Shown here piece by piece: positions 1 through 64,000 of a DNA stretch of 64,000 bases. A model generated the notes under the pieces. That model was not told the origin of the DNA. It saw only the letters and a program-made list of their open reading frames with translations, and did not search any database. The stretch lies in assembly GCA_964626205.1 (NCBI GenBank), contig CAZVED010000005.1, positions 31,603 to 95,602 of the forward strand. The letters run 5' to 3'. The number at the start of each line of letters is the position of its first letter. Position 1 is the stretch's first letter. The DNA comes from an uncultured Gammaproteobacteria bacterium (GTDB lineage: Bacteria > Patescibacteriota > Patescibacteriia > SG8-24). Both the position numbers and the translations under genes were made by a program.

Positions 1-1096
1 ACCGCCACTGATTGCAGCAAACCGATCATCACGAACTTCGTGAGCAGCGACGAACCTCCGTAACTCACGAACGGCAGCGTGACGCCGGTGACCGGCAACA
101 TGCGGAGGTTGCCGCCGAGGTTCGTGAACATCTCGACGGCAATGGCGATGGCGATGCCTATCGCGAAGAACAGCGTGAAGTCGTCATGTGCGCGCTTCGC
201 CAAGAGATAACATCGATGGAAAAGCGTCCCGAACAACACCATGAGCATGACGACGCCAAAGAAGCCGAGCTCCTCCGCGATGACCGCGAAGATGAAGTCC
301 GTCTGACGCTCCGGAAGGAAGCGCAGCTGGCTCTGTGAACCGAAGCCGAGGCCCCGCCCGATGACCTGCCCGGACCCGATGGCGATGACGGATTGCGTGA
401 CGTTATATCCTCTGCCGAGCGGGTCGGAGTCAGGATCCATGAAGACGGTGATGCGGTCCTTCTGGTACGGCTTCAGCACGAAGATCCACGCCACCGCAAT
501 CGCGACAACGGCAGCGGCGACCATGATGAGGAGGTACGACCGCTTCACGCCAGCGAGCAACACCATGCCTCCCCACACGGACATGAGCAGGAGCGCGGAA
601 CCGAGATCCGGCTGAAGCATGACGAGCCCGACCACTACAGCCAACGCAAGACCGGAGCCGACCACATGCTTGAGACCACCCGGATGCCGCGCGTAGTCGC
701 TGAAGAAGCGCGCGAAGTAGACAATCATGAACAGCTTCACGAGCTCCACCGGCTGGATACCGAGCCCCGCGATGACGAACCAGCTACGCGAACCGCGCAC
801 GGTCGCACCAAAAAGCAGGACGGCGAGAAGGAGCACGATGGAGACGACGAGAAGCGGACGCGCCAGACCAGAGAGCTGACGATAATTGAACATCGGCAAG
901 GCAAGCGCGATGGCCGTACCGAACGCGGCAAAGAGAATCTGCTTCCGGAAGTTCCCGAAGTCCCCTGTCACACCTTCCGCACCAGGCATACCGAGCGATG
1001 TGCTGTAGAGCGCTGCGAGCCCGAAAGCGACGAGCAACAAGCTCGTTCCCAAAAGCACCCAATCGTACCGACGGAGATATCCGATATTCAACGACA
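1..1096 (-). CDS. SEDS-family peptidoglycan glycosyltransferase (RodA/FtsW), C-terminal part runs off window start
   Basis: Minus-strand translation gives MSLNIGYLRRYDWVLLG... and the C-terminal SEDS motif GVTLPFVSYGGSSLL. ATG at 1094-1096. Not in the ORF track because the ORF leaves the window. Confidence 0.8.
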
Positions 1097-1191
1097 TGCC
1101 GTCATGCTACGGCATGGAACGATGTGGGACAAGATGCGAAAACGCGATGTATCAAAAAAGTATTCATATGAAAAAACGATACCTTCTCTCC

Positions 1192-1236
1192 TGTCATTGC
1201 GAGGGTCGACGTACTCGTCGGTCCGCGGCAATGACA
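1192..1236. repeat. Palindromic element E1: TGTCATTGC-GAG-[GTCGACGTACTCGTCGG hairpin]-TCCGCG-GCAATGACA. Short member of the TGTCATTGCGAG family
   Basis: 9-bp terminal inverted repeat tgtcattgc/gcaatgaca enclosing an inner cgacg-tact-cgtcg hairpin. Shares the TGTCATTGCGAG end and the tcg-tact-cg hairpin with E3 (63485-63578). Confidence 0.55.
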
Positions 1237-1249
1237 AAATGGGTATCGT

Positions 1250-2143
1250 TTATCGTCCGGGAGCGATGTACACCGACAGGTCGAGGATGTTGATATCCGG
1301 CATGACTTCGATGCGCGTCACGGTCGGCAGCGGCGTGAACCAAGACGCCTCCACGGCACGACGTTCTCCTGCCATGAGACGGCTGATGGTGACATACTGC
1401 ACGCCAACGGCCTGCTGACCGGCGTAGGCGGTGACAAAAAACCCGGCGGAGTAGTAGCTGAAGGCCGTACGATTCACGACCGTGAACGACGCGCGCCCGA
1501 CCGACGACGCCGCGTCCACTGCTGGCGGAACAAAGACCGCGCCTTCGATGCCGATGTCGAGGCGGCGTGCGGCCCAGTCGCGGTATCCCGGAAAGACGAG
1601 ATGCGGATCGACACGTTCCCACCGCAGATTGCTGATGACGGTCCGCGCAGATGACGGACGCGCCTCCGCACGGACGCCGAGCGCATGGATGCGCTTGGTC
1701 TCTCCCGGAAGGAGGAAGCCGCGCTTCGCCGGAACGGTCATGCCGGGAGCGTCGAAGTGGTAGTCGAATGTCGCCATCCAGTTCTCGTTCGGATTCGTCG
1801 CGCGTGCGAAGAGATCGTAGCGCCCATCACCGGACGGCAGGATTGTCGCGTCCTCGAACAGGAGAGCCGTCTTGGCGCCGTACTGACGGAACGTCTCGAC
1901 CGGCACGCCGATGTGGCGGATGGTCGCGGCATCACGACGCTCCTGCACGCCGGAGACGAAGAACCAGTCGATGAACCCCCACGACGCGTACGCGAAGAGC
2001 GAGCCCGCGACGATACCGAGCAGGACGGTACCGACCTTCCTGACCAGCACCTGATGGGTCACCCACCAGTACCCCAATGACAGCTGTCCTTCATCAAGCT
2101 TTTCTCCTGTCGGATCGAATGCCATATAAAGGAAGTGTAGCAT
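1250..2143 (-). CDS. hypothetical protein with N-terminal transmembrane segment (start possibly at internal Met ~2125)
   Basis: 297-aa ORF. Hydrophobic segment VGTVLLGIVAGSLFAYASWGFIDWFFV near the N-terminus. No recognisable family. Confidence 0.45.
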   Translation of the reverse strand: MLHFLYMAFDPTGEKLDEGQLSLGYWWVTHQVLVRKVGTVLLGIVAGSLFAYASWGFIDWFFVSGVQERRDAATIRHIGVPVETFRQYGAKTALLFEDATILPSGDGRYDLFARATNPNENWMATFDYHFDAPGMTVPAKRGFLLPGETKRIHALGVRAEARPSSARTVISNLRWERVDPHLVFPGYRDWAARRLDIGIEGAVFVPPAVDAASSVGRASFTVVNRTAFSYYSAGFFVTAYAGQQAVGVQYVTISRLMAGERRAVEASWFTPLPTVTRIEVMPDINILDLSVYIAPGR

Positions 2144-2240
2144 TTTTTAAGGTCGTCGGCAACGCGCATCTTCCGACATTGTGAGCATTGACGAGTCGCT
2201 TCCTTCGTGCTAGGTTCGCCTCACGAAAGGAGTTGTTCCT

Positions 2241-2720
2241 ATGACGACCACTCCGACCGTTCCTTCCGAAACCGCGACACAGCTCTCCTTCGGCAAGTAC
2301 GTCCTGCACGCATTGCTCCCACTCCTCTTCACGTTGGGTGGAGCATGGGTCCTGAGCTTCTGCATCACGTACGTCACCGATGCGCCCCTGCAGCAGATCG
2401 ACCGCATCCAGGTCCTCGCGTTGACTGCGCTCCTCCTGTTCACGCAGGTGCTCATGAACGCGCATATCTATCGCGGTGTGCCGGCGGAGCAGGATGTCGC
2501 GATGTATGGCAGCCTCATCGCCCTCATAGGGGCGCTCGCGCTGTTCATCATCCTTGCCGGCGAGACAATTTTGCTGCTCTTCGCGCTCATCATCACGTAC
2601 GGCATACTAACCTTCGTGTCCGCGAGTCGCCCAAGAGTCTCTGTGAGGTATCTCCTCCTGCAGGGCGGCGCCGTGATGCTCCCAATCCTGCTTCTCCTCC
2701 CCCGCATCCTCGGCCTCTGA
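2241..2720 (+). CDS. hypothetical polytopic membrane protein
   Basis: 159 aa, 4-5 hydrophobic helices. RBS aaaggag upstream. Followed by a terminator. Confidence 0.5.
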   Translation: MTTTPTVPSETATQLSFGKYVLHALLPLLFTLGGAWVLSFCITYVTDAPLQQIDRIQVLALTALLLFTQVLMNAHIYRGVPAEQDVAMYGSLIALIGALALFIILAGETILLLFALIITYGILTFVSASRPRVSVRYLLLQGGAVMLPILLLLPRILGL

Positions 2721-2728
2721 GCCGCAGA

Positions 2729-2758
2729 CCGCCCTCCTCTGGGGGCGGTTTTCTTTTT
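2729..2758 (+). terminator. rho-independent terminator (CCGCCC-loop-GGGCGG + T-run)
   Basis: ccgccctcctctgggggcgg followed by ttttcttttt directly after the stop at 2718-2720. Confidence 0.7.
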
Positions 2759-2804
2759 AAGGACCCCATGCTACGGTCGAACCGTCACCGAAAAGGAGGC
2801 GCCA

Positions 2805-3235
2805 TGGACCATGACGGACCGTTTGCGCGCGCAATTCGCCGTTCGTTCATCCTGTACTCGTTCGTCTTGCCCGTCGCGCTCGGCCTCGTCGGTGCACTCT
2901 CTCCGAATGGACGAACGCTCATCATGAGCGGTGCGGACCTGCTCATCGGCATCCTCATCATCATCCTGCCGATGCTCCAGCGGAGCCGGTGCCCAGAGTG
3001 CTTCTCGGCGCTGTTCCATGTCGGCAACATGGGCTACGTGGCATTGCTCTTCTCGCGTTCACTCATTCTGGACCAGCCGAGAGCCTTCCTCCTCGCCTTC
3101 CTCTGGTCTGTCGTGACCATCGTCATCTCCCTGCGGAACGGCTTGGACCGCTACGTCCATCTCTACGCCCTGATCGGACAGATGATCGCCTTCGTCGCGA
3201 CGGTCCACCTGATCCTTCTCTGGATCCATGGCTGA
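2805..3235 (+). CDS. hypothetical membrane protein (143 aa)
   Basis: ATG at 2805 preceded by aaaaggagg. Several hydrophobic helices. The longer 2207-start ORF in the track is a GC-rich N-terminal extension. Confidence 0.5.
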
Positions 3236-3240
3236 CTCCT

Positions 3241-3272
3241 GCCCTCCGGCTTTTCGGAGGGCGTTTTCTTTC
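3241..3272 (+). terminator. rho-independent terminator
   Basis: gccctccggcttttcggagggc followed by gttttctttcc after the stop at 3233-3235. Confidence 0.65.
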
Positions 3273-3318
3273 CCGCGCTGTCCATCTCCCGCTCCCCTGC
3301 TTTTTCCGTTGCTCATAG

Positions 3319-5394
<2,076 letters not shown>

Positions 5395-5396
5395 CA

Positions 5397-5433
5397 AAAG
5401 AAAAAACGCCACCTCAACCGAGGTGGCGTTTCG
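5397..5433. terminator. bidirectional terminator (A-run, GCCACCTC-loop-GAGGTGGC, T-run)
   Basis: aaaagaaaaaacgccacctcaaccgaggtggcgttt lies between convergent gyrB (+) and the 5444-5920 gene (-). Confidence 0.7.
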
Positions 5434-5443
5434 TTCGTGGCGT

Positions 5444-5920
5444 TCACCAGCGGACCGGCGAAGCCTTGAAGCAGCGTTCGATGAACAATTCCGTGACGCG
5501 ATACTTGCCGTCGTCGCCACGACGAACGAGCAAGCCTTCTTCGGGGCTCAGCCAGTAGAACCGGAACGTGTCGGGAGCGGTCACCGACCACGTCGGCGCT
5601 TCACGATCCGACATGAACAGCCCATAGGCATCGATCGTCTTTGTTCCGACGCGTCCACCCGGACCAACAGGGCCGAGAAGATCCCATGCCTGGTACGGAA
5701 ATGTCCGTCCGGCGGCGCGTGCCGCACGGAAATGTCCCGTCAATTCAGCCTCGGTGAACGTTGCCCACTCGCCCTTGTCCTGACAGAACAGGACGAGACC
5801 GAGCGCGACCTGCTCCACTTCCGCCTGTCCGAATGCGGAGAGGAACTTCTTCGTCGCATCGATGTCCGACGGCATGATGCGGTACGACCCAACGACCGTC
5901 GGCGTTTCCAAAGAGCTCAT
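5444..5920 (-). CDS. hypothetical protein (159 aa)
   Basis: Start MSSLETPTVVGSYRIM preceded by GGAGG. The longer 211-aa ORF in the track is an N-terminal extension. No family recognised. Confidence 0.45.
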   Translation of the reverse strand: MSSLETPTVVGSYRIMPSDIDATKKFLSAFGQAEVEQVALGLVLFCQDKGEWATFTEAELTGHFRAARAAGRTFPYQAWDLLGPVGPGGRVGTKTIDAYGLFMSDREAPTWSVTAPDTFRFYWLSPEEGLLVRRGDDGKYRVTELFIERCFKASPVRW

Positions 5921-6024
5921 GGGAACCTCCTGTTGCTCCCCCACCCTACTATGCCTAGACAGCTCTTTCAACCGGAATAAAAATGGGGGTCGGCAAGCTG
6001 CCGACCCCGCTACTCGTTTTCTCG

Positions 6025-6540
6025 TCATGCGCTCGGCAACTCCGCAGGAAGCCCACCGAACGCACCAAGGTGTTCGCATGCCTGCCCTGCAAGCTCTGGC
6101 ACCCGCGCCACAATAAGTCCAAGCTCGTCATCCTTGGGAGCGTCCGCGAGAAGCCGCGTCGCGGCCTCATGCGCGTGCCCGTTCGAATACGTGATGATCT
6201 TCACGAGAGCCTTGCGTGACGGCGGGTCCTTTCGTACCAGAATCTGCCGCGCGGCTTCATCCGCATGCTCAGGCACGAATGCGAGGATGCACCGAAGCGT
6301 CGTCTCGCTCAGGTACGCCCTCGGATCCGTGAGCAAGCGCTCCGCGGCGATGCGCGCATGCGCGTCGGACGCGTAGATGATGACCATGCAGAGATCGTCC
6401 TCCGACGCATCTTCAGCGAACAAACGTCCGAGCAGTGCGTCGCAGAGCTTGATGGCGACCGGAAGCGCCTCACGGACGTGGTCGTTCGAGAACTCGCCAT
6501 TTTCGACCGCATCGAGAAAGAACTGCAATCGTGCGTGCAT
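6025..6540 (-). CDS. hypothetical protein, helical-repeat like
   Basis: 171 aa. GGAGG RBS before ATG at 6540. Composition is repeat/helix-like. No family recognised. Confidence 0.4.
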   Translation of the reverse strand: MHARLQFFLDAVENGEFSNDHVREALPVAIKLCDALLGRLFAEDASEDDLCMVIIYASDAHARIAAERLLTDPRAYLSETTLRCILAFVPEHADEAARQILVRKDPPSRKALVKIITYSNGHAHEAATRLLADAPKDDELGLIVARVPELAGQACEHLGAFGGLPAELPSA

Positions 6541-6659
6541 GACGTCCTCCGAAGTACTCCGTCACCGGAATGTGACACTTCAGCCTTACCGCATCCGAAG
6601 CCGTTTGTCAACGGTCGCGACATGAAAAAAACAGGGCCATCAAAGGCCCTGGTACGGAA

Positions 6660-7244
6660 CTACGCCTTGTCGCCTTCGACGGCGCCAGTCGCGCGAGCGC
6701 GGTACATGCTATGAATGAGATCGACCGCCTTGTGGCAGGTCATCGCGAGCGAGTCACAGAACTCCGGCGGCGCGGCACCGATGGCGCGCGCCTCTTCCGT
6801 CATGTCGTGCTTGAGGTAGCGCTGGCCCGAGAACGCAGTGTCGAATCCCGCGACCATCCTCCCGCCGAGCAACACGAACCGCATGGCCTGCTTGCCGAGC
6901 TCGTAGCGAGTGGTCTGCGCGAACGGTCGTCCGCAGTGGTGCGTTTCCTCGTTCGCGCACCAGAACAGCGTGACGCCGTACTTCGCGGCGTAGGCGAGAT
7001 ACCGACGCTCCCAGTCGTATTGCACGACGCGCTCCTCGTCCGTCAGGTCGACGAACCCACCAAGTCGGCGCGGTGACGCGATGTGGATGTCGCCATCGAT
7101 GGCACGGATGAGGTCGCGAGCTTCCGCCTGCCAATCCGGCGCGCCTTGGATGGGGCCGGCCAGGAAGATGAGCGGATCGTTCGGCCATGTCGGGCCACCG
7201 ATGTTCAAGCGTGTCGGAGGGGTGAAAAACGTACCTGGGAACAT
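6660..7244 (-). CDS. nucleoside 2-deoxyribosyltransferase / DNPH1(Rcl)-like Rossmann protein
   Basis: N-terminal IFLAGPIQG motif and the catalytic-Glu motif TRYELG (D/T-x-[FY]-E-x-G), both typical of the PF05014 family. RBS gaggagg before ATG at 7244. The 221-aa track ORF has an N-terminal extension. Confidence 0.5.
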   Translation of the reverse strand: MFPGTFFTPPTRLNIGGPTWPNDPLIFLAGPIQGAPDWQAEARDLIRAIDGDIHIASPRRLGGFVDLTDEERVVQYDWERRYLAYAAKYGVTLFWCANEETHHCGRPFAQTTRYELGKQAMRFVLLGGRMVAGFDTAFSGQRYLKHDMTEEARAIGAAPPEFCDSLAMTCHKAVDLIHSMYRARATGAVEGDKA

Positions 7245-7319
7245 GCTGCCTCCTCGAAAAGAGCGTTGTCGGGTCGCGCCGAGCTTGTCACGGAAAAAGC
7301 TCCGTGTCAAGGCGCGTAT

Positions 7320-7348
7320 TGACAACGGCGAGACAGTGCTGTACAGTC
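7320..7348 (+). promoter_or_regulatory. sigma70-like promoter TTGACA-17-TACAGT upstream of secE-nusG
   Basis: ttgaca at 7320-7325, a 17-nt spacer, tacagt at 7343-7348. Followed by a leader hairpin cccccgcctccgggcgg + T7 at 7365-7390, then secE. Confidence 0.5.
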
Positions 7349-7409
7349 ATCTCAGTCAGTTCCCCCGCCTCCGGGCGGTTTTTTGAAACCATTAAAACTC
7401 GGCCCCACT

Positions 7410-7622
7410 ATGGCCAACTTCTCTCTCTCGGACAACGCACTCGTCAACTATATCCGCGCCTCGCGCGAGGAACTCGGCAAGGTCGTCTGGCCGCCGCGCG
7501 CCAAGGTCGTGAAGCATACCGCGATCGTCGTCGCGCTCTCGCTCCTCGTCGGTGCGTTCTTCGGCGCGTTGGACTTCGGCTTCAGCACCGGCCTGCAGCG
7601 TGTCATCGAACTCGCGCAGTAA
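7410..7622 (+). CDS. secE: preprotein translocase subunit SecE
   Basis: MANFSLSDNALVNYIRASREELGKVVWP followed by a single C-terminal TM helix. Immediately upstream of nusG. Confidence 0.85.
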   Translation: MANFSLSDNALVNYIRASREELGKVVWPPRAKVVKHTAIVVALSLLVGAFFGALDFGFSTGLQRVIELAQ

Positions 7623-7633
7623 CCTTCGGAACT

Positions 7634-8179
7634 ATGGCCAAACAGACAGCCCAACTCGGCCGCCGTTGGTACGCCATCCATACGTACTCCGGCTACGAGG
7701 AGAACGTGAAGTACAACCTCGAGCAGCGTATCGAGTCGCTCGACATGAAAGAAAAGATCTTCGCCGTCCTCGTCCCGAAGGAGAAGAAGATCAAGATCAA
7801 GAACGGCAAGCGCAAGGTCGTCGAAGAGAAGATCTTCCCCGGCTACGTGCTCGTGGAGATGGTCGTGGATGACGCGTCCTGGTACGTCGTGCGCAACACG
7901 CCGAACGTCACCGGATTCATCGGCACAGGGACCATCCCGACACCGGTCTCCGACACGGAAATCAAGTCGCTCCAGAAGCGCATGGGTGTGGACGAGCCGG
8001 AATACAAGATCGACGTGGAGGTCAACTCCGCGGTCACCATCAGCGACGGTCCGTTCAAGAACTTCGAAGGCAAGGTCGCCGAGATCGACGAGGCTCGCGG
8101 AAAGATCAAGGTCCTCGTCAACATGTTCGGTCGCGAAACGCCGGTGGAGCTGGACTTCTTGCAGGTCAAGAAAGTCTAA
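7634..8179 (+). CDS. nusG: transcription termination/antitermination factor NusG
   Basis: MAKQTAQLGRRWYAIHTYSGYEENV (NGN domain) and a C-terminal KOW (GPFKNFEGKVAEIDEARGKIKVLVNMFGRETPVELDF). Confidence 0.92.
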   Translation: MAKQTAQLGRRWYAIHTYSGYEENVKYNLEQRIESLDMKEKIFAVLVPKEKKIKIKNGKRKVVEEKIFPGYVLVEMVVDDASWYVVRNTPNVTGFIGTGTIPTPVSDTEIKSLQKRMGVDEPEYKIDVEVNSAVTISDGPFKNFEGKVAEIDEARGKIKVLVNMFGRETPVELDFLQVKKV

Positions 8180-8196
8180 ATGACGGAATAGCGGCC

Positions 8197-8255
8197 ATCT
8201 CGGGGTACAACTTTTTGTCGAGCCATAGTCTCGCCAAAAAGTGTACCCGTCGTGC
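8197..8255. repeat. 59-bp palindromic element, copy A (inverted partner at 16307-16365, 58/59 identical)
   Basis: atctcggggtacaactttttgtcgagccatagtctcgccaaaaagtgtacccgtcgtgc. Itself an imperfect hairpin (ggggtacaactttttg / caaaaagtgtaccc) with inner stem cgag-ccatagt-ctcg. Confidence 0.85.
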
Positions 8256-8413
8256 CCGCCCCTATCCGTCACACTTCTACCTCAACGTCACCTGAGCACG
8301 TCGAACCGAAAGCGACCGATATCGAAAAGCGCATCCATGCGGGTGCGCTTTTCGCATTGACGGAAAACGCTTCTCATGCCCAAGATACGCACGCACCGCA
8401 AGGAGGTCTTTCC

Positions 8414-9832
8414 ATGACACATGTCCAGCAGGTCCGTTCCCCTATCGACGGGGAAGTCTGTTTCGAGCAGCAAAAGACGTACACCGCGACAGCCACCGGC
8501 ATGGGCACCCTCGCCGAGCGTACGTTCCGCGACTGGCGGCTCGTTCCCGCGCCTGTGCGCGGCGAGCTCGTCCGTCGCTTCGGTGAAAAGCTGCGCGCGC
8601 ACGAAGACGTGCTCGCGGCGGTCATCACCCGCGAGTCCGGCAAGCTCCTTTCGGAGGCGCACATCGAAGTCCGTAAGATGGCCGACATGTGTGACTTCGC
8701 AGCCGGACTCTCGCGACAGCTCCACGGCATCACCATGCCGTCGGAACGCGCACGTCACCGGCTCATGGAGCAGTGGCATCCGTTGGGGCCCGTACTCGTC
8801 ATCACGTCATTCAACTTCCCGGCAGCGGTCTTCGTCTGGAACGCCGCGCTCGCACTCGTCTGCGGCAACCCGGTCATCTGGAAGCCGTCGGAGAAATGCC
8901 TCGGTACTGCCGACCTCTGCACGCGCCTCTTCCGCGAGGCCGCGACGGAAGTCCCCGGCTGCATTGGGCACCGTCTCCTGCAAGTCGCCGTCGGCGGCGC
9001 GGACGTCGCGAAAGCGCTCGTCGCGCTCCCGTATGTCCGGCTCGTCTCCGCCACGGGCAGCTGCGCCATGGGTCGCGATATCGCGGCACGGTGCGCACCG
9101 GACCTCGGCAAGCGCATGCTCCTCGAACTCGGCGGCAACAACGCAAGCATCGTGACACCGTCCGCCGACCTCGCCTCAGCGGTTCCGGCGATCGTCGCTG
9201 CCGCGACCGGCATGGCCGGGCAACGCTGTACGTCGCTGCGACGCCTCATCGTGCATGAGTCCGTCCGTGACGCGCTCGTCGAGCGCCTCGAAGCCGCGTA
9301 CGCCGCACTCGTCGTCGGCGACCCGCGCATCGCGGGAACGCACGTCGGCCCGATGATCGACGCCGCAGCATCGCTCCGTATGACGATCGCGCTCCAGCGC
9401 GCCGCCAAGGAAGACGGCACGGTCGTCTATGGCGGCAAACGCGTGGCCGTGCCTGGATGCGACGGCGGCTACTACCGCCACCCCGCGCTCATTACGATGC
9501 CGAGCCAGACGGAGATCGTCCGCGAAGAAACGTTCGCACCGATTCTTTACGTCATGACGTATCGGTACTTCGACGACGCCATCGCGATGCAGAACGGCGT
9601 CGCGCAAGGGCTTGCTTCCTCCATCTTCACGAACGACGTGCGCGAGGCGGAAGCGTTCCTCTCGGCGGCTGGCTCCGACTGCGGCGTCGCTGCAGTGAAC
9701 ACCGGCCCCGCGCTCGGCGACATCGGTGGCGCGTTCGGCGGTGAAAAGGACACGGGCGGCGGCCGCGAGTGCGGCTCCGATGCCTGGCGGCAGTACATGC
9801 GACGGTCCACACAGGTCGTGAACTTCGGTTAG
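8414..9832 (+). CDS. aldehyde dehydrogenase, ALDH7/AASADH (piperideine-6-carboxylate dehydrogenase)-like
   Basis: ALDH motifs (SFNFPAAV, ELGGNNASIV, catalytic-Cys region GQRCTS, EETFAPILYV) and the ALDH7-specific C-terminus IGGAFGGEKDTGGGRECGSDAWRQYMRRST. RBS aaggagg before ATG at 8414. The track ORF from 8252 starts inside repeat A. Confidence 0.8.
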   Translation: MTHVQQVRSPIDGEVCFEQQKTYTATATGMGTLAERTFRDWRLVPAPVRGELVRRFGEKLRAHEDVLAAVITRESGKLLSEAHIEVRKMADMCDFAAGLSRQLHGITMPSERARHRLMEQWHPLGPVLVITSFNFPAAVFVWNAALALVCGNPVIWKPSEKCLGTADLCTRLFREAATEVPGCIGHRLLQVAVGGADVAKALVALPYVRLVSATGSCAMGRDIAARCAPDLGKRMLLELGGNNASIVTPSADLASAVPAIVAAATGMAGQRCTSLRRLIVHESVRDALVERLEAAYAALVVGDPRIAGTHVGPMIDAAASLRMTIALQRAAKEDGTVVYGGKRVAVPGCDGGYYRHPALITMPSQTEIVREETFAPILYVMTYRYFDDAIAMQNGVAQGLASSIFTNDVREAEAFLSAAGSDCGVAAVNTGPALGDIGGAFGGEKDTGGGRECGSDAWRQYMRRSTQVVNFG

Positions 9833-9838
9833 GCTCTC

Positions 9839-9870
9839 TGACGACCCTCTCTTCTGGGGGTCATTTTTTG
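9839..9870 (+). terminator. rho-independent terminator after the ALDH gene
   Basis: tgacgaccctctcttctgggggtca followed by ttttttg. Confidence 0.6.
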
Positions 9871-9900
9871 TATGAAAAAACCGACAGCAGATGCCGTCGG
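9871..9900 (-). terminator. rho-independent terminator for the convergent minus gene
   Basis: The minus strand reads ccgacggcatctgctgtcgg followed by ttttttcat. Confidence 0.6.
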
Positions 9901-9902
9901 CT

Positions 9903-10469
9903 TCACGTAGGAAAGAAGAGAATCGTCATCCCGAACACTGCACGTGACGCACGGAGGAACTGCCCCCATGAACGGACCTGTACCTCGCTCTGTGCCGGAT
10001 CGAGATACCACACCCTACGATGCGATGCCGCCACAAGAACGACGTAATGTGGCTCTGGTGACGACTCCTCGTTACCATGCAGGACGTTCACGTCGACGCT
10101 GGCAATAACCGGTCTGCGCGCGGAAAGCTCTCGCATGACCATCGGACGCGTGAGCGTTCCGGATACGACCGTGCCGCCGACATCGACGTACGCGGACGAA
10201 AGCGCTTTAACGATGCTATATGCATCCTTCGACGCCTGCAGACGCACCTCGGTCTTCACGCCACAGCTCGCAAGCCACGCGGCGATGTCGAACGGAGAGC
10301 ACCCCTGCCAACCGGTCGACGTCGTGTTCCAAGAGAACTCCTTCGCGATATCCGCAAGCGGAACCTCCGCTCCGGTCAGGTAAGCATTCACCATGCCTGC
10401 GCACGCAGGCCCACACCACCGCGAGCTTTCTGGCTGCATGAGCAAAGGGATAGAAAGGAACGTCGGCAT
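9903..10469 (-). CDS. papain-like cysteine peptidase, C39-like (Peptidase_C39_2) domain protein
   Basis: Candidate catalytic Cys in SRWCGPACAGMVNAY and His in EPHYVVLVAAS, with the spacing and context typical of C39-like peptidases. Confidence 0.5.
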   Translation of the reverse strand: MPTFLSIPLLMQPESSRWCGPACAGMVNAYLTGAEVPLADIAKEFSWNTTSTGWQGCSPFDIAAWLASCGVKTEVRLQASKDAYSIVKALSSAYVDVGGTVVSGTLTRPMVMRELSARRPVIASVDVNVLHGNEESSPEPHYVVLVAASHRRVWYLDPAQSEVQVRSWGQFLRASRAVFGMTILFFPT

Positions 10470-10644
10470 TCACCACCTCCTTCAAGGGTCGAGTGAAATG
10501 ACTGCCTTTTTTATCATGAAAGGAGCTTATCGTCAAGCTCAAGACCACCTCTTTACAACCTCCAACCCATACGGTAAGGTGTCGCGGTAACGGTGGACCC
10601 CATTTAAGCCGGGGCGCTTCTCTCCGTTGCCTAACGACGGTTCT

Positions 10645-11070
10645 ATGGCAAAGGCTATCAAGGCCCTTATCAAACTCCAGATCCCGGCAGGCAAGGCGAA
10701 TCCTGCGCCGCCAGTGGGTCCCGCGCTCGGCCAACACGGCCTCAACATCGCGGAATTCTGTCAGAAGTTCAACGCCGCGACGCAACAGCTCGGCGGCGAC
10801 ATCACCCCGGTGGTGATCACGGTGTACGATGATCGCACCTACGACTTCATCCTCAAGACCCCTCCGGCCTCCGTCCTCATCAAGAAGGTCGCAGGCATCG
10901 AGAGCGGCGCGAAGAATCAACTCACGGACACGGCTGGCAGCCTCACGAAGGCGCAGGTCCGCGAGATCGCCGAGAAGAAGCTCCCGGATCTCAACACCAC
11001 GAACATCGAGTCCGCCATGCGCATCATCGAAGGCACGGCTCGGCAAATGGGCGTGAAGATCAAACCGTAA
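10645..11070 (+). CDS. rplK: 50S ribosomal protein L11
   Basis: [35 protein letters not shown]... Confidence 0.95.
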
Positions 11071-11136
11071 GGATTACGAAACTATTCATGTGGGAGGTCC
11101 GCACGCGGACCGCAAACACCACGTAAACCGAATACT

Positions 11137-11817
11137 ATGGCACACGGAAAGCGCTACAACGAACTCGCGAAACTTGTCGACCGGACCAAGACCTACTCCG
11201 TCGAAGAGGCGGTCGCTCTCGTGAAGAAGACCTCCACCACCAAGTTTGATGGCTCCGTCGAAGTCCACGTCCGTCTCGGTATCGACCCGAAGAAGTCCGA
11301 CCAGCAGGTCCGCTCCACAGTGAGCCTTCCGCACGGTACGGGTAAGACGAAGAAGATTGCCGTCTTCACGGGCGGTGACAAGGAAAAGGAAGCGACGGAT
11401 GCGGGTGCGGACATTGTCGGCGGCGAAGAACTTATCGGCGAAATCGCCAAGTCCGGCAAGATCGACTTCGATGTCGCAATCGCAACGCCGGACATGATGC
11501 CGAAGCTCGCAAAGGTCGCAAAAATCCTCGGTCCGCGCGGCCTCATGCCGTCCCCGAAGAACGACACGGTCACCACGAACCTGACGAAGACCATCGAAGA
11601 GCTCAAGAAGGGTAAGGTCGCTTTCAAGACCGATGACACCGCCAACGTCCACCAGATCGTCGGCAAGGCATCGTTCTCGGAGGCCCAGCTCATCGAGAAC
11701 CTCACCGCGTTCATGGACGCGCTGAAGCGCAACAAGCCGTCGTCCTCCAAGGGCGTCTTCATCAAGAGCGTCACCCTGACCTCCACGATGGGCCCTGGTA
11801 TCAAGGTCGCAGCATAA
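11137..11817 (+). CDS. rplA: 50S ribosomal protein L1
   Basis: MAHGKRYNELAKLVDRTKTYSVEEAVALVKK... The intergenic hairpin ggtccgcacgcggacc at about 11089-11110 may be an L1 autoregulatory site. Confidence 0.95.
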   Translation: MAHGKRYNELAKLVDRTKTYSVEEAVALVKKTSTTKFDGSVEVHVRLGIDPKKSDQQVRSTVSLPHGTGKTKKIAVFTGGDKEKEATDAGADIVGGEELIGEIAKSGKIDFDVAIATPDMMPKLAKVAKILGPRGLMPSPKNDTVTTNLTKTIEELKKGKVAFKTDDTANVHQIVGKASFSEAQLIENLTAFMDALKRNKPSSSKGVFIKSVTLTSTMGPGIKVAA

Positions 11818-11834
11818 GCGAACAGACCCGGAAA

Positions 11835-11865
11835 GACCGCCCTGCAACGGGCGGTCTTTCGTTCC
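11835..11865 (+). terminator. rho-independent terminator after rplA
   Basis: gaccgccctgcaacgggcggtc followed by tttcgttcc. Confidence 0.65.
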
Positions 11866-11902
11866 TTGAAACGGCTTCCCTTTTCCGCTACGCTTCCGCC
11901 AT

Positions 11903-12481
11903 ATGATTCTCTCCGACAAGGACATCAAGCAAGCGCTCGCCGATGGACGGATTTCCATTGATCCGTACGACCCGTCATACGTGCAGCCGGCCTCCGTGGA
12001 CCTCCGCCTGGACCGGACGTTCCTTATCTTCGACACGGTGAATCACTACGTCATCGACGTCCGCAAACCGGCGGACGACCTTATGCGCAAAGTAGTCATC
12101 AAAGATGATGAGCCGTTCATCCTCCATCCGGGCGAGTTCGCGCTCGGCGCCACCTTCGAAGAGGTCGGTGTGGGCAACGACATGGTCGGCCGCTTGGAGG
12201 GAAAAAGTTCGCTCGGCCGGCTCGGCATCATCATCCACGCCACCGCCGGCTACCTCGACCCAGGCAACAAACTCAAGATGACGCTCGAACTCTCCAACAT
12301 CGGCTCGCTTCCGGTGAAGCTCTATTACAAGATGCCGATCGCGCAGATGTCCTACTCCCCGCTTTCGAGCGTCTGTGAAAATCCGTACGGCAGCGGAAAA
12401 CTGCACTCCAAGTACTACGGCGCCCAGGAACCGCAAGCATCGCAGATGTGGAAAAATTTTGAAAAAAAGGATACTGAATGA
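11903..12481 (+). CDS. dcd: dCTP deaminase
   Basis: MILSDKDIKQALADGRISIDPYDPSYVQPASVDLRLDRTF... typical Dcd N-terminus and length. Its stop overlaps the next start (ATGA). Confidence 0.85.
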   Translation: MILSDKDIKQALADGRISIDPYDPSYVQPASVDLRLDRTFLIFDTVNHYVIDVRKPADDLMRKVVIKDDEPFILHPGEFALGATFEEVGVGNDMVGRLEGKSSLGRLGIIIHATAGYLDPGNKLKMTLELSNIGSLPVKLYYKMPIAQMSYSPLSSVCENPYGSGKLHSKYYGAQEPQASQMWKNFEKKDTE

Positions 12482-12879
12482 TCCGTATGGTGCTCCGCTC
12501 CCGCAACTCCATGGCCGCAACCGTCGCAGCAATCGCTGTCGGCGTGTTCGGCGCGCTACCAACGTTCGCGCAAACAACGATGGATTACGGCATGGACTAC
12601 GCTGAGGGTATCGGCCTCCCATCCGCACCGTTGCAGACCATCATCACCGGCTTTCTCCGCGCAACCCTCGGCTTCGTCGGCTTCGCCATGGTGCTCCAGA
12701 TCATGTACGCCGGCTACCTCATGATGACCCACGGCGACAAGGAAGAAGCGCGCGAGAAGGCCGTCGCCGCGCTTACGCAGAGCGTCGTCGGCTTTCTCAT
12801 CATCGCCACCGCCACCTCTACCGCGAAGTTCGTCGTGAATGCGGTGGTGAACGCGCAGAACGGCGGCTTCTACTCCTAG
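12478..12879 (+). CDS. TrbC/VirB2-like T4SS pilin family protein (signal peptide + two hydrophobic helices)
   Basis: Signal peptide ending ALPTFAQ, then helices LQTIITGFLRATLGFVGFAMVLQIMYAGYLMM and SVVGFLIIATATSTAKFVVNAV. RBS aagga. ATGA overlap with the dcd stop, and dut starts 5 nt after its stop. Confidence 0.65.
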   Translation: MIRMVLRSRNSMAATVAAIAVGVFGALPTFAQTTMDYGMDYAEGIGLPSAPLQTIITGFLRATLGFVGFAMVLQIMYAGYLMMTHGDKEEAREKAVAALTQSVVGFLIIATATSTAKFVVNAVVNAQNGGFYS

Positions 12880-12883
12880 CACC

Positions 12884-13318
12884 ATGAACCTCCGCATCAC
12901 CCGCATCGACAAGGGGCTCCCGCTGCCGAAATACGAAACGTCCGGCGCCTGCGCGTTCGATGTCTTCGCGCGTGAAGAGGTGGTCGTGGCGCCAAAGTCC
13001 CTCGGCATGATTCCGACCGGCCTCGTGGTCTGCGTACCTAGCGGCCACACACTTCTCCTCGCCTCGCGCTCCTCCACCCCAAAAAAGAAAGGCTTGCTCA
13101 TCCCCCACGGCATCGGCATCGTGGATCAAGACTACTGCGGCCCGGAGGACGAGATGAAAGTGCAAGTCTGGAACTTCACCGATGAGCCAGTTACCGTCAC
13201 ACGTGGCGAACGCATCGCTCAAGCCATGCTCGTCCCCATCGTCCGTGCAGAGCTCGTCGAGACAGAGGCTGGCACACTGCAAGAAAAAAGTCGTGGCGGA
13301 TTCGGAAGTACAGGATGA
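12884..13318 (+). CDS. dut: dUTP diphosphatase
   Basis: dUTPase motifs GIGIVDQDYCG and the C-terminal RGGFGSTG. Confidence 0.9.
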   Translation: MNLRITRIDKGLPLPKYETSGACAFDVFAREEVVVAPKSLGMIPTGLVVCVPSGHTLLLASRSSTPKKKGLLIPHGIGIVDQDYCGPEDEMKVQVWNFTDEPVTVTRGERIAQAMLVPIVRAELVETEAGTLQEKSRGGFGSTG

Positions 13319-13350
13319 AAAAATGACCCTCTGCTGAGAGGGTCATTTGC
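13319..13350. terminator. bidirectional terminator between dut (+) and gmk (-)
   Basis: gaaaaaatgaccctctgctgagagggtcatttgcg (A-run, hairpin, T-run). Confidence 0.7.
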
Positions 13351-13360
13351 GTTGGAGAAG

Positions 13361-13957
13361 CTACTCCTTATCTGCAACCGGCGGAATGTCGTCACGTCGC
13401 TCCACGATGGCAAGCAGTTCCTCGACCGTTGCCTTGAGCATTCCGTCGCGGTTCGTAATGACGCTGCCGAACTCGTGTGCCGCGGCGACCTCCTCACGTG
13501 CGCGCTGCATGCGCCACTCGACGTCCTCCTTGGACCGCTGACGCGCTTCATGCCGCTTGCGAAGCTGCTCCAGCGACTCCGGCCGGATGAAGATGGACCG
13601 TGATTCAGGGAACGCAGCAAGAGCCTTGCGTGCGCCATTCACGTCGATGACCGCGAAAACGACATCGTAGTCGTGCAGCATCTGTTCGATGACGACACGG
13701 GAAGAACCGTACAGGTTCCCGTCGAACTCGTTGTACTCAAGGAACTCTCCGCGCTCGATCCTGCGCTCGAACTCCTCACGATCAATGAAGTGATAGTCTT
13801 CTCCATCGACCTCTCGGTCCCCTTTCGGACGCGTCGTCGTCGTGACCAGGCGCGCAGCAGAAGGCAGGCGCGCGATCGCCTCTTCGACAATGGTCGTCTT
13901 TCCGCCCGCGGACGGACCGATGACGACGACCAATTCACCGTGCTTGCCATGCTCCAT
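13361..13957 (-). CDS. gmk: guanylate kinase
   Basis: MEHGKHGELVVVIGPSAGGKTT (P-loop), TTTRPKGDREVDGEDYHFI. Alternative upstream start at 13996 (MVATMEL...). The 276-aa track ORF is over-extended. Confidence 0.85.
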   Translation of the reverse strand: MEHGKHGELVVVIGPSAGGKTTIVEEAIARLPSAARLVTTTTRPKGDREVDGEDYHFIDREEFERRIERGEFLEYNEFDGNLYGSSRVVIEQMLHDYDVVFAVIDVNGARKALAAFPESRSIFIRPESLEQLRKRHEARQRSKEDVEWRMQRAREEVAAAHEFGSVITNRDGMLKATVEELLAIVERRDDIPPVADKE

Positions 13958-14051
13958 AGGATCTCCATTGGATGGAAGCTCCATGGTAGCAACCATCCCC
14001 GTGGCGGGCAAGTACGAAAAGCCGGCCCGAAACATCGGGCCGGTACGGGAA

Positions 14052-14837
14052 TCAGACCTTGCGGTATGCGGGAACGTACGACGGAATGCCGTTGATGTCC
14101 TGGATGTCGTACCCTTGGAAGAAGTTCGGGTACCGTTCTGAGACCGTCGCAGCGACCTCCGCGAAGACGAGACGGATCTCCTCCTCTGCACCCTCGGACG
14201 TGCGCATCTCGATCACGTGCCGCAGCGCGCGGGCGTTGGCAGACCAGCCAATGGTCGTCGCGAGCCCTTCGGGCGCGAGACGGCGCATCGCCGACGTGAC
14301 CTCCTTCTTCTTGGCGAACGGCAGCGCGCCCTCGTCGAGCTTGAAGTGCGCGGCCAGCGTGCGCTGCATGTCCTCCAAGATCTCGACGGTCGAAGTGACG
14401 AGCTCGCAGACGACCTCATCTTCCGCGAAGCAGACCGGGAGCCAGAAGCCGATGTCCGTGAGACGCACGTACCGGAGGCTCTCCTGGGAGATGGCCGTGC
14501 CGGCACGGTGCCGGACGAGCTCGTGCGTGAACACGCGCGAGACGTCCGCGAAGACGAAGTTGAACTGGGGATGCTCGAGCACGGAGCCGTGCGCCGACTT
14601 CAGGATGTTCTCGAGGTACAGCGCATTGCCCTCGCGGATCTTCGTCACGTTCGGATTCAATCCGACTTCGAAGCTCCGGTAACACAGGCGACCGTAGAAC
14701 TCAGCGAGCTTCTCGGCGTCAGAGCCTGCATCCGTCGACCAGTGCGGGATGCCGAGATGCTTAAGATACGCCTGCAGGCCGTCGGGGACGATTCGTGTCT
14801 CCCCGATAAGGAAAACACGTGGAGTGACTGAACGCAT
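14052..14837 (-). CDS. thyX: FAD-dependent thymidylate synthase ThyX
   Basis: ThyX motif ELVRHRAGTAISQESLRYV (RHR...S). RBS aaggagg before ATG at 14837. Confidence 0.9.
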   Translation of the reverse strand: MRSVTPRVFLIGETRIVPDGLQAYLKHLGIPHWSTDAGSDAEKLAEFYGRLCYRSFEVGLNPNVTKIREGNALYLENILKSAHGSVLEHPQFNFVFADVSRVFTHELVRHRAGTAISQESLRYVRLTDIGFWLPVCFAEDEVVCELVTSTVEILEDMQRTLAAHFKLDEGALPFAKKKEVTSAMRRLAPEGLATTIGWSANARALRHVIEMRTSEGAEEEIRLVFAEVAATVSERYPNFFQGYDIQDINGIPSYVPAYRKV

Positions 14838-14962
14838 CGGATACCTCCTTGCTTGAACGCTGCTGCAGTATACACGTAGGCCAACTCCGGTCAACCGCAC
14901 CGTCCACCTGGCCCGCTTGCGATGAGATTCTCGGCATGGCAAGCTCCTTGCGGGAGGATCTT

Positions 14963-15691
14963 ATGACCCACGGCAAACTCATCGTCATCGAAGGTTCCGA
15001 CGGATCCGGCAAGGCCACGCAGACGAAGCTGCTTGCCGAACGAATCGGCCAAGACGTCGCGACCTTCGCCTTCCCCCGCTACGGCATGCCCGCAGCACAC
15101 CTGCTGCAGCGCTACCTCGGACGGAACATGGACCGCTACGCGCGGACCCTCACGCCGTACCAGGCCTCGTTCACCTACGCCGCAGACCGGCTCGACTGGG
15201 CTGTCACGGAAGGTTACGCGCTGCTGGAAAGCGGTGCGAACGTTCTCCTGGACCGGTACGTCCTGTCAAACCTGGCGCACCAAGGCGCCCGCATCCCGAA
15301 CTTCGAGATGCGACGCCTGTTCTACGACTGGTGCCTCGGGTTCGAATTCATGGACCTTCAGCTCCCTCGCCCGGACCTCACCGTCCTGCTCCACGTCGCA
15401 TCGGAAGTGAGCATCGCGCTCATCGAGAAACGCGGCGCAACGACGGACGCGCATGAGGCCGACCATAGCCACCTGCGCGCAGCGGAAGCCGCCTACCTCG
15501 AGCTCGCAGACCTCCTCCCCGGCCTCGGCCACAAAGTGCGCGTCGTGGAATGCATGCGCAATCCCGACATGTCCCCCGAGGACATCCGCACAGCACTCGC
15601 GGATGGCGGCATCGGAGCCGTCCTCCTCACGGAAGCGGAAATCCACGAGTGCGTCTGGGAGGCTGTCCAGCCGACCATCCTCGCCTCATGA
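14963..15691 (+). CDS. tmk: thymidylate kinase
   Basis: MTHGKLIVIEGSDGSGKATQTKLLAERIG. RBS gggagg before ATG at 14963. Track ORF extended from 14849. Confidence 0.88.
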   Translation: MTHGKLIVIEGSDGSGKATQTKLLAERIGQDVATFAFPRYGMPAAHLLQRYLGRNMDRYARTLTPYQASFTYAADRLDWAVTEGYALLESGANVLLDRYVLSNLAHQGARIPNFEMRRLFYDWCLGFEFMDLQLPRPDLTVLLHVASEVSIALIEKRGATTDAHEADHSHLRAAEAAYLELADLLPGLGHKVRVVECMRNPDMSPEDIRTALADGGIGAVLLTEAEIHECVWEAVQPTILAS

Positions 15692-15699
15692 ACCGCACG

Positions 15700-15730
15700 C
15701 CCCGCATCATCACGATGCGGGGTTTTTCTT
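15700..15730 (+). terminator. rho-independent terminator after tmk
   Basis: ccccgcatcatcacgatgcgggg followed by tttttcttg. Confidence 0.7.
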
Positions 15731-15816
15731 GTCCATAGACTTGACCGTACCGGCAAGCCATGCTACCCTCATCGGTCCGCCTCACTGCCAAACCGAGAGC
15801 GGAAGAGGGGTACGTC

Positions 15817-16197
15817 ATGAAGGACATGTACCAACAACCGGAATTCGAAGAACGGAAGTACGGATGGAACAGCGCCCTGCAACTCGGCTATCGGAAGACC
15901 GCGGCACTCATCGCGGACCGGAGTCATTGCTACACGGAGATCATGAACGCGCTTGCCGAAGAGGCAGGCATCGAGACCGCATTGGCGCACCTTGAGACGA
16001 TTGGCTATGCCCGATGGGCCTACCGTTTCGCGCGCCACGTCGCAGGACTCACCCCAGCGCAGCACAACCGCCTCATCGCCATCGTCACGGCCTCTGGCAG
16101 CATCGAGTACGCAACCTGGTACTTCGAAGATGTCGCTGACCTCACAGAAGATCATCTGTCACAGCTCCGTGCCGCCGCGTTACGGAAAGCCGCCTGA
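15817..16197 (+). CDS. hypothetical protein (126 aa)
   Basis: MKDMYQQPEFEERKYGWNS... Followed by a strong terminator. No family recognised. Confidence 0.4.
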   Translation: MKDMYQQPEFEERKYGWNSALQLGYRKTAALIADRSHCYTEIMNALAEEAGIETALAHLETIGYARWAYRFARHVAGLTPAQHNRLIAIVTASGSIEYATWYFEDVADLTEDHLSQLRAAALRKAA

Positions 16198-16204
16198 ATC
16201 GACC

Positions 16205-16245
16205 CCGGCACGACGTGTGCCGGGGTTTTTCTTTAAACATCAGCC
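16205..16245 (+). terminator. rho-independent terminator
   Basis: accccggcacgacgtgtgccggggt followed by ttttctttaaa. Confidence 0.7.
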
Positions 16246-16306
16246 AGCAAAACAAGTTCGGGAGTTCTCGTAGAATATGGCACGCGCGTCCGATATGAGG
16301 AGGTGA

Positions 16307-16365
16307 GCACGACGGGTACACTTTTTGGCGAGACTATGGCTCGACAAAAAGTCGTACCCCGAGAT
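16307..16365. repeat. 59-bp palindromic element, copy B (reverse complement of copy A at 8197-8255, one mismatch)
   Basis: gcacgacgggtacactttttggcgagactatggctcgacaaaaagtcgtaccccgagat is the reverse complement of copy A except for a T/C at one position. Confidence 0.85.
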
Positions 16366-16411
16366 GCTCACCATTCCTCCCCAAAAGACACTCGTGCTAT
16401 ACTATTTCCAT

Positions 16412-17167
16412 ATGCGTGAACTCATGAGCGCCACGGACCTCATCGTCGGGTCGTGGGAAAACCTCAAAAAGCACCTTTCTTCTTACCTCGGTTACGTGGT
16501 CTGGTTCATGGCGCTCGCGTTGGTGCAGTGGATCCTGCTCATCGTGACGCGCAACCTCATCGACGACGCCATCGTACGGACCATGGTCCACGCCCTGATA
16601 ACGCTCCCCGTCACGCTGATGGCCGCCGTCGTGAGCGTCGGCGTGACCCATATGACCGCCGAAACGCTTCAAGGCCGTCGTCCGGATCCTCGCGCGTCGT
16701 TCACGGTCGGCATCCACAAGCTCGTCTCCTTCATCTGGGTCTCGTTCCTCGTTGGCCTCATCCTCTTCTTTGGCGCGATTCTCCTCGTCGTTCCGTTCAT
16801 CCATTTCTTCGTCGCCTTGAATTTCGCAACGCTCTACCTCATCGTCGATGACGTCCGTGGAACTGCCGCACTCCGCGCGAGCCGCGACCTCGTCGCCGGA
16901 CGCTGGTGGCCGGCCATGTGGCGCATCGCGATTCCGCTCCTCTTCTTCAACGTCGCCGCCGCGCTCGCTATTTCGTTGCTCTACCTCGTCATCGGCGCCT
17001 TCTTCGGCGATCCCCGCATCTTCTTCCAGGATGTCACCAGCGTCTACGACATCTCCAACGCGCAACTCCTCGTGACCACCGTCCTTCCCCAGGTCATCGC
17101 CGGCTTCATGCTTCCGCTCTACGCTGCCGCGGAGCTACTGCTCTGGTTCGACATGAAACGGGGGTAA
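16412..17167 (+). CDS. hypothetical polytopic membrane protein
   Basis: MRELMSATDLIVGSW... with six or more hydrophobic helices. TATACT -10-like hexamer 12 nt upstream. The track ORF from 16325 starts inside repeat B. Confidence 0.5.
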   Translation: MRELMSATDLIVGSWENLKKHLSSYLGYVVWFMALALVQWILLIVTRNLIDDAIVRTMVHALITLPVTLMAAVVSVGVTHMTAETLQGRRPDPRASFTVGIHKLVSFIWVSFLVGLILFFGAILLVVPFIHFFVALNFATLYLIVDDVRGTAALRASRDLVAGRWWPAMWRIAIPLLFFNVAAALAISLLYLVIGAFFGDPRIFFQDVTSVYDISNAQLLVTTVLPQVIAGFMLPLYAAAELLLWFDMKRG

Positions 17168-17193
17168 CCGTGCCTTGAACGGAACCCTCCCGT

Positions 17194-18741
17194 ATGGGAG
17201 ACTACAGGGGTCATCAACCCCTTTTTATGCGCCTCGAACCCGTCATCGGGCTGGAGATCCACGTCCAGCTCAAGACCAAGTCCAAAATGTTCTGCTCCTG
17301 TTCCAACAGGGGCGAATTCGAGTCGCCCAACGTCACGGTCTGCGAGATCTGCCTCGGCCACCCCGGCACCCTCCCGGTCGTGAACGCTCAGGCAGTCCGG
17401 TTCGGCGTGCTTGCCGGCCTCGCCTTTGGCGGCACCATCGCCGGACACTCCAAGTTCGACCGCAAGAACTACTTCTACCCAGACCTCCCGAAGGGGTACC
17501 AAATCTCCCAGTTCGACCTGCCCATCGTCTCCGGTGGCGTCTTGCAGTTCACCGTGAAAGACGAGAATGGGAACGAGATCGTCCGCGAATGTCGCATCAC
17601 CCGCCTGCACCTCGAAGAGGACGCGGCGAAGCTCTCCCATTCCCCGGACGGCGGCTCTTCCTTGGTGGATTACAATCGCGCCGGCACCCCGCTCGCGGAG
17701 ATCGTCACGGAGCCCGACCTACGCTCTCCTGCCGAAGCCAAAGCGTTTCTGCAGGAGCTCCGTCTCCTCATGCGCTACGTCGGCGTTTCGGATGCAGACA
17801 TGGAAAAAGGCCACCTCCGTTGCGACGCCAACGTCTCCTTGCGCGAGGCGGGCAGCGACCGCCTGTACCCCAAGACTGAGGTAAAGAACATCAACTCGTT
17901 CCGCTCAGTGGAGCGCGCCTTGGATTATGAGATCAAGCGCCAAACCAAGCTCTGGCTCGACGACAAGCCGCCGATGGACCTCACGACACGCGGCTGGGAC
18001 GACACCAAGGGCATCACGGTCGAGCAGCGCACCAAGGAGGGCGCGAGCGACTACCGCTACTTCCCGGAGCCCGACCTCCCTCCCCTGCACCTCACCGAGC
18101 TCGGCGAAGAGCTCCGCGCAAAGGTTCCTGAGCTTCCCACAGCACGGCGGGCGCGTTTCATGGACGAATACGGCTTCTCCAAGGACGATGCCGCGACCAT
18201 CTGTGACGACCTCGCCCTTGCCGCCTATGCCGAGAAGGTCTTCAGCGAGCTCCAGGAGTGGGCCTCGACGCAAGCAAAGGCTGACGGCAAGGCGTTCGAT
18301 TGGGATACTGAGCGTCCCGCATACAGTCGCCTCGTTGCTGGCTGGCTCCTCACCAAGCTCCGCGGCGTCATGGCCGAGCACAAAATCGACATCCGTACGC
18401 TGAAAATCCTCCCTGAGAACTTTGCTGAGCTCATCGTCATGATCGCGCAAAAGAAGGTCACGGGTGCAAACGGCCTCGTCATCCTCACTGAGATGGCCAT
18501 GTCCGGTGCAGATCCGTCCATTATCATGGAAGAAAAGAACCTCGGCGCCATCGAGGACTCCGGCGAATTGGAGCTAGCCGTGAAGAACGCCATCGTCGCT
18601 AACGAGAAGTCCGTCGCGGACTACAAGGCTGGCAAAGAAGCCGCCATCATGTTCTTGGTCGGCCAAGTCATGCGCCTTACCAAGGGCAAGGCGGATCCGG
18701 AGACCGCGAAGGAACTGCTCAAAAAAGAGCTCGCAGGGTAA
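17194..18741 (+). CDS. gatB: aspartyl/glutamyl-tRNA(Asn/Gln) amidotransferase subunit B
   Basis: EPVIGLEIHVQLKTKSKMFCSC, the GatB/YqeY C-terminal domain. The start may be the Met at 17227. No gatA/gatC adjacent. Confidence 0.9.
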   Translation: MGDYRGHQPLFMRLEPVIGLEIHVQLKTKSKMFCSCSNRGEFESPNVTVCEICLGHPGTLPVVNAQAVRFGVLAGLAFGGTIAGHSKFDRKNYFYPDLPKGYQISQFDLPIVSGGVLQFTVKDENGNEIVRECRITRLHLEEDAAKLSHSPDGGSSLVDYNRAGTPLAEIVTEPDLRSPAEAKAFLQELRLLMRYVGVSDADMEKGHLRCDANVSLREAGSDRLYPKTEVKNINSFRSVERALDYEIKRQTKLWLDDKPPMDLTTRGWDDTKGITVEQRTKEGASDYRYFPEPDLPPLHLTELGEELRAKVPELPTARRARFMDEYGFSKDDAATICDDLALAAYAEKVFSELQEWASTQAKADGKAFDWDTERPAYSRLVAGWLLTKLRGVMAEHKIDIRTLKILPENFAELIVMIAQKKVTGANGLVILTEMAMSGADPSIIMEEKNLGAIEDSGELELAVKNAIVANEKSVADYKAGKEAAIMFLVGQVMRLTKGKADPETAKELLKKELAG

Positions 18742-18743
18742 CG

Positions 18744-18775
18744 AAAAATCCCGCCGAACGGCGGGATTTTTCTTA
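18744..18775. terminator. bidirectional terminator (gatB + / small zinc-ribbon gene -)
   Basis: aaaaatcccgccgaacggcgggatttttc. Confidence 0.7.
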
Positions 18776-18789
18776 GACCTTTTACGGTC

Positions 18790-18960
18790 TTATGCCTTCT
18801 TGCTCGGCAGGATCTTGAACATGCCCGTTCCGCAGACAGAGCAGACGCCTTTCATGGCCGGGCGCGTTCCGCCGCCCTTGGCCGGCATCGCAACTTCGGC
18901 AGCGTCCTTCATGGCACGCTTGTCCTTGCACTTTACGCAATAGCCGATGACCTCTTCCAT
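18790..18960 (-). CDS. small zinc-ribbon protein, 56 aa (CxxC...CxxC). Below the 60-aa cutoff of the ORF track
   Basis: Minus-strand translation MEEVIGYCVKCKDKRAMKDAAEVAMPAKGGGTRPAMKGVCSVCGTGMFKILPSKKA. Sits in a protein-free gap flanked by a terminator. Resembles small Cys4 ribbon proteins (DUF5679-like) from memory only. Confidence 0.45.
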   Translation of the reverse strand: MEEVIGYCVKCKDKRAMKDAAEVAMPAKGGGTRPAMKGVCSVCGTGMFKILPSKKA

Positions 18961-19048
18961 AGTAGGATGAAGCTTAAGAGTTCTGCATACAGTTTAGCAT
19001 AAATAAGGCTGGCTGGCTAGGACGTGCACCCTTATTGTGAAGCATAAA

Positions 19049-19063
19049 TGGCTTATTTTGGCT
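19049..19063 (+). repeat. 15-mer TGGCTTATTTTGGCT, copy 1 (AT-rich island downstream of miaA)
   Basis: Exact 15/15 match to 20079-20093. Tandem TGGCT half-sites. Nearby ggctggctggct at about 19025. Confidence 0.6.
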
Positions 19064-19114
19064 CAATAGAGCAAAAATAAGGTTATGCAAAAGAGCGTAA
19101 AAAATGAGCCTATT

Positions 19115-20038
19115 TCAAGCAAGGAACCTTTGTACGTCTCGCGTCGCTTGCCCGACCGTCCGCACCCACACGATGCGCTTATCGCGCCGAAACCAAGTCA
19201 TTTGCCGCTTCGCATACCTCCGCGTTTCGCGCTTGATGCGCTCGACCGCTTCCTCAAACGATACTTCTCCGCGCAAAAACTGCCCCAACTGCCGATGACC
19301 GAGCGAGGAAAGCACCGGATGCTCCCATCCGTACCGCTTACCGAGCCGCTCCGACTCCTTAAGGAGACCGGCGCGCAGCATAAGGTCGACCCGTCGGTCG
19401 ATTCGCCGGACAAGCTCGCTGCGTTCACGCGTGACACCAAGCTTCAAGGCGTCATATCGTGGCGTTCCTCGGCGCTGCAGTTCGGAAAACGGCTTCCCTG
19501 TCGCATGAATGACCTCCAACGCCCGCGTGATGAACCGCCGGTTCTGCGGAGTGATACGCGCGGCATACACCGGGTCCAACCGGACAAGCTCTGCGAACAA
19601 GTCATACGTTTCACGACGCTCTAATCCCTTTCGCACAGCCGGATTCGCCACAACCTTGGGAATGGAGAAGTTCTCCACGACCGCATCGACATATAAGCCT
19701 GTTCCGCCGACAAGGATCGGTACATGCCCGCGTTTCACGATTTCCCGCACCTTGCGAGTGACCATGCGCTGAAACTGCGCGGCTGTCACCTGCGCAGACG
19801 GCGCACGGAACGCCATTAGATGATGCGCGATGCCGTCGACCCAATAGGCGCGGACACCGCGCTTCGTCGCCCATTCCCCCTCCGGTACTGCCGCCCCGAT
19901 GCTCATACCGCGATAGAACTGCCGCGAGTCCGCAGAAATGACCTCGCCCTTAAACCGCTTCGCCAACGCCAAAGAAAGATCCGTCTTTCCGGACGCTGTA
20001 GGACCGACAATGACGATAAGTTTAGGCAGCTTCTGCAT
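19115..20038 (-). CDS. miaA: tRNA dimethylallyltransferase
   Basis: P-loop IVIVGPTASGKTDLSLALA. A TTGTCA-17-TATCGT promoter-like sequence lies immediately upstream on the minus strand. Confidence 0.9.
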   Translation of the reverse strand: MQKLPKLIVIVGPTASGKTDLSLALAKRFKGEVISADSRQFYRGMSIGAAVPEGEWATKRGVRAYWVDGIAHHLMAFRAPSAQVTAAQFQRMVTRKVREIVKRGHVPILVGGTGLYVDAVVENFSIPKVVANPAVRKGLERRETYDLFAELVRLDPVYAARITPQNRRFITRALEVIHATGKPFSELQRRGTPRYDALKLGVTRERSELVRRIDRRVDLMLRAGLLKESERLGKRYGWEHPVLSSLGHRQLGQFLRGEVSFEEAVERIKRETRRYAKRQMTWFRRDKRIVWVRTVGQATRDVQRFLA

Positions 20039-20069
20039 ATACGACGCACGATAGCATCATGCTTTCACG

Positions 20070-20098
20070 TTGACAATTTGGCTTATTTTGGCTATGGT
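20070..20098 (+). promoter_or_regulatory. sigma70-like promoter TTGACA-17-TATGGT. Its spacer is the TGGCTTATTTTGGCT motif (copy 2, 20079-20093)
   Basis: ttgaca at 20070-20075, 17-nt spacer atttggcttattttggc, tatggt at 20093-20098. Drives the 20118-20657 gene and is divergent from the miaA promoter. Confidence 0.6.
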
Positions 20099-20117
20099 TC
20101 ATCCATACCTTACGCAT

Positions 20118-20657
20118 ATGGCACTCGGAGAAATGAACCCATCCAACGAGCAATGGACTGAACGCGCTCAACGAGAAACCGTCGCTGCGCGCGAAGTACG
20201 TCGTCAGGAATCCCCCGAGCGCGCGGCAGCCGCCAATGCTCCAGAGCAAACAGAGGATGAAAGGCTCGAGGAATTCGTCGCGACACTCACGCCGGAACGT
20301 CTGCGCGCGGAAGAAGCTCGGCTCGAAGACTTCATCAAGGCATTCCAAAAGGATCTTGGCGACCTCATGGATCTTGCTCCGGAATCTACCGCGCTCGCGC
20401 AAGAGCTTGTCGCCGGAGACATGAAAATGCTCCAGGCCATCCAGCTGCAGCGTGGGCGCCTTGGCGACGGCCGCATGGAGATTCCGCGTGCACCGAAGGT
20501 TGCTGCGGAATACGCACAAACCATGCGCCCGGAAGAATTCACGGAAGCGCAAAAAGGCTCATCCGCGACCGTTCCACCTCCGGCGCGACGGAAACGGCCA
20601 GCGCAGGACATCAGCAACGCCCCGACGGAATTCCCCAAATCCGACCTTCCAAACTGA
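20118..20657 (+). CDS. hypothetical acidic protein (179 aa)
   Basis: MALGEMNPSNEQWTERAQRE... downstream of a consensus-like promoter and followed by a terminator. Alternative start at 20133. Confidence 0.45.
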   Translation: MALGEMNPSNEQWTERAQRETVAAREVRRQESPERAAAANAPEQTEDERLEEFVATLTPERLRAEEARLEDFIKAFQKDLGDLMDLAPESTALAQELVAGDMKMLQAIQLQRGRLGDGRMEIPRAPKVAAEYAQTMRPEEFTEAQKGSSATVPPPARRKRPAQDISNAPTEFPKSDLPN

Positions 20658-20670
20658 CTATTCGACAACA

Positions 20671-20698
20671 ACGACCGGCTGCCACCGGTCGTTTTGCA
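20671..20698 (+). terminator. rho-independent terminator
   Basis: acgaccggctgccaccggtcgt followed by tttgcatt. Confidence 0.6.
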
Positions 20699-20822
20699 TT
20701 CCCTGCCATACGACGCGGCCCCATTGACAAACCGCCGGAAATCCCCTATAGTCACGTGTTCGTCAAAAGACGAAAGATGCCTTGGTTTTTCCACGGCATC
20801 TCAAACACAAGGAGCTTGCCGT

Positions 20823-21225
20823 GGGAAACCACAACGTTATCGATCTTTTCGCAGGAAAGCGCGCACAGCAGCGCCTTCGTCATCTGTTCGGAAGCTTCGT
20901 GGGGACCTACGACAACCCGGCGATTCGTGGAGGAAGGCTCGCCTTCGTGCTCTACGCGCCCGGCAGCGCCGCCGACCCGTCCTTGCTCCGTTCCCTCATC
21001 GCCAAAGTCACGCTGCCCGGCAGCGACATGGTGCACGAAGCGCGCATCACGGAGGTCGAGCACGACCCCGAGCGCGGCCTCTACTGGCTCTACACCGCAC
21101 CTGGCTCCCTGCCCGTTCCGGATACCACCGGAGCGATGCAGCTGGCGCTCCGAAGTTCGTGCGGCAAGCACTGTTTCGAAGGCGTCCCAACGATTCCATC
21201 GAAGCGAGCCACCGAAAAATCCTGA
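20823..21225 (+). CDS. hypothetical protein (GTG start, 134 aa)
   Basis: aaggag 6 nt before GTG at 20823. Terminator directly after the stop. No homology recognised. The overlapping minus ORF looks like a GC artefact. Confidence 0.35.
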
Positions 21226-21229
21226 CTCC

Positions 21230-21257
21230 AGCTCCTGTCATACGGGAGCTTTTTTTA
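21230..21257 (+). terminator. rho-independent terminator
   Basis: agctcctgtcatacgggagct followed by ttttttt. Confidence 0.7.
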
Positions 21258-21273
21258 TCCATCCAAGTGTCCA

Positions 21274-21777
21274 TTGCGATTGACAAAACCGCTCATTTCT
21301 GCTATATTTCTTGGTAGCAACCTAACCATGAACAGTATGGGGAAACCCGAAATGCTGTGGGGAAACGCGCCGGACGCACCCGAGCTCCACGACGACGAGT
21401 CGCCGGAAGCCAAGCTGCAGCGCGAAGAAAATGAGCGCGCCAAGGACCGCCTGAACGCGGCGTCGTTCACGGAAGAGCTCGAGAAGACACCAAGCGAGCG
21501 CATGCACGAAAAGCTCGACGCAGAATCCTTCACTCAGGCATTGGAGATCGCACAAGCCGCAACACTCAACGACATCGACCCGCTCATCCGCGAACTCAAC
21601 AAGAAAGCCAGCGATCTCGACACCTACCGTAAAGGTATGGATGACGACTCGGAGCTCGCAAGCGAACTCGACAAGGATCTCGCGCGCCTCACCTCCTTGC
21701 TCGAGGCCGCAACAAACCGACGCCGGGATCTCCTCAAGACTATGCCGGTCAGCGACGACGAAATCGAGTCCATCTAA
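21274..21777 (+). CDS. hypothetical acidic coiled-coil protein (start possibly 21328)
   Basis: Rich in E/D/K/L: EAKLQREENERAKDRLNAASFTEELEK... No family recognised. Confidence 0.4.
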   Translation: MRLTKPLISAIFLGSNLTMNSMGKPEMLWGNAPDAPELHDDESPEAKLQREENERAKDRLNAASFTEELEKTPSERMHEKLDAESFTQALEIAQAATLNDIDPLIRELNKKASDLDTYRKGMDDDSELASELDKDLARLTSLLEAATNRRRDLLKTMPVSDDEIESI

Positions 21778-21792
21778 CCTCACGCCACGCAT

Positions 21793-22677
21793 ATGCCACG
21801 ACACGAAACACTCAGGCCATCCGGAATGGAACATCCTGAGGACTCGCACTCCGGTGCCCCGGAACTCGGTGCAGGAGACGCCCCTGCAAAAAAGATCGAC
21901 TCCAAGGAAACACGCGATTCCGGTATTTGGAAGAAAGGCGAGGACTCTGACGAACTCATCTCCCCTGAGGAAGAGGCGCGCTTGGAAATGAAGCGCGCGG
22001 AAACGAAGCAGGCCGTGCAGGACGAAGCTGCCATTGCGCAGGCCCGCATGGAGGCCAAAATGGCCGATCGCGGCCCAGGCAGCCTTGAGACGTCCGCGGC
22101 GATGCATGAAGCCGTCGGCGCTTCTGCGGAAGCCTTGCAGCGCAAAGAGAGCGAGGCGGTTGCCAAGGGAGTCGAATACCGCAGCACGCTTCTCCCCGAG
22201 AACGCCGGTAGCTTCGAGGGTGAAGAAGAGATCGAGGTAACAGACGACATGCTCACGGAGATTCAGACCGGAGCGCATGTCGACGCGGAAGCAGCAAAGA
22301 CCCGCCTCGTCGCGGCCGAAGCCCGTCTTGCAGAGCTGAACGGCGCCGGTGGCGTTGATGCGCTCGAGAAGTCCCTCAAGGACAAGTACGGCTACGATGT
22401 CACGAACGTCGTCGGACGCTCCGGCATCATGGGCAAAATGAAGATGGGCTTCAAATCCCTGCTCAGCCCTGGTTTCAGTGCCATGAAGAAGACCTACGAG
22501 ATGCGCCTCACCGAAAAGAACGCGCTCCAGGAGCAAGTCGCCATGGACAAGGCCATCGTCGCGGATCCGGAAGGGTTCGCCGCGCGCTCCAAGGCGAAGG
22601 CATCCGAACGCCGCATGAGCCGCCCGACAAAGGGCTCCTCTGGCAGCATGGGTATCGGCCGCAAGGGTCCGCAGTAA
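21793..22677 (+). CDS. hypothetical acidic protein (294 aa)
   Basis: A long ORF in the only protein-free frame region, followed by a terminator. No family recognised. Confidence 0.4.
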   Translation: MPRHETLRPSGMEHPEDSHSGAPELGAGDAPAKKIDSKETRDSGIWKKGEDSDELISPEEEARLEMKRAETKQAVQDEAAIAQARMEAKMADRGPGSLETSAAMHEAVGASAEALQRKESEAVAKGVEYRSTLLPENAGSFEGEEEIEVTDDMLTEIQTGAHVDAEAAKTRLVAAEARLAELNGAGGVDALEKSLKDKYGYDVTNVVGRSGIMGKMKMGFKSLLSPGFSAMKKTYEMRLTEKNALQEQVAMDKAIVADPEGFAARSKAKASERRMSRPTKGSSGSMGIGRKGPQ

Positions 22678-22692
22678 CCCGCCAGCAATACG

Positions 22693-22726
22693 AAAACCGC
22701 CCCTTACGGGGCGGTTTTCTGTTTTC
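22693..22726. terminator. bidirectional terminator between the hypothetical gene (+) and thrS (-)
   Basis: aaaaccgccccttacggggcggtttt. Confidence 0.7.
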
Positions 22727-22737
22727 AGAACACGTGT

Positions 22738-24561
22738 CTACAGTTCCATCTTGCGCTCCCGAATACCGGTCGCGACGTGGACAATGAAGTCTTCAAGCTT
22801 CATAGGGACCTCTTCCTCCTTGCCACGGATGCGAATCATCATGTCGTCGAGCGCAGCTTCCTTTTCGCCGACCACGATCATGTACGGCACCTTGAGCTTC
22901 GCGGCGTTGCGAATCTTCTTACCGACCGTGTCGTCGGAGGCGTCCACGGCGGAACGGATACCTGCGGCAAGAAGCTTCGCATGAAGCCGTTCAGCAATCT
23001 CCACATGGTCGCGACCGACCGGCACTACTTGCACCTGCGTCGGTGCGAGCCAGACCGGGAACGCGCCAGCAAAGTGCTCGATGAGGATGGAGAGGAAACG
23101 CTCCACGGAGCCGAGGATGGCGCGGTGAATCATGACTGGGCGGTGCTTCACGCCGTCGTCGCCCATATAGGAAAGATTAAAGCGCTCCGGAAGGTTGAAG
23201 TCGAGCTGGATGGTGGCAAGCTGCCATTCACGGCCGATGGCATCCGTCGCGATGAAGTCGATCTTCGGGCCGTAGAACGCGGCTTCCCCAACGCCCTCGA
23301 CATACTGCTTCTCCCGCTTCTCGAGCAGCGCCGCGAGTGCGGATTCGGCTTTCTCCCACACCTCGTCGGAACCGAGGTAGGCACCGGGGTTCTTCGGGTC
23401 GCGAACAGAAAGACGAATGCGGAGTGGCATACCGAAACCAGCATAGAACTTCTCGATGACGTCCAAGACGCCGTTGGCTTCGTGCTCGATCTGGTCCGGT
23501 CGGCAGAAGACATGCGCGTCATCTTGCGTAATGGCACGGACGCGAGAGAGGCCTTGCAACTGCCCGGTGTTCTCGTCGCGGTAGACGGACGTGACTTCCG
23601 AGAAGCGCAGTGGAAGGTCGCGGTAGCTACGCGGCTGGGAGTCGTAAATCTGCGTGTGGTGCGGGCAGTTCATCGGCTTCATCACGAAACGCTCGTCCGT
23701 CTTCTTGCTGGAGACGTAGAACAGGTCGTCCTCGAACTTCTCCAAGTGGCCGGAGGTGGCGTAGAGGTCGGTCTTGGTGATGTGCGGAATCCACACCGGC
23801 GTGTAGCCGAGCGGAACCTGCAACGCCTGCACGAACGCTTCGAGCTCGCGGCGGAGTAACGTGCCGCGCGGGGTAAACATCGGGAGCCCCGGACCGACGA
23901 GATTGGAGAACGTGAAGAGGTCGAGCTCTTGGCCCAGCTTGCGATGATCGCGCTTCTCGGCTTCCTCCAACATCTTGAGGTGCGCTTCGAGTTCGTCCTT
24001 GGTAGGGAAAGCGAAGCCGTACACGCGCTGCAGCTGCGCGTTCTCCTGGTTGCCGCGCCAATACGCACCAGCGACGGACTTGAGCTTCACCGCGCCGATG
24101 AGCTTGGACGACTCCACGTGCGGGCCACGACAGAGGTCCACAAACTCGCCGGTGCGGTAGATGCTCGCGATGTCCGGCTTGGCAGTATCGAACTCCCCTT
24201 CCTCTTCCTCGCTCACGACCGCGGTCGTACCGCGCGTCTTCAAGTCGGTAAGGAGCTCCACCTTGAAGTCCTGTCCCTTCTCCTTGAAGAACGCGATGGC
24301 ATCATCGATCGGCATCTCTTCGCGGACGAACGGAAGGTCACGCTGCATGATCTTCTCCATGCGCTTCTCGATCTTGGCGAGGTCGAGCGGCGTGAGCTTG
24401 TGCTCCATCGCGATGTCGTAAAAGAAGCCGTGCTCGATGACCGGGCCGACGCCGAGCTTTGCATCCGGCCACAACTCCAAGACCGCGGCTGCCATCACGT
24501 GGGCTGCGGAGTGGCGCATGCTGTCGGTTTGGGTGAAATCTTGGGGCTTGATTGCTGCCAT
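22738..24561 (-). CDS. thrS: threonine--tRNA ligase lacking the N-terminal TGS domain
   Basis: Begins at the editing-domain HxxxH region (RHSAAHVMAAAVLELWPDAKLGVGPVIEHGFFYD). Class II motifs, RDHRKLGQELDLF and an anticodon-binding domain are present. 607 aa against about 640 for full-length enzymes. Confidence 0.92.
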   Translation of the reverse strand: MAAIKPQDFTQTDSMRHSAAHVMAAAVLELWPDAKLGVGPVIEHGFFYDIAMEHKLTPLDLAKIEKRMEKIMQRDLPFVREEMPIDDAIAFFKEKGQDFKVELLTDLKTRGTTAVVSEEEEGEFDTAKPDIASIYRTGEFVDLCRGPHVESSKLIGAVKLKSVAGAYWRGNQENAQLQRVYGFAFPTKDELEAHLKMLEEAEKRDHRKLGQELDLFTFSNLVGPGLPMFTPRGTLLRRELEAFVQALQVPLGYTPVWIPHITKTDLYATSGHLEKFEDDLFYVSSKKTDERFVMKPMNCPHHTQIYDSQPRSYRDLPLRFSEVTSVYRDENTGQLQGLSRVRAITQDDAHVFCRPDQIEHEANGVLDVIEKFYAGFGMPLRIRLSVRDPKNPGAYLGSDEVWEKAESALAALLEKREKQYVEGVGEAAFYGPKIDFIATDAIGREWQLATIQLDFNLPERFNLSYMGDDGVKHRPVMIHRAILGSVERFLSILIEHFAGAFPVWLAPTQVQVVPVGRDHVEIAERLHAKLLAAGIRSAVDASDDTVGKKIRNAAKLKVPYMIVVGEKEAALDDMMIRIRGKEEEVPMKLEDFIVHVATGIRERKMEL

Positions 24562-24733
24562 ATGCTGCTGACTACAGGCTTAAAACCGCTTTCCATGGTA
24601 CGCCGTCTACCATTGGACGGCAAGGGCCGAAAGAGTGCCAGTGACCACTTGACCGAAACGGGTATATACGGTAAGAAGCGCTGGCAACGTCCCTTCACAA
24701 CCCACATCGGATCACCATGAAAGGGGGCGAACA

Positions 24734-25456
24734 ATGCCCATCCTAGAGTACCTGCTCGCCTTCGAGAACTTCCCTTTCCTCTTTGCCTTGCTGATGGGCA
24801 TCATCTTCACCGTCGGCTCGGCCATCGGCATCGGACATACGGACGTCGACGTGGATGCGGACGCACACGCCGACATCGACACCGACCACTCCGTCGCGCA
24901 TACCCACGAGATCCCGGGGCATGACCAACACGGCGGGAACCCGCTCGACACGCAACCGGACCAGCACCTTCGCTCGCGAACGATGCGGGTGCTGTCCTTC
25001 TTCGGCATCGGGAAGGTCCCCTTCTCCGTCATCCTGACCACCGCGTGCTTCCTCTTCGGCATCACCGGCATGGTCGCAAACCAGTTCTTGGCGCCCGTCT
25101 TCAAGATCGGCGCCATCTACGGATGGATGTCGCTGGGCGCCGCGCTGTTCGTCACGATCGCGCTCACTGGCCGCTTCGCGCGGCTCGTAAACCGCATCAT
25201 GCCGAGCACCGAAACGTACCCCACGCACGAAACCGACCTCGTCGGCTGCGTGGGTACCACCGAACTAACGACGACCGAGACGTTCGGCCGCGCGAACGTG
25301 CGGAGCCCCAACGGGGACCTCCACACGATCGCCTGCCGTACGGAAAGCGGTTCGATCCCTTCGGGGGCCGAAGTGTATGTCGCCGGCTACGACGCGGCGA
25401 CGCGGACCTACCTCGTCTCGACGGAAAACGCAACCCTTCGCTTGCTTGCAGACTGA
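24734..25456 (+). CDS. NfeD-like membrane protein (membrane N-terminus + C-terminal OB-fold)
   Basis: Hydrophobic N-terminal half, His/Asp-rich loop, C-terminal beta-rich GRANVRSPNGDLHTIACRTESG...VYVAGYD. Directly upstream of a flotillin gene, the classic NfeD-SPFH pairing. Confidence 0.55.
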   Translation: MPILEYLLAFENFPFLFALLMGIIFTVGSAIGIGHTDVDVDADAHADIDTDHSVAHTHEIPGHDQHGGNPLDTQPDQHLRSRTMRVLSFFGIGKVPFSVILTTACFLFGITGMVANQFLAPVFKIGAIYGWMSLGAALFVTIALTGRFARLVNRIMPSTETYPTHETDLVGCVGTTELTTTETFGRANVRSPNGDLHTIACRTESGSIPSGAEVYVAGYDAATRTYLVSTENATLRLLAD

Positions 25457-25492
25457 ACCATCACACGGAACGAAAGGTACAGGTACGAAACA

Positions 25493-27370
25493 ATGGCCAT
25501 CATTCTCGGATTACTCCTCTTCGGCATCGCGATGATCGTCGCGGGTGTCGGCATGAACGCCGCCGGCATGGAGATCGGGGCACTCGCCACGAGCTTCCTG
25601 CTCGGCGGCGGAGGCCTCTTCGCCATCGGCAGCTCGACGCTGCTCATCTTCCAGAAGCTGTACGTGAAAACGACCGCCAACATGGCCTTCGTGCGTACTG
25701 GCACAGGCGGCTTCAAGGTCGTCATGGACGGCGGTGCGATTGTCATCCCCTTCCTGCACGAAATCATCTTCATCTCGCTCAGCACGCACAAGATCGAGGT
25801 CAGGCGCGAAGGAAAGGACGCATTCCTCACGAAGGATTTCCTTCGCGCAGACGTTCGTGCCGAATTCTACGTAAAGGTACCCGCAACGAGCGAGACCATT
25901 CGAGATGCAGCACGTTCGTTCACGGGCGGCATGCGGACCAGCGCTGACCTGCAAGTCCTCGTCGAGGAAAAGGTCGGATCCGCACTGCGTACGGTGGCAA
26001 ACGGCCTCACGCTCAACGAGCTGAACTCGAATCGCGAGCAGTTTAGGAAGACGGTGATGGAAGAGCTCACGGAGACCCTAACGAAGAACGGCCTCACTCT
26101 CGAAGACACGACCATCTCCAAGCTCGACCAGACCTCGCCGGAATTCCTGAGCATGGACAACATCTTCGATGCTCAAGGTCGTCGCGCCATCACGGTGCTC
26201 ACCGAAGCGGAGATGACGAAGACGAACGAGGCTCAAAGGAACGGCGAGCTTGCACGCAAGCAGCGCGACGTCGAGACCAGGAAGCTCCTGCTCGCGCAGG
26301 AGCAGGACCAGCAGATCGCCGAAGCCGAGCAGTCAGCGGCAATCACGCGCGCGAAGGCTGAACGCGAAGCCGAGGTGAAGAAGTCCGCAGCTGAACAGGA
26401 GCGCATCGCACGCGAGAAGCAGATCGAGACGCAGCGTCTCGTCCAACTTGCGGACGTGAAACGGCAGCAGGAGATCGAAGTCGCGGAACAGACGCGCCAG
26501 CAAGCCGTCGCCGTCGCGGCAGAGGCCCAGAAACAAGCCGTCGTCGCGGCGCAACAGCAGGTGGAAGTCGCCGAGCGCGCCAAGGAGCAGGCCATCGCGG
26601 TAGCTGAGACCCAGCGTACCCAGGCGGAGACCGAGCGCGCGGAGGCGGAAGCCAAGCGTGAAGAGGCCCGCCAGGCCATCACCACCGTCGAACAGGTCGC
26701 AGCAGCGGAGCGCGAGAAGAAGCGCGCCGTCATCGCAGCAGAAGGCGAGGCGGAGAAGCGCTACATCGAACAGAAGCGTACCGCGGACGCCAACGCCTAC
26801 GCCAAGACGGCCGAAGCCGACGCCGACAAGGCGGCGGCACAAGCCAGCGCGGCAGCGACCGTCGCCAAGGCGAACGCCGACCGTGACGCGCAGATCGCGC
26901 GCGCGGAAGGTCTCAAGGCCGAGGCCATGGTCCCCGTCGAGGTCAAGCGCAGCGAGGTCGAAGTCGACCGCGACCGCGTCGAGACCGTGCTCAAGCCCGA
27001 GCTCGCCGCGCGCGAGCAATCCGGCAAAATCGCCCAGGAGTTCGAGCTGGAGAAGCTGCGCATCGCCGCGATGCAGGTGGTCAAGACCGCCGTCGCCGAG
27101 CACTCCAGCAAGATCTTCCACGGCATGAACGCCAAGCTCTTCGGCACCCCCGACGACGTGGCGCGCGCCTACAAGAGCTTCCAGGACGGCAATGCCGGCA
27201 TGGAAGTCCTGAACGGCGTCATGGCCGCGCTGCCTCCGGCGGCGCAGGCGCAGGTCCAAGCGACGATCGCCGCCCTCGCGAAGAAGATCGGTGTCGAGCT
27301 GCCCGAGGCGACGCAAGCGCCCACCAAGGACGCCAGCGAAGACGCGGGAACCACCGAGAACGCCTCCTGA
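25493..27370 (+). CDS. SPFH/band-7 flotillin-like protein
   Basis: N-terminal TM helices, an SPFH domain, then a long Ala/Glu/Gln-rich coiled coil (EAEQSAAITRAKAEREAEVKK...), the typical flotillin (FloT/YuaG) architecture. Confidence 0.8.
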   Translation: MAIILGLLLFGIAMIVAGVGMNAAGMEIGALATSFLLGGGGLFAIGSSTLLIFQKLYVKTTANMAFVRTGTGGFKVVMDGGAIVIPFLHEIIFISLSTHKIEVRREGKDAFLTKDFLRADVRAEFYVKVPATSETIRDAARSFTGGMRTSADLQVLVEEKVGSALRTVANGLTLNELNSNREQFRKTVMEELTETLTKNGLTLEDTTISKLDQTSPEFLSMDNIFDAQGRRAITVLTEAEMTKTNEAQRNGELARKQRDVETRKLLLAQEQDQQIAEAEQSAAITRAKAEREAEVKKSAAEQERIAREKQIETQRLVQLADVKRQQEIEVAEQTRQQAVAVAAEAQKQAVVAAQQQVEVAERAKEQAIAVAETQRTQAETERAEAEAKREEARQAITTVEQVAAAEREKKRAVIAAEGEAEKRYIEQKRTADANAYAKTAEADADKAAAQASAAATVAKANADRDAQIARAEGLKAEAMVPVEVKRSEVEVDRDRVETVLKPELAAREQSGKIAQEFELEKLRIAAMQVVKTAVAEHSSKIFHGMNAKLFGTPDDVARAYKSFQDGNAGMEVLNGVMAALPPAAQAQVQATIAALAKKIGVELPEATQAPTKDASEDAGTTENAS

Positions 27371-27396
27371 TCCGAGTGCGGAAGTAACTGACGTAC

Positions 27397-27427
27397 CGCT
27401 CCCCGAGCTTTCGGGGGGCGGTTTTTT
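27397..27427 (+). terminator. rho-independent terminator after the flotillin gene
   Basis: ccgctccccgagctttcggggggcgg followed by ttttttc. Confidence 0.65.
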
Positions 27428-27437
27428 CATGCTCAAC

Positions 27438-27467
27438 AAAAAAAGACCGCCCTAGAAGGGCGGCCGC
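27438..27467 (-). terminator. rho-independent terminator for the minus-strand gene ending at 27471
   Basis: The minus strand reads gccgcccttctagggcggtc followed by tttttttg. Confidence 0.65.
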
Positions 27468-27470
27468 AAC

Positions 27471-28166
27471 TCATTCGTCATCCGACAGGACGGCATGCAG
27501 TCGCTTGAGGCGTTCCTCGCCGCCGAAGAACATGGCGGTGACCTCGTCGGTCGTGGCGAGCGCGGCATACTCCTTGAGACGCGGCTCGAACTCCTTGTCC
27601 GTACCGCTGCGGCGATACGCGACTTCGTGGACCATACGGCGCACGATGCGTGTGCCGTCGCTCGGCATCACCGCGTTGGTGCCCGAGTGGTCGGCATCGT
27701 ATGCGGTACGGCCGCAGACCACGCACCCGGCCTTGCCAGGGTAGCCTTCGTCGTCCGGACTGTTCCGTCCGTCGTAGCCGTCGGTGCGAAGCACGAACGG
27801 GTGCGGACACTCGCCCTGGAACTTCTCCCGCTCCGTCGCAAGACGTTTCCGCAACGCTTCGGCCTTGGCGACGGTGATGTTCCGCTTCGCAGCATCGCGT
27901 TCTAGGCGCTGCACGGCGGCGCGCGCCTTGCGCAAAGGCGCGTCGATTGCGGATCGGATGAACGCTGCTTCGTTCAGAACCTTGGCATAGCGCTCGAGCT
28001 CCCTCGCTTCTTCCTGCAGCTCGTTGATGCGCGTCTGACGTGGTCGCACGAAATCATCGATCTCTGTCTGCAGCAACGCTGCTTCGTCCTTGCAGCGGGA
28101 AACTTCTTGGTCACGCGTCATGCACGCGTCGATAAGCTGCTTTGCCGTGAAATCCAGGAACCGCAT
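27471..28166 (-). CDS. hypothetical protein: coiled-coil N-terminus + Cys/His zinc-ribbon-like C-terminal region
   Basis: Start MRFLDFTAKQ... with RBS aggaggg. ECPHPFV...GCVVCGRTAYDADHSG Cys/His cluster. The 344-aa track ORF is over-extended. Confidence 0.4.
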   Translation of the reverse strand: MRFLDFTAKQLIDACMTRDQEVSRCKDEAALLQTEIDDFVRPRQTRINELQEEARELERYAKVLNEAAFIRSAIDAPLRKARAAVQRLERDAAKRNITVAKAEALRKRLATEREKFQGECPHPFVLRTDGYDGRNSPDDEGYPGKAGCVVCGRTAYDADHSGTNAVMPSDGTRIVRRMVHEVAYRRSGTDKEFEPRLKEYAALATTDEVTAMFFGGEERLKRLHAVLSDDE

Positions 28167-28257
28167 ACGCCCTCCTCTGCCGGTACGAAAAAGACCAGGC
28201 TGCGGACAGCCTAGCAGAAACGGCCTTCCTCGGCAACCCTCCCCTCTTCTACCGGAC

Positions 28258-29406
28258 TCAGCGTACCTCCACCGTAATATGATCCGCCACGGTCGGCATG
28301 CGATTGGACCAGAACGGCGAGGTGGAAACGGACGACGACGAGACGCCGTCGATGCTCTCCAAATAGGTCTCCGCGGCGGAGACCGAAATGCCGACGAGCT
28401 TCTGCGGGGAAAGCGCCGGGGCTTCCGCCGACAGGATGGCGACGCCGCGGACCTCCACGCGCATGTTCGCTCGACCGACGGAAACGTCACGCTTCTCAAT
28501 GACACGCGCTTCTGGGTCTTCCGTCACGGACACGAGCGCCTGATCGAATCCGATGAGGTCCTTCAGCCGCGCAGCGACACGAGCGCTGAACTGTGTCTCG
28601 TCGAAATACGTGCCAGTCGCACGGACCGTCACTGTCATGTCGAATTCCGCGATCTCGGTACCGACCTTCGCAGACGACGTCTGCGAAGTCACATCGATTG
28701 TCACCGCACGTGCAACGCTTTCGGGATCAAGACCGCGTTCACGGACCTTTGCATCGAGCGCGACTTCCAGCTTGGGAGCGAGCTCCTTCCGCACCTCAGC
28801 GACCGCACCATCGACGTCTTCCTGCGTGACCGCCTGTACCATGCGCTCGCCGCCAGTGAACGGTGCGACCGTCGTGACCGTGAAGAACGGCTGCGATGAC
28901 GGATTGAGTCCGGGGATGATGAACGTTGCGTCGGCGGTCTCCCCTACCGCACCGAGCACATCGGCATAGGCCTCGACCTCCACCGACCCGTTAGCAGGGA
29001 CGGTCACCGATTCGCTGATGCGGTACAGCGCTCCGTCCGACGTCTGCAGGCGCGTCGTGGCGACGAGCGGTTGTGCACGGGACAGCGTGCTCGTGATGCG
29101 TACCGTACCGGTCGCGCGCGCCTCCACGGTCGCCGACGAGGTCGCGGGGAACGACCGCGTCACGGTCTCCGACACCTCCGCGACATCGCCGCGAATCTCG
29201 CCCGGACCTGGATCGCGAGCGATATCAACGAGGAAATCCGACCGGACATCCTCCTGGTGCGAGAGCACGACGACCTTCGCGCGAGCGAAGACGATGTATG
29301 CCACAAGGACGGCGACGACCGCCGTGAGCACCAAGAACACCACCGCGATACGGCGATACACGGAAAGCGAGTGCTGAACGGCCTGTTGATCCTGAGGGAG
29401 TGCCAT
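28258..29406 (-). CDS. hypothetical secreted/membrane-anchored protein (382 aa), downstream of dnaE in the same orientation
   Basis: N-terminal TM helix RRIAVVFLVLTAVVAVLVAYIVF, then a T/V/S-rich beta-type sequence. No family recognised. Confidence 0.45.
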   Translation of the reverse strand: MALPQDQQAVQHSLSVYRRIAVVFLVLTAVVAVLVAYIVFARAKVVVLSHQEDVRSDFLVDIARDPGPGEIRGDVAEVSETVTRSFPATSSATVEARATGTVRITSTLSRAQPLVATTRLQTSDGALYRISESVTVPANGSVEVEAYADVLGAVGETADATFIIPGLNPSSQPFFTVTTVAPFTGGERMVQAVTQEDVDGAVAEVRKELAPKLEVALDAKVRERGLDPESVARAVTIDVTSQTSSAKVGTEIAEFDMTVTVRATGTYFDETQFSARVAARLKDLIGFDQALVSVTEDPEARVIEKRDVSVGRANMRVEVRGVAILSAEAPALSPQKLVGISVSAAETYLESIDGVSSSSVSTSPFWSNRMPTVADHITVEVR

Positions 29407-29444
29407 AGTGTGGTCAGTATACCACAGCCTTCAGCGAGCCTCTG

Positions 29445-32400
29445 TTACGCCAACACCGCGCCCTTTCCCACCACCTTCTCGATGGCCGCGATGGTGTCAC
29501 CGTCGCAGGAAACGGAGAATTTCGTGGAAATGCGCTTACCGGAACCATCGTTCACGACGAGGAAAACGCGGCGCGTGCCCGGATTCTCGCTGAAGACGCG
29601 CTGGAGTTCCGTGACGAAAGACTTCGGTAGGACAGGCGGGACGCTCACGCAGAGAATCTCGTCATTCAGGGAAACGGCACGTGCCACGCTGGCAGCCGGA
29701 CGGTTCGCACCAGAACCGCCGCCAGCATACGCGAGCATGCTCCGTAGCTGCTCGATGTTCTCCGCCGTGATCTCCTGCCCCTTTTCGCACAGCACGTTTA
29801 ATTCACCTTCACGCTCCTGGAGCTTTCCTTCGATCATGACGAGGCGGTCCTTGGTCCAAAGGTCCGGCGACTGCTCATAGACAGACGGAAACACCACGAC
29901 CTCGATGCCGCCAGAGACGTCCTCTACCTTGGCGAACGCCATGGGCTGCCCTTTCTTGGTGATGATCTTCCGCAGATCCATGATGACACCGCCCATGCGC
30001 ACGAGGCCGGAGTGCCCACGCTTCGTCGGCAAGGAGGCGACGTCCGTCAGTGCGCCGTCAAAATACTCCGCGAACTCCTTGTAGGGATGCTCGGAGACGT
30101 AGAGGCCGAGGAGCTCTCGCTCCCATGCGAGCTTCTCGCGCTTCGTTGCTGGCGGAACTTCCCGCAATACGATCTCTGAGGTCTTCGTGGCCAACCCCTT
30201 GCCGAGCACCGGAATCGCCGCGAAGAGCGAGTCCTGGCCCATGGAACGGTCCTTGGACGCCTTCTTGTGATGCGCGAGGATGGCATCGAGGTTGCCGAGC
30301 AGCTGATTGCGCTCGCCGAGCGAATCCATCGCTCCGGACTTCACAAGCGCTTCCAGCGACTTCTTGTTGAAGTTCTTGGAATCGATACGGTCGGCGAGGT
30401 CCGTTACGGAGACGTACGGACCGTTCTTCTCACGCTCCTCGATGAGCGCGGTGATGATGTCCGCGCCGAGGTTCTTGATGGCGAGCAAGCCGAAACGGAT
30501 CGTCTTGTCGTCGATGTACGTAAAATTGAGCCGCGACTCATTAATATCCGGCGGAAGCACTTCGATACCGAGGTGCGCACACTCCCCGACCGCGACCGCG
30601 ATACGGTCCGCGTCACCCGCATCCGCCGTGAGGACGGCCGTCATGAACTCGCAGAGATAGTTCGCCTTGAGATAGGCCGTCTGGTACGCGACCATGCCGT
30701 AGCTCGCCGCGTGCGCCTTGTTGAAGCCGTATGCCGCGAACGGCTCGATAAGCGCCCAGAGCTGGTTCACCACCGCCGGTTTCATTCCGCCCTTGATGCA
30801 GCCGCTGATGAACTTATCCTTCTGCTTTGCCATCTCCTCCGGAATCTTCTTGCCCATCGCCTTACGGAACTTGTCGGCTTCCTCCCAGTTGTAGCCCGCC
30901 AGGTCGATGGCGGCGAGCATGATGTCATCCTGGTACGTCAAAATGCCGTACGACTCCGAAAGGATGCTCTTGAGTCGCGGGTCGAGGTACGTCACGAGCG
31001 ACGGGTCGTGCTTGCGCCGAATGAACTCAGGAATGGATTCCATCGGCCCCGGACGATACAGCGCCACCATGGCCATGATGTCCGTGATCTTGGACGGCTT
31101 CAGTTCCTTGAGATAACGCGTCATGCCGTCGCCGGACAGCTGGAAGACACCCGTCGTATCGCCTTCGCCGAGCATCTTGTACGTCTTGGCGTCATCGAGC
31201 GGGATGTCGTAGACATCGATGTCCACGCCTTTGGTGAGCTTGATGGTCTCGATAGCGCGACCGAGAATGGAAAGGTTCTTGAGGCCCAAGAAGTCCATCT
31301 TCAAGATACCAGCGTTCTCGATGGCCTTCATTTCGTACTGCGTGATGAGCTTGCCGCCGCCAGCTTCGGGCTGCAGCGCGGTGTACTCCACGAGTGGCCG
31401 CGGCGCGATGACGACGCCGGCCGCATGCACGGAGACGTGGCGCGCGGAGCCTTCCACCTTGCGGGAGAGGTCCAGGAGGCGCTTCACCTTTGGATCCTCG
31501 TCAGCGAGCTTCTTGAGCTCTGGAGTCTCGTTGACCGCACGTTCGATGGTCATCGGGAAACCTTGAGCACCCATGGGGATGAGCTTCGCCACACGGTCAC
31601 AAAAGGCATATGGATAATCGAGCACGCGCCCGACGTCACGGACAGCGCCGCGCGCCTGCAGGGTGCCGAACGTACCAATCTGGGCCACCTTGTCCTTACC
31701 GTATTTCTCCGTCACGTAGGCAATAACCTCGTCGCGACGGGAATCTTCGATGTCCGCGTCGACGTCGGGAGGGCTCGGACGAAACGGGTTCAGGAAGCGC
31801 TCGAACGGTAGCTTGTACGTGAGCGGGTTCACCGGAACGATGCCGATGGAATACGAAACGAGCGAGCCGGCTGCGGAGCCTCGCGTCGTGGTGACGATTT
31901 TCTGCCTTCGACACCAACGAAGATAGTCCGCGACGACCAAGAAGTACGGCGCATAGCCCTTCGCGTTGATGACACTGAGCTCGTACTCGATGCGCTCGCG
32001 CATTTCGTCGGTCACCTCCTTTTCGCGCTTCGCGATGCCGGTGTACACCTCATCACGCAACTCAGTTTCGTAGGTCTTCCCTTCCGGAATCTTGTAGTCC
32101 GCGAAATACCATTTACCGAGCTCGATACCCGCATCGCACCGCGCGGCGATCTTGGCGGTGTTCTCGATAGCTTCCGGACAATCTGCGAATGCCTTCTCCA
32201 TGTGCTCGCCAGAGACGAACGAATAATCCGCATCCGTCATGCGAAGACGGTTCTCCTGGTGCACGACCTTGCCTTCACCGATACACAGCAGGATATCGTG
32301 AGCTTCGGCGTCTTCGGAGTTGAGATAATGGATATCCTTCGTTGCCACGAGCGGAATACCCGTCTCCTTGGACAGTTTTTTTAAGTCTGCGTTGCGTGCC

Positions 32401-32957
32401 TTCCACTCGTCGAGTTCCGGATGGTCCTGCATCTCGAGGAAGAAATTCCCCTCGCCGAAGATATCGCGATATTCCAACGCGAGCTCCTTTGCCTTGGCGT
32501 AGTCGTCCATGGTGAGCGCACGACAAATGTCACCACGCAAACCGCCAGAGAGGCCAATGAGCCCTTTCGCGTGTATACGCAACACCTCCTTGTCCATGCG
32601 CGGCTTGTAGTAGAAACCCTCGCAATGCGCGACGGTCGTGAGCTGTAGGAGATTCTTGTAGCCTTCATTCGTCTCCGCGAGTAGGACGAGCTGGTTCTGT
32701 CGGTTGTCGATGCGAGCGCGCTTGTCCGTCAGCTTGTCGACGGCCATGTACGCACACTGCCCGATGATAGGGCGGACGCCTTCCTTGAGACACGCTTCGG
32801 TGAATTCCACGGCACCATACATGGCACCGTAGTCCGTCAGTGCCAACGACGTCATGCCGAGCGACTTCGCGCGCTTCACCAGCTGCTTAACCTGAGGCAA
32901 CCCCCCGAGCAGGGAGTAATGGCTGTGCGTATGGAGGTGGACGAAGTTGGATGGCAT
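29445..32957 (-). CDS. dnaE: DNA polymerase III subunit alpha
   Basis: MPSNFVHLHTHSHYSLLGG (PHP domain) and polymerase core motifs. 1170 aa. RBS GGAG before ATG at 32957. Confidence 0.95.
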   Translation of the reverse strand: MPSNFVHLHTHSHYSLLGGLPQVKQLVKRAKSLGMTSLALTDYGAMYGAVEFTEACLKEGVRPIIGQCAYMAVDKLTDKRARIDNRQNQLVLLAETNEGYKNLLQLTTVAHCEGFYYKPRMDKEVLRIHAKGLIGLSGGLRGDICRALTMDDYAKAKELALEYRDIFGEGNFFLEMQDHPELDEWKARNADLKKLSKETGIPLVATKDIHYLNSEDAEAHDILLCIGEGKVVHQENRLRMTDADYSFVSGEHMEKAFADCPEAIENTAKIAARCDAGIELGKWYFADYKIPEGKTYETELRDEVYTGIAKREKEVTDEMRERIEYELSVINAKGYAPYFLVVADYLRWCRRQKIVTTTRGSAAGSLVSYSIGIVPVNPLTYKLPFERFLNPFRPSPPDVDADIEDSRRDEVIAYVTEKYGKDKVAQIGTFGTLQARGAVRDVGRVLDYPYAFCDRVAKLIPMGAQGFPMTIERAVNETPELKKLADEDPKVKRLLDLSRKVEGSARHVSVHAAGVVIAPRPLVEYTALQPEAGGGKLITQYEMKAIENAGILKMDFLGLKNLSILGRAIETIKLTKGVDIDVYDIPLDDAKTYKMLGEGDTTGVFQLSGDGMTRYLKELKPSKITDIMAMVALYRPGPMESIPEFIRRKHDPSLVTYLDPRLKSILSESYGILTYQDDIMLAAIDLAGYNWEEADKFRKAMGKKIPEEMAKQKDKFISGCIKGGMKPAVVNQLWALIEPFAAYGFNKAHAASYGMVAYQTAYLKANYLCEFMTAVLTADAGDADRIAVAVGECAHLGIEVLPPDINESRLNFTYIDDKTIRFGLLAIKNLGADIITALIEEREKNGPYVSVTDLADRIDSKNFNKKSLEALVKSGAMDSLGERNQLLGNLDAILAHHKKASKDRSMGQDSLFAAIPVLGKGLATKTSEIVLREVPPATKREKLAWERELLGLYVSEHPYKEFAEYFDGALTDVASLPTKRGHSGLVRMGGVIMDLRKIITKKGQPMAFAKVEDVSGGIEVVVFPSVYEQSPDLWTKDRLVMIEGKLQEREGELNVLCEKGQEITAENIEQLRSMLAYAGGGSGANRPAASVARAVSLNDEILCVSVPPVLPKSFVTELQRVFSENPGTRRVFLVVNDGSGKRISTKFSVSCDGDTIAAIEKVVGKGAVLA

Positions 32958-33097
32958 GGGCTCTTTTTCTCCCCAAAGTGTACCTCGGCGCACCCCCTCG
33001 GAAAAGGCCGTTTTTCCTTGATTTTCCTGTCTCCGCCGACCCCCTTGTACCCATGGCCTGTGTCGTGAGCATCTCAGTGGATACCGTCAACACCGGC

Positions 33098-33130
33098 ATG
33101 AAAAAACCGCCCTCCGAGGGAGGGCGGCGT
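33098..33130 (-). terminator. rho-independent terminator after the HslV-like gene
   Basis: The minus strand reads acgccgccctccctcggagggcgg followed by ttttttcatg. Confidence 0.7.
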
Positions 33131-33138
33131 ACGTACGG

Positions 33139-33870
33139 TCACCGGGAACGTCGGCGATGGACAGGAACCTTGCGGCGTGCCTTGTGAGAGACCGACTGTT
33201 TCGTCGTCTGCCGCTTGGCCGCCTTCTTTGCCGGCGGATCCTTCAGCGATTCCGAGTCCCCCATCAGCAGGTACGGGCCCTGCACGGAGGAAGAGAACGT
33301 CGCCGCAGCCTCGAGCGCGATGAGCGCCCTTTTCGGGGCAGGGACCTGGTCGTCGATGCCCGCGAGCTCGAGCGCGGCGAGCGCGCCGTACGCGAACATC
33401 TGTCCGGAACCGATGGCGATGTAGTTTCGCGCCACCTCGACGACCGCGCCATCGAAGCTGACGACGAAGATCTTGCCACGATACGCGACGATGAGCGTCA
33501 TGTTCGGATCGTCATCGCGGTCATGATCGTGATGATCGTGCACGTCGCAGTTGCGGTGACGCTTGCGCTTTCCGCCACGGGAACGCTCCCCGCGTGACGG
33601 TCCGTTGAAGAACCTCGAGAGCGCGGGAACCATCTCCTGGACCATGAAGACGTAGGCGTCCTTCTGTGCCGGCTTCTGCCTTGGCGGCCGAAAGCCCGTC
33701 AAGATTCGCTGAATAGGCAGGAGCTCACCGGCACCGCCGATGAGCATCTCACCGACCTGTACGATTTTCGGGACCGCGAGCTGCTGAACCATGTCGCCAG
33801 CGGAGACGGCGCTATCCGCGCCCATCACCACGCCGCCGTGACCGTCCTTGATGGCTACGATGCAGGTCAT
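33139..33870 (-). CDS. HslV/ClpQ-like proteasome-type Ntn hydrolase with a His/Asp-rich insertion and a basic C-terminal tail
   Basis: MT(C)IVAIKDGHGGVVMGADS (Thr1 after Met), Lys33 in VPKIVQV, GSGQ. Insertion GPSRGERSRGGKRKRHRNCDVHDHHDHDRDDDP and tail KKAAKRQTTKQSVSHKARRKVPVHRRRSR. RBS taggagg. No hslU adjacent. Confidence 0.6.
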   Translation of the reverse strand: MTCIVAIKDGHGGVVMGADSAVSAGDMVQQLAVPKIVQVGEMLIGGAGELLPIQRILTGFRPPRQKPAQKDAYVFMVQEMVPALSRFFNGPSRGERSRGGKRKRHRNCDVHDHHDHDRDDDPNMTLIVAYRGKIFVVSFDGAVVEVARNYIAIGSGQMFAYGALAALELAGIDDQVPAPKRALIALEAAATFSSSVQGPYLLMGDSESLKDPPAKKAAKRQTTKQSVSHKARRKVPVHRRRSR

Positions 33871-33967
33871 AAAGAACCTCCTATCCACTGGACCGTAGCA
33901 TGGATGAACATCCTGTCAAGGTATCGAGGCAACGAAAAACGCCACCGGGTTCCGATGGCGTTCCGAC

Positions 33968-34348
33968 CTACTTCTTCTTGCTTTTGGAGGCCGCCGGCTT
34001 CTTCCCTGCCCGCTCCTTGATGCCCCAGACCACGAGCTCCTTCACCGCCTGCGCGATGAGGGTGAACGACGCGGCCGAGCGTTCCATCTTCTCGTGCGCG
34101 GCGTTGGCCAGCTCGTCAATCTTCATCACTGCATTCTTGATCTGGCGGATGAGCATTTCCGTGTCGCGGACGATGGCGATGAGATAGTACAACAGCCACG
34201 ACAGAAAAATCGTGAGCCACAGCACACTGAAGGCCAATACCACGAACAGGACGTCTTTGCTGGTCTCGAAGAAAGGCATGGCAATGATGGCTTCGCGCAA
34301 GGATAGCTCTGTGCCCCTCGCACCTTGATTACGCCCCCAGTATAGCAC
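33968..34348 (-). CDS. small membrane protein (start possibly Met at about 34279)
   Basis: One TM helix (VLFVVLAFSVLWLTIFLSWLLYYLIAIV), then a helical region and a lysine-rich tail. Confidence 0.4.
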   Translation of the reverse strand: MLYWGRNQGARGTELSLREAIIAMPFFETSKDVLFVVLAFSVLWLTIFLSWLLYYLIAIVRDTEMLIRQIKNAVMKIDELANAAHEKMERSAASFTLIAQAVKELVVWGIKERAGKKPAASKSKKK

Positions 34349-34378
34349 GGGGGTGACAGGGGTGCCTAGGGTGCCGCC

Positions 34379-36790
34379 TCAACCGCGCACTGTCGCGCCG
34401 ACAACAGCAGCGAGTTCGGCGGTGACCTTGGTCATTTCGACATCCACGTCTTCGGAACGCAGCGTCCGGTCCGAAGCGCTGAATGCAAGATGGACAGCGA
34501 CGGACTTCTTCCCTTCCGGGAGTCCCGTGCCGTGATAGACATCGAACAATGTAACATCAGTCAACAACGGCGATGCGGAACGGGCCGCTTCTTCGATGCG
34601 CCCGTATTCCGTGCCCATGTCCACCACGACGGCAAGGTCGCGGAAGATGGACGGGAATTGCGGCACCGGCGCATACACATGGCTGCGGCGACCAGCTGCG
34701 AGCACGTTCGCAAGAAGAAGCTGGCAGACCACCACACGACTACGGATACCGAACGCCGAGACGATATCTGGGTGTACCTCGCCGAGCTTGCCGAGCACCG
34801 TGCCACCGAACGAAACCTCCACCGTGCGTCCTGGGTGCCACTTCGCGTCATCCGTGACGCGACGGTATACCAACCCATGCATACCCTCCCCTGCGGCGTA
34901 CGTCTCCAACACGCCTTTCAGTTTGCGGAAATACCGATCTCCGTCCTCTGGTCCGTAAGCCACGGCAATCATGCGCGGCTGTTCTTCCGGAAGGCCGTCC
35001 GTTCGTTTCTTGTATGCGTTCCCGATCTCGAAACATTCCCCCTCCGGGAACAAGCCCTCGTTCTCCGCAACGGCCGTAAGAACGCCCGGAACGAGACAGT
35101 TGCGCATCACTTCGAAATCCTTGGAAAGCGGGTTCGCGACGGCGAGCACCTCATCACCCATGCGAAGCGACTTCTCGAGCGTCTCACGTGCGACGAACGC
35201 GTACGTCATAAGCTCGGTGAAACCGGCGCCTTTGAGCATGGAGCGAACGCGGCCTTCGGCCTCGAAAAGCGGGTCCGGCGCGACCGCAGGAAGCGTGCCG
35301 GTCGGCAAAACGGCTGGAAGGTTGTGGTAGCCGTAAATACGCGCGATTTCTTCCGCGAAGTCGCGTTCATCTTCGATATCGTTCGCGCGCCAGAACGGCA
35401 CGGTCACCTCGTAGGCACCCTTCTTCCCTTCGAGCGTGAAGCCGAGCGCTTCCAAAATTGCGACCATGCGCTTCTCCGGGATGGTGACGCCGATGATTTC
35501 CTCGGCCTTTGCCGTACGGAACGGGAAACGGAGCGGCGCGCGCCCTGTCGCATGGTCGTCGATACCCTCGCTCACGACTTCGGCGCCGCAGATTTCCTGA
35601 GCAAGTTCGACAGCACGAGCGAGCGCGAAAGCCGTCTGCTCTTCAGGAAGCCCTTTCTCGAAGCGAAGGGAGGAATCGCTGTGGAGATTCAAAGCGCGGC
35701 CTGTGCGGCGCACGGAAACCGCATCGAACGTGGCGGACTCGAAGACGACGGTCGTCGTCGATGCCGTCACACCGGTCTCCTCGCCGCCCATGATGCCAGC
35801 AACGGCAATCGGGCGTTCCGCGTCGGCGATGATGAGCTGACCGGAAGAGAGCTCGTACTCCTTGCCATCCAAAGCGAGGAGCTTCTCGCCGTCAGCAGCC
35901 ATGCGGATGACGATGCCGTTGCCGCGAAGCTTGTCGTAGTCGAAGGCGTGCATCGGCTGGCCGAGTTCGAGCATGACATAGTTCGTGATGTCGACGAGCG
36001 CGTTGATGGGGCGGATACCGGCCATGCGTAAACGGTTCTTGATGTGCCACGGCGACTCCCCGACCGGATGCGAAAGCGACATAACGACGGCCTGATATCG
36101 GGTACACAGTTCCGGAGAGCGGTTGTCGAAGGACACGTCCTTGCGATCGCCTTTCGGCTTACCTGGCTCCTTGGACGGCTTCCAGATGAACTTGGCGTCC
36201 AGAATGGCGGCTGCTTCGCGTGCGAGACCGACCATGGAGAACGCATCTGGGCGGTTCGTCGTCACCTCGATGTCGATGACCGTATCCTCCAGCTGCAACG
36301 CCTCTGCGATGCTCGTGCCTGGTTTCGCCTTAGTCCACGAAAGGTCGAGGATCTCTTTCTCCGCGTGCGGAAAGACCTCGCCAAGACCGATCTCGTTGGC
36401 GCCGCAGACCATACCCGCGGACTTCACGCCCTGAATCTCTGCCTCCGCGAGTTCAATAAGGTCGCCCTCACCATGCCAGCGCACCTTGGAACCCACGAGC
36501 GCAACGGCAACGAGCATTTCCGGCTCGAGGTTGGAACCGCCGCAGACAAGCTCAAGACTCCCCTGCGCGCCAAGGTCCAGCGCCACGATGCGGAGCTTCG
36601 TAACCTTCGGATTCGGATGCGCCTTCACCTCGACGATACGGCCGACGACCATCTTGTCGAACAGCGGCGCCTGCGGATACAGACGTTCGGCACCCGGGCC
36701 GCACAACGCGATGCGCTTCGCGAACTCACGAGCATCGAGGTCCGTGGCGACGAATTCCTTGATCCAGTTGTAAGAGGCTTGGATGTTCAT
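34379..36790 (-). CDS. pheT: phenylalanine--tRNA ligase beta subunit
   Basis: 803 aa. N-terminal tRNA-binding domain (MNIQASYNWIKEF...), B3/4, B5 and FDX-ACB domains. Downstream of pheS. Confidence 0.95.
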   Translation of the reverse strand: MNIQASYNWIKEFVATDLDAREFAKRIALCGPGAERLYPQAPLFDKMVVGRIVEVKAHPNPKVTKLRIVALDLGAQGSLELVCGGSNLEPEMLVAVALVGSKVRWHGEGDLIELAEAEIQGVKSAGMVCGANEIGLGEVFPHAEKEILDLSWTKAKPGTSIAEALQLEDTVIDIEVTTNRPDAFSMVGLAREAAAILDAKFIWKPSKEPGKPKGDRKDVSFDNRSPELCTRYQAVVMSLSHPVGESPWHIKNRLRMAGIRPINALVDITNYVMLELGQPMHAFDYDKLRGNGIVIRMAADGEKLLALDGKEYELSSGQLIIADAERPIAVAGIMGGEETGVTASTTTVVFESATFDAVSVRRTGRALNLHSDSSLRFEKGLPEEQTAFALARAVELAQEICGAEVVSEGIDDHATGRAPLRFPFRTAKAEEIIGVTIPEKRMVAILEALGFTLEGKKGAYEVTVPFWRANDIEDERDFAEEIARIYGYHNLPAVLPTGTLPAVAPDPLFEAEGRVRSMLKGAGFTELMTYAFVARETLEKSLRMGDEVLAVANPLSKDFEVMRNCLVPGVLTAVAENEGLFPEGECFEIGNAYKKRTDGLPEEQPRMIAVAYGPEDGDRYFRKLKGVLETYAAGEGMHGLVYRRVTDDAKWHPGRTVEVSFGGTVLGKLGEVHPDIVSAFGIRSRVVVCQLLLANVLAAGRRSHVYAPVPQFPSIFRDLAVVVDMGTEYGRIEEAARSASPLLTDVTLFDVYHGTGLPEGKKSVAVHLAFSASDRTLRSEDVDVEMTKVTAELAAVVGATVRG

Positions 36791-36892
36791 AGGGGTGTCA
36801 TTGCGAGGGCCTTTAGGCCCGAAGGCCGGGCCACTATCTTTTTTCTAACGTAGCCCGGCACCCCGCCCTTAGGCGGGTCAATCCCGTTGGTA
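36791..36892. repeat. Structured element E2 of the TGTCATTGCGAG family, filling the pheS-pheT intergenic spacer
   Basis: tgtcattgcgag + gggcctttaggccc hairpin + gccgggc...gcccggc hairpin + cccgcccttaggcggg hairpin. About 24 nt (ttgcgagg-gcctttaggcc-cgaagg) nearly identical to E3. Confidence 0.55.
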
Positions 36893-37951
36893 TCAGAATT
36901 GTTTCAAAAACCGGAAGTCGTTCTTATAGAGGTCGCGGATGTCGTCGATCTTGAGACCGGACTTCATCATCATCGTGCGCTCCACACCCCAACCGAACGC
37001 GAACCCGCCCCACTCCTCCGGATCGATGCCGCCGGCCTTGAGGACGTTCGGGTGCACCATGCCGGCGCCACCAAGCTCCAACCAACCGTCCTTGCAGAGG
37101 CGGCACGCACCGGAGTCGGTCGCACCCGTGCCATTACACACACCGCAGGAAATATCGACCTCGAAACTCGGTTCCGTGAACCGGAAGTGGTACGGCCGCA
37201 GGCGCGTCACGCGTCCTTTGCCGAAGAACGATTCCGCGAAATAGTCGAGCACGCCCTTGAGGTGCGTGACGGAGACGCCCTTATCGATGAGCAGCCCTTC
37301 GAACTGGTGGAACATCGGCACGTGCGAAACGTCGATCTGGCGGCGGTAGCACTTGGAAACGTTCACCATGCGGATGGGAAGTTTCCCCTTCTCCATTTCG
37401 CGCACCTGACCGGAACTCGTGTGCGGGGTCAGTACCATGCGGCCGTACTTCTCGGACGCCGGAGCATCCATGAAGAACGTCTCCCATTCGTCACGAGCCG
37501 GATGATCTGATGGCATGTTGAGCCCCTCGAACGCATACCATTCCCACTCGACCTCCGGATGCCGCACGCGGTTGAATCCGATACGCGAAAGGATGCCGAC
37601 GATTTCCTCGACAGCCTGATTGACGAGATGAACGCTCCCTTCCGGCGGACGCGCACCCGGAAGCGTGACGTCAATCCACTCGGTCTCCGCAAGCGCACCA
37701 CGCGCGGCACTCTTAAGCGCGCGGGTCTTTTCCGCGACCGCAGCGTCGAGCTCTTCCTTGATGGCATTGGCATGCGCACCGGCCTCTTTGCGCTCCTCCG
37801 GCGCCAAAGCTCCGAGGCCCTTGAGCGCGACGTTGAGCTCGCTCTTGCGGCTCAGGTGCTCCAAAGAGAACGCGTCGAGCGCATCCAAAGAATCCACGCC
37901 GGCAAGCGCGTCGAGAATCTGCTGTTTGATGGCATCAAGTCGGTCTTTCAT
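36893..37951 (-). CDS. pheS: phenylalanine--tRNA ligase alpha subunit
   Basis: 352 aa. Class II core (FRPSYFPFTEPS, GWGFGIERL-type motifs). Confidence 0.95.
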   Translation of the reverse strand: MKDRLDAIKQQILDALAGVDSLDALDAFSLEHLSRKSELNVALKGLGALAPEERKEAGAHANAIKEELDAAVAEKTRALKSAARGALAETEWIDVTLPGARPPEGSVHLVNQAVEEIVGILSRIGFNRVRHPEVEWEWYAFEGLNMPSDHPARDEWETFFMDAPASEKYGRMVLTPHTSSGQVREMEKGKLPIRMVNVSKCYRRQIDVSHVPMFHQFEGLLIDKGVSVTHLKGVLDYFAESFFGKGRVTRLRPYHFRFTEPSFEVDISCGVCNGTGATDSGACRLCKDGWLELGGAGMVHPNVLKAGGIDPEEWGGFAFGWGVERTMMMKSGLKIDDIRDLYKNDFRFLKQF

Positions 37952-37956
37952 AGGTA

Positions 37957-39069
37957 TCAGGCGCCGATAGCGGTCATCATGGCGTTCCAGATGGCATCGC
38001 CGTAGCGGACGAAGTCCCTATAGGTAATCACGACGATGAGCAAAAGCAAGAGGCTGAACCCGATGTTGTGGGCGGCAATCTCGACCTTGCGGTTCACCTT
38101 GCCGCGACGGACCCACTCCATGAGGAGGAACGCGAATCGTCCGCCGTCGAGCGCGGGAATGGGCAGGATGTTGATGACCGCGAGATTGATGGACAGAAGC
38201 GCCGTGAACTGGAGAAGGTGGCGGAACCCCTGCGCTGCGACCTCGCCGGTGATGACCGCGATGCCGAGCGGTCCGGAGAATTCCACGCCGACCGGACGCG
38301 CGGAGAACAGGTTCACGATGATACCGGCGAACGCGGAAAGAATCTGCGTGGTGAGTCCGTAAACGGCATAGGCTCCTTGGATGGGTGCATACCAGATCGG
38401 GTACGACACCATGCCCGTCTGAACGAGCGCGATACCGATACCCGGCTGCGACAATCCTTCGAGCGATGCAGGGACGACATCGAACGACTGCCGCTCCCCC
38501 GCGCGATCCAACGTGACGTTGATAGGGACGTCGAGGTTCGCGGCCGTGTGCTCGCGGAACGCGTCCACTGACGCGATAGGAGCACCGTCGACCTCAAGAA
38601 CCGTATCGCCCGCTTGGAACCCTGCTTCCGCGGCAGGAGACTCCGGCAGCACTTGCATCACCTGCAGACGCGCATCGCGCACGCGCGCGACACCAGGCAA
38701 GTCTTCCGCTACCTGAGGAAGGCCGATGACGTACCCGAACGACAGGAGCATCCATGCGAACACGATGTTCATGACGACGCCCGCCGTGAGCACGATCGCG
38801 CGCACGCCGACACCTTTCGCCGCAAAGCTATCCTTGTCTTCCGCGTCGTTCCCCGACTCCCCCTTGATACGCACGAAGCCTCCGAGCGGAATCCAGTTGA
38901 TGGAATACAGCGTGTCGCCACGCTTCACGCCGAACAGGCGCGGCGGAAAACCGAACCCGAACTCGTCGACGCGAATGCCGTGCCGCTTCGCCGCGAAGAA
39001 ATGCCCGAACTCATGCACGAAGATGAGTAGGCCGATGACAATGATGAACGTGAGTGCTGTAGTGATCAT
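37957..39069 (-). CDS. rseP: RIP site-2 metalloprotease (RseP/M50 family)
   Basis: HEFGHFFAAK (HExxH in a TM helix), PDZ region, LDGG motif. Polytopic. Confidence 0.88.
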   Translation of the reverse strand: MITTALTFIIVIGLLIFVHEFGHFFAAKRHGIRVDEFGFGFPPRLFGVKRGDTLYSINWIPLGGFVRIKGESGNDAEDKDSFAAKGVGVRAIVLTAGVVMNIVFAWMLLSFGYVIGLPQVAEDLPGVARVRDARLQVMQVLPESPAAEAGFQAGDTVLEVDGAPIASVDAFREHTAANLDVPINVTLDRAGERQSFDVVPASLEGLSQPGIGIALVQTGMVSYPIWYAPIQGAYAVYGLTTQILSAFAGIIVNLFSARPVGVEFSGPLGIAVITGEVAAQGFRHLLQFTALLSINLAVINILPIPALDGGRFAFLLMEWVRRGKVNRKVEIAAHNIGFSLLLLLIVVITYRDFVRYGDAIWNAMMTAIGA

Positions 39070-39851
39070 TCGAGCCGTGTTTCGATGAGCGTTATGTCGT
39101 CGGAAAGCCAGCGCGCGGCGATGTCGGCGAAGGGGCCGCTGGCGTCGCTCACGACGTACCGTCGGGAACCATCGCCGCGGAGCCCGGCCTCTGCTTCAGG
39201 ATGCGCGAGAATCCATTGTCGGAACTCCGCGACCGTCTCCCGAGCCGGGTCGACGATAGTCACATCGGGCCCGACAATCTCGCGCAACAGGGGCTCTAGG
39301 AACGCATAGTGCGTGCAGCCCAAGATGAGCGTATCGATGTCCCGTAAGAGTAGCGGTTTAAGGTAGGTCGTGGCAATGGAGCGGGCTTCGGCGGAGTCGT
39401 GCCACCCCTCCTCCACGAGCGGGACGAACAGTGGGCATGCCTGCGCATGCACGGCAACTCCAGGGGCTTCCCGTTCCATAAGGCGGGCGTAGACACCGCT
39501 CCCCACAGTGCCGCGCGTTCCAATGATGCCGACAGAACCACGCGTGACCTCAGCAGCCTTTCGTACTGCTGGAGCGATGACGTCGAACACCGGCACTGAT
39601 GACGTCGCAGCGAGGTCCTCCCCCGCGAATGCCGAAGCGGTGTTACAGGCAACAACGACCGCCTGCGCACCTTGTTCGACGAGGAACTGCGTATTTTGCC
39701 GCGCAAACCGTTTTACCGTCTCTGCGCCCTTGGGACCATACGGTGTACGCGCGGTATCGCCGAAATACGTAAAACCGTAGCCCGGCATCTGCGCTAAGAC
39801 TTCACGCACGACGGTGAGGCCACCGAGGCCAGAGTCAAAAATGCCAATCAT
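39066..39851 (-). CDS. murI: glutamate racemase
   Basis: MIGIFDSGLGGLTVVREV, VVACNTASA, ILGCTHY motifs. ATGA start/stop overlap with the upstream PGM gene. The 302-aa track ORF is over-extended. Confidence 0.88.
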   Translation of the reverse strand: MIGIFDSGLGGLTVVREVLAQMPGYGFTYFGDTARTPYGPKGAETVKRFARQNTQFLVEQGAQAVVVACNTASAFAGEDLAATSSVPVFDVIAPAVRKAAEVTRGSVGIIGTRGTVGSGVYARLMEREAPGVAVHAQACPLFVPLVEEGWHDSAEARSIATTYLKPLLLRDIDTLILGCTHYAFLEPLLREIVGPDVTIVDPARETVAEFRQWILAHPEAEAGLRGDGSRRYVVSDASGPFADIAARWLSDDITLIETRLE

Positions 39852-41269
39852 ACCTTCGCACGGATGATCGCGAGCAGTTCCTCGCGCTTCTCCTCCATGA
39901 GCGCCAAGTCGCGCGCCTCGAGGCACAAGCGCAGCAACGGTTCGGTGTTGGACGCGCGCACACTGAACCACCACAGGAAGGATCCGTCGGCGTCGGGGAT
40001 GTCCACGCGCACGCCATCGATGTCGGAAACGGTCGCGCCAGGAAGCGCGCCATACGTTTCCCGCAGCGTCGCCATGACACCATCCTTATCCTCCACTTCG
40101 GAATTAATTTCTCCGGAGTGATGGTATCGGCGCAACGGCGCGACGAGCTCGGAGAGCGGTTTACCTGTCACGGACAACATTTCGAAAACGAGCAGGAGCA
40201 CGAGGTCCGTGGAGTCCGCATTGAAGACGTCACGGAAGTAGTAGTGCATGGAAAGCTCGCCACCGAGCACTGCGCCGTGCTTGCGCATGAACGGCTTAAT
40301 GAGCCCGTGCCCTACCTTATACATGAGCGGCTTACCACCGGCCTCCTCGATTGCCTCGGGCACCGCGTGCGAGCAGCGGACATCATACACTACTGCCGCG
40401 CCTGGAGCATCGCGGAGCAGTCGCGGCGCGAGCAGGGCAAGCAGGAGGTCGCCTGGAATCGGCTCACCCTTCTCATCGACGAAACCGACACGGTCGCCGT
40501 CGCCATCATAGGCAACTCCCACATCCGCACCGATCTCGCGCACCTTGGCGCATAACGTATCCAACGTCTCAACCTTAAGCGGGTTCGCTTCGTGATTCGG
40601 AAACCTGCCGTCCAGCTCCTTGAACAACGTCGTGAGTCGCATCATCGGCATGCGCGCAAAGATATCGTCCACGAGCGCACCCTCCATGCCGTTCGCCGTA
40701 TCCACCGCGACAGTGAGACCACGAAACGTCGACGTGTCAACGAGCGAGAATACCTTATCGAGATACGCGGTTTTGATGTTCAACTCACTCGCTCCCCCGC
40801 GTGCTTCTGCATCTGGCAGCCGCCCTGCGAGCACGATATCGCGAATCTCCTTCATGCCGGTCTCCGCGCCAATGGGCGACGCGTCGCCGTAGCAGAGCTT
40901 CATACCATTGTACTGCGACGGATTGTGCGATGCCGTCACCATGATACCGGCCTCGTGTTCCGAATACGCTCCGGTCGCGAAGTAGATCATCGGCGTCGTG
41001 AGCAGTCCGCCAACGAACACGGCGTCCGCGCCCTGCGAGCGCACGCCGTCCATCACTGCTTTCGCGAGCTCAGGCGACGTTTCACGCATGTCATGACCAA
41101 CGGCGACGGTCTTCGCCTTGGTGAGTCGCACCATTGCCTGCCCGACACGGAACGCCACCTCCTCGGTAACCTCCTGTGGCGCCAATCCGCGGATGTCATA
41201 TGCCTTGAAGATGCCTGGAGAAATAGTCATGATTTTCGCTTTAATTGAGTACTTACCCCCCTTTATCAT
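39848..41269 (-). CDS. phosphoglucomutase/phosphomannomutase family protein
   Basis: GIFKAYDIRG, active-site TASHNP, GDGDGDR metal-binding loop. The start may be the Met at 41230. Confidence 0.85.
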   Translation of the reverse strand: MIKGGKYSIKAKIMTISPGIFKAYDIRGLAPQEVTEEVAFRVGQAMVRLTKAKTVAVGHDMRETSPELAKAVMDGVRSQGADAVFVGGLLTTPMIYFATGAYSEHEAGIMVTASHNPSQYNGMKLCYGDASPIGAETGMKEIRDIVLAGRLPDAEARGGASELNIKTAYLDKVFSLVDTSTFRGLTVAVDTANGMEGALVDDIFARMPMMRLTTLFKELDGRFPNHEANPLKVETLDTLCAKVREIGADVGVAYDGDGDRVGFVDEKGEPIPGDLLLALLAPRLLRDAPGAAVVYDVRCSHAVPEAIEEAGGKPLMYKVGHGLIKPFMRKHGAVLGGELSMHYYFRDVFNADSTDLVLLLVFEMLSVTGKPLSELVAPLRRYHHSGEINSEVEDKDGVMATLRETYGALPGATVSDIDGVRVDIPDADGSFLWWFSVRASNTEPLLRLCLEARDLALMEEKREELLAIIRAKV

Positions 41270-41273
41270 TCCT

Positions 41274-41309
41274 CGAAAATCGGCTATACTTCAGTATAGA
41301 CGAAAATCG
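41274..41309. promoter_or_regulatory. operator-like element in the AT-rich divergent region between the PGM gene and lemA
   Basis: cgaaaatcg-g-CTATACttcaGTATAG-a-cgaaaatcg: direct repeats flanking a 6-bp-arm palindrome. The TATACT-like hexamers could double as -10 elements. Confidence 0.4.
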
Positions 41310-41339
41310 CCTCCACTAACTATCATCACTTCTCTTTTT

Positions 41340-41900
41340 ATGGAAGTCACCATGTTCCTCTGGGTCCTGCTCGGCGCCGTCATCGTTGCCGTGCTCTGGG
41401 TCGTCGCCCTCTATAACGGTCTCATCACGCTCCGAAACCGCGTGGACGAAGCCTGGTCTGACATCGACGTACAGCTCAAACGTCGCTACGACCTCATTCC
41501 GAACCTCGTCGAAACGGTCAAAGGCTACGCCACGCACGAATCAGCGACGATGGAGAAAGTCATTCAGGCGCGCGCTGCAGCCATGGGTGCCGGCAACGCG
41601 CACGACAAGGCTGCCGCGGAGAACATGCTCACCGGCGCGCTGAAGTCCCTCTTCGCCATCTCCGAAGCATACCCGGACCTCAAGGCATCGCAGAACTTCA
41701 TGCAGATGCAGGACGACCTCAAGGACGCGGAAGACAAGATCCAGGCCGCCCGCCGCTTCTACAACGCCAACGTCCGCGACTTCAACACGAAGATCCAGGT
41801 CTTCCCGAACAACGTCATCGCCGGCAACCTGAAGTTCTCCAAATACGAGTTCTTCGAGGCTGAGGAGGGCGAGCGCGCAAACGTGGCGGTGAAGTTCTAA
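41340..41900 (+). CDS. lemA: LemA family protein
   Basis: N-terminal TM helix, then LITLRNRVDEAWSDIDVQLKRRYDLIPNLVETVKGYATHE, typical LemA. Confidence 0.85.
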   Translation: MEVTMFLWVLLGAVIVAVLWVVALYNGLITLRNRVDEAWSDIDVQLKRRYDLIPNLVETVKGYATHESATMEKVIQARAAAMGAGNAHDKAAAENMLTGALKSLFAISEAYPDLKASQNFMQMQDDLKDAEDKIQAARRFYNANVRDFNTKIQVFPNNVIAGNLKFSKYEFFEAEEGERANVAVKF

Positions 41901-41915
41901 GCCGGTTGGGCACCT

Positions 41916-42341
41916 ATGCCCACAAACGACATTGCACCAGATACCGCAAGCGCGGCGCCATCGTTCCAGAAGCGTCGTAGTTGGGGCGCATACCGCAACA
42001 TCATCATCTGGGAGGCGCTCTTCATCGGCCCAATGCTCTACATCGGATTCCTCAGCGCAAGAATATCTTTTCTCTGGATCCAAGCGGATTCACCCGCAGG
42101 CGCTCCCATGCTGTATGATTTGCTCTTGAACTTCGCCATCCTTCCAATCGTCTGTGCCTTTGGAATCGCACGTCTATTCCCAGACGCGCTCCAAGAGGCG
42201 CTGGTACGCATGCCCGGCGCTGAACATGCGACGACACGCGCCAAGATCTTTAGCGGATTGGCGATTCTTGGGGCGAGCGTAGGTGTCGCAGCACTGATTG
42301 CATGCATTCCTACGAAACCACGGTCATACAGACCCTATTAG
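41916..42341 (+). CDS. hypothetical membrane protein (141 aa) between lemA and htpX
   Basis: Three or four hydrophobic helices. No family recognised. Confidence 0.4.
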   Translation: MPTNDIAPDTASAAPSFQKRRSWGAYRNIIIWEALFIGPMLYIGFLSARISFLWIQADSPAGAPMLYDLLLNFAILPIVCAFGIARLFPDALQEALVRMPGAEHATTRAKIFSGLAILGASVGVAALIACIPTKPRSYRPY

Positions 42342-42357
42342 GTAACGTATACAGACC

Positions 42358-43260
42358 ATGACTACCTACGACTTCGTTGCTGCCAACAAACGGAAGAGCG
42401 CGATGCTCATCGCGTTCTTTGTCGTATTCGTCGTCGGTCTTGGCTGGCTCATCGACGAAGCCTACGGCGCAGGCGGCAGCATCCTCACGATTGCCGTCAT
42501 CTACTCCCTCGTGACCGCGCTCGTGAGCTACTACTCCGGCGACAAGGTCGCGCTCGCCTCCACTGGCGCGCGTCCGGCAACCGCAGAGGCAGACAAGTAC
42601 GTCGTCCGCATGGTGGAAAACCTCTGCATCACGACCGGCACGCCGATGCCGAAGGTGTACATCATTGAGGACGACGCCATCAACGCCTTTGCCACGGGCC
42701 GTGACCCGGAGCACGCAAGCATCGCGGTCACGACCGGCGCTATCCGCAAGCTGGAGAACGAGGAGCTGGAGGGCGTCCTCGCCCATGAGCTCTCGCACGT
42801 GCGCAACTACGACATCCGCGTCATGACCATCGTCATCGTGCTCGTCGGCATCGTCGCCATCTTGGGCGATCTCGTCTTCCGCATGTCCTTCCACAGCCGC
42901 CGTGGGAACAGCGACAACAAGGGCCATGGCGCCATCATGATTGTCGGACTCGTGCTCCTCATCCTCGCACCCGTCGTCGCACAGCTCATCAAGCTCGCGG
43001 TCTCCCGCAAGCGCGAGTTCCTCGCGGACGCGTCGGGGGCGCTCATCACCCGCTACCCGGAAGGGCTCGCTCGCGCGCTCGAGAAGATCGCCGCGGATGC
43101 TCGTCCGATGACTCGCGCATCGGCAGCAACATCACACCTCTTCATCGCGAATCCATTCTCCGGCAAGGCGCTCGCTAGTATGTTCTCTACGCACCCGCCG
43201 GTCGAAGCACGCGTCGCCGCGCTCCGAAAGATGGGTGGCCTCGCACAGGAACAGGCCTGA
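42358..43260 (+). CDS. htpX: zinc metalloprotease HtpX (M48)
   Basis: HELSHVRNYD (HExxH), TM helices, FSTHPP C-terminal motif. Confidence 0.9.
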   Translation: MTTYDFVAANKRKSAMLIAFFVVFVVGLGWLIDEAYGAGGSILTIAVIYSLVTALVSYYSGDKVALASTGARPATAEADKYVVRMVENLCITTGTPMPKVYIIEDDAINAFATGRDPEHASIAVTTGAIRKLENEELEGVLAHELSHVRNYDIRVMTIVIVLVGIVAILGDLVFRMSFHSRRGNSDNKGHGAIMIVGLVLLILAPVVAQLIKLAVSRKREFLADASGALITRYPEGLARALEKIAADARPMTRASAATSHLFIANPFSGKALASMFSTHPPVEARVAALRKMGGLAQEQA

Positions 43261-43275
43261 GCTTATCCGCACCAA

Positions 43276-43305
43276 AGAAGGCGCCCAGAAAGGGCGCTTT
43301 TATGG
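43276..43305 (+). terminator. rho-independent terminator after htpX
   Basis: aaggcgcccagaaagggcgctttta. Confidence 0.6.
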
Positions 43306-43347
43306 TAGTCTTAAGCGAGAAGTTATCCCCCATTCACCTCGAAAAGC

Positions 43348-45948
43348 ATGTCCGCTGATATCCTCGACAAATTCACCTCGCATCTCAAGCAAGTCCTCGC
43401 CAAATCCTACTCCCTCGCCGCGGAGACGGATTCCGCCACCATCGAACCGGAGCACTTGCTTCTGGCATTGCTACTGCAAAAAGGCAGCATTGGCGGCGAA
43501 ATCTTGAGGAAGGCGAACATGAGTCACGAGGAAGTCCGCCGTACGCTCCGCATGACTGGCACCGGAACGACGATACCAAAGAAGAAAAGCGTCGGCTCGG
43601 CAGCAAAACTCTCCACGGACTCGAAGCGCGTCATCGAAAAGGCCGTCCTCACCGCAAACACCAACCGGCACAAGTACGTCGGCACCGAGCACCTGCTCTC
43701 CGGCCTGCTAAAGATCGACTCCCCTGTGATCTCCGCGCTCATGACGGAACAGCTCATGGATGTCGCGGACCTCAAGGTGCAGGTCGAGACCATCCTCAAG
43801 AGCACGTCGAAGTTCCCGGAAATTACCGAGACCTTTGAGGTCGGCAAAGTACCGAAAGGCGGCGTCACCGAAGAAGACGCCGCGGAAGTTGACCTCATGG
43901 CAGAAAAGAAGCCAGAGCGTGCACAGAGCAAAAACCCAAAGTCCCCTGCCCTCGACTTCTTCTCCGTCGACCTCACGGACCCGGAGGTACAGAAGAACAT
44001 CGACCCGGTCATCGGTCGCGACAAGGAGGTGGAGCGCATGATCCAGATCCTCTCCCGCCGCCAAAAGAACAACCCGGTGCTCTTGGGCGAGCCGGGCGTA
44101 GGAAAGACTGCCATCGTGGAAGGTCTCGCCAAGCGCATCGTGCAGGGCGACGTGCCGGAAGTGCTCAAAAAGAAGCGTATCGTTTCGCTCGACCTCGGAC
44201 TCATGCTTGCAGGCACTATCTACCGCGGTGAATTCGAAGGTCGCATCAAACAGGTCGTCGACGAGGTGAAGAACGACCCTGACCTCATCCTCTTCATCGA
44301 CGAGCTCCACAACATCATGGGTGCAGGCTCCACGTCGGGCTCGCTCGACGCCGCGAACCTCCTCAAGCCGGCGCTCGCGCGTGGCGACATGCGCTGCATC
44401 GGCGCAACGACGCTCGCGGAGTACAAGAAGGACATCGAAGGCGATGGCGCGCTCGAGCGCCGCTTCCAGCCGATTGCGGTGAATCCGCCGACCGCCGAGG
44501 TGGCGAAAATTATCCTTCGTGGCCTCCGCAAGAACTATGAGCAGTACCATGGCGTGGAAATCACCGACGAGGCGATCGATGCCGCGGTCACCATGTCCGA
44601 GCGCTATATCACCGACCGCTTCCTTCCGGACAAGGCTATCGACCTTATCGACGAAGCCGCAGCATGTCTGAAGGTCGCCACGACGACTGACGACGGTTCC
44701 CGCCGCCGCGCGGAAGCGGGCGCGGAACTCGCGGAGCTCCGCACGGAAAAAGAGAAGGCTGTCACCTCCGAGAACTTCATCCACGCACTGGAACTCAAGA
44801 CCCGTGAACGCCATCTCGAGGAAGAACTCGTGCGTCTGGACATCTCCGCTGGCGACGAAGAAAAGAAGGTTCTCGGCCGCATCGACAAGACCGACATCGC
44901 GAAGGTCGTCGCGCGTGCGACCGGCATTCCGGCGCTCGATCTCCTCGCCAAGGAAAAAACGCGCCTCCTTAAGCTCGAGAACGTGCTCAAGGAGCATGTC
45001 ATCGGCCAAGGTGATGTCGTTGCGTCCGTGTCAGAAATCGTCCGGCGCGCGAAGTCGGGCATCTCGAACCCGAACCGTCCGCTCGCCTCCATGCTCTTCT
45101 TGGGTCCGTCCGGCGTCGGCAAGACCGAGCTCGCCAAGAAGCTTGCCGAGATTGTCTTCCAGGATCCTGACGCCTTGGTCCGCATCGACATGTCCGAGTT
45201 CTCCGAAGGCTTCTCCATGACCAAGCTCGTGGGTGCACCCGCCGGCTACGTTGGCTACAAGGAATCCACCAAGCTCACCGACGTCGTGAAGCGCAAGCCA
45301 CACTGCCTCGTACTCTTTGACGAAATCGAGAAAGCGCACGGCGATGTGCACAATCTTCTCCTCCAAGTCCTCGACGATGGCCACATTACGGACGCCACGG
45401 GCCGCAAGATCGACTTCAAGAACACCATCATCATCATGACGTCGAATGTCGGCGGAGCGCACCTGTCTGCAGGCAAGGGTGGCGGCATCGGCTTCTCGAC
45501 CTCCGAAGGCGGCGACCTCACCGAGGAAGAACTCGCGGACCAGCGCGCGGCCATCATGCAGGACGTCGAGCAGTCGTTCCGTCCGGAGTTCATCAACCGC
45601 ATCGACAAGATCTCGGTCTTCCGCCCGCTCGCCAAGGCAGACCTCGCGTCCATCGCGGAGCTCCAGGTCGCCGAGCTCTCCAAGCGTACGGAAGCCGATT
45701 TCGGCGTGACGCTCGGCATCAACCAGAAGGCCGCGGAACTCATCGCGGAAAAGAGCTACGACCCGCGCTACGGTGCGCGTGGCGTGCGGCGGCAGATCCA
45801 GGAACTCATCGAGACCCCGCTCGCCAAGGAGCTGCTGGAGGACCGCTTCGCTCCAGGTGAAACGGTAATGGTCGGCGTCATGGACGACTCCATCGCGTTC
45901 GCTAAACGCAGGACGAATGCCCGCACAAAGCACAAGCAGCAAGCCTAG
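43348..45948 (+). CDS. Clp-family AAA+ chaperone ATPase (ClpC/ClpB-like)
   Basis: Clp N domain repeats (EPEHLLLALL, GTEHLLSGLL), two AAA modules (GEPGVGKTA, GPSGVGKTELAK), sensor-2 GARGVRR. Confidence 0.88.
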   Translation: MSADILDKFTSHLKQVLAKSYSLAAETDSATIEPEHLLLALLLQKGSIGGEILRKANMSHEEVRRTLRMTGTGTTIPKKKSVGSAAKLSTDSKRVIEKAVLTANTNRHKYVGTEHLLSGLLKIDSPVISALMTEQLMDVADLKVQVETILKSTSKFPEITETFEVGKVPKGGVTEEDAAEVDLMAEKKPERAQSKNPKSPALDFFSVDLTDPEVQKNIDPVIGRDKEVERMIQILSRRQKNNPVLLGEPGVGKTAIVEGLAKRIVQGDVPEVLKKKRIVSLDLGLMLAGTIYRGEFEGRIKQVVDEVKNDPDLILFIDELHNIMGAGSTSGSLDAANLLKPALARGDMRCIGATTLAEYKKDIEGDGALERRFQPIAVNPPTAEVAKIILRGLRKNYEQYHGVEITDEAIDAAVTMSERYITDRFLPDKAIDLIDEAAACLKVATTTDDGSRRRAEAGAELAELRTEKEKAVTSENFIHALELKTRERHLEEELVRLDISAGDEEKKVLGRIDKTDIAKVVARATGIPALDLLAKEKTRLLKLENVLKEHVIGQGDVVASVSEIVRRAKSGISNPNRPLASMLFLGPSGVGKTELAKKLAEIVFQDPDALVRIDMSEFSEGFSMTKLVGAPAGYVGYKESTKLTDVVKRKPHCLVLFDEIEKAHGDVHNLLLQVLDDGHITDATGRKIDFKNTIIIMTSNVGGAHLSAGKGGGIGFSTSEGGDLTEEELADQRAAIMQDVEQSFRPEFINRIDKISVFRPLAKADLASIAELQVAELSKRTEADFGVTLGINQKAAELIAEKSYDPRYGARGVRRQIQELIETPLAKELLEDRFAPGETVMVGVMDDSIAFAKRRTNARTKHKQQA

Positions 45949-46054
45949 TGGCGGAAACAACGAGGCGGCATGGTCGCGCCAGCTTCAGCGTGACCGGAAG
46001 CAAGCAAAGCCGTCGGTAAACGCGACGGCCTTCCAAGGAGCACCGTTGCCCGCG

Positions 46055-46549
46055 ATGTCGAGCATGCCGTCATCGACAGAAGACCAAGATGGTCAGCAAG
46101 ACGCCGGTGGTGCGAAACGACGCTCTAGCGGACCCGTCACTGGCGCGCAGGTAAAGGCTGCTGCGGCAGCCTCCGGCGGAACTGCAAAACTAGCGACCAA
46201 AGCCATCGGCGAAGAACGCGTTGCCGCGGTTGCGAATGCCACCATCGGCGAGCTCACCGACCCCATCGGTCGTCAGATCTACTGGCTGCCGATGGCATGG
46301 ATGTGGGGCACGCTCTTCCTCGGCGGTTTCGTCGTCATTCCGCTGCATTGGATCTATATGATCCTCGGCCTCATCGGCGTCCCCCGTTTCAACGCATCGA
46401 TGGTCAAATGGTTCATGTTCATCGTGAACAACTGCATCTTCTTCAGTTTGCTTACCATCGCCTACATCATGATCATGGGGCTCCTCGAAATCACCCGTTG
46501 CGCATCCGACTTCTTCTGCGTCGTCGGCCTCATTCGCGAAGCGATCTGA
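46055..46549 (+). CDS. hypothetical membrane protein (start uncertain; the ORF runs from 45917, overlapping clpC)
   Basis: Hydrophobic helices WGTLFLGGFVVIPLHWIYMILGLIGV and FMFIVNNCIFFSLLTIAYIMIMGLL. First gene of a four-gene plus-strand cluster. Confidence 0.35.
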   Translation: MSSMPSSTEDQDGQQDAGGAKRRSSGPVTGAQVKAAAAASGGTAKLATKAIGEERVAAVANATIGELTDPIGRQIYWLPMAWMWGTLFLGGFVVIPLHWIYMILGLIGVPRFNASMVKWFMFIVNNCIFFSLLTIAYIMIMGLLEITRCASDFFCVVGLIREAI

Positions 46550-46590
46550 CGGCGTTCCGGATACGTCCGGCATAGGCTATACTTCCTCAT

Positions 46591-47817
46591 ATGGACTTCA
46601 AGCGTATCCTCCTCTTTATCGGCTTCACCCTTGCCGTCGGCGGCATGGGTTTTGCGCTCTATTTCTTCTTCTTCCGGACCGCTCCGACCGAGACCGTTCC
46701 GACCCCTCCAGGACAAGAACTCCCTGGCGGCGGAGATGGTCTGCCGAGTGCTGGCGAAGGTCCCGGCACCGGCGTCACACCGACTCCGACACAGCCCCCG
46801 GTCATCGAGCAACCAGGCGGCGCTGCCCAGTTCGCGGACGGCGGCCTGACCCAGGTCCGTACCGTCGCGACATCGTCCACGACTGGTGCCAGCGTCGGAA
46901 CGGACGGCAGCTTGAGCTTCTACAACCGTGGCGACGGTCGCTTCTACCGTATGAGTCCGGACGGCTCCATGATGCAGCTCTCTCCCCAGCAGTTCACGAA
47001 CGTTTCGGACGCCACGTTCTCTCCGCTCGGTACAGACGCCATCCTGGAATACCCCGACGGATCGAATATCTACTACGACTTCCGAACCAACCGACAAGTC
47101 ACGCTACCGAAACACTGGGAGGATTTCGCGTTCAGCGCGGATGGCGACAAGATCGCCGCGAAGAGCATCGGCCTCGACGAGACGAACCGCTTCCTCGTCG
47201 TCTCCGCTCCGGACGGTTCCGGTGCCCGTGCGGTACAGGAACTCGGTAACAACGCGGACAAGGTCACTGTCGCCTACTCTCCCACCGGACAATCCATCGC
47301 CATCTCCGAGACCGGGCGTGCACTCGGCCCGACGTCGCGCGAGGTCTTCTTCATCGGCCAGAACTCGGAAAACCTCCGCTCGATGACCATCGAAGGCGTG
47401 GACTTCCGCCCGTCGTGGTCGCCGGACGGCAGGCAGCTCATGTACAGCACCGCCAGCGCGAACAACGAGTACAAGCCGACACTCTGGATCGTCGATGCCT
47501 ACGGCGACGATATCGGCAGGAACCGCAAAACGCTGAACGTTTCGACATGGGCGGATAAATGCACGTTCGCTGACGCGGCGACGCTCTACTGCGGCGTTCC
47601 ACGCTCGCTCCCGCGAGCTGCCGGTCTGCAACCGTCCTTGTTCGAAGACATTCCGGATGACATCTTCCGTATCGACCTCGCTACAGGGCTCCAGACCCGC
47701 GTCGCGGTTCCGGAAGGGTCCCGTACCGTCGGCAGCATCATGGTCACACCGGACCAAAGCAGCCTCTACTTCACGGACAAAACGACCGGCATCCTGAACG
47801 AGATCCAGCTCCGCTAA
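46591..47817 (+). CDS. TolB-like beta-propeller (PD40 repeat) protein with an N-terminal membrane anchor
   Basis: N-terminal TM helix, Pro/Gly/Thr linker, repeated SPDGS / SPTGQ / SWSPDGRQ PD40 motifs. Confidence 0.6.
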   Translation: MDFKRILLFIGFTLAVGGMGFALYFFFFRTAPTETVPTPPGQELPGGGDGLPSAGEGPGTGVTPTPTQPPVIEQPGGAAQFADGGLTQVRTVATSSTTGASVGTDGSLSFYNRGDGRFYRMSPDGSMMQLSPQQFTNVSDATFSPLGTDAILEYPDGSNIYYDFRTNRQVTLPKHWEDFAFSADGDKIAAKSIGLDETNRFLVVSAPDGSGARAVQELGNNADKVTVAYSPTGQSIAISETGRALGPTSREVFFIGQNSENLRSMTIEGVDFRPSWSPDGRQLMYSTASANNEYKPTLWIVDAYGDDIGRNRKTLNVSTWADKCTFADAATLYCGVPRSLPRAAGLQPSLFEDIPDDIFRIDLATGLQTRVAVPEGSRTVGSIMVTPDQSSLYFTDKTTGILNEIQLR

Positions 47818-47829
47818 CCCTGAACCGTC

Positions 47830-48498
47830 ATGCGGCAATCCTGGCTCGCTCTCGCTTTCCTCATCCTCATCAGCGCGCTCGTGCTGGCGGCATTCGCCAT
47901 CCGCACGCTCCCCGCTCCGCAGCGCGATACCGCGGAAGACGCCTCCGACCTTCCTGCCATCGACGTGCCGAGCGTCGATTTCGCAAACCCGTCCAAAGGC
48001 GCGCTCGATGCCGTTGTGCGCATCGTCCAGTACGGCGACTTCCTCTGCGCCTCCTGCGCACAGCTTGCACCAGACCTCGACCGACTCCTCGAAGACTACG
48101 CCGGCTCCGTCCGCGTCGTCTGGAAGGACTTCCCCAACACCTCCGCACACCCGGGTACGGATACGGCTTCCATCGCCGCACGGTGCGCACAACGCCAAGG
48201 CGCGTTCTGGGAGTATCATGACCTGCTCCTCATCGACCGCATCGCGGTAACGGAAGCATCTCTTGTTTCCGCAGCAGAAGCGCTCGGCTTGGACGCGGAG
48301 AGCTTCCGTACCTGCCTCATCACGAAAGAAACCGTCCCCATGATCGACCGCGACTTCGTGGAGGGGCAGATTCTCCGCGTGGACGGTACGCCGTATCTCT
48401 TCGTGAACGACCGCCGTGTGTCCGGCTCCATCTCCTACGACCAGCTTGCCCAGATCGTGGAGGCGCTTGGTGCGGTTCCTGTCACTCCATCCAACTGA
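47830..48498 (+). CDS. DsbA-like thiol:disulfide oxidoreductase (thioredoxin fold, CxxC = CASC)
   Basis: N-terminal TM anchor, VVRIVQYGDFLCASCAQ, DsbA-like length and C-terminal pattern. Confidence 0.65.
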   Translation: MRQSWLALAFLILISALVLAAFAIRTLPAPQRDTAEDASDLPAIDVPSVDFANPSKGALDAVVRIVQYGDFLCASCAQLAPDLDRLLEDYAGSVRVVWKDFPNTSAHPGTDTASIAARCAQRQGAFWEYHDLLLIDRIAVTEASLVSAAEALGLDAESFRTCLITKETVPMIDRDFVEGQILRVDGTPYLFVNDRRVSGSISYDQLAQIVEALGAVPVTPSN

Positions 48499-48505
48499 TG
48501 CCCGT

Positions 48506-49630
48506 ATGCCGCTCTTCCGCCGCGCTATCGCGACCCTTGCCCTCGCTGTCGTCCTCATGACGGCAGCGTTCGGCGTGCTCGTGCCCACCACACTCGCGCA
48601 GGTGCAGGTCATCGAGCCGACACTCAGCATTCCGATACCAAATCTGAAATTCAGCGACGCCGAGGTCATCGACGCAGCATCCGGAAACGCCGAAGGTCTC
48701 GGCATCTCATGGATTGCAGACTACGTCCAAGCTGTCTACGACTACGCCATCGCCATCGCGGGCGTGCTCGCTGCCACCATGATGATGATTGGCGGGTTCC
48801 AGTATCTCACCGCCGGCGGCGACGGCGGAAAGGTTAGCGGTGCCAAGAAGCGCATCGGTGACGCACTCGTCGGTCTCATCCTCGCGCTCGGAACGTATGT
48901 CATTCTCACGACGGTCAGCGACCGGCTCGTAGCACTCCAGCGCATCGACGTCGAGATGGTTGAGCGGCAAATGTTCGCCGTCACGGACCTGCACGATGCG
49001 GGAGCGATTGCGCCCGATACGGGTGGCGGGGCTGCAGCGAAAGGCAGTCCGGTGTGTACCAACACGGAAACCTGTACCCCGATCTGCAACTTGCCGCGAA
49101 GTCAATGGCCAAAGACGGGAGGGAACGTCTTGCCCGTGGAGCAGACCGTCATCATCGGTCGCTTGCCAGGCATCAGCTCCGGGCATTCCTTGCGTGTCGC
49201 GCCAGAAATGCAGACCGCACTCGAACGCGCTGGAAGAATCGCTCAGCAGCGGGGGTATACGATCAATATCGGATCTGCATACCGCCCGCTGGAAAACCAG
49301 ATAGCAGCGGCGTGCGAAAAGATCAAGCAGGGCTTGGGGGATCAAATCGGTAGCATCGTCGCCCGCCCAGGAACGTCCAATCACGGACATGGTAAGGCGG
49401 TCGATGTCGTGCTCATGCGGGATGGAAAAAAGGTGACGACATCTGCATCCAGCCAGCAATACGACGAGGTCTGGCGTGACCATGCGATGGTTCTCGCGGA
49501 GATCATGGCCGAAGCCGGACTTGTCCGATATAGCCGAGAAATCTGGCATTTCGAGATCCCGACCGGTGAAGCGTGCCGCTGCAAAGGAGCCGCTTGCGCA
49601 TTCCCTCCTCCCAAAGCCCCTAGTTGTTGA
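48506..49630 (+). CDS. fusion protein: TrbC/VirB2-like pilin N-terminal domain + C-terminal M15 (VanY-like) zinc D,D-peptidase domain
   Basis: Signal peptide ...TTLAQ, two pilin-type helices (YAIAIAGVLAATMMMIGGF / ALVGLILALGTYVILTTVS), then the M15 motif SNHGHGKAVDV (SxHxxGxAxD). Eight Cys in the extracytoplasmic part. The track ORF from 48416 has an N-terminal extension. Confidence 0.6.
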   Translation: MPLFRRAIATLALAVVLMTAAFGVLVPTTLAQVQVIEPTLSIPIPNLKFSDAEVIDAASGNAEGLGISWIADYVQAVYDYAIAIAGVLAATMMMIGGFQYLTAGGDGGKVSGAKKRIGDALVGLILALGTYVILTTVSDRLVALQRIDVEMVERQMFAVTDLHDAGAIAPDTGGGAAAKGSPVCTNTETCTPICNLPRSQWPKTGGNVLPVEQTVIIGRLPGISSGHSLRVAPEMQTALERAGRIAQQRGYTINIGSAYRPLENQIAAACEKIKQGLGDQIGSIVARPGTSNHGHGKAVDVVLMRDGKKVTTSASSQQYDEVWRDHAMVLAEIMAEAGLVRYSREIWHFEIPTGEACRCKGAACAFPPPKAPSC

Positions 49631-49672
49631 CGCGCTCTGGATCATTCCAAAAGTTCCTGCTAGCTTTGCGCC

Positions 49673-51085
49673 ATGAAAAACTCCCACCTCTTCGTCTGTT
49701 CCAACTGCGATGCTCAGTCCCCCAAATGGACCGGGCAGTGTCTTGAGTGCGGCAAATGGGGCACCGTGACGGATGCCATGGAAAGCGGCGCGGCGGCGGC
49801 TCCCAAGGCCCATGCCATCGCGGCGGCAACCACGCGCCCGGCGGCCCTGGAGACGCTCAAAGGAAAGACGGCTGGCAACGCTCCCCGCGTCGCCACCGGC
49901 ATCGGCGAGCTTGACCGCGTCTTCGGGGGCGGTGTCATCGCAGGCTCCGTCACGCTCTTGGGTGGCGAGCCGGGCATCGGCAAATCCACTATCTCGCTCT
50001 CTCTCGCCTCACGCTTCGGTGCGCAAGGTAAGGACGTCGTTTACGTCTCCGGCGAAGAGTCCGCCGCGCAGATTGGAATGCGTGCGGACCGTCTTAAGCT
50101 CCCCACGGACCGTGTCTCGTTTCTTTCCCATACCGACACCGACACCGTCATCGCAACGCTCGCCAAGCACAAGCCCGCGCTCGCCATCATCGACTCCATC
50201 CAGACCATGACGGACTCCTCCGTCCCTTCGGCTGGCGGGTCCACTGCGCAGATCCGTACCGTCACCGCCAAGCTCGTCGGTTTCGCCAAGGAAACCGGTA
50301 CCGCACTCATGATCATCGGCCACGTCACCAAGGACGGAACGGTCGCCGGGCCAAAGACCTTGGAGCACCTCGTAGACACAGTCTTCTCTTTCGAAGGCGA
50401 GCGCACGCACGGCCTCCGCGTGCTCCGCGTGCTCAAGAATCGCTTCGGTGCCACAGACGAAGCCGGCATGTTCGAAATGACGGAGGAAGGTCTACGTGAG
50501 GTGAAGAACCCTTCCGCCTACCTCCTGGACGAACGCCAAGGAACAGTCCCCGGCTCCGTCATCACGGCGGTATTGGAAGGTAGCCGTCCGGTACTCGTAG
50601 AGGTGCAGGCATTGGTGCAGAAAACCGGCTTCGGCTTCCCCACACGCCGCGCCAACGGTATCGAGCAGGCGCGCCTCGAGATGCTCCTCGCGGTCTTGAG
50701 CCGTCGTGGCGGCGTCGACCTCTCGCAGTATGATGTCTTCGTGAACGTCGTCGGCGGCATCCGCATCAAGGAGCCTGCGGCGGATCTCGCGGTCGCGGCA
50801 GCACTCGTCTCCGCCTATGCCAACGTCCCCATTCCTGCAGACTCCGCGGCATGGGGTGAAATCGGCCTCGGCGGCGAAGTGCGCGCCGCAGTGGGAGCGG
50901 ACCGGCGTCTCGCGGAAGCCGGCAACCTCGGCATGAAGGACGTCCTCACCTCCCTCCCCCGCAAGGTTCAGCCGAGGCTTCCGAAAGGCATTGGCATCAC
51001 GGACATTCGCTCCGTCGCCGACCTCGCACAGCACATCACCGCAACAACGAAAGCATCCATGGAAAAAAAGAAAGCCGCTGCATGA
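49673..51085 (+). CDS. radA: DNA repair protein RadA
   Basis: N-terminal zinc finger (CSNCDAQSPKWTGQCLECGKWGT), Walker A GEPGIGKST, KNRFG motif, Lon-like C-terminal domain. Confidence 0.93.
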   Translation: MKNSHLFVCSNCDAQSPKWTGQCLECGKWGTVTDAMESGAAAAPKAHAIAAATTRPAALETLKGKTAGNAPRVATGIGELDRVFGGGVIAGSVTLLGGEPGIGKSTISLSLASRFGAQGKDVVYVSGEESAAQIGMRADRLKLPTDRVSFLSHTDTDTVIATLAKHKPALAIIDSIQTMTDSSVPSAGGSTAQIRTVTAKLVGFAKETGTALMIIGHVTKDGTVAGPKTLEHLVDTVFSFEGERTHGLRVLRVLKNRFGATDEAGMFEMTEEGLREVKNPSAYLLDERQGTVPGSVITAVLEGSRPVLVEVQALVQKTGFGFPTRRANGIEQARLEMLLAVLSRRGGVDLSQYDVFVNVVGGIRIKEPAADLAVAAALVSAYANVPIPADSAAWGEIGLGGEVRAAVGADRRLAEAGNLGMKDVLTSLPRKVQPRLPKGIGITDIRSVADLAQHITATTKASMEKKKAAA

Positions 51086-51102
51086 TGCAGCGGCTTTTGC
51101 GT
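51068..51102. terminator. bidirectional terminator between radA and the convergent minus gene
   Basis: aaagccgctgcatgatgcagcggctttt. Confidence 0.65.
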
Positions 51103-51120
51103 ATCAGATGAGCGCGTCGA

Positions 51121-51537
51121 TCAGTCGACCGCTTCGAGCGTGACCTCCGTGAGGCCTGCCTTCTTCGCAAGGCGCCCGATGACGAACTTGTCGGCTCGCA
51201 GCGGAATTGTCGCGAGGAAGAACTCACCGATGGACGCACGGAACATCGCACGCTTCTTCGCGCCACGAGAACCGTCGTCCGCGAGCACGTCGGCGATGAC
51301 CTGTACGAGGTCGCGATGACTGGAATGGACCGTGGTGGCGAGACGCGAGAACCGCTTCGCCGCGATGGCATTCCCGGACGCATCGAGGAACGCCTGCACC
51401 CGTGCAATGACCTCCTTCTTACGGGTCTTCATCATGCACGTCATGTGCCCCACCGTTCCGTCCGGCGATGAGCACCGGTCCGGCGCCTCGCCGGCAACCG
51501 TACGGAAACACCCTGGGCAATACCCTTTCGTGACCAT
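51121..51537 (-). CDS. hypothetical protein with N-terminal Cys-rich zinc-ribbon-like motif
   Basis: MVTKGYCPGCF...C..H.TC. RBS aaggagg before ATG at 51537. Confidence 0.4.
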   Translation of the reverse strand: MVTKGYCPGCFRTVAGEAPDRCSSPDGTVGHMTCMMKTRKKEVIARVQAFLDASGNAIAAKRFSRLATTVHSSHRDLVQVIADVLADDGSRGAKKRAMFRASIGEFFLATIPLRADKFVIGRLAKKAGLTEVTLEAVD

Positions 51538-51647
51538 GTAAGCCTCCTTCAAGCCGACCACCCTGATCGGCCACGCTCCGCACATAGCGGAAGCGCCTCC
51601 ACCGTAGCGGATAGGGCGAAAAAGGTCAATGGTGGCGCTGGGGTGCC

Positions 51648-53312
51648 TTACGCGCTTTTTACCGTCGGAAGCACCACGTGGAAGGTCGTCCCCTTTCCCT
51701 CCTCGGAATCAAACCATACGCGACCATCATGCTTCTCCACGATGGATTTCACGATATACAGACCAAGGCCGGTCCCTTCGACCCCTTCCGCGGCGTTCGA
51801 TGCACGGAAGAACTTACTGAACATCTTCGGCTGCTCGTCCTTAGGAATCCCCATTCCAGCGTCCTTCACGAAGAGCTGCAGCACTCCATCGACCGTCTCC
51901 AATCCGACCTCCACCTTGCCGCCGTCCCGCGAGTATTTCACCGCATTGCCAATCAGGTTCGAGAACACCTCCCTGAACTTGTCGGTATCCACATCGAGCA
52001 TGAGCGAGGCAGGAAGCGTCGGCGATGCCAGCACGACCTTCTTTTGTGTCGCTGCGGGCACGAAGTCCGTGAGGATCGACGCGAGCACCGGAACGACATC
52101 GGTAGGCTTGCGGACCAAGTTGAACTTCTTGCCAGTCTCGATACGCGACACGCTCAGCAAGTCGCCCACCAAGCGCAATAGCCGATCCGCGATGGATTCG
52201 ACCTGCGACACGGGCTGATGCTGCTCTGCCGAAATCTTGCCGAAATCGCCGCCAAGGAGCGCTTCTACCGTCCACTTGATGCTGGTGAGCGGAGTCTTGA
52301 GCTGATGACTGGCGAGCGAGACAAATTCCGTCTTCATCTGGTCGATCTCGTGCTCTTTCGTCATATCCTCATATACGGAAACCGCACCGTTCACGCTGCC
52401 ATCCGCGCCTCGCACCGGCGCCGCAACAACACGGAGAACGATACGTCCGCCATCAGGACGATTCACAAAGATATCGGACTTGGTGACCGTCTCCCCCGAC
52501 TTGAGTGCCATCGATGTCGGAAGCTCTTCCGGCGGATAGGGTGATCCGTTCTCTTTGCTGACATGAAATCGAGCCGTATACTTGGCAATGTTCAGCATGG
52601 ACTCCGGTTCACGGCCAGCGATACGTATCGCGGCGCCGTTCACCGCAAGTGTCTCACCTTGCGCATTGACCATGATCGCGCCGACCGGAAGGTTCTCAAG
52701 CAATACACGCAAACGCTCACGCTGCTCGACGACGACACGCCGCGCCTTGTCCCAACCGCTTTCTGCGACGTACCCAAGCAAGTTCAACAGGAGCAGCGAC
52801 GACCATACTTGCCTCAATTGATCGTATTCGTAATAGGACGCCACGGCACCCTGTCGCACAGCAAGCGCATAGGCAACGTGCGAGACGAAAAATGCGGCAT
52901 TGTACCAGTTACCGAGCCTCACCCCTTGGAACAGGTACGTCGTGCTCGGGAATACGAGTGACCAATAGATGCCTGTGCCATTAATGCCACCGCTCTCGAG
53001 AATGACGAGCAAAAGCACACCCGAACAAATAGTGATTGCTGGTTTGGCGAGCGCAATCCGCTTGTGCCACTTATACAGGAACCAGTTCACGACTTCGATG
53101 ACACCGAGCCCGATTTCCAGAAGCCCGAGGCCGATGTCACCCTGACTCAACCGGTACGCGCCATACGCAAGCAAGTAGGGCGCCAGTAGCCACGTAAAAA
53201 GGTTCAGCATCCGTTGCTGACGCCTCTCTTCTGCGGCCTCGGCGGTCGTTTGCTCGAAAAACAAGCTCGTATTCACAGCATTTTTTTGGTCCATATCCTC
53301 ATATTTTAGCAA
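51648..53312 (-). CDS. sensor histidine kinase (polytopic membrane N-terminus, PAS, HisKA, HATPase_c); no response regulator adjacent
   Basis: H-box LASHQLKTPLTSI, N-box NLIGNAVKYS, G-boxes DAGMGI and GTGLGL, PAS-like segment. Confidence 0.85.
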   Translation of the reverse strand: MLKYEDMDQKNAVNTSLFFEQTTAEAAEERRQQRMLNLFTWLLAPYLLAYGAYRLSQGDIGLGLLEIGLGVIEVVNWFLYKWHKRIALAKPAITICSGVLLLVILESGGINGTGIYWSLVFPSTTYLFQGVRLGNWYNAAFFVSHVAYALAVRQGAVASYYEYDQLRQVWSSLLLLNLLGYVAESGWDKARRVVVEQRERLRVLLENLPVGAIMVNAQGETLAVNGAAIRIAGREPESMLNIAKYTARFHVSKENGSPYPPEELPTSMALKSGETVTKSDIFVNRPDGGRIVLRVVAAPVRGADGSVNGAVSVYEDMTKEHEIDQMKTEFVSLASHQLKTPLTSIKWTVEALLGGDFGKISAEQHQPVSQVESIADRLLRLVGDLLSVSRIETGKKFNLVRKPTDVVPVLASILTDFVPAATQKKVVLASPTLPASLMLDVDTDKFREVFSNLIGNAVKYSRDGGKVEVGLETVDGVLQLFVKDAGMGIPKDEQPKMFSKFFRASNAAEGVEGTGLGLYIVKSIVEKHDGRVWFDSEEGKGTTFHVVLPTVKSA

Positions 53313-53339
53313 AAAAATGACCCGCTGTATAGCGAGTCA

Positions 53340-55472
53340 TTACTCCACATGCGCCGACTCCACGGCGACACGAACCTGCTCGGCAAGGAGCGGGTACCCG
53401 GCGAGCGTGGGGTCTTCCGCAAGGATGCGCTGAGCGGCTTCTTTGGCAGTGCGGACGAGGCTCATGTCCGCAATACTCGCGAATCGGAGCTCCGGGAACC
53501 CGGACTGAGCGTCACCCAGCAGGTCGCCGGGACCGCGCAGCTCTAGGTCTTTTTCCGCGAGCGTGAACCCGTCCTTGTGCTGCACTACCGCCTTGAGCCG
53601 CGCCTTTTCGCCGTCCGTATCCTTCGTGGGGAACAGGAAGCAATACGACGCATGCGCTCCCCTACCGATACGCCCACGGAACTGATGGAGCTGCGCGAGA
53701 CCGAACCGCTCCGCACCCTCGATGCACATCACGCTGGCATTCGGCACGTCCACGCCGACTTCCACGACAGAGGTCGCCACAAGCACCTGCGTCTCGCCCG
53801 CAACGAACCGTCGCATGACCTCTTCTTTCTCCGCAGAGGAGAGCTTCCCGTGAAGCATGCCGACCGTATACCCCTTCAACTCCCCCTTAGCGAGTTTCTC
53901 AAAAAGTTCGGTCACGGATGCTGCCTCCACCATGTCGGAACGGTCGATGAGCGGACAGACTACGAACGCCTGCCGTCCTTGGTCGAGCTGACCGCGCACG
54001 AACGCGAATGCCCTCTTGCGGCCGACCGGCATGACCAGTTTCGTTTCGATATCCTTGCGCGCTGCCGGTTTCTCCTTGAGGAGCGAGAGGTCGAGGTCGC
54101 CGTATGCCGTGAGCGCCAACGAGCGCGGAATCGGCGTTGCAGTCATAGAGAGCAAGTGCGGCTCCGTCCCAACATCACCGCTCTTGGCACGGAGGAGCTT
54201 GCGCGTCCGTACGCCGAACCGATGCTGTTCGTCCACCACGGCGAAAGCAAGGTCGTGGAAACTGAGCGCGTCATAGACGAGCGCATGCGTGCCGATGATG
54301 ATATCCACGCGTCCTTTGGCGATTTCCTCGCCGAGCGCAGCAACCTCCTTTTTCCCTTTCGCTTCGATCTCTTTGCCACCCCGCACCGAACGACGATGCG
54401 CATTGGTCCAGAGCACGATGGTCACATTCTTCTCGCTGGCGAACGTGCGTGCGAACGTGCCGAAGTGCTGCTGCGCGAGAATCTCCGTCGGTGCCATGAC
54501 CGCAACCTGACGACCTGCCGCAACGACGTTCCGTGCGGCAATCATCGCGACCGCGGTCTTGCCAGTACCTACGTCCCCGTCCAAAAGCCGCGCCATGGGA
54601 ATATTCCTGCCCATGTCCTGCATCGCCTCCCACGCTGCGACACGCTGATCCTTGGTGAGGGGGAACGGCAACGACGCCACGAACGCTTTCACGATGTCCT
54701 CGGCAAACGGCACTGGCGCCGCAGTCGCCTTCTCGCGATATGCGCGCATCCTACCGACGGCGATTTGCAGCCGCAGAAGCTCGTCAAACGCCAGGCGGTG
54801 ACGAGCGCGGTCCGCACTGCCCTCAGCTGTCGGAAAATGCGCCTCGCGGAGAGCGGCGGCGAGAGGAAGGAGCCCATACTCCGTGAGTAGCGGCTCCGGG
54901 AGCGGGTCCGGTAAAAGGTCGATGACCGACGCGCACTTTGCCACCGATACCCGCACCGCGCGCTGCGTCAGCCCGATGGTGAGCGGATACACTGGCATGA
55001 CCTCGCGTACGGAGGTGTCGTTTGCCGCGCTCGCAGCAGGCGTCACGACATCCAGAGAACCGACGCGTTCGAACTGCGGATTGATGAGCTTCTTCCCGAA
55101 CTTGGACAGCTTCACCTTTCCCGCGAACCGATATGCATTTCCCACGACGAGCGTCTTCACGAGGTATGGTTGGTTGAACCAGATCGCGCCAATCTCGTCC
55201 GTGCCATCGGAGAGTACAGCCTCGGTCATGGTCATGCGCTTGCGGAAGCTGCGCTTGTTCTGGAGCGCTGTCACCTGCAACGTGAGTGCGACGTTCGTTT
55301 CTGGTATCGCCTCCACCAACCCGCCGCTACCGTACGTTTCGTAGCGAAACGGAAGGTGCAGAAGCAAGTCCCGCACGGTCACAAGGCCGATACCCGAAAA
55401 AACCGGGCATAGCCGTTTGACGATGCCAGGAACATCTTCGAGCCGCGTATCCGGCGTGATCTGCCGTTTCAT
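53340..55472 (-). CDS. recG: ATP-dependent DNA helicase RecG
   Basis: Wedge domain, helicase motifs DVGTGKTAVAM, DEQHRFG, SMTATPIPRS, QFRGRIGRG. Confidence 0.93.
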   Translation of the reverse strand: MKRQITPDTRLEDVPGIVKRLCPVFSGIGLVTVRDLLLHLPFRYETYGSGGLVEAIPETNVALTLQVTALQNKRSFRKRMTMTEAVLSDGTDEIGAIWFNQPYLVKTLVVGNAYRFAGKVKLSKFGKKLINPQFERVGSLDVVTPAASAANDTSVREVMPVYPLTIGLTQRAVRVSVAKCASVIDLLPDPLPEPLLTEYGLLPLAAALREAHFPTAEGSADRARHRLAFDELLRLQIAVGRMRAYREKATAAPVPFAEDIVKAFVASLPFPLTKDQRVAAWEAMQDMGRNIPMARLLDGDVGTGKTAVAMIAARNVVAAGRQVAVMAPTEILAQQHFGTFARTFASEKNVTIVLWTNAHRRSVRGGKEIEAKGKKEVAALGEEIAKGRVDIIIGTHALVYDALSFHDLAFAVVDEQHRFGVRTRKLLRAKSGDVGTEPHLLSMTATPIPRSLALTAYGDLDLSLLKEKPAARKDIETKLVMPVGRKRAFAFVRGQLDQGRQAFVVCPLIDRSDMVEAASVTELFEKLAKGELKGYTVGMLHGKLSSAEKEEVMRRFVAGETQVLVATSVVEVGVDVPNASVMCIEGAERFGLAQLHQFRGRIGRGAHASYCFLFPTKDTDGEKARLKAVVQHKDGFTLAEKDLELRGPGDLLGDAQSGFPELRFASIADMSLVRTAKEAAQRILAEDPTLAGYPLLAEQVRVAVESAHVE

Positions 55473-55517
55473 TCGATAAGGATAGCAAAAATCCCCGCTT
55501 TGGGCGGGGATCTCTGA

Positions 55518-55594
55518 TGGTGCACCCGGCAGGAGTCGAACCTGCGACCTTCAGCTCCGCAAGCTGACGCTCTATCCAGCTGAGCTACGAGTGC
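55518..55594 (-). tRNA. tRNA-Arg (anticodon GCG as read)
   Basis: The minus strand gcactcgtagctcagctggatagagcgtcagcttgcggagctgaaggtcgcaggttcgactcctgccgggtgcacca folds as a canonical cloverleaf. Anticodon loop tt-GCG-ga; encoded CCA. Confidence 0.8.
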
Positions 55595-55603
55595 GTATGC
55601 GGT

Positions 55604-56113
55604 TTACAGTTTGAGGACGCGACCAATGGCGTCGAGCAGGGGCTCTTCGTCTTTGGTGAGATCTTCGACGACGAACGCGGCCAAGACTTCGCGGACTTCG
55701 TTGGGGTTTTGATCGCCCAAGCCGATGATGACACGCGGCTTCCACGGCTCCTTGAAGTCGAGGTACAGCTGCTTCACGACCGGTGGTTCGTAGACGAACC
55801 AGAAGTGGCTGATTTCCTGGTAGCCGTAGAACGCACCTCCGACCTGGATGCCCCGGTCATCGATGGTTACGACGGATTCCGTGACAGCCTGGATCGACGA
55901 GAGGTAGATCACGAGGCCGAACATGATGATAATCAGCGCAAAGAGGAAGTTACCAGAAGCCAGCGCATAAAGCAAGAGTCCAAGGCCCACGGCCCCCATG
56001 GCGAAATACCACCGCCCGCCCCGGTCATACCGGTCGGCCTCGGAGTACTCCCAGCTCACAATCATGTCGCGTTCGTCTTCCATAGGTGATTCCTCCCCGC
56101 TACTATAGCGCAT
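55604..56113 (-). CDS. hypothetical membrane protein (169 aa)
   Basis: Two adjacent TM helices (WYFAMGAVGLGLLLYALASGNFLFALIIIMFGLVIYL). No family recognised. Confidence 0.4.
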   Translation of the reverse strand: MRYSSGEESPMEDERDMIVSWEYSEADRYDRGGRWYFAMGAVGLGLLLYALASGNFLFALIIIMFGLVIYLSSIQAVTESVVTIDDRGIQVGGAFYGYQEISHFWFVYEPPVVKQLYLDFKEPWKPRVIIGLGDQNPNEVREVLAAFVVEDLTKDEEPLLDAIGRVLKL

Positions 56114-56356
56114 TTAAGGCCAGGGGGCCAATAGGGGTATTCACAAACCCGGGGGTTTCCTATACTGTAACGGGGTTCGGAAATGAACCGACCGGATGGC
56201 CATAGGGAGCCGTCGGAGTATGAGAAGGCCTTTCAGACGGGATGCGATTCGGGATGCTGGCGTGGACCGCAGCCGTGAGGCCTACTCCCTGTAGGCCGGA
56301 ACGGGGCGGGCCGCGTCAGTGCCCGAAGCGCGCCCGGCTGTAAGGCCGAACCGTAA

Positions 56357-56445
56357 GGAGGGCTGCGCCGAATGGTAAGGCACCAGTTTGCTAAACTGTG
56401 ACGCCGCAAGGTGTCTTCTGGGTTCGATCCCCAGGCCCTCCGCCA
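56357..56445 (+). tRNA. tRNA-Ser (anticodon GCU), class II with long variable arm
   Basis: ggagggc acceptor, anticodon loop tt-GCT-aa, variable arm tgacgccgcaaggtgtcttc, T-arm ctgggttcgatccccag, 3-prime gccctcc-g-cca. The spurious antisense ORF translates to the classic GIEPRR artefact. Confidence 0.8.
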
Positions 56446-56528
56446 TGAATCGCTCACCCCGCAAGGGGTGGGCGCTTTCATATGAGGTCATGGCCCGAAG
56501 GGGTCGGGAATGGTATTTTAATGGACAT

Positions 56529-56616
56529 GGAGGGGTGGCCGAGCGGTTGAAGGCACCGGTCTTGAAAACCGGCAGGGCGCAAGTCCTCGTGAGTTCGAAT
56601 CTCACCCCCTCCGCCA
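56529..56616 (+). tRNA. tRNA-Ser (anticodon UGA), class II
   Basis: ggaggggtggccgagcggttgaaggcaccggtcttgaaaaccggcagggcgcaagtcctcgtgagttcgaatctcaccccctccgcca. The antisense ORF gives the GVRFELT artefact. Confidence 0.88.
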
Positions 56617-56656
56617 CGACAATTTCTTATCGGATGAGACTCACGAACCTCAAATA

Positions 56657-56684
56657 GTAGGTGCTTGTCGCAACAACAAAACGC
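56657..56684 (+). terminator. rho-independent terminator after the tRNA-Ser pair
   Basis: aaaacgccccggaaggggcgtttt followed by gttg. Confidence 0.7.
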
Positions 56685-56739
56685 CCCGGAAGGGGCGTTT
56701 TGTTGTAAGATTAAAGCACTATTCTGAAGCAAGTCATCT

Positions 56740-57294
56740 ATGAGAAAAATGATTGTGTGGAATGTAATTACACTCGACGGTCGTTTTGAGGGCGAGAAAC
56801 CATGGGACCTATCCTTCCATAATCTCGTCTGGGGGCCAGAACTACAGTCGCTAAGCCTCAATCAGTTACAGGAAGCGGACATGCTCGTTTTTGGAGAAAA
56901 TACCTACAAGGGCATGGCAGACTATTGGCCGAACGCAAAAGAGCAAGAAGCTGCTCTCATGAACGGTATCGCGAAGGTGGTATGTTCCTCCTCACGTAAA
57001 AATGCGGAATGGAATAACACAACCATTGTCCGCGACGCAGTACCTGCTCTGACGCAGCTTAAAGAACAAGGAGATAGACCGATGTATATCTTTGGGAGCG
57101 GAAACCTCATCCAATCTCTCATGAATGCCGGAATGATCGATGAGATCCGCTTGTGCGTTGCGCCAATTATCTTAGGGAAAGGTCGTCGATTGTTCACCGA
57201 AGAACATTCGACGCGCAACCTCAAGTTGCTGGAATCTCGGTCGCTTCAAAGCGGTGGCGTCATTCTTCGATATGAAGTAAATAACGCGCTATAA
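56740..57294 (+). CDS. RibD C-terminal / dihydrofolate-reductase-family protein, in a low-GC islet
   Basis: MRKMIVWNVITLDGRFEG...ADMLVFGENTYKGM...MYIFGSGNLIQSLMNAGMIDEIRLCVAPIILGKGRRLF, the RibD_C (YwjB/YyaP-type) pattern. Local GC is about 47 % against more than 60 % elsewhere. Confidence 0.75.
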   Translation: MRKMIVWNVITLDGRFEGEKPWDLSFHNLVWGPELQSLSLNQLQEADMLVFGENTYKGMADYWPNAKEQEAALMNGIAKVVCSSSRKNAEWNNTTIVRDAVPALTQLKEQGDRPMYIFGSGNLIQSLMNAGMIDEIRLCVAPIILGKGRRLFTEEHSTRNLKLLESRSLQSGGVILRYEVNNAL

Positions 57295-57402
57295 GGGTCA
57301 CCACGATGACATCCGTCGTCCTCTAGTACGACTAAGAGGCACCTCTCGACATCTGAAGAGAGCATTTGACATAATGAAGGCACTAATCACCTTTCCTCAC
57401 CT

Positions 57403-57822
57403 ATGGAGCTCAATTACGTCACTATTCTTCTCGCCGCAATAGCCCAGTTCATCGTCGGAGCCATCTGGTACACCCCAGTTTTCGGTCCGCTCTGGGGCAA
57501 GATTCACGGGTTCGACATGGTCGCCCCGGAACGGCAGAAGGAGATGATGAAAGAGATGATGCCGATGCTGGGCATCCAGTTCCTACTCGGCCTCCTTACG
57601 GCCGGTGTGCTCGGCATGTTCGTCGCTACGATGCCAGAGGGCTGGCACGCGTTCGGCATCGCTGGCTGGATGTGGCTCGGTTTCATGCTGCCGACCAACG
57701 TGAGCGCTGTTATCTTCGGTGGTACCAAGCCGGAATGGGTGAAGGCGAAGATTCTCGTCTCCGCTGGCGGCTCGCTCGCCTGCATGATGGCTGCGGCAGC
57801 GGTGTTCTTCTTCATGGGGTGA
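57403..57822 (+). CDS. DUF1761-like small membrane protein
   Basis: MELNYVTILLAAIAQFIVGAIWYTPVFGPLWGK... Four hydrophobic helices. The pattern resembles DUF1761 proteins (from memory). Confidence 0.45.
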   Translation: MELNYVTILLAAIAQFIVGAIWYTPVFGPLWGKIHGFDMVAPERQKEMMKEMMPMLGIQFLLGLLTAGVLGMFVATMPEGWHAFGIAGWMWLGFMLPTNVSAVIFGGTKPEWVKAKILVSAGGSLACMMAAAAVFFFMG

Positions 57823-57826
57823 ATCC

Positions 57827-58147
57827 ATGCCTCAGCAGCCCCTCTTCAGCCAGCGCGTCGTGAAGCTCGCGCTCTCCATCCCACCCGGTAAGGTGACGAC
57901 GTATGGCCGCCTCGCGCGCGCCGCAGGCGGCGGCGCCATGGCCTCGCAAAGCATCACCGCAATTCTCTGGAAAGCGGAGCAGCGCGGCGTCACCGGCATC
58001 CCCTACCACCGCATCGTCTACGCCGACGGCAGGGTCTGGATCGACGCCACGCATCGCAAACAACGCCTCGCGCTCTACAAAAAGGAAGGAATCGCCTTGG
58101 ACAAGGACGACTACGTCATCGATTTCAAAAAGAAGTTGGTGGGGTAA
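57827..58147 (+). CDS. alkyltransferase-like (ATL) protein: MGMT/Ogt DNA-binding domain with Tyr in place of the catalytic Cys
   Basis: VVKLALSIPPGKVTTYGRLA...GIPYHRIVYADGRV aligns to the Ogt C-terminal domain, where the motif is PCHRV. Here it reads PYHRIV. Confidence 0.65.
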   Translation: MPQQPLFSQRVVKLALSIPPGKVTTYGRLARAAGGGAMASQSITAILWKAEQRGVTGIPYHRIVYADGRVWIDATHRKQRLALYKKEGIALDKDDYVIDFKKKLVG

Positions 58148-58217
58148 CCTCCGGCTAGACCATACTCTCACCCGATGGTATGGTTTTTTCGTCATCCTTG
58201 CAGAAAAGGAGGAGACG

Positions 58218-58829
58218 ATGTCCTTCAAGAGTTGGTACTACACGCATCTTTCCTGGCGGATCTGGCGACTGCGCTACCGCGTCCGTGGCGTCCGCGACAA
58301 GCTCGACCTCGCCCGACGCATGGGTCTGCGAAGTGCTCTCCGGGGATGGCGGGCGCACCGAGCTGCCTACACCCATGCTCGCGCGCAGTACGGCGACCGC
58401 GCAAAACGCGGCAGGCTCGAAGCCTTCGCGGAGACCGGAACCGAAGGGTTCTGCTGGATGGTCCTCGAGGACGGCAAGACCGGCTACGAAAGCCTCATCG
58501 ACCTCGCGAACGGCGACCATCTCATCATCTTCTTCCATGACGGTACCGTCGCCTTCGATGGTATCATCGACCACGACCGCGAAGCCGGCTACCAGTCCTA
58601 TCCCCTGAACCCTGCATACGGTCAACCCTGCGCGTTCGGCTGTTGGATCCACTGGACCCAACGCGGCTGGACCCCAGAGGACTGGGCCGCGTTCTTCTTC
58701 CACAGTATCTTCACCCGACGCAAAGACAAACCTCCCATCCACCCGCTCCTCGACTGGGGTACTGATCGCGTCCCCTATCGCGCGGTCGTCGTGAAATCCG
58801 ACCGCCCCGAGACGGATGAGGACGACTAA
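58218..58829 (+). CDS. hypothetical protein (203 aa)
   Basis: RBS aaaggaggag before ATG at 58218. Trp/His-rich. No family recognised. The track ORF from 57903 is an extension. Confidence 0.4.
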   Translation: MSFKSWYYTHLSWRIWRLRYRVRGVRDKLDLARRMGLRSALRGWRAHRAAYTHARAQYGDRAKRGRLEAFAETGTEGFCWMVLEDGKTGYESLIDLANGDHLIIFFHDGTVAFDGIIDHDREAGYQSYPLNPAYGQPCAFGCWIHWTQRGWTPEDWAAFFFHSIFTRRKDKPPIHPLLDWGTDRVPYRAVVVKSDRPETDEDD

Positions 58830-58835
58830 CAACGT

Positions 58836-58862
58836 AAAAACCGGCATCTGCCGGTCTTTTTT
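58836..58862. terminator. bidirectional terminator (hypothetical gene + / comF -)
   Basis: aaaaaccggcatctgccggtctttttt. Confidence 0.75.
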
Positions 58863-59674
58863 CATCCCCGCAACACCGTCACGGCCGTCACACGAAGCGC
58901 TCCGGCATCCCGGAGCGCTTTTGCGCATGCCGCGAGCGTCGACCCTGTCGTCATCACATCGTCCACGATGACGCACGACTCCGGCGCCGCGCGCAGGGAC
59001 GTGACCGCGCCACGGACGTTCTCCGACCGCAACACGCTCTCCCCCATCTCTACCTGCGTCTTGCTCGAGTACGCACGCCGGAGCAATGTGCGGTCCACAG
59101 CATGGCCGGTCGCGGCAGCAAGCGTCTCCGCGAACACGTCCGCCTGATTGAACCCACGCATCCGAAGCCTCAATGGATGCAACGGTGACGGCACAATGAC
59201 CGCCTCTGTGTCTCCCAACGTGCGAAGCTCCTCACCACGCCCGGCAAGGAACGCGGCGAACAGGTCCGCAAGCGCCGTCCCAGCCTCCTCGATGCCCTCA
59301 TACTTGTAGGCCTGTAGCAGTTCGCGTAGCAGCGGGTCGTTGTAAGGAGCCATGCAAAGGACACCATCTAGGCCTTCCACGTGAACAAGAAATGGTGTCG
59401 CGTTGCGTTCCAGGCCAGGCCCCTCCGGGGAGGCTAAAGTCGGAGCCGCCTCCCCGGAGGGGCCTGGCCTGGGGCGTAAGGCACCGTCAAGAGATAACGA
59501 AAAGCCTCCGATGGTGGAGGCTTTTTTTATCTCGAGACACGCAGCGCAGAGCAGAGATCCTTCCATGCGGCACCCCAGGCAAAAATGCGGAAATAGCACC
59601 GGACCGGCGGATGCAACCGCCGTCCGTACGATCCTTATTGCCGTGGTTGCCACTCCGCGGAATCCGCCATCCAT
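58862..59674 (-). CDS. comF: ComF family phosphoribosyltransferase-domain protein carrying an in-frame palindromic insertion
   Basis: N-terminal LFPHFCLGCRMEGSLLCAACLEI (ComF zinc finger), LDGVLCMAPYNDPLLRELLQAYKYEG, PRT motif VIVDDVMTTGSTL. The start codon is uncertain and overlaps the upstream gene. Confidence 0.8.
   Translation of the reverse strand: MDGGFRGVATTAIRIVRTAVASAGPVLFPHFCLGCRMEGSLLCAACLEIKKASTIGGFSLSLDGALRPRPGPSGEAAPTLASPEGPGLERNATPFLVHVEGLDGVLCMAPYNDPLLRELLQAYKYEGIEEAGTALADLFAAFLAGRGEELRTLGDTEAVIVPSPLHPLRLRMRGFNQADVFAETLAAATGHAVDRTLLRRAYSSKTQVEMGESVLRSENVRGAVTSLRAAPESCVIVDDVMTTGSTLAACAKALRDAGALRVTAVTVLRG
59410..59472. repeat. perfect inverted repeat (24-bp arms, 15-nt spacer) embedded in frame inside comF
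   Basis: ccaggccaggcccctccggggagg-ctaaagtcggagccg-cctccccggaggggcctggcctgg. Translated as ALRPRPGPSGEAAPTLASPEGPGLER in ComF. Confidence 0.8.
59498..59528. other. terminator-like hairpin (A-run, GCCTCC-gatggt-GGAGGC, T7) located inside the comF reading frame
   Basis: aaaagcctccgatggtggaggcttttttt on the plus strand. The minus strand also has an A7-hairpin-TTTTCGTT. It encodes KKASTIGGFS of ComF. Confidence 0.6.
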
Positions 59675-60267
59675 TCGCCGTTCGTCTTGATGAGTTCGAG
59701 GATGATGTCCTGATAATACACCTCGGCGGCCGTGGTGCCGGACGCATCCTGGCGGCGCTGGGTGCTGACGCGCACCGTAGCAGTCCCCGCATCTTCGTCA
59801 AATGTCACGATGGTCGGAGCAAGCGCGCGGGTCGTGACACCGTAATGGACTGTAGTGTCGCCGGAGGCGGCCCGTGCGTCCGCCACATACTGGTCGGCCC
59901 ACGCCTGCATGGACGGGGTCATGACCGTCCGTAAATCCGTGATGTTCACGAAGTCCGTCTGGTTGGAGAAGCTGCCGAACCGTTCGGTGAATGCCGCCGC
60001 GAAACGCAGGATGGCTGATGTGTCGTCCGGCGGCGCCGTCGGCGCCGTTTCGGTCGGGGCTGGCTGCACCGGAGCCGGAGTCGCTCCGCGATTAGGATCG
60101 TTGGCTTCCGGAAGCCCTGTCGTCGACTGCCCGTTCCCCTGCGCCGTGACATCCACGACCGGAACCGTCGGAGCAGGACGCTGCATCAGGAAGAACAGGG
60201 CGATAGCCAACAAGAGGAGGATGAGCGCGATGGCGATACCAAGAAGGACTTTCTGTCGTCGTGTCAT
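59635..60267 (-). CDS. membrane-anchored protein downstream of VirB4 (possible VirB8/TcpC-like periplasmic domain)
   Basis: N-terminal TM helix (LLGIAIALILLLLAIALFFL), Pro/Thr/Ala-rich linker, C-terminal domain of about 120 aa. Position in the T4SS-like operon. Confidence 0.4.
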   Translation of the reverse strand: MTRRQKVLLGIAIALILLLLAIALFFLMQRPAPTVPVVDVTAQGNGQSTTGLPEANDPNRGATPAPVQPAPTETAPTAPPDDTSAILRFAAAFTERFGSFSNQTDFVNITDLRTVMTPSMQAWADQYVADARAASGDTTVHYGVTTRALAPTIVTFDEDAGTATVRVSTQRRQDASGTTAAEVYYQDIILELIKTNGEWMADSAEWQPRQ

Positions 60268-60276
60268 AGGCGTCGG

Positions 60277-62226
60277 TTATGCGGTAGGTGGTGTTCCGGC
60301 TGGGGCAGCTCCTTTAGCAGCGGCGTTCGCAGCATCCTGCCGTGCGATCTCGGCTTCGTACTCCTTCTTTGCCTCCGCGATCTCGATGAGCTGTTGCGGG
60401 TTCGTGGTGACGATCTGGTCTTCGGTGTAGCTCGCCACGACCTTGATGGCCGCGTGCTTATTGCCAGCGAAGAAGATACCTTCGCCGACACCACCCTCGA
60501 GGAGAAGGAACTTCTCGCCCTCCGTGAGAAGGAACGTCTTGGCGACGTTGTCGATGGCCGCCGGCGACTGCTTGAGCAGCATCTGCATGGCGGAGTTCGT
60601 CACGATGGCCTGGCCGTAGGGCGAACGCAGGAAGTCGTTCACGTCCTGGGTGATCGTCGTGACACCGAGGAAGTACTTACGGCAGCGCTTCACGAGCGCG
60701 AAGATGAACTTCGCCGAGTCCTCGTGCTGCATGAGCCACCATGCCTCGTCGATGACGAGAATGCGCTTCTTCTTCTCCGAACGGACGACGTTCCAGATGT
60801 AGTTGACGACCGCGTAGATGGCGAGTGGGCGAAGTTCGTCTTCCAAGTCACGGACGCAGAACGTGACGAGCAGGTTATTCATCTGCACGGTCGTCGGCGA
60901 GTTGAAGAGACCGGCGAACGTACCTTCCGTGAACTTCTTCAGCTTGATGACGATGTCCTTGGTGCCTTCCATGCCATCGAGCACTTCCACGAAGTCCTGC
61001 ATGACCGGCGCTTCGACCTGCGAAAGATCGGCATCGGCAGTGATGTCCTTCTTGGCGTAGGTTTCAAGCAGCGCACGGTCGAGGACGGAGTCTTCCTGCG
61101 GCGTGACGGTGCCGAGCATGATGCGGAGCAAACCCTTGGTCGTGATGACCGCCGAGCGGATGATGTCTTCGGTGGATACCTCCTCGCCCACCGCGCGCGG
61201 CAGGTCGAACGGGTTGATCTTAGCGTCCGACGCGAGCGAGAGGTTCACGTACGTGCCGCCGACGGCATCCGAGAGGTGCTTGTATTCCTGTTCCGGGTCG
61301 ATGACGATAACGTCGGTCCCCAGCATGAGCGACCGCAAAATCTCGAGCTTCACAGTGTACGACTTACCCGCACCGGAGGTCGCGAACACGATGTAGTTCG
61401 CGTTCTGCATGGAGAAGCGGTCGAAGAGGATGAGGCTGTTGTTGTGGCGGTTGATGCCGAACAAGATGCCGTTCTCGGACGTAAGGTCCGCGGAGATGAA
61501 CGGGAACGACGACGCAATCGGGCTCGAGTTCATGTTGAACGTCGTCATGAGCTCGTCGTTACCGATCGGTAGCGTGGAATTGAAGCCCTGCTCCGCCTGA
61601 TAGAATACGCGCTTCGTGTAGATGAGCTTTGACCCGAAGACGGACTCCACTTCCTCGCTGAACTTATCGAGGTCTTCCTTGGTCTTTGCGTACATCGTGA
61701 CGTACAACGCAAACTGGAAAAAGTGCTCCGTCCCCTGGGAGAGCGTGTCACGCAGCCATTCGATGTCCTGGAGCGCCTGTTCACGGATGGGGTCGCGTGG
61801 CTTTCCGGACTCCGAATCCGAAACGATCTGCGCTTCGAGCGTACCGACCTTCTTCTGCAACTGCTTCAGGATGACATTAGCCTTGACCGGGTAGAAGAAC
61901 ATCGCCACGTCGATGGTCTTGTTCATGTTGATGACCGGCGTGAACCAGCCGAGCGACAGGTGGCGCGGATAGGACACGACGAACACCGTCCGAACGAAGC
62001 TCTCACCGAGCTGCAAGAACGTCGGCTGGATCTGCATCCCTGCGGGCGAGATGAGATCCTTGATGGAGACGACGCCTTTGCGATAGATGCGCTCCTCTTC
62101 GAGCAACGTCTTCTGTTCCGCGAGCTTTGTCTGCTCTTCTGCCTGCTTCTTCCCCTTCCCCGAAAGGTCCTTCGGGTCTTTGGGGACGCTGACCTGTGTG
62201 CCGAGTTGTTGCGGTGTGAACGCCAT
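60277..62226 (-). CDS. virB4: VirB4/TraC/CagE-family T4SS ATPase, C-terminal 650-aa portion (linker + ATPase)
   Basis: LISPAGMQIQP...VRTVFVVSYPRHLSLGWF, Walker A FATSGAGKSYT, Walker B RILVIDEAWWLM. Start MAFTPQQ at 62226; the 703-aa track ORF is over-extended. Confidence 0.88.
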   Translation of the reverse strand: MAFTPQQLGTQVSVPKDPKDLSGKGKKQAEEQTKLAEQKTLLEEERIYRKGVVSIKDLISPAGMQIQPTFLQLGESFVRTVFVVSYPRHLSLGWFTPVINMNKTIDVAMFFYPVKANVILKQLQKKVGTLEAQIVSDSESGKPRDPIREQALQDIEWLRDTLSQGTEHFFQFALYVTMYAKTKEDLDKFSEEVESVFGSKLIYTKRVFYQAEQGFNSTLPIGNDELMTTFNMNSSPIASSFPFISADLTSENGILFGINRHNNSLILFDRFSMQNANYIVFATSGAGKSYTVKLEILRSLMLGTDVIVIDPEQEYKHLSDAVGGTYVNLSLASDAKINPFDLPRAVGEEVSTEDIIRSAVITTKGLLRIMLGTVTPQEDSVLDRALLETYAKKDITADADLSQVEAPVMQDFVEVLDGMEGTKDIVIKLKKFTEGTFAGLFNSPTTVQMNNLLVTFCVRDLEDELRPLAIYAVVNYIWNVVRSEKKKRILVIDEAWWLMQHEDSAKFIFALVKRCRKYFLGVTTITQDVNDFLRSPYGQAIVTNSAMQMLLKQSPAAIDNVAKTFLLTEGEKFLLLEGGVGEGIFFAGNKHAAIKVVASYTEDQIVTTNPQQLIEIAEAKKEYEAEIARQDAANAAAKGAAPAGTPPTA

Positions 62227-62227
62227 A

Positions 62228-62923
62228 CTAGATGCTGTTCTGGTTATCCGACACGCGCAAGTCGCCGACGTCGCGCATCTTCTGCGAGTCGAGGAGTTCC
62301 GGGTTGTACGCGCGATAGTAGAGCTCGATGAGGCTCTGCGTGTCGAGCATGACAGACTTGAGTCCCATGGACTGAAGATTGCCAGCAATGCCGTTCACAC
62401 GCGACAGCAGCTGTTCCTTGCGGTCACGGAAACGCTTCTCCGCGAGCTTCACGATAGCGGCCGGCTGGAACGCCTCGCTCAGACGCGCCCAGAAACCCTT
62501 GGACTTGTCCGACAGCGGATTATACGGCACGACGACGAAGAACTGCTTCTGCATGATCTGTCCGATATCAACGAGTTCCGAGACGAACCCACGATAATCC
62601 GCGATCTGCAGCTTGAGCAGTTCGTTCTTCTGGTTCTTCTGCGCCTCAGCAAGCCGCTCCATATACGCCTCGATGTTGAGACGGCGTGACTGAATGACGA
62701 TCTGCAACGGGAACTCGAGCGAGTTCATGAAGCTGATGTACTGCTGGATAATGGCATTCTGCTCGTCTTCGGACTTGAGCGCAAAATTGATGGATGCCAC
62801 GAGCAAAACCGCGCGAAGCGTGCCGTCTTTCATGACGACGACGTCTTCGCGGACTTCCGCGATGTCGAGATACCGTTGTGTCGCAGGTCCCGGTTTCGGT
62901 CCCGCAAGTTTCTTCGACTGCAT
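62228..62923 (-). CDS. VirB4 N-terminal domain encoded as a separate 231-aa ORF (split gene or frameshift)
   Basis: DIAEVREDVVVMKDGTLRAVLLVASINFALKSEDEQNAIIQQYISFMNSLEFPLQIVIQS matches the N-terminus of Gram-positive VirB4 homologs (PrgJ/TraE type). Stop TAG, 1 nt, then the ATG of the ATPase ORF in the +1 frame. Confidence 0.7.
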   Translation of the reverse strand: MQSKKLAGPKPGPATQRYLDIAEVREDVVVMKDGTLRAVLLVASINFALKSEDEQNAIIQQYISFMNSLEFPLQIVIQSRRLNIEAYMERLAEAQKNQKNELLKLQIADYRGFVSELVDIGQIMQKQFFVVVPYNPLSDKSKGFWARLSEAFQPAAIVKLAEKRFRDRKEQLLSRVNGIAGNLQSMGLKSVMLDTQSLIELYYRAYNPELLDSQKMRDVGDLRVSDNQNSI

Positions 62924-62925
62924 GG

Positions 62926-63357
62926 CTATGCTTCAGGGTTATAGACGCCGCCCGTGTTGACGATCATCGTCAGCTCGGAGAGCTTGGAGGCTTCCACGCG
63001 CGCCTTGAGCTTTCGCGTGGGTGGGGGCGGAGGCGGGGGCTCATTGAGAATCGCCTTGAGCTCCGCGTCGGTAAGGTCCTTGTCCCAAACGCGGCGTGGC
63101 GGCTTCCTCCATGTCTGGATGAGGTTCAGCAGGAAAAAATGGAACGGCTGACCGTTGATCTTCGTGAACGCGAGAATACCGCCGAGCGCGAGCTCGATGA
63201 CGCCGACCGTGATAAACAGCGCGAAATCGAAAAGCTGAAACGCGATAAACATGAACATCGCCGTGACGAGCAGAATGACGAACTGCCGCGTCGTGATAGG
63301 ACCGATGATCTTATCTTCGACGTCGATGAATTGCGGAACAACGTATTTCTGCGCCAT
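62926..63357 (-). CDS. PrgI family (VirB3-like) small membrane protein
   Basis: MAQKYVVPQFIDVEDKIIGPITTRQFVILLV matches the PrgI-family N-terminal signature. Two TM helices, poly-Pro C-terminal part. Its stop is 2 nt before the VirB4 N-domain start. Confidence 0.7.
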   Translation of the reverse strand: MAQKYVVPQFIDVEDKIIGPITTRQFVILLVTAMFMFIAFQLFDFALFITVGVIELALGGILAFTKINGQPFHFFLLNLIQTWRKPPRRVWDKDLTDAELKAILNEPPPPPPPTRKLKARVEASKLSELTMIVNTGGVYNPEA

Positions 63358-63371
63358 ACATCAGTGTTTCC

Positions 63372-63410
63372 AGTATAGCACAGAAATAAGCTCAGCATGC
63401 TGAGCTTATT
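63372..63410 (-). promoter_or_regulatory. TATACT -10-like hexamer plus a perfect 26-bp palindrome AATAAGCTCAGCATGCTGAGCTTATT (operator-like) upstream of the T4SS-like operon
   Basis: The minus strand reads ...aataagctcagcatgctgagcttatt-tctgtgc-TATACT-ggaaacactg-ATG (PrgI-like gene). The palindrome spans 63385-63410. Confidence 0.5.
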
Positions 63411-63484
63411 GCCGTTCAAATCCACCCATCCCAGAAAGGCGGAAAATCTTATCCACAACCGTCCAGGAAACCACGGAGCGAGCT

Positions 63485-63578
63485 GTTTTTTGCGAGGCCT
63501 TTAGGCCGAAGCAATCCCGTGCGATTTCAAGACGGGATTGCTTCGGGGGTCGAGTACGACCCCACTCGCAATGACAAA
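63485..63578. repeat. Structured element E3 of the TGTCATTGCGAG family: a four-way junction closed by TTGCGAG/CTCGCAA and ending in CTCGCAATGACA
   Basis: ttgcgag-[gcctttaggc]-c-[gaagcaatcccgt gcgatttcaag acgggattgcttc]-g-[ggggtcg agta cgacccc]-a-ctcgcaatgaca. Confidence 0.6.
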
Positions 63579-63625
63579 GTCAGAACAGTCGCGCCTACCC
63601 TCCCCACGATGACACGATAGTGCAA

Positions 63626-63988
63626 TTACCCGAAACGCAAGTCCCTATTCAGTTCCATAATCGCGTCGAACTCTTCCTTGGTCAGCACAGGCTGATTGGC
63701 ATTCTGTAACTTCGCGATGACCTGCGGAAGCGGTTCGCCTTCGAGACTCGTGCGAAGCATGGAAAGATACGTCCTGTTGGCTTCCGATGCCTGCCATGCC
63801 TTGATGCCTTCGGTCTTTCGTTCGAACGATTCCTCGGCAAGAAGATCGATCTTGTCCTTGATCTTCAGCGTCGCTTCCTTTGGTGTCTTGGAAAGGCGGC
63901 GGAAATCGACGATGGACATGGACCGCAATGCATCTGTTGGACCGGTGAGTTTCGGTGCAGTGGTGACATCAGAGACTACCGGCTTCAC
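63626..63988 (-). CDS. hypothetical protein (120 aa; the 5-prime end may extend beyond the window)
   Basis: ORF on the strand of the downstream T4SS-like genes. No family recognised. Confidence 0.3.
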   Translation of the reverse strand: MKPVVSDVTTAPKLTGPTDALRSMSIVDFRRLSKTPKEATLKIKDKIDLLAEESFERKTEGIKAWQASEANRTYLSMLRTSLEGEPLPQVIAKLQNANQPVLTKEEFDAIMELNRDLRFG

Positions 63989-64000
63989 CGGAGCTGGTGG

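Follow-up and report, generated by a model that had tools for sequence, protein, structure and literature searches.

Two near-identical palindromes lie in opposite orientation around about 8 kb of ribosomal-protein and nucleotide-metabolism genes in a Patescibacteria (Uhrbacteria-like) genome, and the question is what kind of element they are. A sequence-only reading of the 64-kb stretch of DNA analysed here (the window) offered three options: a substrate for homologous inversion of the bracketed segment, a REP-like repeat family, and scars of past rearrangement or acquisition.

Anatomy of the inverted pair

Positions 8196–8255 (copy A, plus strand) match the reverse complement of 16307–16366 (copy B, minus strand) at 59 of 60 positions in an ungapped register, with the sole mismatch at 8209 in A and 16353 in B. 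The inverted pair with a single mismatch is thus confirmed, its coordinates having been given correctly to within one base. A repeat finder reports arms of 76 nt (8185–8260 and 16302–16377) with 91% complementarity, and no other inverted pair in the window comes close to this length. A 31-mer taken from the core is found at exactly two places in the window, with a match in none of 100 shuffles. The description of a 59-bp element holds for this block of near identity (60 nt) but not for the structured unit, which is larger: in both copies the block forms the inner part of an imperfect hairpin of about 90 nt. Copy A extends from 8181 to 8270 on the plus strand, as defined by folds, alignments and the covariance model R1 (98.7 bits), and copy B from 16292 to 16381 on the minus strand, as defined by folds and R1 (111.2 bits at 16293–16381). 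The 80-nt flanks of A and B align no better than shuffled sequences, so that the homology ends at the hairpin and the element is a discrete unit.

Folding, which had been proposed as a check, gives long imperfect hairpins for both copies that are very stable on both strands, with RNA minimum free energies of −42.4 (A) and −46.9 kcal/mol (B), RNA folding z-scores of −6.8 and −6.0, and DNA folding energies of −23.8 and −29.3 kcal/mol, respectively. The loop of the hairpin is asymmetric and 7 nt long (CCATAGT), and the structure also has a bulged A and a T·C mismatch, in agreement with the earlier view that its orientation is defined. From its base upward, copy A has an outer stem P1 (CGGA/TCCG), an AU bulge, a 9-bp stem P2 and, below the apical hairpin, a 4x3 internal loop (CUCG/GUC); P1 and P2 differ in sequence between A and B.

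Divergence between the copies is unequally distributed, with 14 of 30 positions identical in the basal arms and 59 of 60 in the core (Fisher p about 9e-9). Because the inner 60 nt are near-identical while the arms are so diverged, the pattern points to homogenisation of the core, rather than to a single recent duplication. Within P1 and P2, B differs from A and from the related contig L016 (see below) by three base-pair changes that are each fully compensated. Over the 14 pairs of the basal stem 90% of cells are paired and four pairs are changed on both sides, compared to 0–2 in slid controls, in a set of only 3–4 sequences, a size at which selection and templated correction are inseparable.

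Genomic context and orthologous sites

Copy A begins 2–4 nt past the TAA (8177–8179) of nusG, just after the stop codon as originally noted. The nusG gene (7634–8179, plus strand) encodes a 181-residue protein with Pfam NusG and KOW domains that is 100% identical to a 181-aa database protein (P0001), and is followed by a hairpin with a flanking A-run and T-run (8323–8354, plus strand), which we read as its terminator and which is kept in relatives L004 and L016. Since A comes after the nusG stop codon and ahead of this terminator, it should be transcribed within the nusG 3′ end. Two accessory genes recognised by Pfam, an ALDH gene (8414–9832, plus strand) and a gene for a C39-like peptidase (9903–10469, minus strand), form an insertion (8414–10469) that separates the nusG terminator from the rplK leader, and are missing at this position in L004–L007 and L016.

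Copy B is located after the terminator of a 145-aa ORF and before the promoter of a membrane-protein gene. The ORF and its intrinsic terminator occupy 15760–16234 on the plus strand (terminator stem 16201–16227, then a T-run); it has no family match, and L004 lacks it in the interval from tmk to the membrane gene. The membrane-protein gene (DUF7847/UPF0259-like) spans 16395–17167 on the plus strand together with its promoter motif, an extended −10 sequence TGnTATACT (16395–16403) that is conserved in a five-locus alignment and starts about 14 nt beyond the end of hairpin B. From protein alignment, its most likely start is the ATG at 16412. Elsewhere in the window there is a second long intergenic hairpin of unrelated sequence (59393–59485), as well as repeated terminator hairpins, in keeping with a genome where intergenic hairpins duplicate.

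The overall gene organization is shared with related Uhrbacteria-like contigs, in which nusG, rplK-rplA, dcd, the pilin gene, dut, gmk, tmk, the membrane gene and gatB have the same order and orientation as in the window. Both the flanks and the segment are in the window orientation in all four of the longer contigs (L004–L007) and in the short contigs L016 and L019–L021. The only local additions in the window are the ALDH and C39 genes, the 145-aa ORF, and thyX, a minus-strand xenologue that is 25% identical to its L004 counterpart and on the opposite strand by comparison. The separation of rplK-rplA from rplJL-rpoBC, with dcd-pilin-dut-gmk and, further on, tmk following, is the normal arrangement in the lineage. 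The nusG-rplK comparison suggested by the sequence-only reading thus shows conservation of backbone order and orientation; the bracketed 8 kb is largely syntenic with its relatives rather than a rearranged mosaic, and the split of rplKA from rplJL-rpoBC is no sign of a scar.

Two relatives retain recognizable parts of the element. Downstream of nusG in L016 (NusG 96% identical) we find GGAATGGCGGGCATCTCGG-[24-nt perfect palindrome]-CGTCGTGCCCGCCTCC, which shares the basal stem and internal loop of A and has a different apical hairpin (R1, 57.4 bits); the order is nusG, element, terminator and rplK leader, without the ALDH gene, and the arms are only about 8% diverged from those of A. At the B position in L019, upstream of the orthologous membrane gene, the left arm GCGGAATGGCGGGCATCT is identical to that of L016, while the right arm is degenerate and the internal loop is changed. 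Both sites are old, since L016 and L019 have basal arms at the orthologous positions. Of the earlier alternatives, 'recent duplication or strong constraint', recency therefore fails for the sites themselves; the near-identity is real within the inner 60 nt, where we read it as homogenisation. The element is neither widespread nor uniformly maintained, because at the B site of L020 and L021 it is decayed and the hairpin lost, and it is absent from L004–L007.

No other copies are present in the 64-kb window or in 82 kb from relatives (R1 with filters off), and collections of genomes, metagenomes, viruses, plasmids and phages yielded none either. When 185,579 species genomes and a metagenome collection were scanned with stem patterns for a dispersed family, only chance matches came up, although these scans needed exact stem motifs, missed the window's own genome, and say little about copy number there. 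Core-pattern scans of genome, metagenome and viral collections, which bear on whether a related autonomous insertion sequence has matching ends, likewise gave chance matches only. No Rfam family reaches its gathering threshold at either locus, and permissive scans give matches far below it to generic long hairpins (of miRNA-precursor type) and terminators; the only Rfam passes in the window are three tRNAs. Pfam scans of the ~60 window ORFs revealed no recombinase, invertase, transposase, RAYT, TnpA or integrase, as the sequence-only reading had stated for recombinases. No shared direct repeat that would represent a target-site duplication was evident by eye in the sequences around A, B and the L016 and L019 copies, and our literature search found no repeat elements described for Patescibacteria (CPR).

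A proposed low-copy palindromic repeat and its alternatives

The explanation that we favor, to which we give an even chance, is that A and B are paralogous copies of a lineage-specific, low-copy palindromic repeat of ~90 nt, resembling REPIN, MITE or ERIC elements. Both insertion sites predate the split of this genome from its closest sampled relatives, and the inner 60 nt would have been homogenised afterwards in this genome, either because one inverted copy converted the other over a short tract (gene conversion) or because one was copied anew onto the other. Divergence of the basal stems without loss of pairing may have come about through hairpin-templated (quasi-palindrome) correction, or through selection for the hairpin. 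Any effect would most likely be that of a stable hairpin acting independently of orientation, as a barrier to 3′-exonucleases or to the terminating ribosome, or as a DNA cruciform.

REP-like elements are the closest in kind of the three options first offered, as a discrete palindrome is found in two unrelated intergenic contexts, but with two copies only and without the defining REP features. REPINs, reportedly described by Bertels and Rainey in 2011, are said to be REP doublets that form hairpins. Like the REPIN, REP and BIME elements of Proteobacteria, the unit is a discrete intergenic long hairpin in either orientation without target-site duplication, and its arms stay complementary through paired changes; these elements are also often in 3′ untranslated regions, as A is in the 3′ region of nusG, where they can stabilise upstream mRNA or stall terminating ribosomes. 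In contrast to REPs, neither end of A, B or L016 has a GT(A/G)G or GTAG tetranucleotide, the unit is ~90 nt and its arms are not REP palindromes themselves, and there are two copies in 64 kb, with none at other sites in the relatives' 82 kb, whereas REPs number tens to hundreds per genome. There is also no RAYT (TnpA_REP, HUH) gene among the window ORFs, the host belongs to the Patescibacteria, and no sequence similarity to any known REP is seen. ERIC (IRU) and Correia (NEMIS) elements are similarly imperfect intergenic palindromes of ~100 nt, MITE-like, in either orientation and, as here, probably co-transcribed, whose variants differ by replacement or insertion of internal segments between conserved ends, and whose RNA hairpin can be a target for RNase III or RNase E. 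Our element departs from them in lacking a TA or any other target-site duplication and any similarity to them in sequence, in its very low copy number and in its restriction to a narrow clade. The arms act as inverted termini as in MITEs, but there is no direct target-site duplication and no transposase within the window.

Of the other explanations, we consider it unlikely, though worth weighing, that the element is a functional structured RNA acting in cis (an RNase III site, a 3′-end stabiliser or a ribosome-stalling hairpin after the nusG stop), in which the basal stem and 4x3 internal loop are recognised and the apical hairpin is free to vary. The compensated changes in P1 and P2, the strong folding z-scores, the location of A in the predicted nusG transcript ahead of the terminator, and the sharing of the internal loop and a U·G pair by A, B and L016 despite the different apical hairpin of L016 are all consistent with it. 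However, the flanking genes are co-directional and A and B are opposed, such that plus-strand transcripts would bear complementary, not identical, motifs, and B sits after a strong terminator and before the next promoter. Conservation of the loop is uninformative, with the arms of A and L016 so little diverged and the A/B loop within the homogenised block, while the more diverged L019 has a changed loop and has lost the right arm, and L020 and L021 have no hairpin. The apical part of L016 forms a perfect palindrome in the DNA, a feature that template switching leaves more typically than RNA selection does, and Rfam offers no match.

Less probable again is that the 8-kb rplKA and nucleotide-metabolism segment is flipped by recombination between A and B, either RecA-mediated or site-specific, leaving the population polymorphic for orientation. 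An identity of 59/60 exceeds the usual minimum for RecA pairing, the copies are inverted, both sites are positionally conserved in some relatives, and the homogenised core could be explained by exchange between copies, for which crossover is the other possible result. Inversion is thus physically possible, but it is unsupported: every relative examined has the window orientation, the 64-kb window encodes no invertase, adjacent or otherwise, and no tyrosine or serine recombinase, and the segment contains essential, highly expressed genes co-oriented with their neighbours, along with nusG terminator and rplK leader signals that a flip would pull apart. In invertons and shufflons two inverted repeats likewise bracket a DNA segment, although here it consists of conserved housekeeping genes rather than a promoter or variable gene. 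We give slightly less weight still to a protein-recognised folded-DNA site of attC or REP/IS200 type, used by an unlinked recombinase or HUH enzyme and marking hot spots for accessory-gene insertion. Its appeal lies in the attC-like architecture (the palindrome is imperfect and folded, its outer stem is conserved and its central spacer unpaired, a base is bulged out of the helix, and the terminal structure varies in length and sequence), in the accessory DNA near both copies (ALDH and C39 by A, the 145-aa ORF by B), and in the lack of target duplications, as hairpin-based mechanisms predict. Against this, direct reading of A and B reveals no R″ (RYYYAAC) or R′ (GTTRRRY) core sites, the window has no IntI or other integrase, RAYT or TnpA, and the neighbours are housekeeping genes or of mixed orientation rather than an array of same-orientation cassettes, with the element inconsistently oriented relative to them; moreover, the native nusG terminator separates ALDH and C39 from A, and the nusG-rplK gap carries different cargo in L007 and L004, which are without the element. 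A further notion, a shade more doubtful, is that the two inverted hairpins serve as paired recognition sites, conserved and made of folded DNA or RNA, that bracket this cluster in a clade of Uhrbacteria. An unlinked protein would read the basal stem and internal loop, while the apical module could be exchanged but would be held identical at both sites within a genome. Least probable of all, and largely refuted by the synteny comparison, is that the repeats are scars of the rearrangements or acquisitions that built a mosaic segment. Gene flux has occurred inside it, as shown by the xenologous thyX and by the addition of ALDH, C39 and the 145-aa ORF relative to relatives, but the backbone keeps its order and orientation, the placement of the additions does not make junction scars of the repeats, and repeat arms are at the same two sites in relatives without the additions (e.g. 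L016, which has no ALDH gene).

Implications for Patescibacteria genomes

Patescibacteria (CPR) genomes are small and streamlined, and here a discrete palindrome has persisted at two sites. As a low-copy palindromic repeat, it would provide a clear example, on a small scale, of how palindromes are maintained and evolve in concert, with the core homogenised between inverted copies and the stems kept paired. It also affects annotation, as a spurious upstream ATG within the element adds 16 residues to the membrane protein as annotated in two genomes. The element does not look like a switch that flips the 8 kb, and there is no indication of an invertible ribosomal-protein operon. Should the improbable paired-site interpretation prove true, CPR bacteria would have a chromosomal signal of a new kind, one for which no counterpart has been described in Patescibacteria, and it could act in recombination, domain boundaries or coordinated RNA processing.

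The hairpin repeat and its occurrence

The top inverted pair identified in the window by a repeat finder has arms of 76 nt at 8185-8260 and 16302-16377 that are 91% complementary. These contain the two copies of the element, A just 3′ of nusG and B in the opposite orientation 5′ of a membrane-protein gene, and within them 8196-8255 and the reverse complement of 16307-16366 are identical at 59 of 60 positions in ungapped register. The sole core difference is at 8209 (A) versus 16353, so that the coordinates and single mismatch given by the sequence-only reading are correct. Searched for a 31-nt stretch of the core, the window gives exactly two matches and 100 shuffles give none; the repeat is real and statistically solid.

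Each core is enclosed in an imperfect hairpin that extends to about 90 nt in total (A, 8181-8270; B, 16292-16381). Its base is an outer stem P1 of 4-5 bp (CGGA/TCCG in A and GAGGA/TCCTC in B), separated by a two-base AU bulge from a second outer stem P2 of 9 bp that ends in a U.G pair; above P2 are an asymmetric internal loop (5′ strand CUCG, 3′ strand GUC) and an apical hairpin that is interrupted by a bulged A and a U.C mismatch and closed by a loop of 7 nt. Predicted RNA folding energies are -42.4 kcal/mol for A (z -6.8) and -46.9 kcal/mol for B (z -6.0), those for DNA are -23.8 and -29.3 kcal/mol, respectively, and folding is about equal on either strand. Homology between the two loci is undetectable beyond the hairpin, so that nothing but the hairpin was duplicated. 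Directly adjoining hairpin B, at 16275-16296, is ATATGGCACGCGCGTCCGATAT, a near-perfect palindrome of 22 bp with no counterpart beside A. A coding role was rejected, as the small ORFs starting in both copies are not conserved beyond the repeat, and inspection of both strands by hand revealed no canonical K-turn or loop-E motif in the internal loop.

A covariance model of the element, searched with filters off, recovers only A and B in the 64-kb window, the next match (59390-59491, 21 bits) being an unrelated long hairpin; in 82 kb from relatives it recovers a single contig, L016. Stem-pattern scans of species genomes with GTACNNCTTTTTG..CAAAAAGNGTAC returned only an unrelated Brevibacillus hairpin, and those of metagenomes with CTTTTTGNCGAG..CTCGNCAAAAAG only chance matches in coding sequences, mostly from human-gut contigs. 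Neither scan recovered the window's own genome, which is thus not in those collections, and neither speaks to how many copies this genome has. Scans of viral sequences and blastn searches of plasmids and phages gave nothing real; a loose basal-motif pattern had 120 chance matches, with hairpin arms in none of them. The element matches no Rfam family at gathering or permissive thresholds, and a literature search on palindromic repeats or MITEs in Patescibacteria/CPR found no relevant paper.

Several other intergenic hairpins are present in the window. The one at 59393-59485, unrelated in sequence to A and B, is a third very long hairpin with 35-nt arms (89% complementary), a 13-nt loop and a DNA fold of -44.5 kcal/mol (z -9.6); its only Rfam matches are sub-threshold ones of generic miRNA-precursor and mraW type. 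It adjoins an A/T-flanked terminator hairpin at ~59500-59527, and its minus-strand order of terminator, hairpin and next gene mirrors the arrangement around B. At 9843-9869, 13318-13347 and 53312-53341 are three A/T-flanked hairpins that resemble each other and are terminator-like, AAAAAATGACCC..loop..GGGTCATTT; two of them are between convergent genes, and the three look like another small repeated intergenic family.

Gene order in relatives and the bracketed segment

By Pfam assignment the segment between A and B encodes an ALDH, a C39-like peptidase, L11, L1, a dCTP deaminase, a T4SS-type pilin, a dUTPase, a guanylate kinase and ThyX (both on the minus strand), a thymidylate kinase and, last, a 145-aa ORF with no family match. 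The ~60 window ORFs scanned contain only housekeeping genes (gyrB, gatB, miaA, thrS, dnaE, pheST, clpB, radA, recG and others) and T4SS-like genes, with no recombinase, transposase or RAYT among them, in line with the earlier statement that the window lacks a recombinase gene. The T4SS-like genes (60277-63357, 12478-12879 and 48416-49630) encode a VirB4/TraG P-loop ATPase, a PrgI-family protein and two T4SS-pilin-domain proteins, one of which is fused to a VanY/M15 peptidase.

NusG, encoded immediately 5′ of A, is 100% identical to an NCBI protein of a 96-kb contig; among its named matches with 83-87% identity are Candidatus Uhrbacteria, Parcubacteria and other Patescibacteria. The gene order in L004, a contig of a relative with a 91% identical NusG, is secE, nusG, an 82-aa ORF, rplK, rplA, dcd, pilin, dut, gmk(-), hypothetical(-), thyX, tmk and the same membrane protein, all oriented as in the window with the exception of thyX. 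Three other contigs, L005, L006 and L007, share nusG, rplK-rplA, dcd, (pilin) and dut with the window, and in L021 the membrane gene is followed by gatB, as it is here. The sequence-only reading had described the segment as a mosaic in which rplK-rplA are cut off from rplJL-rpoBC; the backbone order and orientation are instead kept in L004, with part of the order in L005-L007 and L021, and because L004-L007 show the same separation it is the normal state of this lineage.

Relative to these contigs the window has three local additions. The ALDH and C39 genes separate the nusG terminator from the rplK leader, and the 145-aa ORF, followed by its own terminator, is placed 3′ of tmk and 5′ of the membrane gene. 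The third is a xenologous replacement of thyX (14052-14942, minus strand), which shares only 25% identity with the L004 gene and is encoded on the other strand, whereas the neighboring tmk and gmk are orthologous to their L004 counterparts (76% and 64% identity, respectively). The 3′ half and tail of the 145-aa-ORF terminator (GTGCCGGGGTTTTTCTTTAA, 16217-16236) match 19/20 positions of L004 2838-2857, a terminator at a different locus, 3′ of the 82-aa ORF between nusG and rplK, and terminator modules thus seem to move or be reused.

The cargo in the nusG-rplK gap differs among relatives, and the gap is a general hot spot independent of the repeat. A conserved TTGACG -35-like element and Shine-Dalgarno sequence lie 3′ of the nusG terminator (8355-8413; L004 2524-2574), followed by the ALDH gene in the window and the 82-aa membrane ORF in L004, and L007 has four hypothetical genes in the gap, which resembles an expression slot that accessory genes can reuse. 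Directly 5′ of rplK is a conserved leader of ~85 nt (10545-10626; L016 1067-1160; L004 2878-2979), near-identical in L016 and similar in L004, which begins with a BoxA-like CTCTTTACAAC and includes GGTAAGGTG...GGTGGACCCC; possibly a leader for L1 or for antitermination, it has no Rfam match even at E-values up to 1. With this separate leader in place, and with B at a non-ribosomal locus, an L1 or L11 autoregulatory role for A and B was rejected.

Near-identity over 60 bp might in principle allow rare RecA-type homologous inversion of the segment between A and B, one of the possibilities raised earlier. However, the window's arrangement is found in every relative examined, no recombinase gene is close by and the segment includes essential genes that are co-oriented, and we therefore regard active inversion as quite improbable. 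A more exotic reading, in which A and B would be paired sites, keeps a low probability and has no positive support.

Age of the two sites and probable homogenization of the core

Both sites are old. L016 is a 1.2-kbp contig with a 96% identical NusG, and 3′ of nusG it reads GGAATGGCGGGCATCTCGG-CCCCGCCCTTCGCGAAGGGCGGGG-CGTCGTGCCCGCCTCC, with P1, P2 and the internal loop as in A and an apical part that differs, being a perfect 24-nt palindrome (fold -54 kcal/mol; covariance score 57.4 bits). The spacer, nusG terminator and rplK leader follow as in the window, without the ALDH and C39 genes. At the position of B, L019, in which the membrane protein is 75% identical, carries GCGGAATGGCGGGCATCT in reverse complement, an arm identical to the left one of L016, together with a degenerate right arm that overlaps a neighboring hairpin. 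These arms indicate that the element was already at both sites in the ancestor shared by a narrow clade. Alignment of the L019 apical region with the window apical hairpin is not significant (632/2000 shuffles score as high), and we therefore do not claim the window-type apex as ancestral. Only traces of the element without a hairpin are seen in L020 and L021, and nothing was found at either site in L004-L007; the contigs L017 and L018 were left out of the comparison, as they end too close to nusG or are too distant. From these alignments, the fate of the element differs among lineages, between decay and a change of apex.

Divergence within the window is strongly partitioned, with the inner block of A and B identical at 59/60 positions and the flanking stem at 14/30 (Fisher p ~9e-9). 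From this contrast we infer that the core was homogenized within this genome. Purifying selection alone does not explain the 59/60 identity, since relatives do not conserve the apical sequence, and the shared internal loop is no evidence of constraint because divergence between A and L016 is slight and the A/B loop is itself part of the homogenized block.

The arms themselves have stayed complementary. Compared to the arm common to L016 and L019, GCGGA-AT-GGCGGGCAT / GTGCCCGCC-TCCGC, B has three left-arm changes, each with a complementary right-arm change (C-G to A-U in P1; C-G to U-A and G-C to A-U in P2), and A has one uncompensated C.C mismatch. Overall, 90% of cells are paired and 4 of the 14 basal pairs are changed on both sides, as against 0-2 in slid controls. 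Compensated changes of this kind could reflect selection for the hairpin or, equally, template-switch 'quasi-palindrome' correction, an established mutational mechanism, and the two are inseparable with four sequences. The data as a whole are consistent with A and B being a discrete, lineage-specific palindromic repeat at two old sites, with its core homogenized in this genome and its stems kept complementary.

Genomic position and relation to known repeats

Copy A follows the nusG stop codon and precedes the conserved terminator of that gene (8323-8354), and should thus lie in the nusG 3′ UTR. REP elements in E. coli have been reported to protect 3′ ends or interfere with the terminating ribosome, and by analogy a hairpin of -42 kcal/mol located 2-4 nt past the stop could act in 3′-end protection or terminating-ribosome interference. 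Copy B is ~65 nt 3′ of a strong intrinsic terminator (16201-16227), and its end is ~14 nt 5′ of a conserved TGnTATACT motif that precedes an apparently leaderless ATG at 16412; with the terminator on one side and the motif on the other, plus-strand transcription of B is doubtful. That A and B face opposite ways relative to co-directional genes speaks against a cis-regulatory RNA that depends on the strand.

The database protein for the membrane-protein gene (P0121, 267 aa) starts at an ATG within repeat B (16364), giving an extension across 16364-16411, and the same 16-residue extension is called in L019 (positions 73-120; MPAIP... versus MLTIP...) because the repeat arm supplies an ATG. Homologues begin at MRELMG (251 aa) and the conserved -10 motif is inside the 'extension', and the long start is probably a mis-annotation.

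The closest systems in working are the REPINs and the ERIC- and Correia-type MITEs. Like them, the element is a hairpin unit that occurs in both orientations in intergenic, probably transcribed DNA, with ends that are conserved around a variable interior and arms that change in pairs. The suggestion of a REP-like family comes closest in kind, but the element does not qualify as a member on the features compared: the GTAG motif of REPs and REPINs is absent, as is the target duplication of MITEs, and there are only two copies and no associated transposase in view in the 64-kb window. Integron attC sites have a similar modular fold, but their core sites, integrase and cassette organization are absent here. 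The element is best placed among the palindromic intergenic repeats of bacteria, a broad class in which it is a new member with few copies, notable for the combination of old paired sites with a homogenized core in a Patescibacteria genome.

What the first reader, a model, noticed from the sequence alone, without database searches (positions are those of the whole stretch)
8414..10469. ALDH7-type dehydrogenase and C39-like peptidase inserted between nusG and rplK
The secE-nusG-rplK-rplA cluster is among the most conserved gene orders in bacteria. Here an ALDH7/AASADH-like gene, whose C-terminus matches the highly specific IGGAFGGEK.TGGGRE.GSDAW.QYMRRST signature, and a convergent C39-like cysteine peptidase are inserted, with convergent terminators between them. 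The palindromic repeat A marks the nusG-side junction. This suggests horizontal acquisition at a repeat-marked breakpoint. A P6C/AASA dehydrogenase is unexpected in a reduced genome.
Basis: partly seen in the sequence, partly recalled or inferred. Interest (0 to 1): 0.5.

Follow-up and report, generated by a model that had tools for sequence, protein, structure and literature searches.

The report
Altered ALDH7 gene in nusG–rplK slot
In a tiny-genome (Patescibacteria) bacterium, the gap between two normally adjacent housekeeping operons holds a laterally acquired aldehyde dehydrogenase that has lost the features defining its enzyme family, plus an orphan cysteine peptidase; this is an unusual enzyme variant in an otherwise fairly ordinary variable spot.

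Summary
An ALDH7-type gene (8414-9832, +) and a C39_2-like peptidase gene (9903-10469, -) lie between nusG and rplK, with convergent terminators. A 76-nt palindromic repeat sits just after nusG.

The genome is a Patescibacteria (ABY1-like) genome. The closest relative found, L169 (NusG 90%, L11 93%), is collinear but has only an 82-aa ORF in this position. The window-specific DNA is therefore 8180-10547.

This junction is an operon boundary. rplK keeps its own conserved promoter. ALDH sits behind the conserved nusG terminator, promoter and SD. Relatives carry different cargo in the same gap: an IS1595 transposase, ASCH, ORFans, or nothing.

Two related contigs also carry ALDH7 beside rplK, but inverted. 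Their ALDHs are 66% identical while their L1 proteins are 89% identical. That argues for repeated lateral acquisition or replacement rather than simple vertical descent. Codon usage is native-like, so the event is not recent.

The most unusual point concerns the enzyme. This ALDH keeps its catalytic residues but has lost the ALDH7 substrate determinants: E121K, a remodelled anchor loop, and no C-terminal "crook". It scores below the P6C-dehydrogenase cutoff. It is probably not an AASA/P6C dehydrogenase.

Interest is moderate to low.

The parts
7383..7622 (+). secE
   Evidence: Pfam SecE 59 bits; TIGR00964.
7640..8179 (+). nusG. DNA homology with the closest relative L169 ends at its stop codon.
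   Evidence: TIGR00922 204 bits. blastn: window 6701-8179 = L169 1066-2488.
8180..8320 (.). Window-specific 141-bp insertion between the nusG stop and the conserved terminator. It contains repeat A.
   Evidence: No counterpart in L169. Homology resumes at 8321.
8185..8260 (.). Palindromic repeat A, copy 1 (long hairpin).
8321..8416 (+). Conserved 'slot' signals. Terminator-like hairpin 8329-8348 plus T-run; shared motif TTTTCGCATTGACG 8349-8362 (-35-like TTGACG 8357-8362); SD AAGGAGG 8400-8406; ATG 8414.
   Evidence: Local alignment to L169 2493-2577 scores 43, against shuffles 18.8 +/- 3.0 (max 35). Motif positions. Promoter function is inferred.
8414..9832 (+). ALDH7-derived aldehyde dehydrogenase, 472 aa. 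Catalytic N134, E238 and C272 are kept. Substrate determinants are changed (K88 for Glu121; A433-L434-G435-D436 for S460-G461-A462-E463). The C-terminal tail is absent.
9843..9869 (+). Intrinsic-terminator-like hairpin plus T-run ending ALDH.
9875..9900 (-). Intrinsic-terminator-like hairpin plus T-run ending the peptidase gene.
9903..10469 (-). Orphan C39_2-like papain-fold cysteine peptidase, 188 aa, with Q12/C19/H141/D157 and no signal peptide.
   Evidence: Pfam PF13529 42.6 bits. Invariant Q, C, H, D in alignment A2. AF2 pLDDT 85; Foldseek 3erv TM 0.69, PeiR, PCAT1. Strong SD GAAGGAGGTG at 10474-10483.
10470..10547 (-). Window-specific spacer with a candidate promoter for the peptidase gene: TTGACG (10536-10531), 17 nt, TAAAAA (10513-10508).
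   Evidence: Read from the sequence. Inferred; not flagged by the consensus scan.
10548..10644 (+). Conserved rplK promoter and leader: TTTACA 10552-10557, 17 nt, TAAGGT 10575-10580.
   Evidence: Aligns to L169 2880-2985 with score 119. blastn homology resumes at 10548.
10645..11070 (+). rplK (L11)
   Evidence: TIGR01632 198 bits; ATG position.
11137..11817 (+). rplA (L1)
   Evidence: TIGR01169 324 bits.
16302..16377 (.). Palindromic repeat A, copy 2 (inverted). It lies at the edge of a second window-specific island (15668-16394), 17 nt upstream of a conserved TGCTATACT -10 element.

Best explanation
The segment 8180-10547 is lineage-specific DNA in the boundary between two separate transcription units, secE-nusG and rplKA. 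The host is a Patescibacteria (ABY1-type: relatives of Uhr-, Magasanik- and Falkowbacteria) genome.

Insertions here are tolerated because rplK keeps its own conserved promoter and leader. In this family the gap therefore behaves as a variable gene slot.

In this genome the slot holds three things:
1. A small palindromic repeat inserted between the nusG stop and its terminator.
2. An ALDH7-derived aldehyde dehydrogenase gene. Its start codon sits behind the same terminator/-35/SD stretch that precedes an 82-aa ORF in the closest relative.
3. A convergent orphan C39_2 papain-fold cysteine peptidase gene with its own SD and a likely promoter.

ALDH7 entered this group laterally. It has been acquired or replaced more than once at this position. 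It is not a recent arrival, because its codon usage matches the host.

The enzyme keeps the full ALDH catalytic apparatus and the NAD-type Glu after KPSE. It has lost the determinants that make ALDH7 an alpha-aminoadipate-semialdehyde/P6C dehydrogenase: Glu121 is Lys, the G461-A462-E463 anchor loop is L-G-D, and the C-terminal crook is missing. It most likely oxidises a different aldehyde. One that lacks the alpha-ammonium group and carries an extra negative charge is plausible, but this is an inference.

No functional link between the dehydrogenase and the peptidase is indicated.
For: Taxon and synteny:
- 80 GTDB relatives of NusG are all Patescibacteria-type MAGs.
- Most have nusG-rplK gaps under 200 bp. 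14 of 80 exceed 300 bp, including all eight closest GTDB relatives.
- Gap cargo includes an IS1595 transposase (L001), ASCH (L041, L057; remnant in L055), PDDEXK_3 (L058, L059) and ORFans (L047, L052).

Closest relative L169:
- Identities are NusG 90.5%, L11 93%, L1 82%, Dcd 90%. Gene order is collinear, with no ALDH or C39.
- Homology breaks at 8179 and resumes at 10548.
- Window 8321-8416 aligns to the L169 nusG-downstream terminator/promoter/SD. The rplK promoter is conserved.

ALDH7 beside rplK elsewhere:
- It occurs in the P0003 contig and in L164.
- An NJ tree groups the window ALDH with these, with bootstrap 63/100.
- The L1 proteins of L164 and the P0003 contig are 89% identical, but their ALDHs are only 66% identical. 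P0003 is closer to P0002 (72%), which has a different genomic context.

Amelioration:
- GC3 is 0.82 and the synonymous log-likelihood is -0.89, both within the native range.

Enzyme:
- The window protein deviates at 20 of 173 near-invariant columns, against 0-3 for the 13 other members checked.
- The changes cluster at residues 84-90, 258-267 and 425-436.
- E121K, G461L, A462G, E463D and I452V are mapped on the 4x0t alignment.
- The roles of these residues come from PMC11362210, PMC13162559 and PMC6127216.
- It is the only one of 120 sequences without the LPLAQGI.F tail.
- NF050084 scores 636 against a cutoff of 730, whereas six relatives score 734-760.
Against: - The ALDH clade support is only moderate (NJ, 63%), and no ML tree was possible.
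- The taxonomic origin of P0002, P0004, P0005 and P0024 is unknown.
- The P0003 contig has no DNA available. Its L1 (P0236) is assigned to it by matching contig length (7066 bp) and gene length only.
- ALDH presence elsewhere in the genomes of relatives could not be checked, because only +/-10 kb was fetched. Relocation rather than absence is therefore possible.
- No mobility gene lies in the window segment.
- The promoters are inferred from sequence. The -10 for ALDH is weak (CAAGAT).
- The change of substrate specificity is inferred from residue identities, not measured. The same pattern could reflect relaxed constraint.
Confidence: 0.6

Rival explanations
1. Ancient, vertically inherited arrangement. 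The common ancestor of this Patescibacteria family already carried ALDH7 between nusG and rplK. The gene was then inverted in some lineages and lost or replaced in many others, and the window copy simply evolved fast.
For: - ALDH7 lies next to rplK in three related lineages.
- The window ALDH clusters with those copies.
- Codon usage is native.
- These copies share a shortened or divergent N-terminus.
- ASCH cargo is shared by the L041/L055/L057 subclade, which shows that slot content can be inherited.
Against: - The closest relative, L169, lacks it, as do L047 (grouped with L164 as sister to the window) and six other family members. That requires at least 4-5 independent losses.
- L164 and the P0003 contig are 89% identical in L1 but only 66% in ALDH. 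P0003's ALDH is closer to copies in other genomic contexts.
- Orientation and companion genes differ between lineages.
Confidence: 0.2
2. Recent horizontal acquisition from a non-CPR donor, mediated by the palindromic repeat A acting as a recombination or transposition site.
For: - Repeat A lies 6 nt from the synteny breakpoint after nusG.
- Its only other copy also lies at the edge of a window-specific island.
- The copies are 59/60 identical in the core.
- Overall ALDH GC is 0.67 against about 0.60, and its tetranucleotide distance is at the 98th percentile.
Against: - GC3 and synonymous codon choice are native. The GC excess lies in codon positions 1 and 2.
- Repeat A is separated from ALDH by a stretch homologous to L169.
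- There is no copy at the rplK side and no transposase or integrase in the segment.
- The nearest ALDHs sit in CPR-type contexts.
Confidence: 0.07
3. The ALDH gene is a decaying remnant under relaxed selection. The N- and C-terminal truncations and the substitutions at invariant sites would then be degeneration, not new function.
For: - 20 deviations at near-invariant columns.
- Loss of about 25 N-terminal and 12-23 C-terminal residues.
- Score below the equivalog cutoff.
Against: - The 472-codon ORF is intact, with a strong SD and native codon bias.
- 153 of 173 near-invariant columns are retained, including all catalytic and cofactor motifs.
- The deviations cluster in three pocket-lining segments rather than being spread evenly.
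Confidence: 0.1
4. Assembly or binning artefact: a chimeric join of foreign DNA into a CPR contig.
For: The source is a metagenome-assembled genome. ALDH and the peptidase are singletons at 90% identity clustering.
Against: - Both junctions lie in continuous sequence, with CPR-type homology on each side.
- ALDH shares host codon usage.
- ALDH-rplK adjacency is reproduced in two independent assemblies.
Confidence: 0.03

Closest known systems
ALDH7 family / L-piperidine-6-carboxylate (alpha-aminoadipate semialdehyde) dehydrogenase (human ALDH7A1 4x0t/4zul; mycobacterial Pcd 6rtr; NCBIfam NF050084)
   Same: - It is the best sequence match by far: 509 bits to 6rtr and 383 bits to ALDH7A1.
- It has the same fold family, PF00171.
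- Catalytic Cys302, Glu268 and Asn167 are kept.
- Arg301, Thr303 and the aromatic box Phe168/Trp175/Phe468 are kept.
- The GGAFGGEK-TGGGRE-GSDAW-QYMRR signature is present.
   Different: - Glu121 is Lys, and the neighbouring Gln120 is Arg.
- The anchor loop S-G-A-E is A-L-G-D.
- Ile452 is Val, Phe292 is Ala and Thr297 is Met.
- The C-terminal crook (LPLAQGI.F) is absent, and the N-terminal ~25 residues are absent.
- NF050084 scores 636 against a cutoff of 730.
Peptidase_C39_2 (PF13529) stand-alone C39-like peptidases, e.g. B. anthracis 3erv; more distantly PCAT1/ComA C39 domains and PeiR
   Same: Papain-like fold (TM 0.69 to 3erv). A conserved Gln/Cys/His/Asp set. Pfam score above the cutoff.
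   Different: - There is no ABC-transporter fusion and no signal peptide.
- PF03412 (true C39) scores below its cutoff (17.8 against 22).
- Only 7 weak homologues exist among 1.84 billion representatives (best E 1.5e-9).
- It lacks a ~40-residue insert that most of those homologues carry.
Variable gene insertions at operon boundaries of the secE-nusG / rplKAJL region (own knowledge: in E. coli, secE-nusG and rplKA are separate transcription units)
   Same: The insertion lies exactly between the nusG stop/terminator and a conserved rplK promoter. Relatives carry other cargo at the same place.
   Different: The cargo here is a metabolic enzyme plus a peptidase. The first cargo gene reuses a conserved terminator/promoter/SD stretch that is also found in the closest relative.
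REP / MITE-like palindromic intergenic repeats
   Same: The element is about 76 nt and near-perfectly palindromic. Both copies are intergenic, and they are 59/60 identical in the core.
   Different: Only two copies occur in 64 kb, and none in the loci of relatives. No clear target-site duplication was seen, and no associated transposase is known.

Membership tests
ALDH superfamily (PF00171) | Pfam score above gathering cutoff; catalytic Cys302, general base Glu268, oxyanion Asn167 | tested here: met
   400 bits against a cutoff of 23. C272, E238 and N134 align with the catalytic residues of 4x0t.
ALDH7 / P6C-AASA dehydrogenase | NCBIfam equivalog NF050084 score >= 730 | tested here: not met
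   636 bits. Six nearest relatives score 734-760, and typical proteobacterial or actinobacterial members score about 825.
ALDH7 / P6C-AASA dehydrogenase | Glu121 forming the ion pair with the substrate alpha-amino group | tested here: not met
   Lys88 aligns with Glu121. Glu is invariant in the 119 other homologues. The role of the residue is from PMC11362210.
ALDH7 / P6C-AASA dehydrogenase | Arg301 and Thr303 flanking the catalytic Cys; aromatic box Phe168/Trp175/Phe468 | tested here: met
   R271-C272-T273, F135, W142 and F441 are conserved in the alignment to 4x0t.
ALDH7 / P6C-AASA dehydrogenase | Aldehyde anchor loop Gly461-Ala462-Glu463 | tested here: not met
   L434-G435-D436 here. S-G-A-E is invariant in the 119 homologues. 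The loop's role is from PMC13162559 and PMC6127216.
ALDH7 / P6C-AASA dehydrogenase | C-terminal tail with the 'crook' (LPLAQG) that gates the substrate tunnel | tested here: not met
   The protein ends at NFG. All 119 others carry 12-23 further residues. The DNA downstream is a terminator, not a frameshifted tail.
ALDH7 / P6C-AASA dehydrogenase | Catalytic activity on AASA/P6C | not testable with these tools
   This needs an enzyme assay.
Peptidase_C39_2 (PF13529) | Pfam score above cutoff; papain-like fold; Cys/His catalytic dyad with Gln and Asp | tested here: met
   42.6 bits against a cutoff of 24. Q12, C19, H141 and D157 are invariant in A2. Foldseek to 3erv gives E 7e-7 and TM 0.69.
Peptidase C39 proper (bacteriocin-processing, PF03412) | Score above cutoff; fusion to or neighbourhood of an ABC exporter and double-glycine peptide genes | tested here: not met
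   17.8 bits against a cutoff of 22. No ABC transporter lies in the neighbourhood.
Horizontally acquired island | Absent from the closest relatives at a collinear locus | tested here: met
   L169 is collinear and lacks the segment. 0 of 80 GTDB relatives have either gene in the locus.
Horizontally acquired island | Atypical codon usage or composition; mobility genes | tested here: not met
   GC3 and synonymous usage are native-like. No integrase or transposase lies in 8180-10547.
MITE/REP-like repeat (repeat A) | Palindromic or TIR structure, multiple dispersed intergenic copies, target-site duplication | tested here: inconclusive
No clear target-site duplication was seen.

The most novel reading that the evidence does not exclude
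The nusG-rplK spacer of this Patescibacteria family is a promoter-equipped cassette slot in which lineage-specific genes are exchanged. In this lineage the exchanged ALDH7 has been re-engineered: the charge at Glu121 is reversed, the anchor loop is rebuilt and the gating tail is deleted. The result would be a dehydrogenase for a different aldehyde, probably an anionic one (dicarboxylic or phosphorylated), giving a metabolically minimal symbiont a new NAD(P)H-yielding or detoxifying step.
Probability: 0.25. Interest if true: 0.55.

Novelty: new variant of a known kind. Interest (0 to 1): 0.35.

Why it matters
Patescibacteria have very small genomes with few metabolic enzymes, so any retained laterally acquired dehydrogenase is likely to matter to how they live.

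This ALDH7 derivative has intact chemistry but has lost all three elements that gate and recognise alpha-aminoadipate semialdehyde. It would be mis-annotated as a lysine-catabolism enzyme. It is a compact natural example of how ALDH7 specificity can be rewired.

The locus also shows that the 'universally conserved' secE-nusG-rplKA order is broken at a specific operon boundary in this group, and that different cargo is swapped in there.

Neither point changes a major concept. Both are useful for annotation and for choosing targets for enzymology.

Tried and rejected
- Exact-protein look-ups for the window ALDH, P0001 and P0004 found nothing on record.
- The single metagenome scan, seeded with P0003, returned 80 ALDH loci. 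None had nusG or rplK nearby, so it added no CPR context.
- The contexts of the weak C39 homologues P0122 and P0123 are short ORFan contigs and were uninformative.
- Rfam found nothing in the segment at either the gathering or the E-value threshold.
- Repeat A was not found in any relative. attC-like or promoter-like readings of it were considered and dropped, because the motifs and spacing do not fit.
- No homology exists between the gap contents of L047, L164 and the window apart from ALDH.
- No lysine-catabolism partner genes (lat, lysDH, hglS) were found among about 40 window genes scanned. All are housekeeping.
- I recalled that GapN binds G3P phosphate with Arg124, Arg301 and Arg459, as a possible analogy for the E121K change. 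A literature search for it found nothing, so it remains an unverified memory and is not used as evidence.
- The global MAFFT alignment of the nusG-downstream regions was misleading and was replaced by a local alignment with a shuffle control.
Full report
**What is there**

The window is a roughly 60% GC genome fragment carrying typical Patescibacteria housekeeping genes: gyrB, secE, nusG, rplK, rplA, dcd, dut, gmk, thyX, tmk, gatB, miaA, thrS, dnaE, pheST, clpB, radA, recG, a T4SS-type pilin and a TraG-like ATPase.

Two ORFs lie between nusG (7640-8179) and rplK (ATG at 10645):
- An aldehyde dehydrogenase at 8414-9832 (+, 472 aa). It matches Pfam Aldedh at 400 bits, and its best NCBIfam match is the P6C dehydrogenase model NF050084.
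- A Peptidase_C39_2 protein at 9903-10469 (-, 188 aa), scoring 42.6 bits against a cutoff of 24.

Both genes have strong Shine-Dalgarno sequences. They end in convergent hairpin-plus-T-run terminators at 9843-9869 and 9900-9875.

A 76-nt palindrome, 'repeat A' (8185-8260), starts 6 nt after the nusG stop. It has one other, inverted, copy at 16302-16377.

**Whose genome, and what do relatives look like**

A NusG-seeded scan of one genome per GTDB species returned 80 loci. All are Patescibacteria-type MAGs labelled Uhr-, Magasanik-, Falkow-, Buchananbacteria and similar, with a best identity of 87-88%.

None of the 80 has an ALDH or C39 homologue within +/-10 kb of nusG. Most have nusG-rplK gaps under 200 bp. 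However, 14 of 80 exceed 300 bp, and all eight closest GTDB relatives do.

The gaps hold varied cargo:
- An IS1595 transposase in L001.
- An ASCH-domain gene in L041 and L057, with a remnant in L055.
- PD-(D/E)XK_3 genes in L058 and L059.
- ORFans in L047 and L052.
- Nothing in L031 and L051.

Interruption of this 'universal' gene order is thus not rare in this group.

**Exact boundaries**

An L1-seeded protein search found a much closer relative, L169, a 10.2-kb JGI contig. Its identities to the window are NusG 90.5%, L11 93%, L1 82% and Dcd 90%.

L169 is collinear: NDT-like, secE, nusG, [82-aa membrane ORF], rplK, rplA, dcd, pilin, dut, gmk. It has no ALDH or C39.

DNA homology (75-77% identity) runs from window 6701 to 8179 and resumes at 10548. 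A local alignment refines this:
- Window 8321-8416 is homologous to L169 2493-2577, scoring 43 against shuffles of 18.8 +/- 3.
- That stretch holds a terminator-like hairpin, the shared motif TTTTCGCATTGACG, an SD and the ATG.
- The rplK promoter and leader (TTTACA, 17 nt, TAAGGT, 10552-10580) are conserved.

Three conclusions follow:
- The junction is an operon boundary, and rplKA has its own promoter.
- ALDH starts exactly where the 82-aa ORF starts in L169, behind the same signals.
- Repeat A belongs to a separate 141-bp insertion (8180-8320) between the nusG stop and its terminator.

The other copy of repeat A also lies at the edge of a window-specific island (15668-16394, containing a 145-aa ORFan). 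It sits 17 nt upstream of a conserved TGCTATACT element. The repeat is therefore associated with lineage-specific DNA. It does not flank the ALDH/C39 segment as a pair, and nothing shows that it mediated the insertion.

**Origin of the ALDH**

Among 5.8 billion proteins, the best non-self hit is 63% identical. Named hits are proteobacterial or actinobacterial P6C dehydrogenases.

The top hits P0002-P0005, P0009 and P0024 form a group with the window protein in an NJ tree, with bootstrap 63/100. Two of them sit next to rplK-rplA in CPR-type contigs:
- P0003 is on an ENA contig of 7066 bp. The order is dUTPase, lactamase_B, pilin, L1, L11 and a 127-aa ORF on one strand, then a 101-aa ORF and ALDH on the other.
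- P0009 is on L164. The order is L1, L11 and a 131-aa membrane ORF on one strand, then ALDH and a HEAT-repeat protein on the other.

The L11 and L1 of L164 are 80% and 70% identical to the window's. An L11+L1 tree places the window as sister to (L047, L164), with bootstrap 84/100.

Four points argue against simple vertical descent:
- The gene is inverted in those contigs.
- The companion genes differ.
- ALDH-lacking lineages (L169, L047, and the ASCH group) are interleaved with ALDH-bearing ones.
- The L1 proteins of L164 and the P0003 contig are 89% identical, while their ALDHs are only 66% identical. P0003's ALDH is closer (72%) to P0002, which sits in a YgjP-like context.

This incongruence favours repeated lateral acquisition or replacement in a permissive slot over a single ancestral insertion with many losses. 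The latter is not excluded.

The event is not recent. ALDH GC3 (0.82) and synonymous codon log-likelihood (-0.89) are within the native range. Its higher overall GC (0.67) and its 98th-percentile tetranucleotide distance come from codon positions 1 and 2, that is, from amino-acid composition.

**The enzyme is not a standard ALDH7**

The window protein differs at 20 of the 173 columns that are at least 95% conserved in the 119 closest homologues. The 13 other members checked differ at 0-3 such columns.

The changes cluster in three segments. On the alignment to human ALDH7A1 (4x0t) they map to:
- G117I, Q120R, E121K, I123A
- F292A, T297M
- I452V, N454A, S460A, G461L, A462G, E463D

The literature assigns roles to these positions:
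- Glu121 and Arg301 form the ion pairs with aminoadipate (PMC11362210).
- Gly461-Ala462 are the hydrogen-bonding anchor loop, and Ile452 lines the substrate tunnel (PMC13162559).
- The C-terminal 'crook' together with the anchor loop is considered a defining feature of family 7 (PMC6127216).

The window protein is the only one of 120 that lacks the C-terminal tail. It ends at ...VVNFG, while all others continue for 12-23 residues with LPLAQGI.F. The DNA beyond its stop codon is the terminator. The canonical N-terminal ~25 residues are also absent.

Several features are retained: catalytic Cys, Glu and Asn; Arg301 and Thr303; the aromatic box; the KPSE and EETFAP cofactor motifs; and 153 of the 173 near-invariant columns.

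It scores 636 bits against NF050084 (cutoff 730). Its six nearest relatives score 734-760 and pass.

The pattern is intact chemistry, a rebuilt substrate site and a net charge shift of about +3 around position 121. This points to altered specificity rather than random decay, but only an assay can decide. No lysine-catabolism partner genes occur in the 64-kb window. By contrast, one clade member (P0024, L163) sits next to an HglS gene.

**The peptidase**

The 188-aa protein is an orphan. The word-indexed search found only itself. A full phmmer pass over 1.84 billion representatives gave seven weak hits, the best at E 1.5e-9 and 37% identity.

Gln12, Cys19, His141 and Asp157 are invariant in the seven-sequence alignment. 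An AlphaFold model (pLDDT 85) matches the B. anthracis C39-like peptidase 3erv (TM 0.69), PeiR and PCAT1/ComA peptidase domains.

It has no signal peptide and no ABC-transporter partner. PF03412 scores below its cutoff. It is best described as a stand-alone, probably cytoplasmic, papain-fold cysteine peptidase or amidase with an unknown substrate. Neither ALDH7-bearing relative has a C39 gene nearby, so nothing links the two genes functionally.

**Verdict**

The lateral-origin interpretation is broadly right. The emphasis on a uniquely broken 'most conserved' gene order, on a repeat-marked breakpoint and on a P6C/AASA dehydrogenase is not borne out.

The site is an operon boundary that is a recurrent variable slot in this family. 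The acquisition is old enough to be fully ameliorated. The enzyme has lost the family's defining substrate-recognition elements. I rate it a new variant of a known kind, of moderate-to-low interest (0.35).

Noticed in passing
window 15668-16394: A second window-specific island relative to L169. It holds a 145-aa ORFan (15760-16197, no Pfam hit) with its own candidate promoter and terminator, followed by repeat A copy 2 just upstream of the conserved -10 element of the next gene.
   Followed up: partly
L003, L004, L005, L013, L021, L023, L024, L034, L038 (between L11 and L1 matches): Many related Patescibacteria have 1-3.8 kb inserted between rplK and rplA. These two genes are usually co-transcribed and autoregulated by L1. 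The contents were not examined.
   Followed up: no
L001 5271-6065 (-); L041 10580-10915; L057 10575-10925; L058 1190-1597; L059 3976-4410: Cargo in the same nusG-rplK slot of relatives: an IS1595-family transposase, ASCH-domain proteins and PD-(D/E)XK_3 nucleases.
   Followed up: partly
L163 2408-3208 (-) next to ALDH 3362-4861: In one member of the same ALDH clade (P0024), the ALDH7 gene is adjacent to an HglS-family (PF07063) gene and a 2OG-Fe oxygenase. This is a bona fide lysine/2-oxoadipate catabolic context, which is absent from the window.
   Followed up: no
window 14052-14942 (-) vs L169 6657-8430: thyX lies on the minus strand in the window but on the plus strand in L169. L169 also has an extra 356-aa gene between gmk and thyX. 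This is a local rearrangement between close relatives.
   Followed up: no
window 9843-9869, 13318-13347, 53312-53341: Three terminator-like sites share a near-identical motif (AAAAAATGACCC...GGGTCATTTTTT). This is a recurrent terminator sequence family within the window.
   Followed up: no
window 59400-59482: A strong GC-rich palindrome with 35-nt arms, 89% complementary, 13 nt apart (GCCTCCCCGGAGGGGCCTGGCC...). Its function is unknown.
   Followed up: no
window 16201-16236 and L169 2822-2857: The terminator after the window's 145-aa ORFan is 86% identical to the terminator after L169's 82-aa slot gene, although the genes themselves are unrelated.
   Followed up: no
window 6660-7325 (-), 11903-15691: A dense nucleotide-salvage cluster surrounds the ribosomal-protein genes: NDT-like, dcd, dut, gmk, thyX, tmk. 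It is conserved in L169.
   Followed up: no

What the first reader, a model, noticed from the sequence alone, without database searches (positions are those of the whole stretch)
11903..13318. VirB2-like pilin gene translationally coupled between dcd and dut
The pilin-like ORF starts with ATGA overlapping the dcd stop and ends 5 nt before the dut ATG, so it is embedded in a nucleotide-metabolism operon (dcd-pilin-dut, convergent with gmk-thyX, then tmk). It has an AAGGA RBS, a cleavable signal peptide and two hydrophobic helices, so it is unlikely to be a GC artefact. Co-expression of a surface filament subunit with dUTP/dCTP-handling enzymes is unusual. It may reflect coupling of DNA uptake (the T4SS-like pilus) with nucleotide salvage in an organism lacking de novo synthesis.
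Basis: partly seen in the sequence, partly recalled or inferred. Interest (0 to 1): 0.5.

Follow-up and report, generated by a model that had tools for sequence, protein, structure and literature searches.

The report
Pilin gene inside dcd–dut operon
A real, conserved gene for a small VirB2-like secretion-system pilin sits wedged between two nucleotide-metabolism genes in one clade of ultra-small (Patescibacteria) bacteria; it most likely borrows a housekeeping operon for expression, and nothing tested ties it to nucleotide chemistry.

Summary

The ORF is a genuine gene:
- GC3 is 0.84.
- It scores 28.8 bits against Pfam PF18895 T4SS_pilin (cut-off 26.6).
- It has 70 orthologues at 33-78% identity, and all of them hit PF18895.
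- dN/dS is 0.15-0.44.

In every orthologue with readable context (about 15 contigs) the gene occupies the same slot: rplK-rplA-dcd-pilin-(dut). On a dcd tree the pilin-bearing loci form one clade with one nested loss (L007). None of about 66 other Patescibacteria dcd loci has a pilin, so this is one ancient insertion, inherited vertically. The pilin stays where dut is absent (five loci, three lineages) and where dcd is absent (one contig).

A T4SS core (prgI, virB4, comFC-like) lies 46 kb away. It has no stand-alone pilin next to it here or in two relatives. So this is probably the clade's free-standing T4SS pilin, expressed from a constitutive operon.

The proposed link between DNA uptake and nucleotide salvage is untested and rests on a single evolutionary event. 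Verdict: a new member of a known family in an unreported but modestly interesting genomic context.

The parts
11832..11859 (+). Hairpin after rplA (11-bp stem AAAGACCGCCC / GGGCGGTCTTT, 6-nt loop). Terminator-like upstream boundary of the dcd unit.
   Evidence: Read directly. The consensus scan did not list it, so its strength is unknown.
11903..12481 (+). dcd, dCTP deaminase, 192 aa. Its last codons (K-K-D-T-E) carry the Shine-Dalgarno sequence for the pilin gene.
   Evidence: TIGR02274 187.6 bits (cut-off 92.8). PF22769 E=6e-43.
12467..12471 (+). AAGGA Shine-Dalgarno-like motif, 6 nt upstream of the pilin ATG and inside the dcd coding sequence.
   Evidence: Sequence. Equivalent GAAGGA or AAGGA motifs occur in L001 and L090.
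12478..12879 (+). VirB2-like pilin-family gene (PF18895), 133 aa. The ATG overlaps the dcd stop (ATGA).
   Evidence: PF18895 28.8 bits against GA 26.6. All 70 aligned family members (this protein and its 69 orthologues) hit PF18895 and 21 of 70 hit PF04956 TrbC/VirB2. GC3 is 0.84. dN/dS is 0.15-0.44.
12478..12570 (+). Predicted leader, residues 1-31: MIRMVLRSRNS, a hydrophobic core, then TFA|Q. The orthologue consensus is PALA|.
   Evidence: Alignments. The leaderless 98-aa orthologues start exactly at the following residue block, MVDLGL. Cleavage itself is inferred.
12631..12852 (+). Helical hairpin: TM1 at about residues 52-83, conserved loop LMMTHGG-x-EE, TM2 at about residues 93-125.
   Evidence: Hydropathy. 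AF2 helices 52-84 and 89-128 with pLDDT 72-82. Invariant columns.
12884..13318 (+). dut, dUTP diphosphatase, 144 aa, starting 4 nt after the pilin stop with no obvious Shine-Dalgarno sequence of its own.
   Evidence: NF001862 114.3 bits (cut-off 103). PF00692 E=1.5e-22. Sequence.
13321..13348 (.). 12-bp hairpin (AAATGACCCTCT / AGAGGGTCATTT) between the convergent dut and gmk genes. Candidate bidirectional terminator.
   Evidence: Sequence. The minus-strand version is listed.
58862..63357 (-). T4SS core cluster, the presumed partner machinery: prgI/VirB3-like 62926-63357; TraC-like ORF 62228-62923; virB4 60277-62226; NTF2/SnoaL-like protein (VirB8-like?) 59635-60267; comFC-like protein 58862-59674.
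   Evidence: Pfam hits. ORFs. Orthologous clusters. VirB4 orthologues are named Ca. Uhrbacteria.
48506..49630 (+). Second pilin-domain protein of the window: an N-terminal pilin-like hairpin fused to a VanY/M15 peptidase.
   Evidence: PF02557 E=1e-9 and PF18895 21.5 bits, below GA. The A2 profile matches at E=3e-7.

Best explanation
The 133-aa ORF encodes a stand-alone member of the Patescibacteria VirB2-like pilin family (Pfam PF18895).

Predicted protein: a Sec-type leader, a short conserved extracellular N-segment (DYG-x-x-YA-x-x-IGLP), and a two-helix membrane hairpin joined by a conserved cytoplasmic loop (LMMTHGG-x-EE).

Origin and inheritance: the gene was inserted once, immediately downstream of dcd in the rplK-rplA-dcd-dut housekeeping block. 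This happened in the ancestor of one Uhrbacteria-like (class ABY1) clade. It has been inherited vertically under purifying selection ever since.

Expression (inferred): it is transcribed with dcd and dut as one unit bounded by hairpins, and translated by coupling to dcd termination. The Shine-Dalgarno sequence sits inside the dcd 3' end. This would give it constitutive expression just downstream of a ribosomal-protein operon.

Function (inferred): it enters the membrane and serves as the free pilin or conduit subunit of the chromosomal T4SS encoded 46 kb away (prgI, TraC-like, virB4, VirB8-like, comFC-like). That cluster has no stand-alone pilin of its own.

What is shown and what is inferred:
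- Shown: gene reality, family membership, single-origin synteny, tight spacing, and the absence of a solo pilin at the T4SS locus.
- Inferred: co-transcription, leader cleavage, and partnership with the T4SS.
- Also inferred: the position reflects expression hitch-hiking, with no biochemical link to dNTP metabolism.
For: Family membership:
- PF18895 at 28.8 bits, above GA 26.6.
- All 70 aligned family members (this protein and its 69 orthologues) hit PF18895, and 21 of 70 hit PF04956 TrbC/VirB2.

A real coding gene:
- Coding GC pattern.
- dN/dS 0.15-0.44.
- GC content the same as the flanking genes.

Synteny:
- rplA-dcd-pilin occurs in L001-L006, L008, L087-L093 and L095.
- The spacer from dcd stop to pilin start is 7 nt or less in 9 of 12 loci.

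Single origin:
- Pilin-bearing loci are monophyletic on the dcd tree, and L007 is a nested loss.
- The profile finds no pilin in about 66 other dcd loci (+-6 kb), although it detects distant tandem-array pilins in L083 and L096.

Pilin kept without its nucleotide-gene neighbours:
- Without dut in L087, L088/L089 and L092/L093.
- Without dcd, directly after rplA, on the P0058 contig.

Other points:
- The junction is a recurrent insertion site: NMP-kinase-like proteins, nucleoside deoxyribosyltransferase, a methyltransferase and a transporter occur there in other lineages.
- A T4SS core is present in the window.
- No solo pilin lies within 10 kb of virB4 in two relatives. One of them, GCA_035495855.1, is the genome that also carries dcd-pilin-dut.
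- In the literature, VirB2-like pilins are widespread in Patescibacteria and lie away from virB4 in about 40% of pilin-bearing assemblies (PMC12102498).
Against: - Nothing shows transcription, leader cleavage or pilus formation.
- The AF2 model is only moderate (pLDDT 65). Foldseek against the PDB gives no significant match to solved VirB2, TraA or archaeal pilins (best E=1.7; 8dfu E=5). The PDB sequence profile search found nothing.
- Only 64 kb of the genome is visible, so other solo pilins may exist elsewhere.
- Leaderless orthologues arose at least twice, which is atypical for canonical VirB2.
- The pilin domain also occurs as an N-terminal module on giant proteins and on hydrolases. Its core role may therefore be membrane anchoring, not filament building.
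- A hairpin after rplA (11832-11859) may block read-through from the ribosomal operon. No sigma-70-like promoter was found upstream of dcd.
Confidence: 0.6

Rival explanations
1. Functional coupling. The pilin is part of a T4SS conduit that imports host DNA or deoxynucleotides. On this view it is co-regulated with dcd, dut, thyX, tmk and gmk so that uptake and dNTP interconversion are expressed together.
For: - The pilin lies in a cluster devoted to dTTP synthesis.
- The arrangement has been kept over deep divergence, down to 33-45% pilin identity.
- The T4SS cluster in this window and in relatives is flanked by comFC-like, recG and radA genes. PMC12102498 reports this pattern for class ABY1.
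- PMC12102498 and PMC12857230 note that ComEC is dispensable in Southlakia epibionticum while the T4SS is essential. PMC12102498 speculates that another system supplies nucleotides.
Against: - One evolutionary event is not independent evidence.
- The pilin is retained after loss of dut or of dcd.
- One clade member lost the pilin but kept dcd-dut (L007).
- There is no pilin at dcd loci of about 66 other Patescibacteria.
- Unrelated genes occupy the same junction elsewhere.
Confidence: 0.12
2. A small two-pass membrane protein that is homologous to pilins but does not polymerise. It could be a membrane anchor, adaptor or assembly factor, with or without T4SS involvement.
For: - The domain is widely used as an N-terminal anchor on giant 2.5-4 kaa proteins and on peptidoglycan hydrolases.
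- Leaderless forms exist.
- There is no significant structural match to solved pili.
- It is a single gene, not the variable tandem arrays typical of Patescibacteria pilins (L083, L096; PMC12102498).
Against: - It has no cargo domain to anchor.
- All aligned family members match the pilin HMM, and a third also match TrbC/VirB2.
- The T4SS cluster otherwise lacks a stand-alone pilin.
Confidence: 0.22
3. A spurious ORF created by high GC content between dcd and dut.
For: The window is 60% GC and has many long antisense ORFs.
Against: - GC3 of 0.84 in this frame.
- A Pfam hit above threshold.
- 70 orthologues with invariant motifs.
- dN/dS below 0.45.
- Gene callers of four sources annotate it.
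Confidence: 0.01

Closest known systems
VirB2-like pilins of Patescibacteria (PF18895/PF04956), e.g. the essential six-gene pilin array of Southlakia epibionticum (PMC12102498; PMC12857230)
   Same: - Same Pfam family.
- Same size class (about 100-135 aa).
- Leader plus two hydrophobic helices.
- Host is a monoderm Patescibacterium with a chromosomal, relaxase-less MPF-FATA-like T4SS (prgI, virB4).
   Different: - Single stand-alone gene, not a divergent tandem array.
- Lies 46 kb from virB4, not beside it.
- Embedded in, and translationally coupled within, a dcd-dut operon.
- A fixed syntenic orthologue across a clade.
- Some orthologues lack the leader.
Canonical VirB2/TrbC pilins of diderm conjugation systems (Agrobacterium VirB2, RP4 TrbC; Pfam PF04956)
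   Same: - Predicted topology: cleaved leader, two TM helices, short polar loop.
- 21 of 70 aligned family members match PF04956.
   Different: - The window protein itself does not reach PF04956 at E<=0.1.
- No significant sequence or fold match to solved pilins.
- No virB operon context.
- No evidence for cyclisation or acetylation machinery.
Mbov_0395-family pilin-like conjugal transfer proteins of Mycoplasma ICEs (NCBIfam NF045849)
   Same: A small pilin-like two-helix protein of a wall-less or monoderm lineage. The match covers residues 51-121.
   Different: The score of 38.3 bits is just below the curated cut-off of 40. The gene is not on an ICE.
Inserts at the dcd-dut junction in other Patescibacteria
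   Same: Same genomic slot, same strand, tight packing between dcd and dut.
   Different: The inserts there are NMP-kinase-like P-loop proteins, nucleoside 2-deoxyribosyltransferase, a SAM methyltransferase or unknown small proteins. None is a pilin.

Membership tests
Pfam PF18895 T4SS_pilin (Patescibacteria VirB2-like pilins) | Profile HMM score at or above the curated gathering score | tested here: met
   28.8 bits against 26.6, residues 51-114. All 70 aligned family members (this protein and its 69 orthologues) match, best E=2.4e-14.
Pfam PF18895 T4SS_pilin (Patescibacteria VirB2-like pilins) | N-terminal leader followed by two hydrophobic helices joined by a short polar loop | tested here: met
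   Hydropathy segments at residues 11, 54 and 94. AF2 helices 10-30, 52-84 and 89-128. Conserved PALA-type site. Cleavage was not tested.
VirB2/TrbC pilins (Pfam PF04956) | Profile HMM match | tested here: inconclusive
   The window protein has no hit at E<=0.1 in my scan. 21 of 70 aligned family members hit, best E=2.9e-9. The precomputed table lists PF04956 for the identical protein P0001.
VirB2/TrbC pilins (Pfam PF04956) | Gene lies in the T4SS operon next to virB3/virB4 | tested here: not met
   prgI and virB4 lie at 60277-63357, about 47 kb away. The orthologues are likewise at dcd, not at virB4. In Patescibacteria, pilins lie near virB4 in 1,135 of 1,948 assemblies (PMC12102498), so this feature is not strict for the phylum.
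VirB2/TrbC pilins (Pfam PF04956) | Fold matches solved conjugative pilins | tested here: inconclusive
   Foldseek against the PDB gave no hit with E<=0.001. Generic helical hairpins rank first. The archaeal conjugation pilus 8dfu ranks 21 with E=5. The model's pLDDT is 65.
VirB2/TrbC pilins (Pfam PF04956) | Polymerises into an extracellular pilus or conduit dependent on VirB4 | not testable with these tools
   Needs microscopy, proteomics or genetics.
NCBIfam NF045849 Mbov_0395 pilin-like conjugal transfer protein | Score at or above the curated cut-off | tested here: not met
   38.3 bits against a cut-off of 40.
dCTP deaminase (TIGR02274) and dUTPase (NF001862), the flanking genes | Equivalog HMM above cut-off | tested here: met
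   dcd 187.6 bits against 92.8. dut 114.3 bits against 103.

The most novel reading that the evidence does not exclude
The fixed, translationally coupled placement of the clade's only stand-alone T4SS pilin inside the dTTP-synthesis gene block (dcd, dut, thyX, tmk, gmk) could reflect real co-regulation. Together with comFC, recG and radA flanking the T4SS itself, it might mean that a T4SS conduit imports host DNA or deoxynucleotides and that the enzymes converting the imported material are expressed with it. That would be a genomic clue to why the T4SS is essential in Patescibacteria.
Probability: 0.1. Interest if true: 0.7.

Novelty: new member of a known kind. Interest (0 to 1): 0.3.

Why it matters
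VirB2-like pilins and a chromosomal T4SS are already known to be widespread in Patescibacteria, and essential in the one species tested. What they transport is an open question.

This locus adds a small, concrete fact. In one Uhrbacteria-like clade the stand-alone pilin is a single-copy, vertically inherited gene. It is wired into a housekeeping nucleotide-metabolism operon next to the L11/L1 ribosomal genes, whereas the T4SS locus itself carries only pilin-domain fusion proteins.

This is useful in three ways:
- Annotation: these genes are currently labelled 'hypothetical'.
- Experiment: it helps choose which pilin to study in ABY1 genomes.
- Hypothesis: it is a weak lead linking the T4SS to nucleotide acquisition.

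On present evidence it does not change what is known about mechanism.

Tried and rejected
- BLASTP of the pilin against the 404-aa VanY protein found nothing. Only the 70-sequence profile shows the relationship.
- The PDB sequence profile search gave only chance hits to cytochrome b and a GPCR.
- Foldseek of the AF2 model against the PDB gave only generic helical hairpins, none significant. Fold therefore cannot confirm or deny VirB2 membership.
- An exact-sequence look-up of the window protein's own contig found nothing on record.
- The metagenome scan with the pilin alignment was swamped by low-specificity patterns and returned only 5 loci, none adding dcd context.
- The sigma-70 promoter scan found no promoter upstream of dcd or inside the operon. 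Terminator-like hits were at chance level, so operon boundaries rest on hairpins read by eye.
- Spurious ORF: considered and rejected (see rival explanations).
- Recent horizontal insertion: considered and rejected, because GC is uniform and the pilin tracks the dcd phylogeny.
- Split or frameshifted virB4: considered and rejected. The ORF at 62228-62923 is a separate TraC-like gene in orthologous clusters.
Full report
**1. The observation**

- dcd runs 11903-12481 on the + strand.
- A 133-codon ORF runs 12478-12879. Its ATG overlaps the dcd TGA, giving ATGA. An AAGGA at 12467-12471 lies 6 nt upstream of that ATG.
- dut runs 12884-13318, starting 4 nt after the ORF's TAG.
- dcd and dut pass NCBIfam equivalog cut-offs (187.6 against 92.8 bits; 114.3 against 103 bits).
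- gmk (minus strand), thyX (minus strand) and tmk (plus strand) follow.
- An 11-bp hairpin lies after rplA (11832-11859). A 12-bp hairpin lies between the convergent dut and gmk genes (13321-13348). Together they bracket the three genes (the second is also).
- There is no room inside the unit for a promoter or terminator.

**2. Is the ORF a gene?**

Yes.
- Its codon-position GC (0.57/0.45/0.84) matches the neighbouring real genes in this 60%-GC window.
- It scores 28.8 bits on Pfam PF18895 T4SS_pilin (gathering score 26.6). It scores 38.3 bits on NCBIfam NF045849 'Mbov_0395 pilin-like', just under the cut-off of 40.
- A profile search returned 70 proteins in one tight subfamily (E from 1e-23 to 1e-55), then a gap to 2e-5. 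Their identity to the window protein in the alignment is 33-78%.
- All 70 aligned family members (the window protein and its 69 subfamily relatives) hit PF18895, and 21 also hit PF04956 TrbC/VirB2.
- The alignment shows invariant or near-invariant motifs: YA-x-x-IGLP in the N-segment, R-x-x-x-G-x-x-G in helix 1, G-x-LMMTHGG in the loop, and FV-x-x-A in helix 2.
- Pairwise dN/dS between orthologues is 0.15-0.44.
- GC content shows no discontinuity across the gene.

**3. Anatomy of the protein**

- Hydropathy and an AlphaFold2 model built on the 70-sequence alignment (mean pLDDT 65; 72-82 over the hairpin) give a leader helix (10-30), a low-confidence linker, and a helical hairpin (52-84 and 89-128).
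- The leader ends in TFA|Q. The orthologue consensus is PALA|.
- About ten orthologues are 98 aa long and start with MVDLGL, exactly at the predicted mature N-terminus. No upstream start codon or hydrophobic leader is possible in them.
- On the dcd tree these leaderless forms fall in two separate places (L006, and L088/L093), so the leader was lost at least twice.
- This supports the predicted cleavage point. It also shows that the leader is dispensable, which is unusual for VirB2-type pilins.
- Charge distribution is acidic in the N-tail and net basic in the loop. This fits an N-out, loop-in, C-out topology (inference).
- Sequence search of the PDB and Foldseek of the model found nothing significant. 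A two-helix hairpin is too generic a fold to discriminate.

**4. Conservation of the arrangement**

I fetched 80 genome loci around close dcd relatives, all from Patescibacteria MAGs despite noisy labels. I also fetched contigs for eight pilin-family proteins returned by the profile search.

Every locus with dcd at 77% identity or more carries the pilin immediately after dcd, with one exception: L001-L006, L008, L087-L093 and L095.

The common order is secE-nusG-rplK-rplA-dcd-pilin-(dut), followed by gmk, thyX and tmk.

The spacer from dcd stop to pilin start is -28, -4, 1, 1, 1, 1, 4, 4, 7, 23, 44 or 47 nt. The end of dcd often supplies the Shine-Dalgarno sequence.

A neighbour-joining tree of dcd puts all pilin-bearing loci in one clade.

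Variations on the arrangement:
- L007 is nested inside the clade, beside L003. It has dcd and dut 4 nt apart and no pilin, which is a secondary loss.
- dut is missing in L087, L088/L089 and L092/L093, but the pilin stays.
- On the P0058 contig dcd is missing and the pilin follows rplA directly.
- None of the roughly 66 loci outside the clade has a pilin-family hit within +-6 kb of dcd. The profile is sensitive enough to find distant tandem-array pilins (L083, L096) and 37,358 cluster representatives in the exhaustive library.
- Outside the clade the dcd-dut junction is either closed (2-30 nt) or holds other genes. These include NMP-kinase-like P-loop proteins, a nucleoside 2-deoxyribosyltransferase, a SAM methyltransferase, an antisense AEC transporter and unknown small proteins.
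- The next-nearest pilins are not dcd-linked. P0069 (E=1e-25) is one of a tandem pair and P0071 is one of a four-gene array.

Conclusion: this is one insertion into a recurrently used junction, followed by vertical inheritance. The stable neighbour is the rplKA-proximal slot, not dcd or dut as such.

**5. Where is the secretion system?**

The window holds a T4SS core on the minus strand:

| Gene | Coordinates | Evidence |
|---|---|---|
| prgI (VirB3-like) | 62926-63357 | PF12666 |
| separate ORF | 62228-62923 | orthologues carry PF26593 TraC-like |
| virB4 | 60277-62226 | PF19044, E=1e-25 |
| N-terminally anchored protein | 59635-60267 | weak SnoaL/NTF2 hit, possibly VirB8-like |
| comFC-like protein | 58862-59674 | Pribosyltran domain |
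| recG | 53340-55472 | RecG wedge and helicase domains (PF17191, PF00270, PF00271) |
| radA | 49673-51085 | RadA-like domain set (PF18073, PF13481, PF06745) |

- This matches what PMC12102498 reports for class ABY1: T4SS loci with comF, recG and radA, and VirB8 homologues almost confined to that class.
- The best named VirB4 relatives are Candidatus Uhrbacteria. One pilin orthologue is also from a genome labelled Uhrbacteria.
- In two relatives I could see 10 kb on each side of virB4 (L097, L098). One of them, L097, comes from GCA_035495855.1, the same genome that carries dcd-pilin-dut in L095.
- In both relatives the only pilin-domain ORFs near virB4 are fusion proteins next to radA.
- The dcd-linked gene is therefore the only stand-alone pilin seen in this clade. 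It is the obvious candidate for the free pilin subunit of that T4SS. This is an inference, because whole genomes were not visible.

**6. The second pilin-domain protein**

- The protein at 48506-49630 has a VanY/M15 peptidase domain and a sub-threshold PF18895 hit.
- BLASTP against the dcd-linked pilin finds nothing.
- The 70-sequence profile matches its residues ~97-165 at E=3e-7. The GGF-x-x-x-T-x-GGD loop motif aligns.
- The two proteins are distant homologues, not recent paralogues.

**7. Mechanism and rivals**

*Best reading (confidence about 0.6).* This is a stand-alone VirB2-like pilin of the chromosomal T4SS. It is expressed constitutively by riding in the dcd-dut unit just downstream of the L11/L1 operon, and translated by coupling to dcd. 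The position is a historical accident kept because it provides suitable expression.

*The functional-coupling idea (about 0.12).* The idea is T4SS-mediated DNA or nucleotide import co-regulated with dNTP interconversion. It is attractive for three reasons. The whole block makes dTTP. The T4SS is flanked by competence and recombination genes. The literature speculates that the essential Patescibacteria T4SS may supply nucleotides (PMC12102498; PMC12857230). But the association rests on a single evolutionary event. It survives loss of dcd or dut. It is absent from all other dcd loci examined.

*A non-polymerising membrane role (about 0.22).* The same domain is widely used as an N-terminal anchor on hydrolases and on giant proteins, and leaderless forms exist, so this reading remains open.

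*A spurious ORF* is excluded.

**8. Novelty**

- VirB2-like pilins of Patescibacteria are described. They occur in 1,948 assemblies, lie near virB4 in 1,135 of them, and are often in divergent arrays (PMC12102498).
- Full-text searches for dCTP deaminase with pilin and Patescibacteria returned nothing. The papers found on VirB2 in Patescibacteria do not mention this arrangement.
- This is therefore a new member of a known family, in an unreported, clade-fixed genomic context.
- It is of modest interest.

Noticed in passing
window 48506-49630 (+); L098 19782-21110 (-); L097 20342-21899 (-): A pilin-like two-helix domain is fused to a peptidoglycan hydrolase, between a DsbA-like gene and radA. 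The hydrolase is VanY/M15 in the window and Peptidase_M23 in L098. L097 has a 588-aa pilin-domain protein in the same slot. The anchor is kept while the catalytic domain is swapped, so this may be a membrane-anchored VirB1 analogue.
   Followed up: partly
window 58862-63357 (-), 53340-55472 (-), 49673-51085 (+): A T4SS core (prgI, TraC-like ORF, virB4, NTF2-like protein) is directly followed by a comFC-like gene and lies near recG and radA. This is the ABY1-class pattern described in PMC12102498. No relaxase or coupling protein was seen among the window proteins scanned.
   Followed up: partly
L006 6590-6886; L088 1792-2088; L092 398-694; L093 2470-2766: 98-aa leaderless orthologues of the pilin begin exactly at the predicted mature N-terminus (MVDLGL...). 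No upstream start is possible. They arose at least twice on the dcd tree.
   Followed up: yes
Representative library hits P0107-P0214; L097 1-3124 and L098 1-3171: The pilin domain occurs at the N-terminus of giant proteins (about 2,500-4,000 aa) and as 2-11 tandem copies within single proteins. Giant genes (3,595 and 2,935 aa) lie a few genes upstream of prgI in two relatives, but their N-termini lie outside the loci held.
   Followed up: no
L011, L018, L030, L041, L044, L050, L066, L073, L078 (dcd-dut gaps): The dcd-dut junction is a recurrent insertion site across Patescibacteria. Inserts include NMP-kinase-like P-loop proteins (AAA_17/18), nucleoside 2-deoxyribosyltransferase, a SAM methyltransferase, an antisense AEC-family transporter, a 4-TM protein and unknown small proteins.
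   Followed up: partly
L087 6072-7787; L088 2876-4516; L090 5553-7211; L095 5913-end: ThyX is double-length (546-571 aa) in several relatives, against at most 296 aa in the window (14052-14942, minus strand). This could be a tandem duplication or a fusion, and it is unrelated to whether dut is present.
   Followed up: no
L006 6946-7926 (-): In one relative a 327-aa gene with no Pfam hit is inserted on the opposite strand between the pilin and dut. It breaks the pilin-dut adjacency but leaves dcd-pilin intact.
   Followed up: no
window 55521-55594 (-), 56357-56442 (+), 56529-56613 (+): Three tRNA genes lie between recG and the T4SS cluster. They are the only Rfam matches in the window.
   Followed up: no
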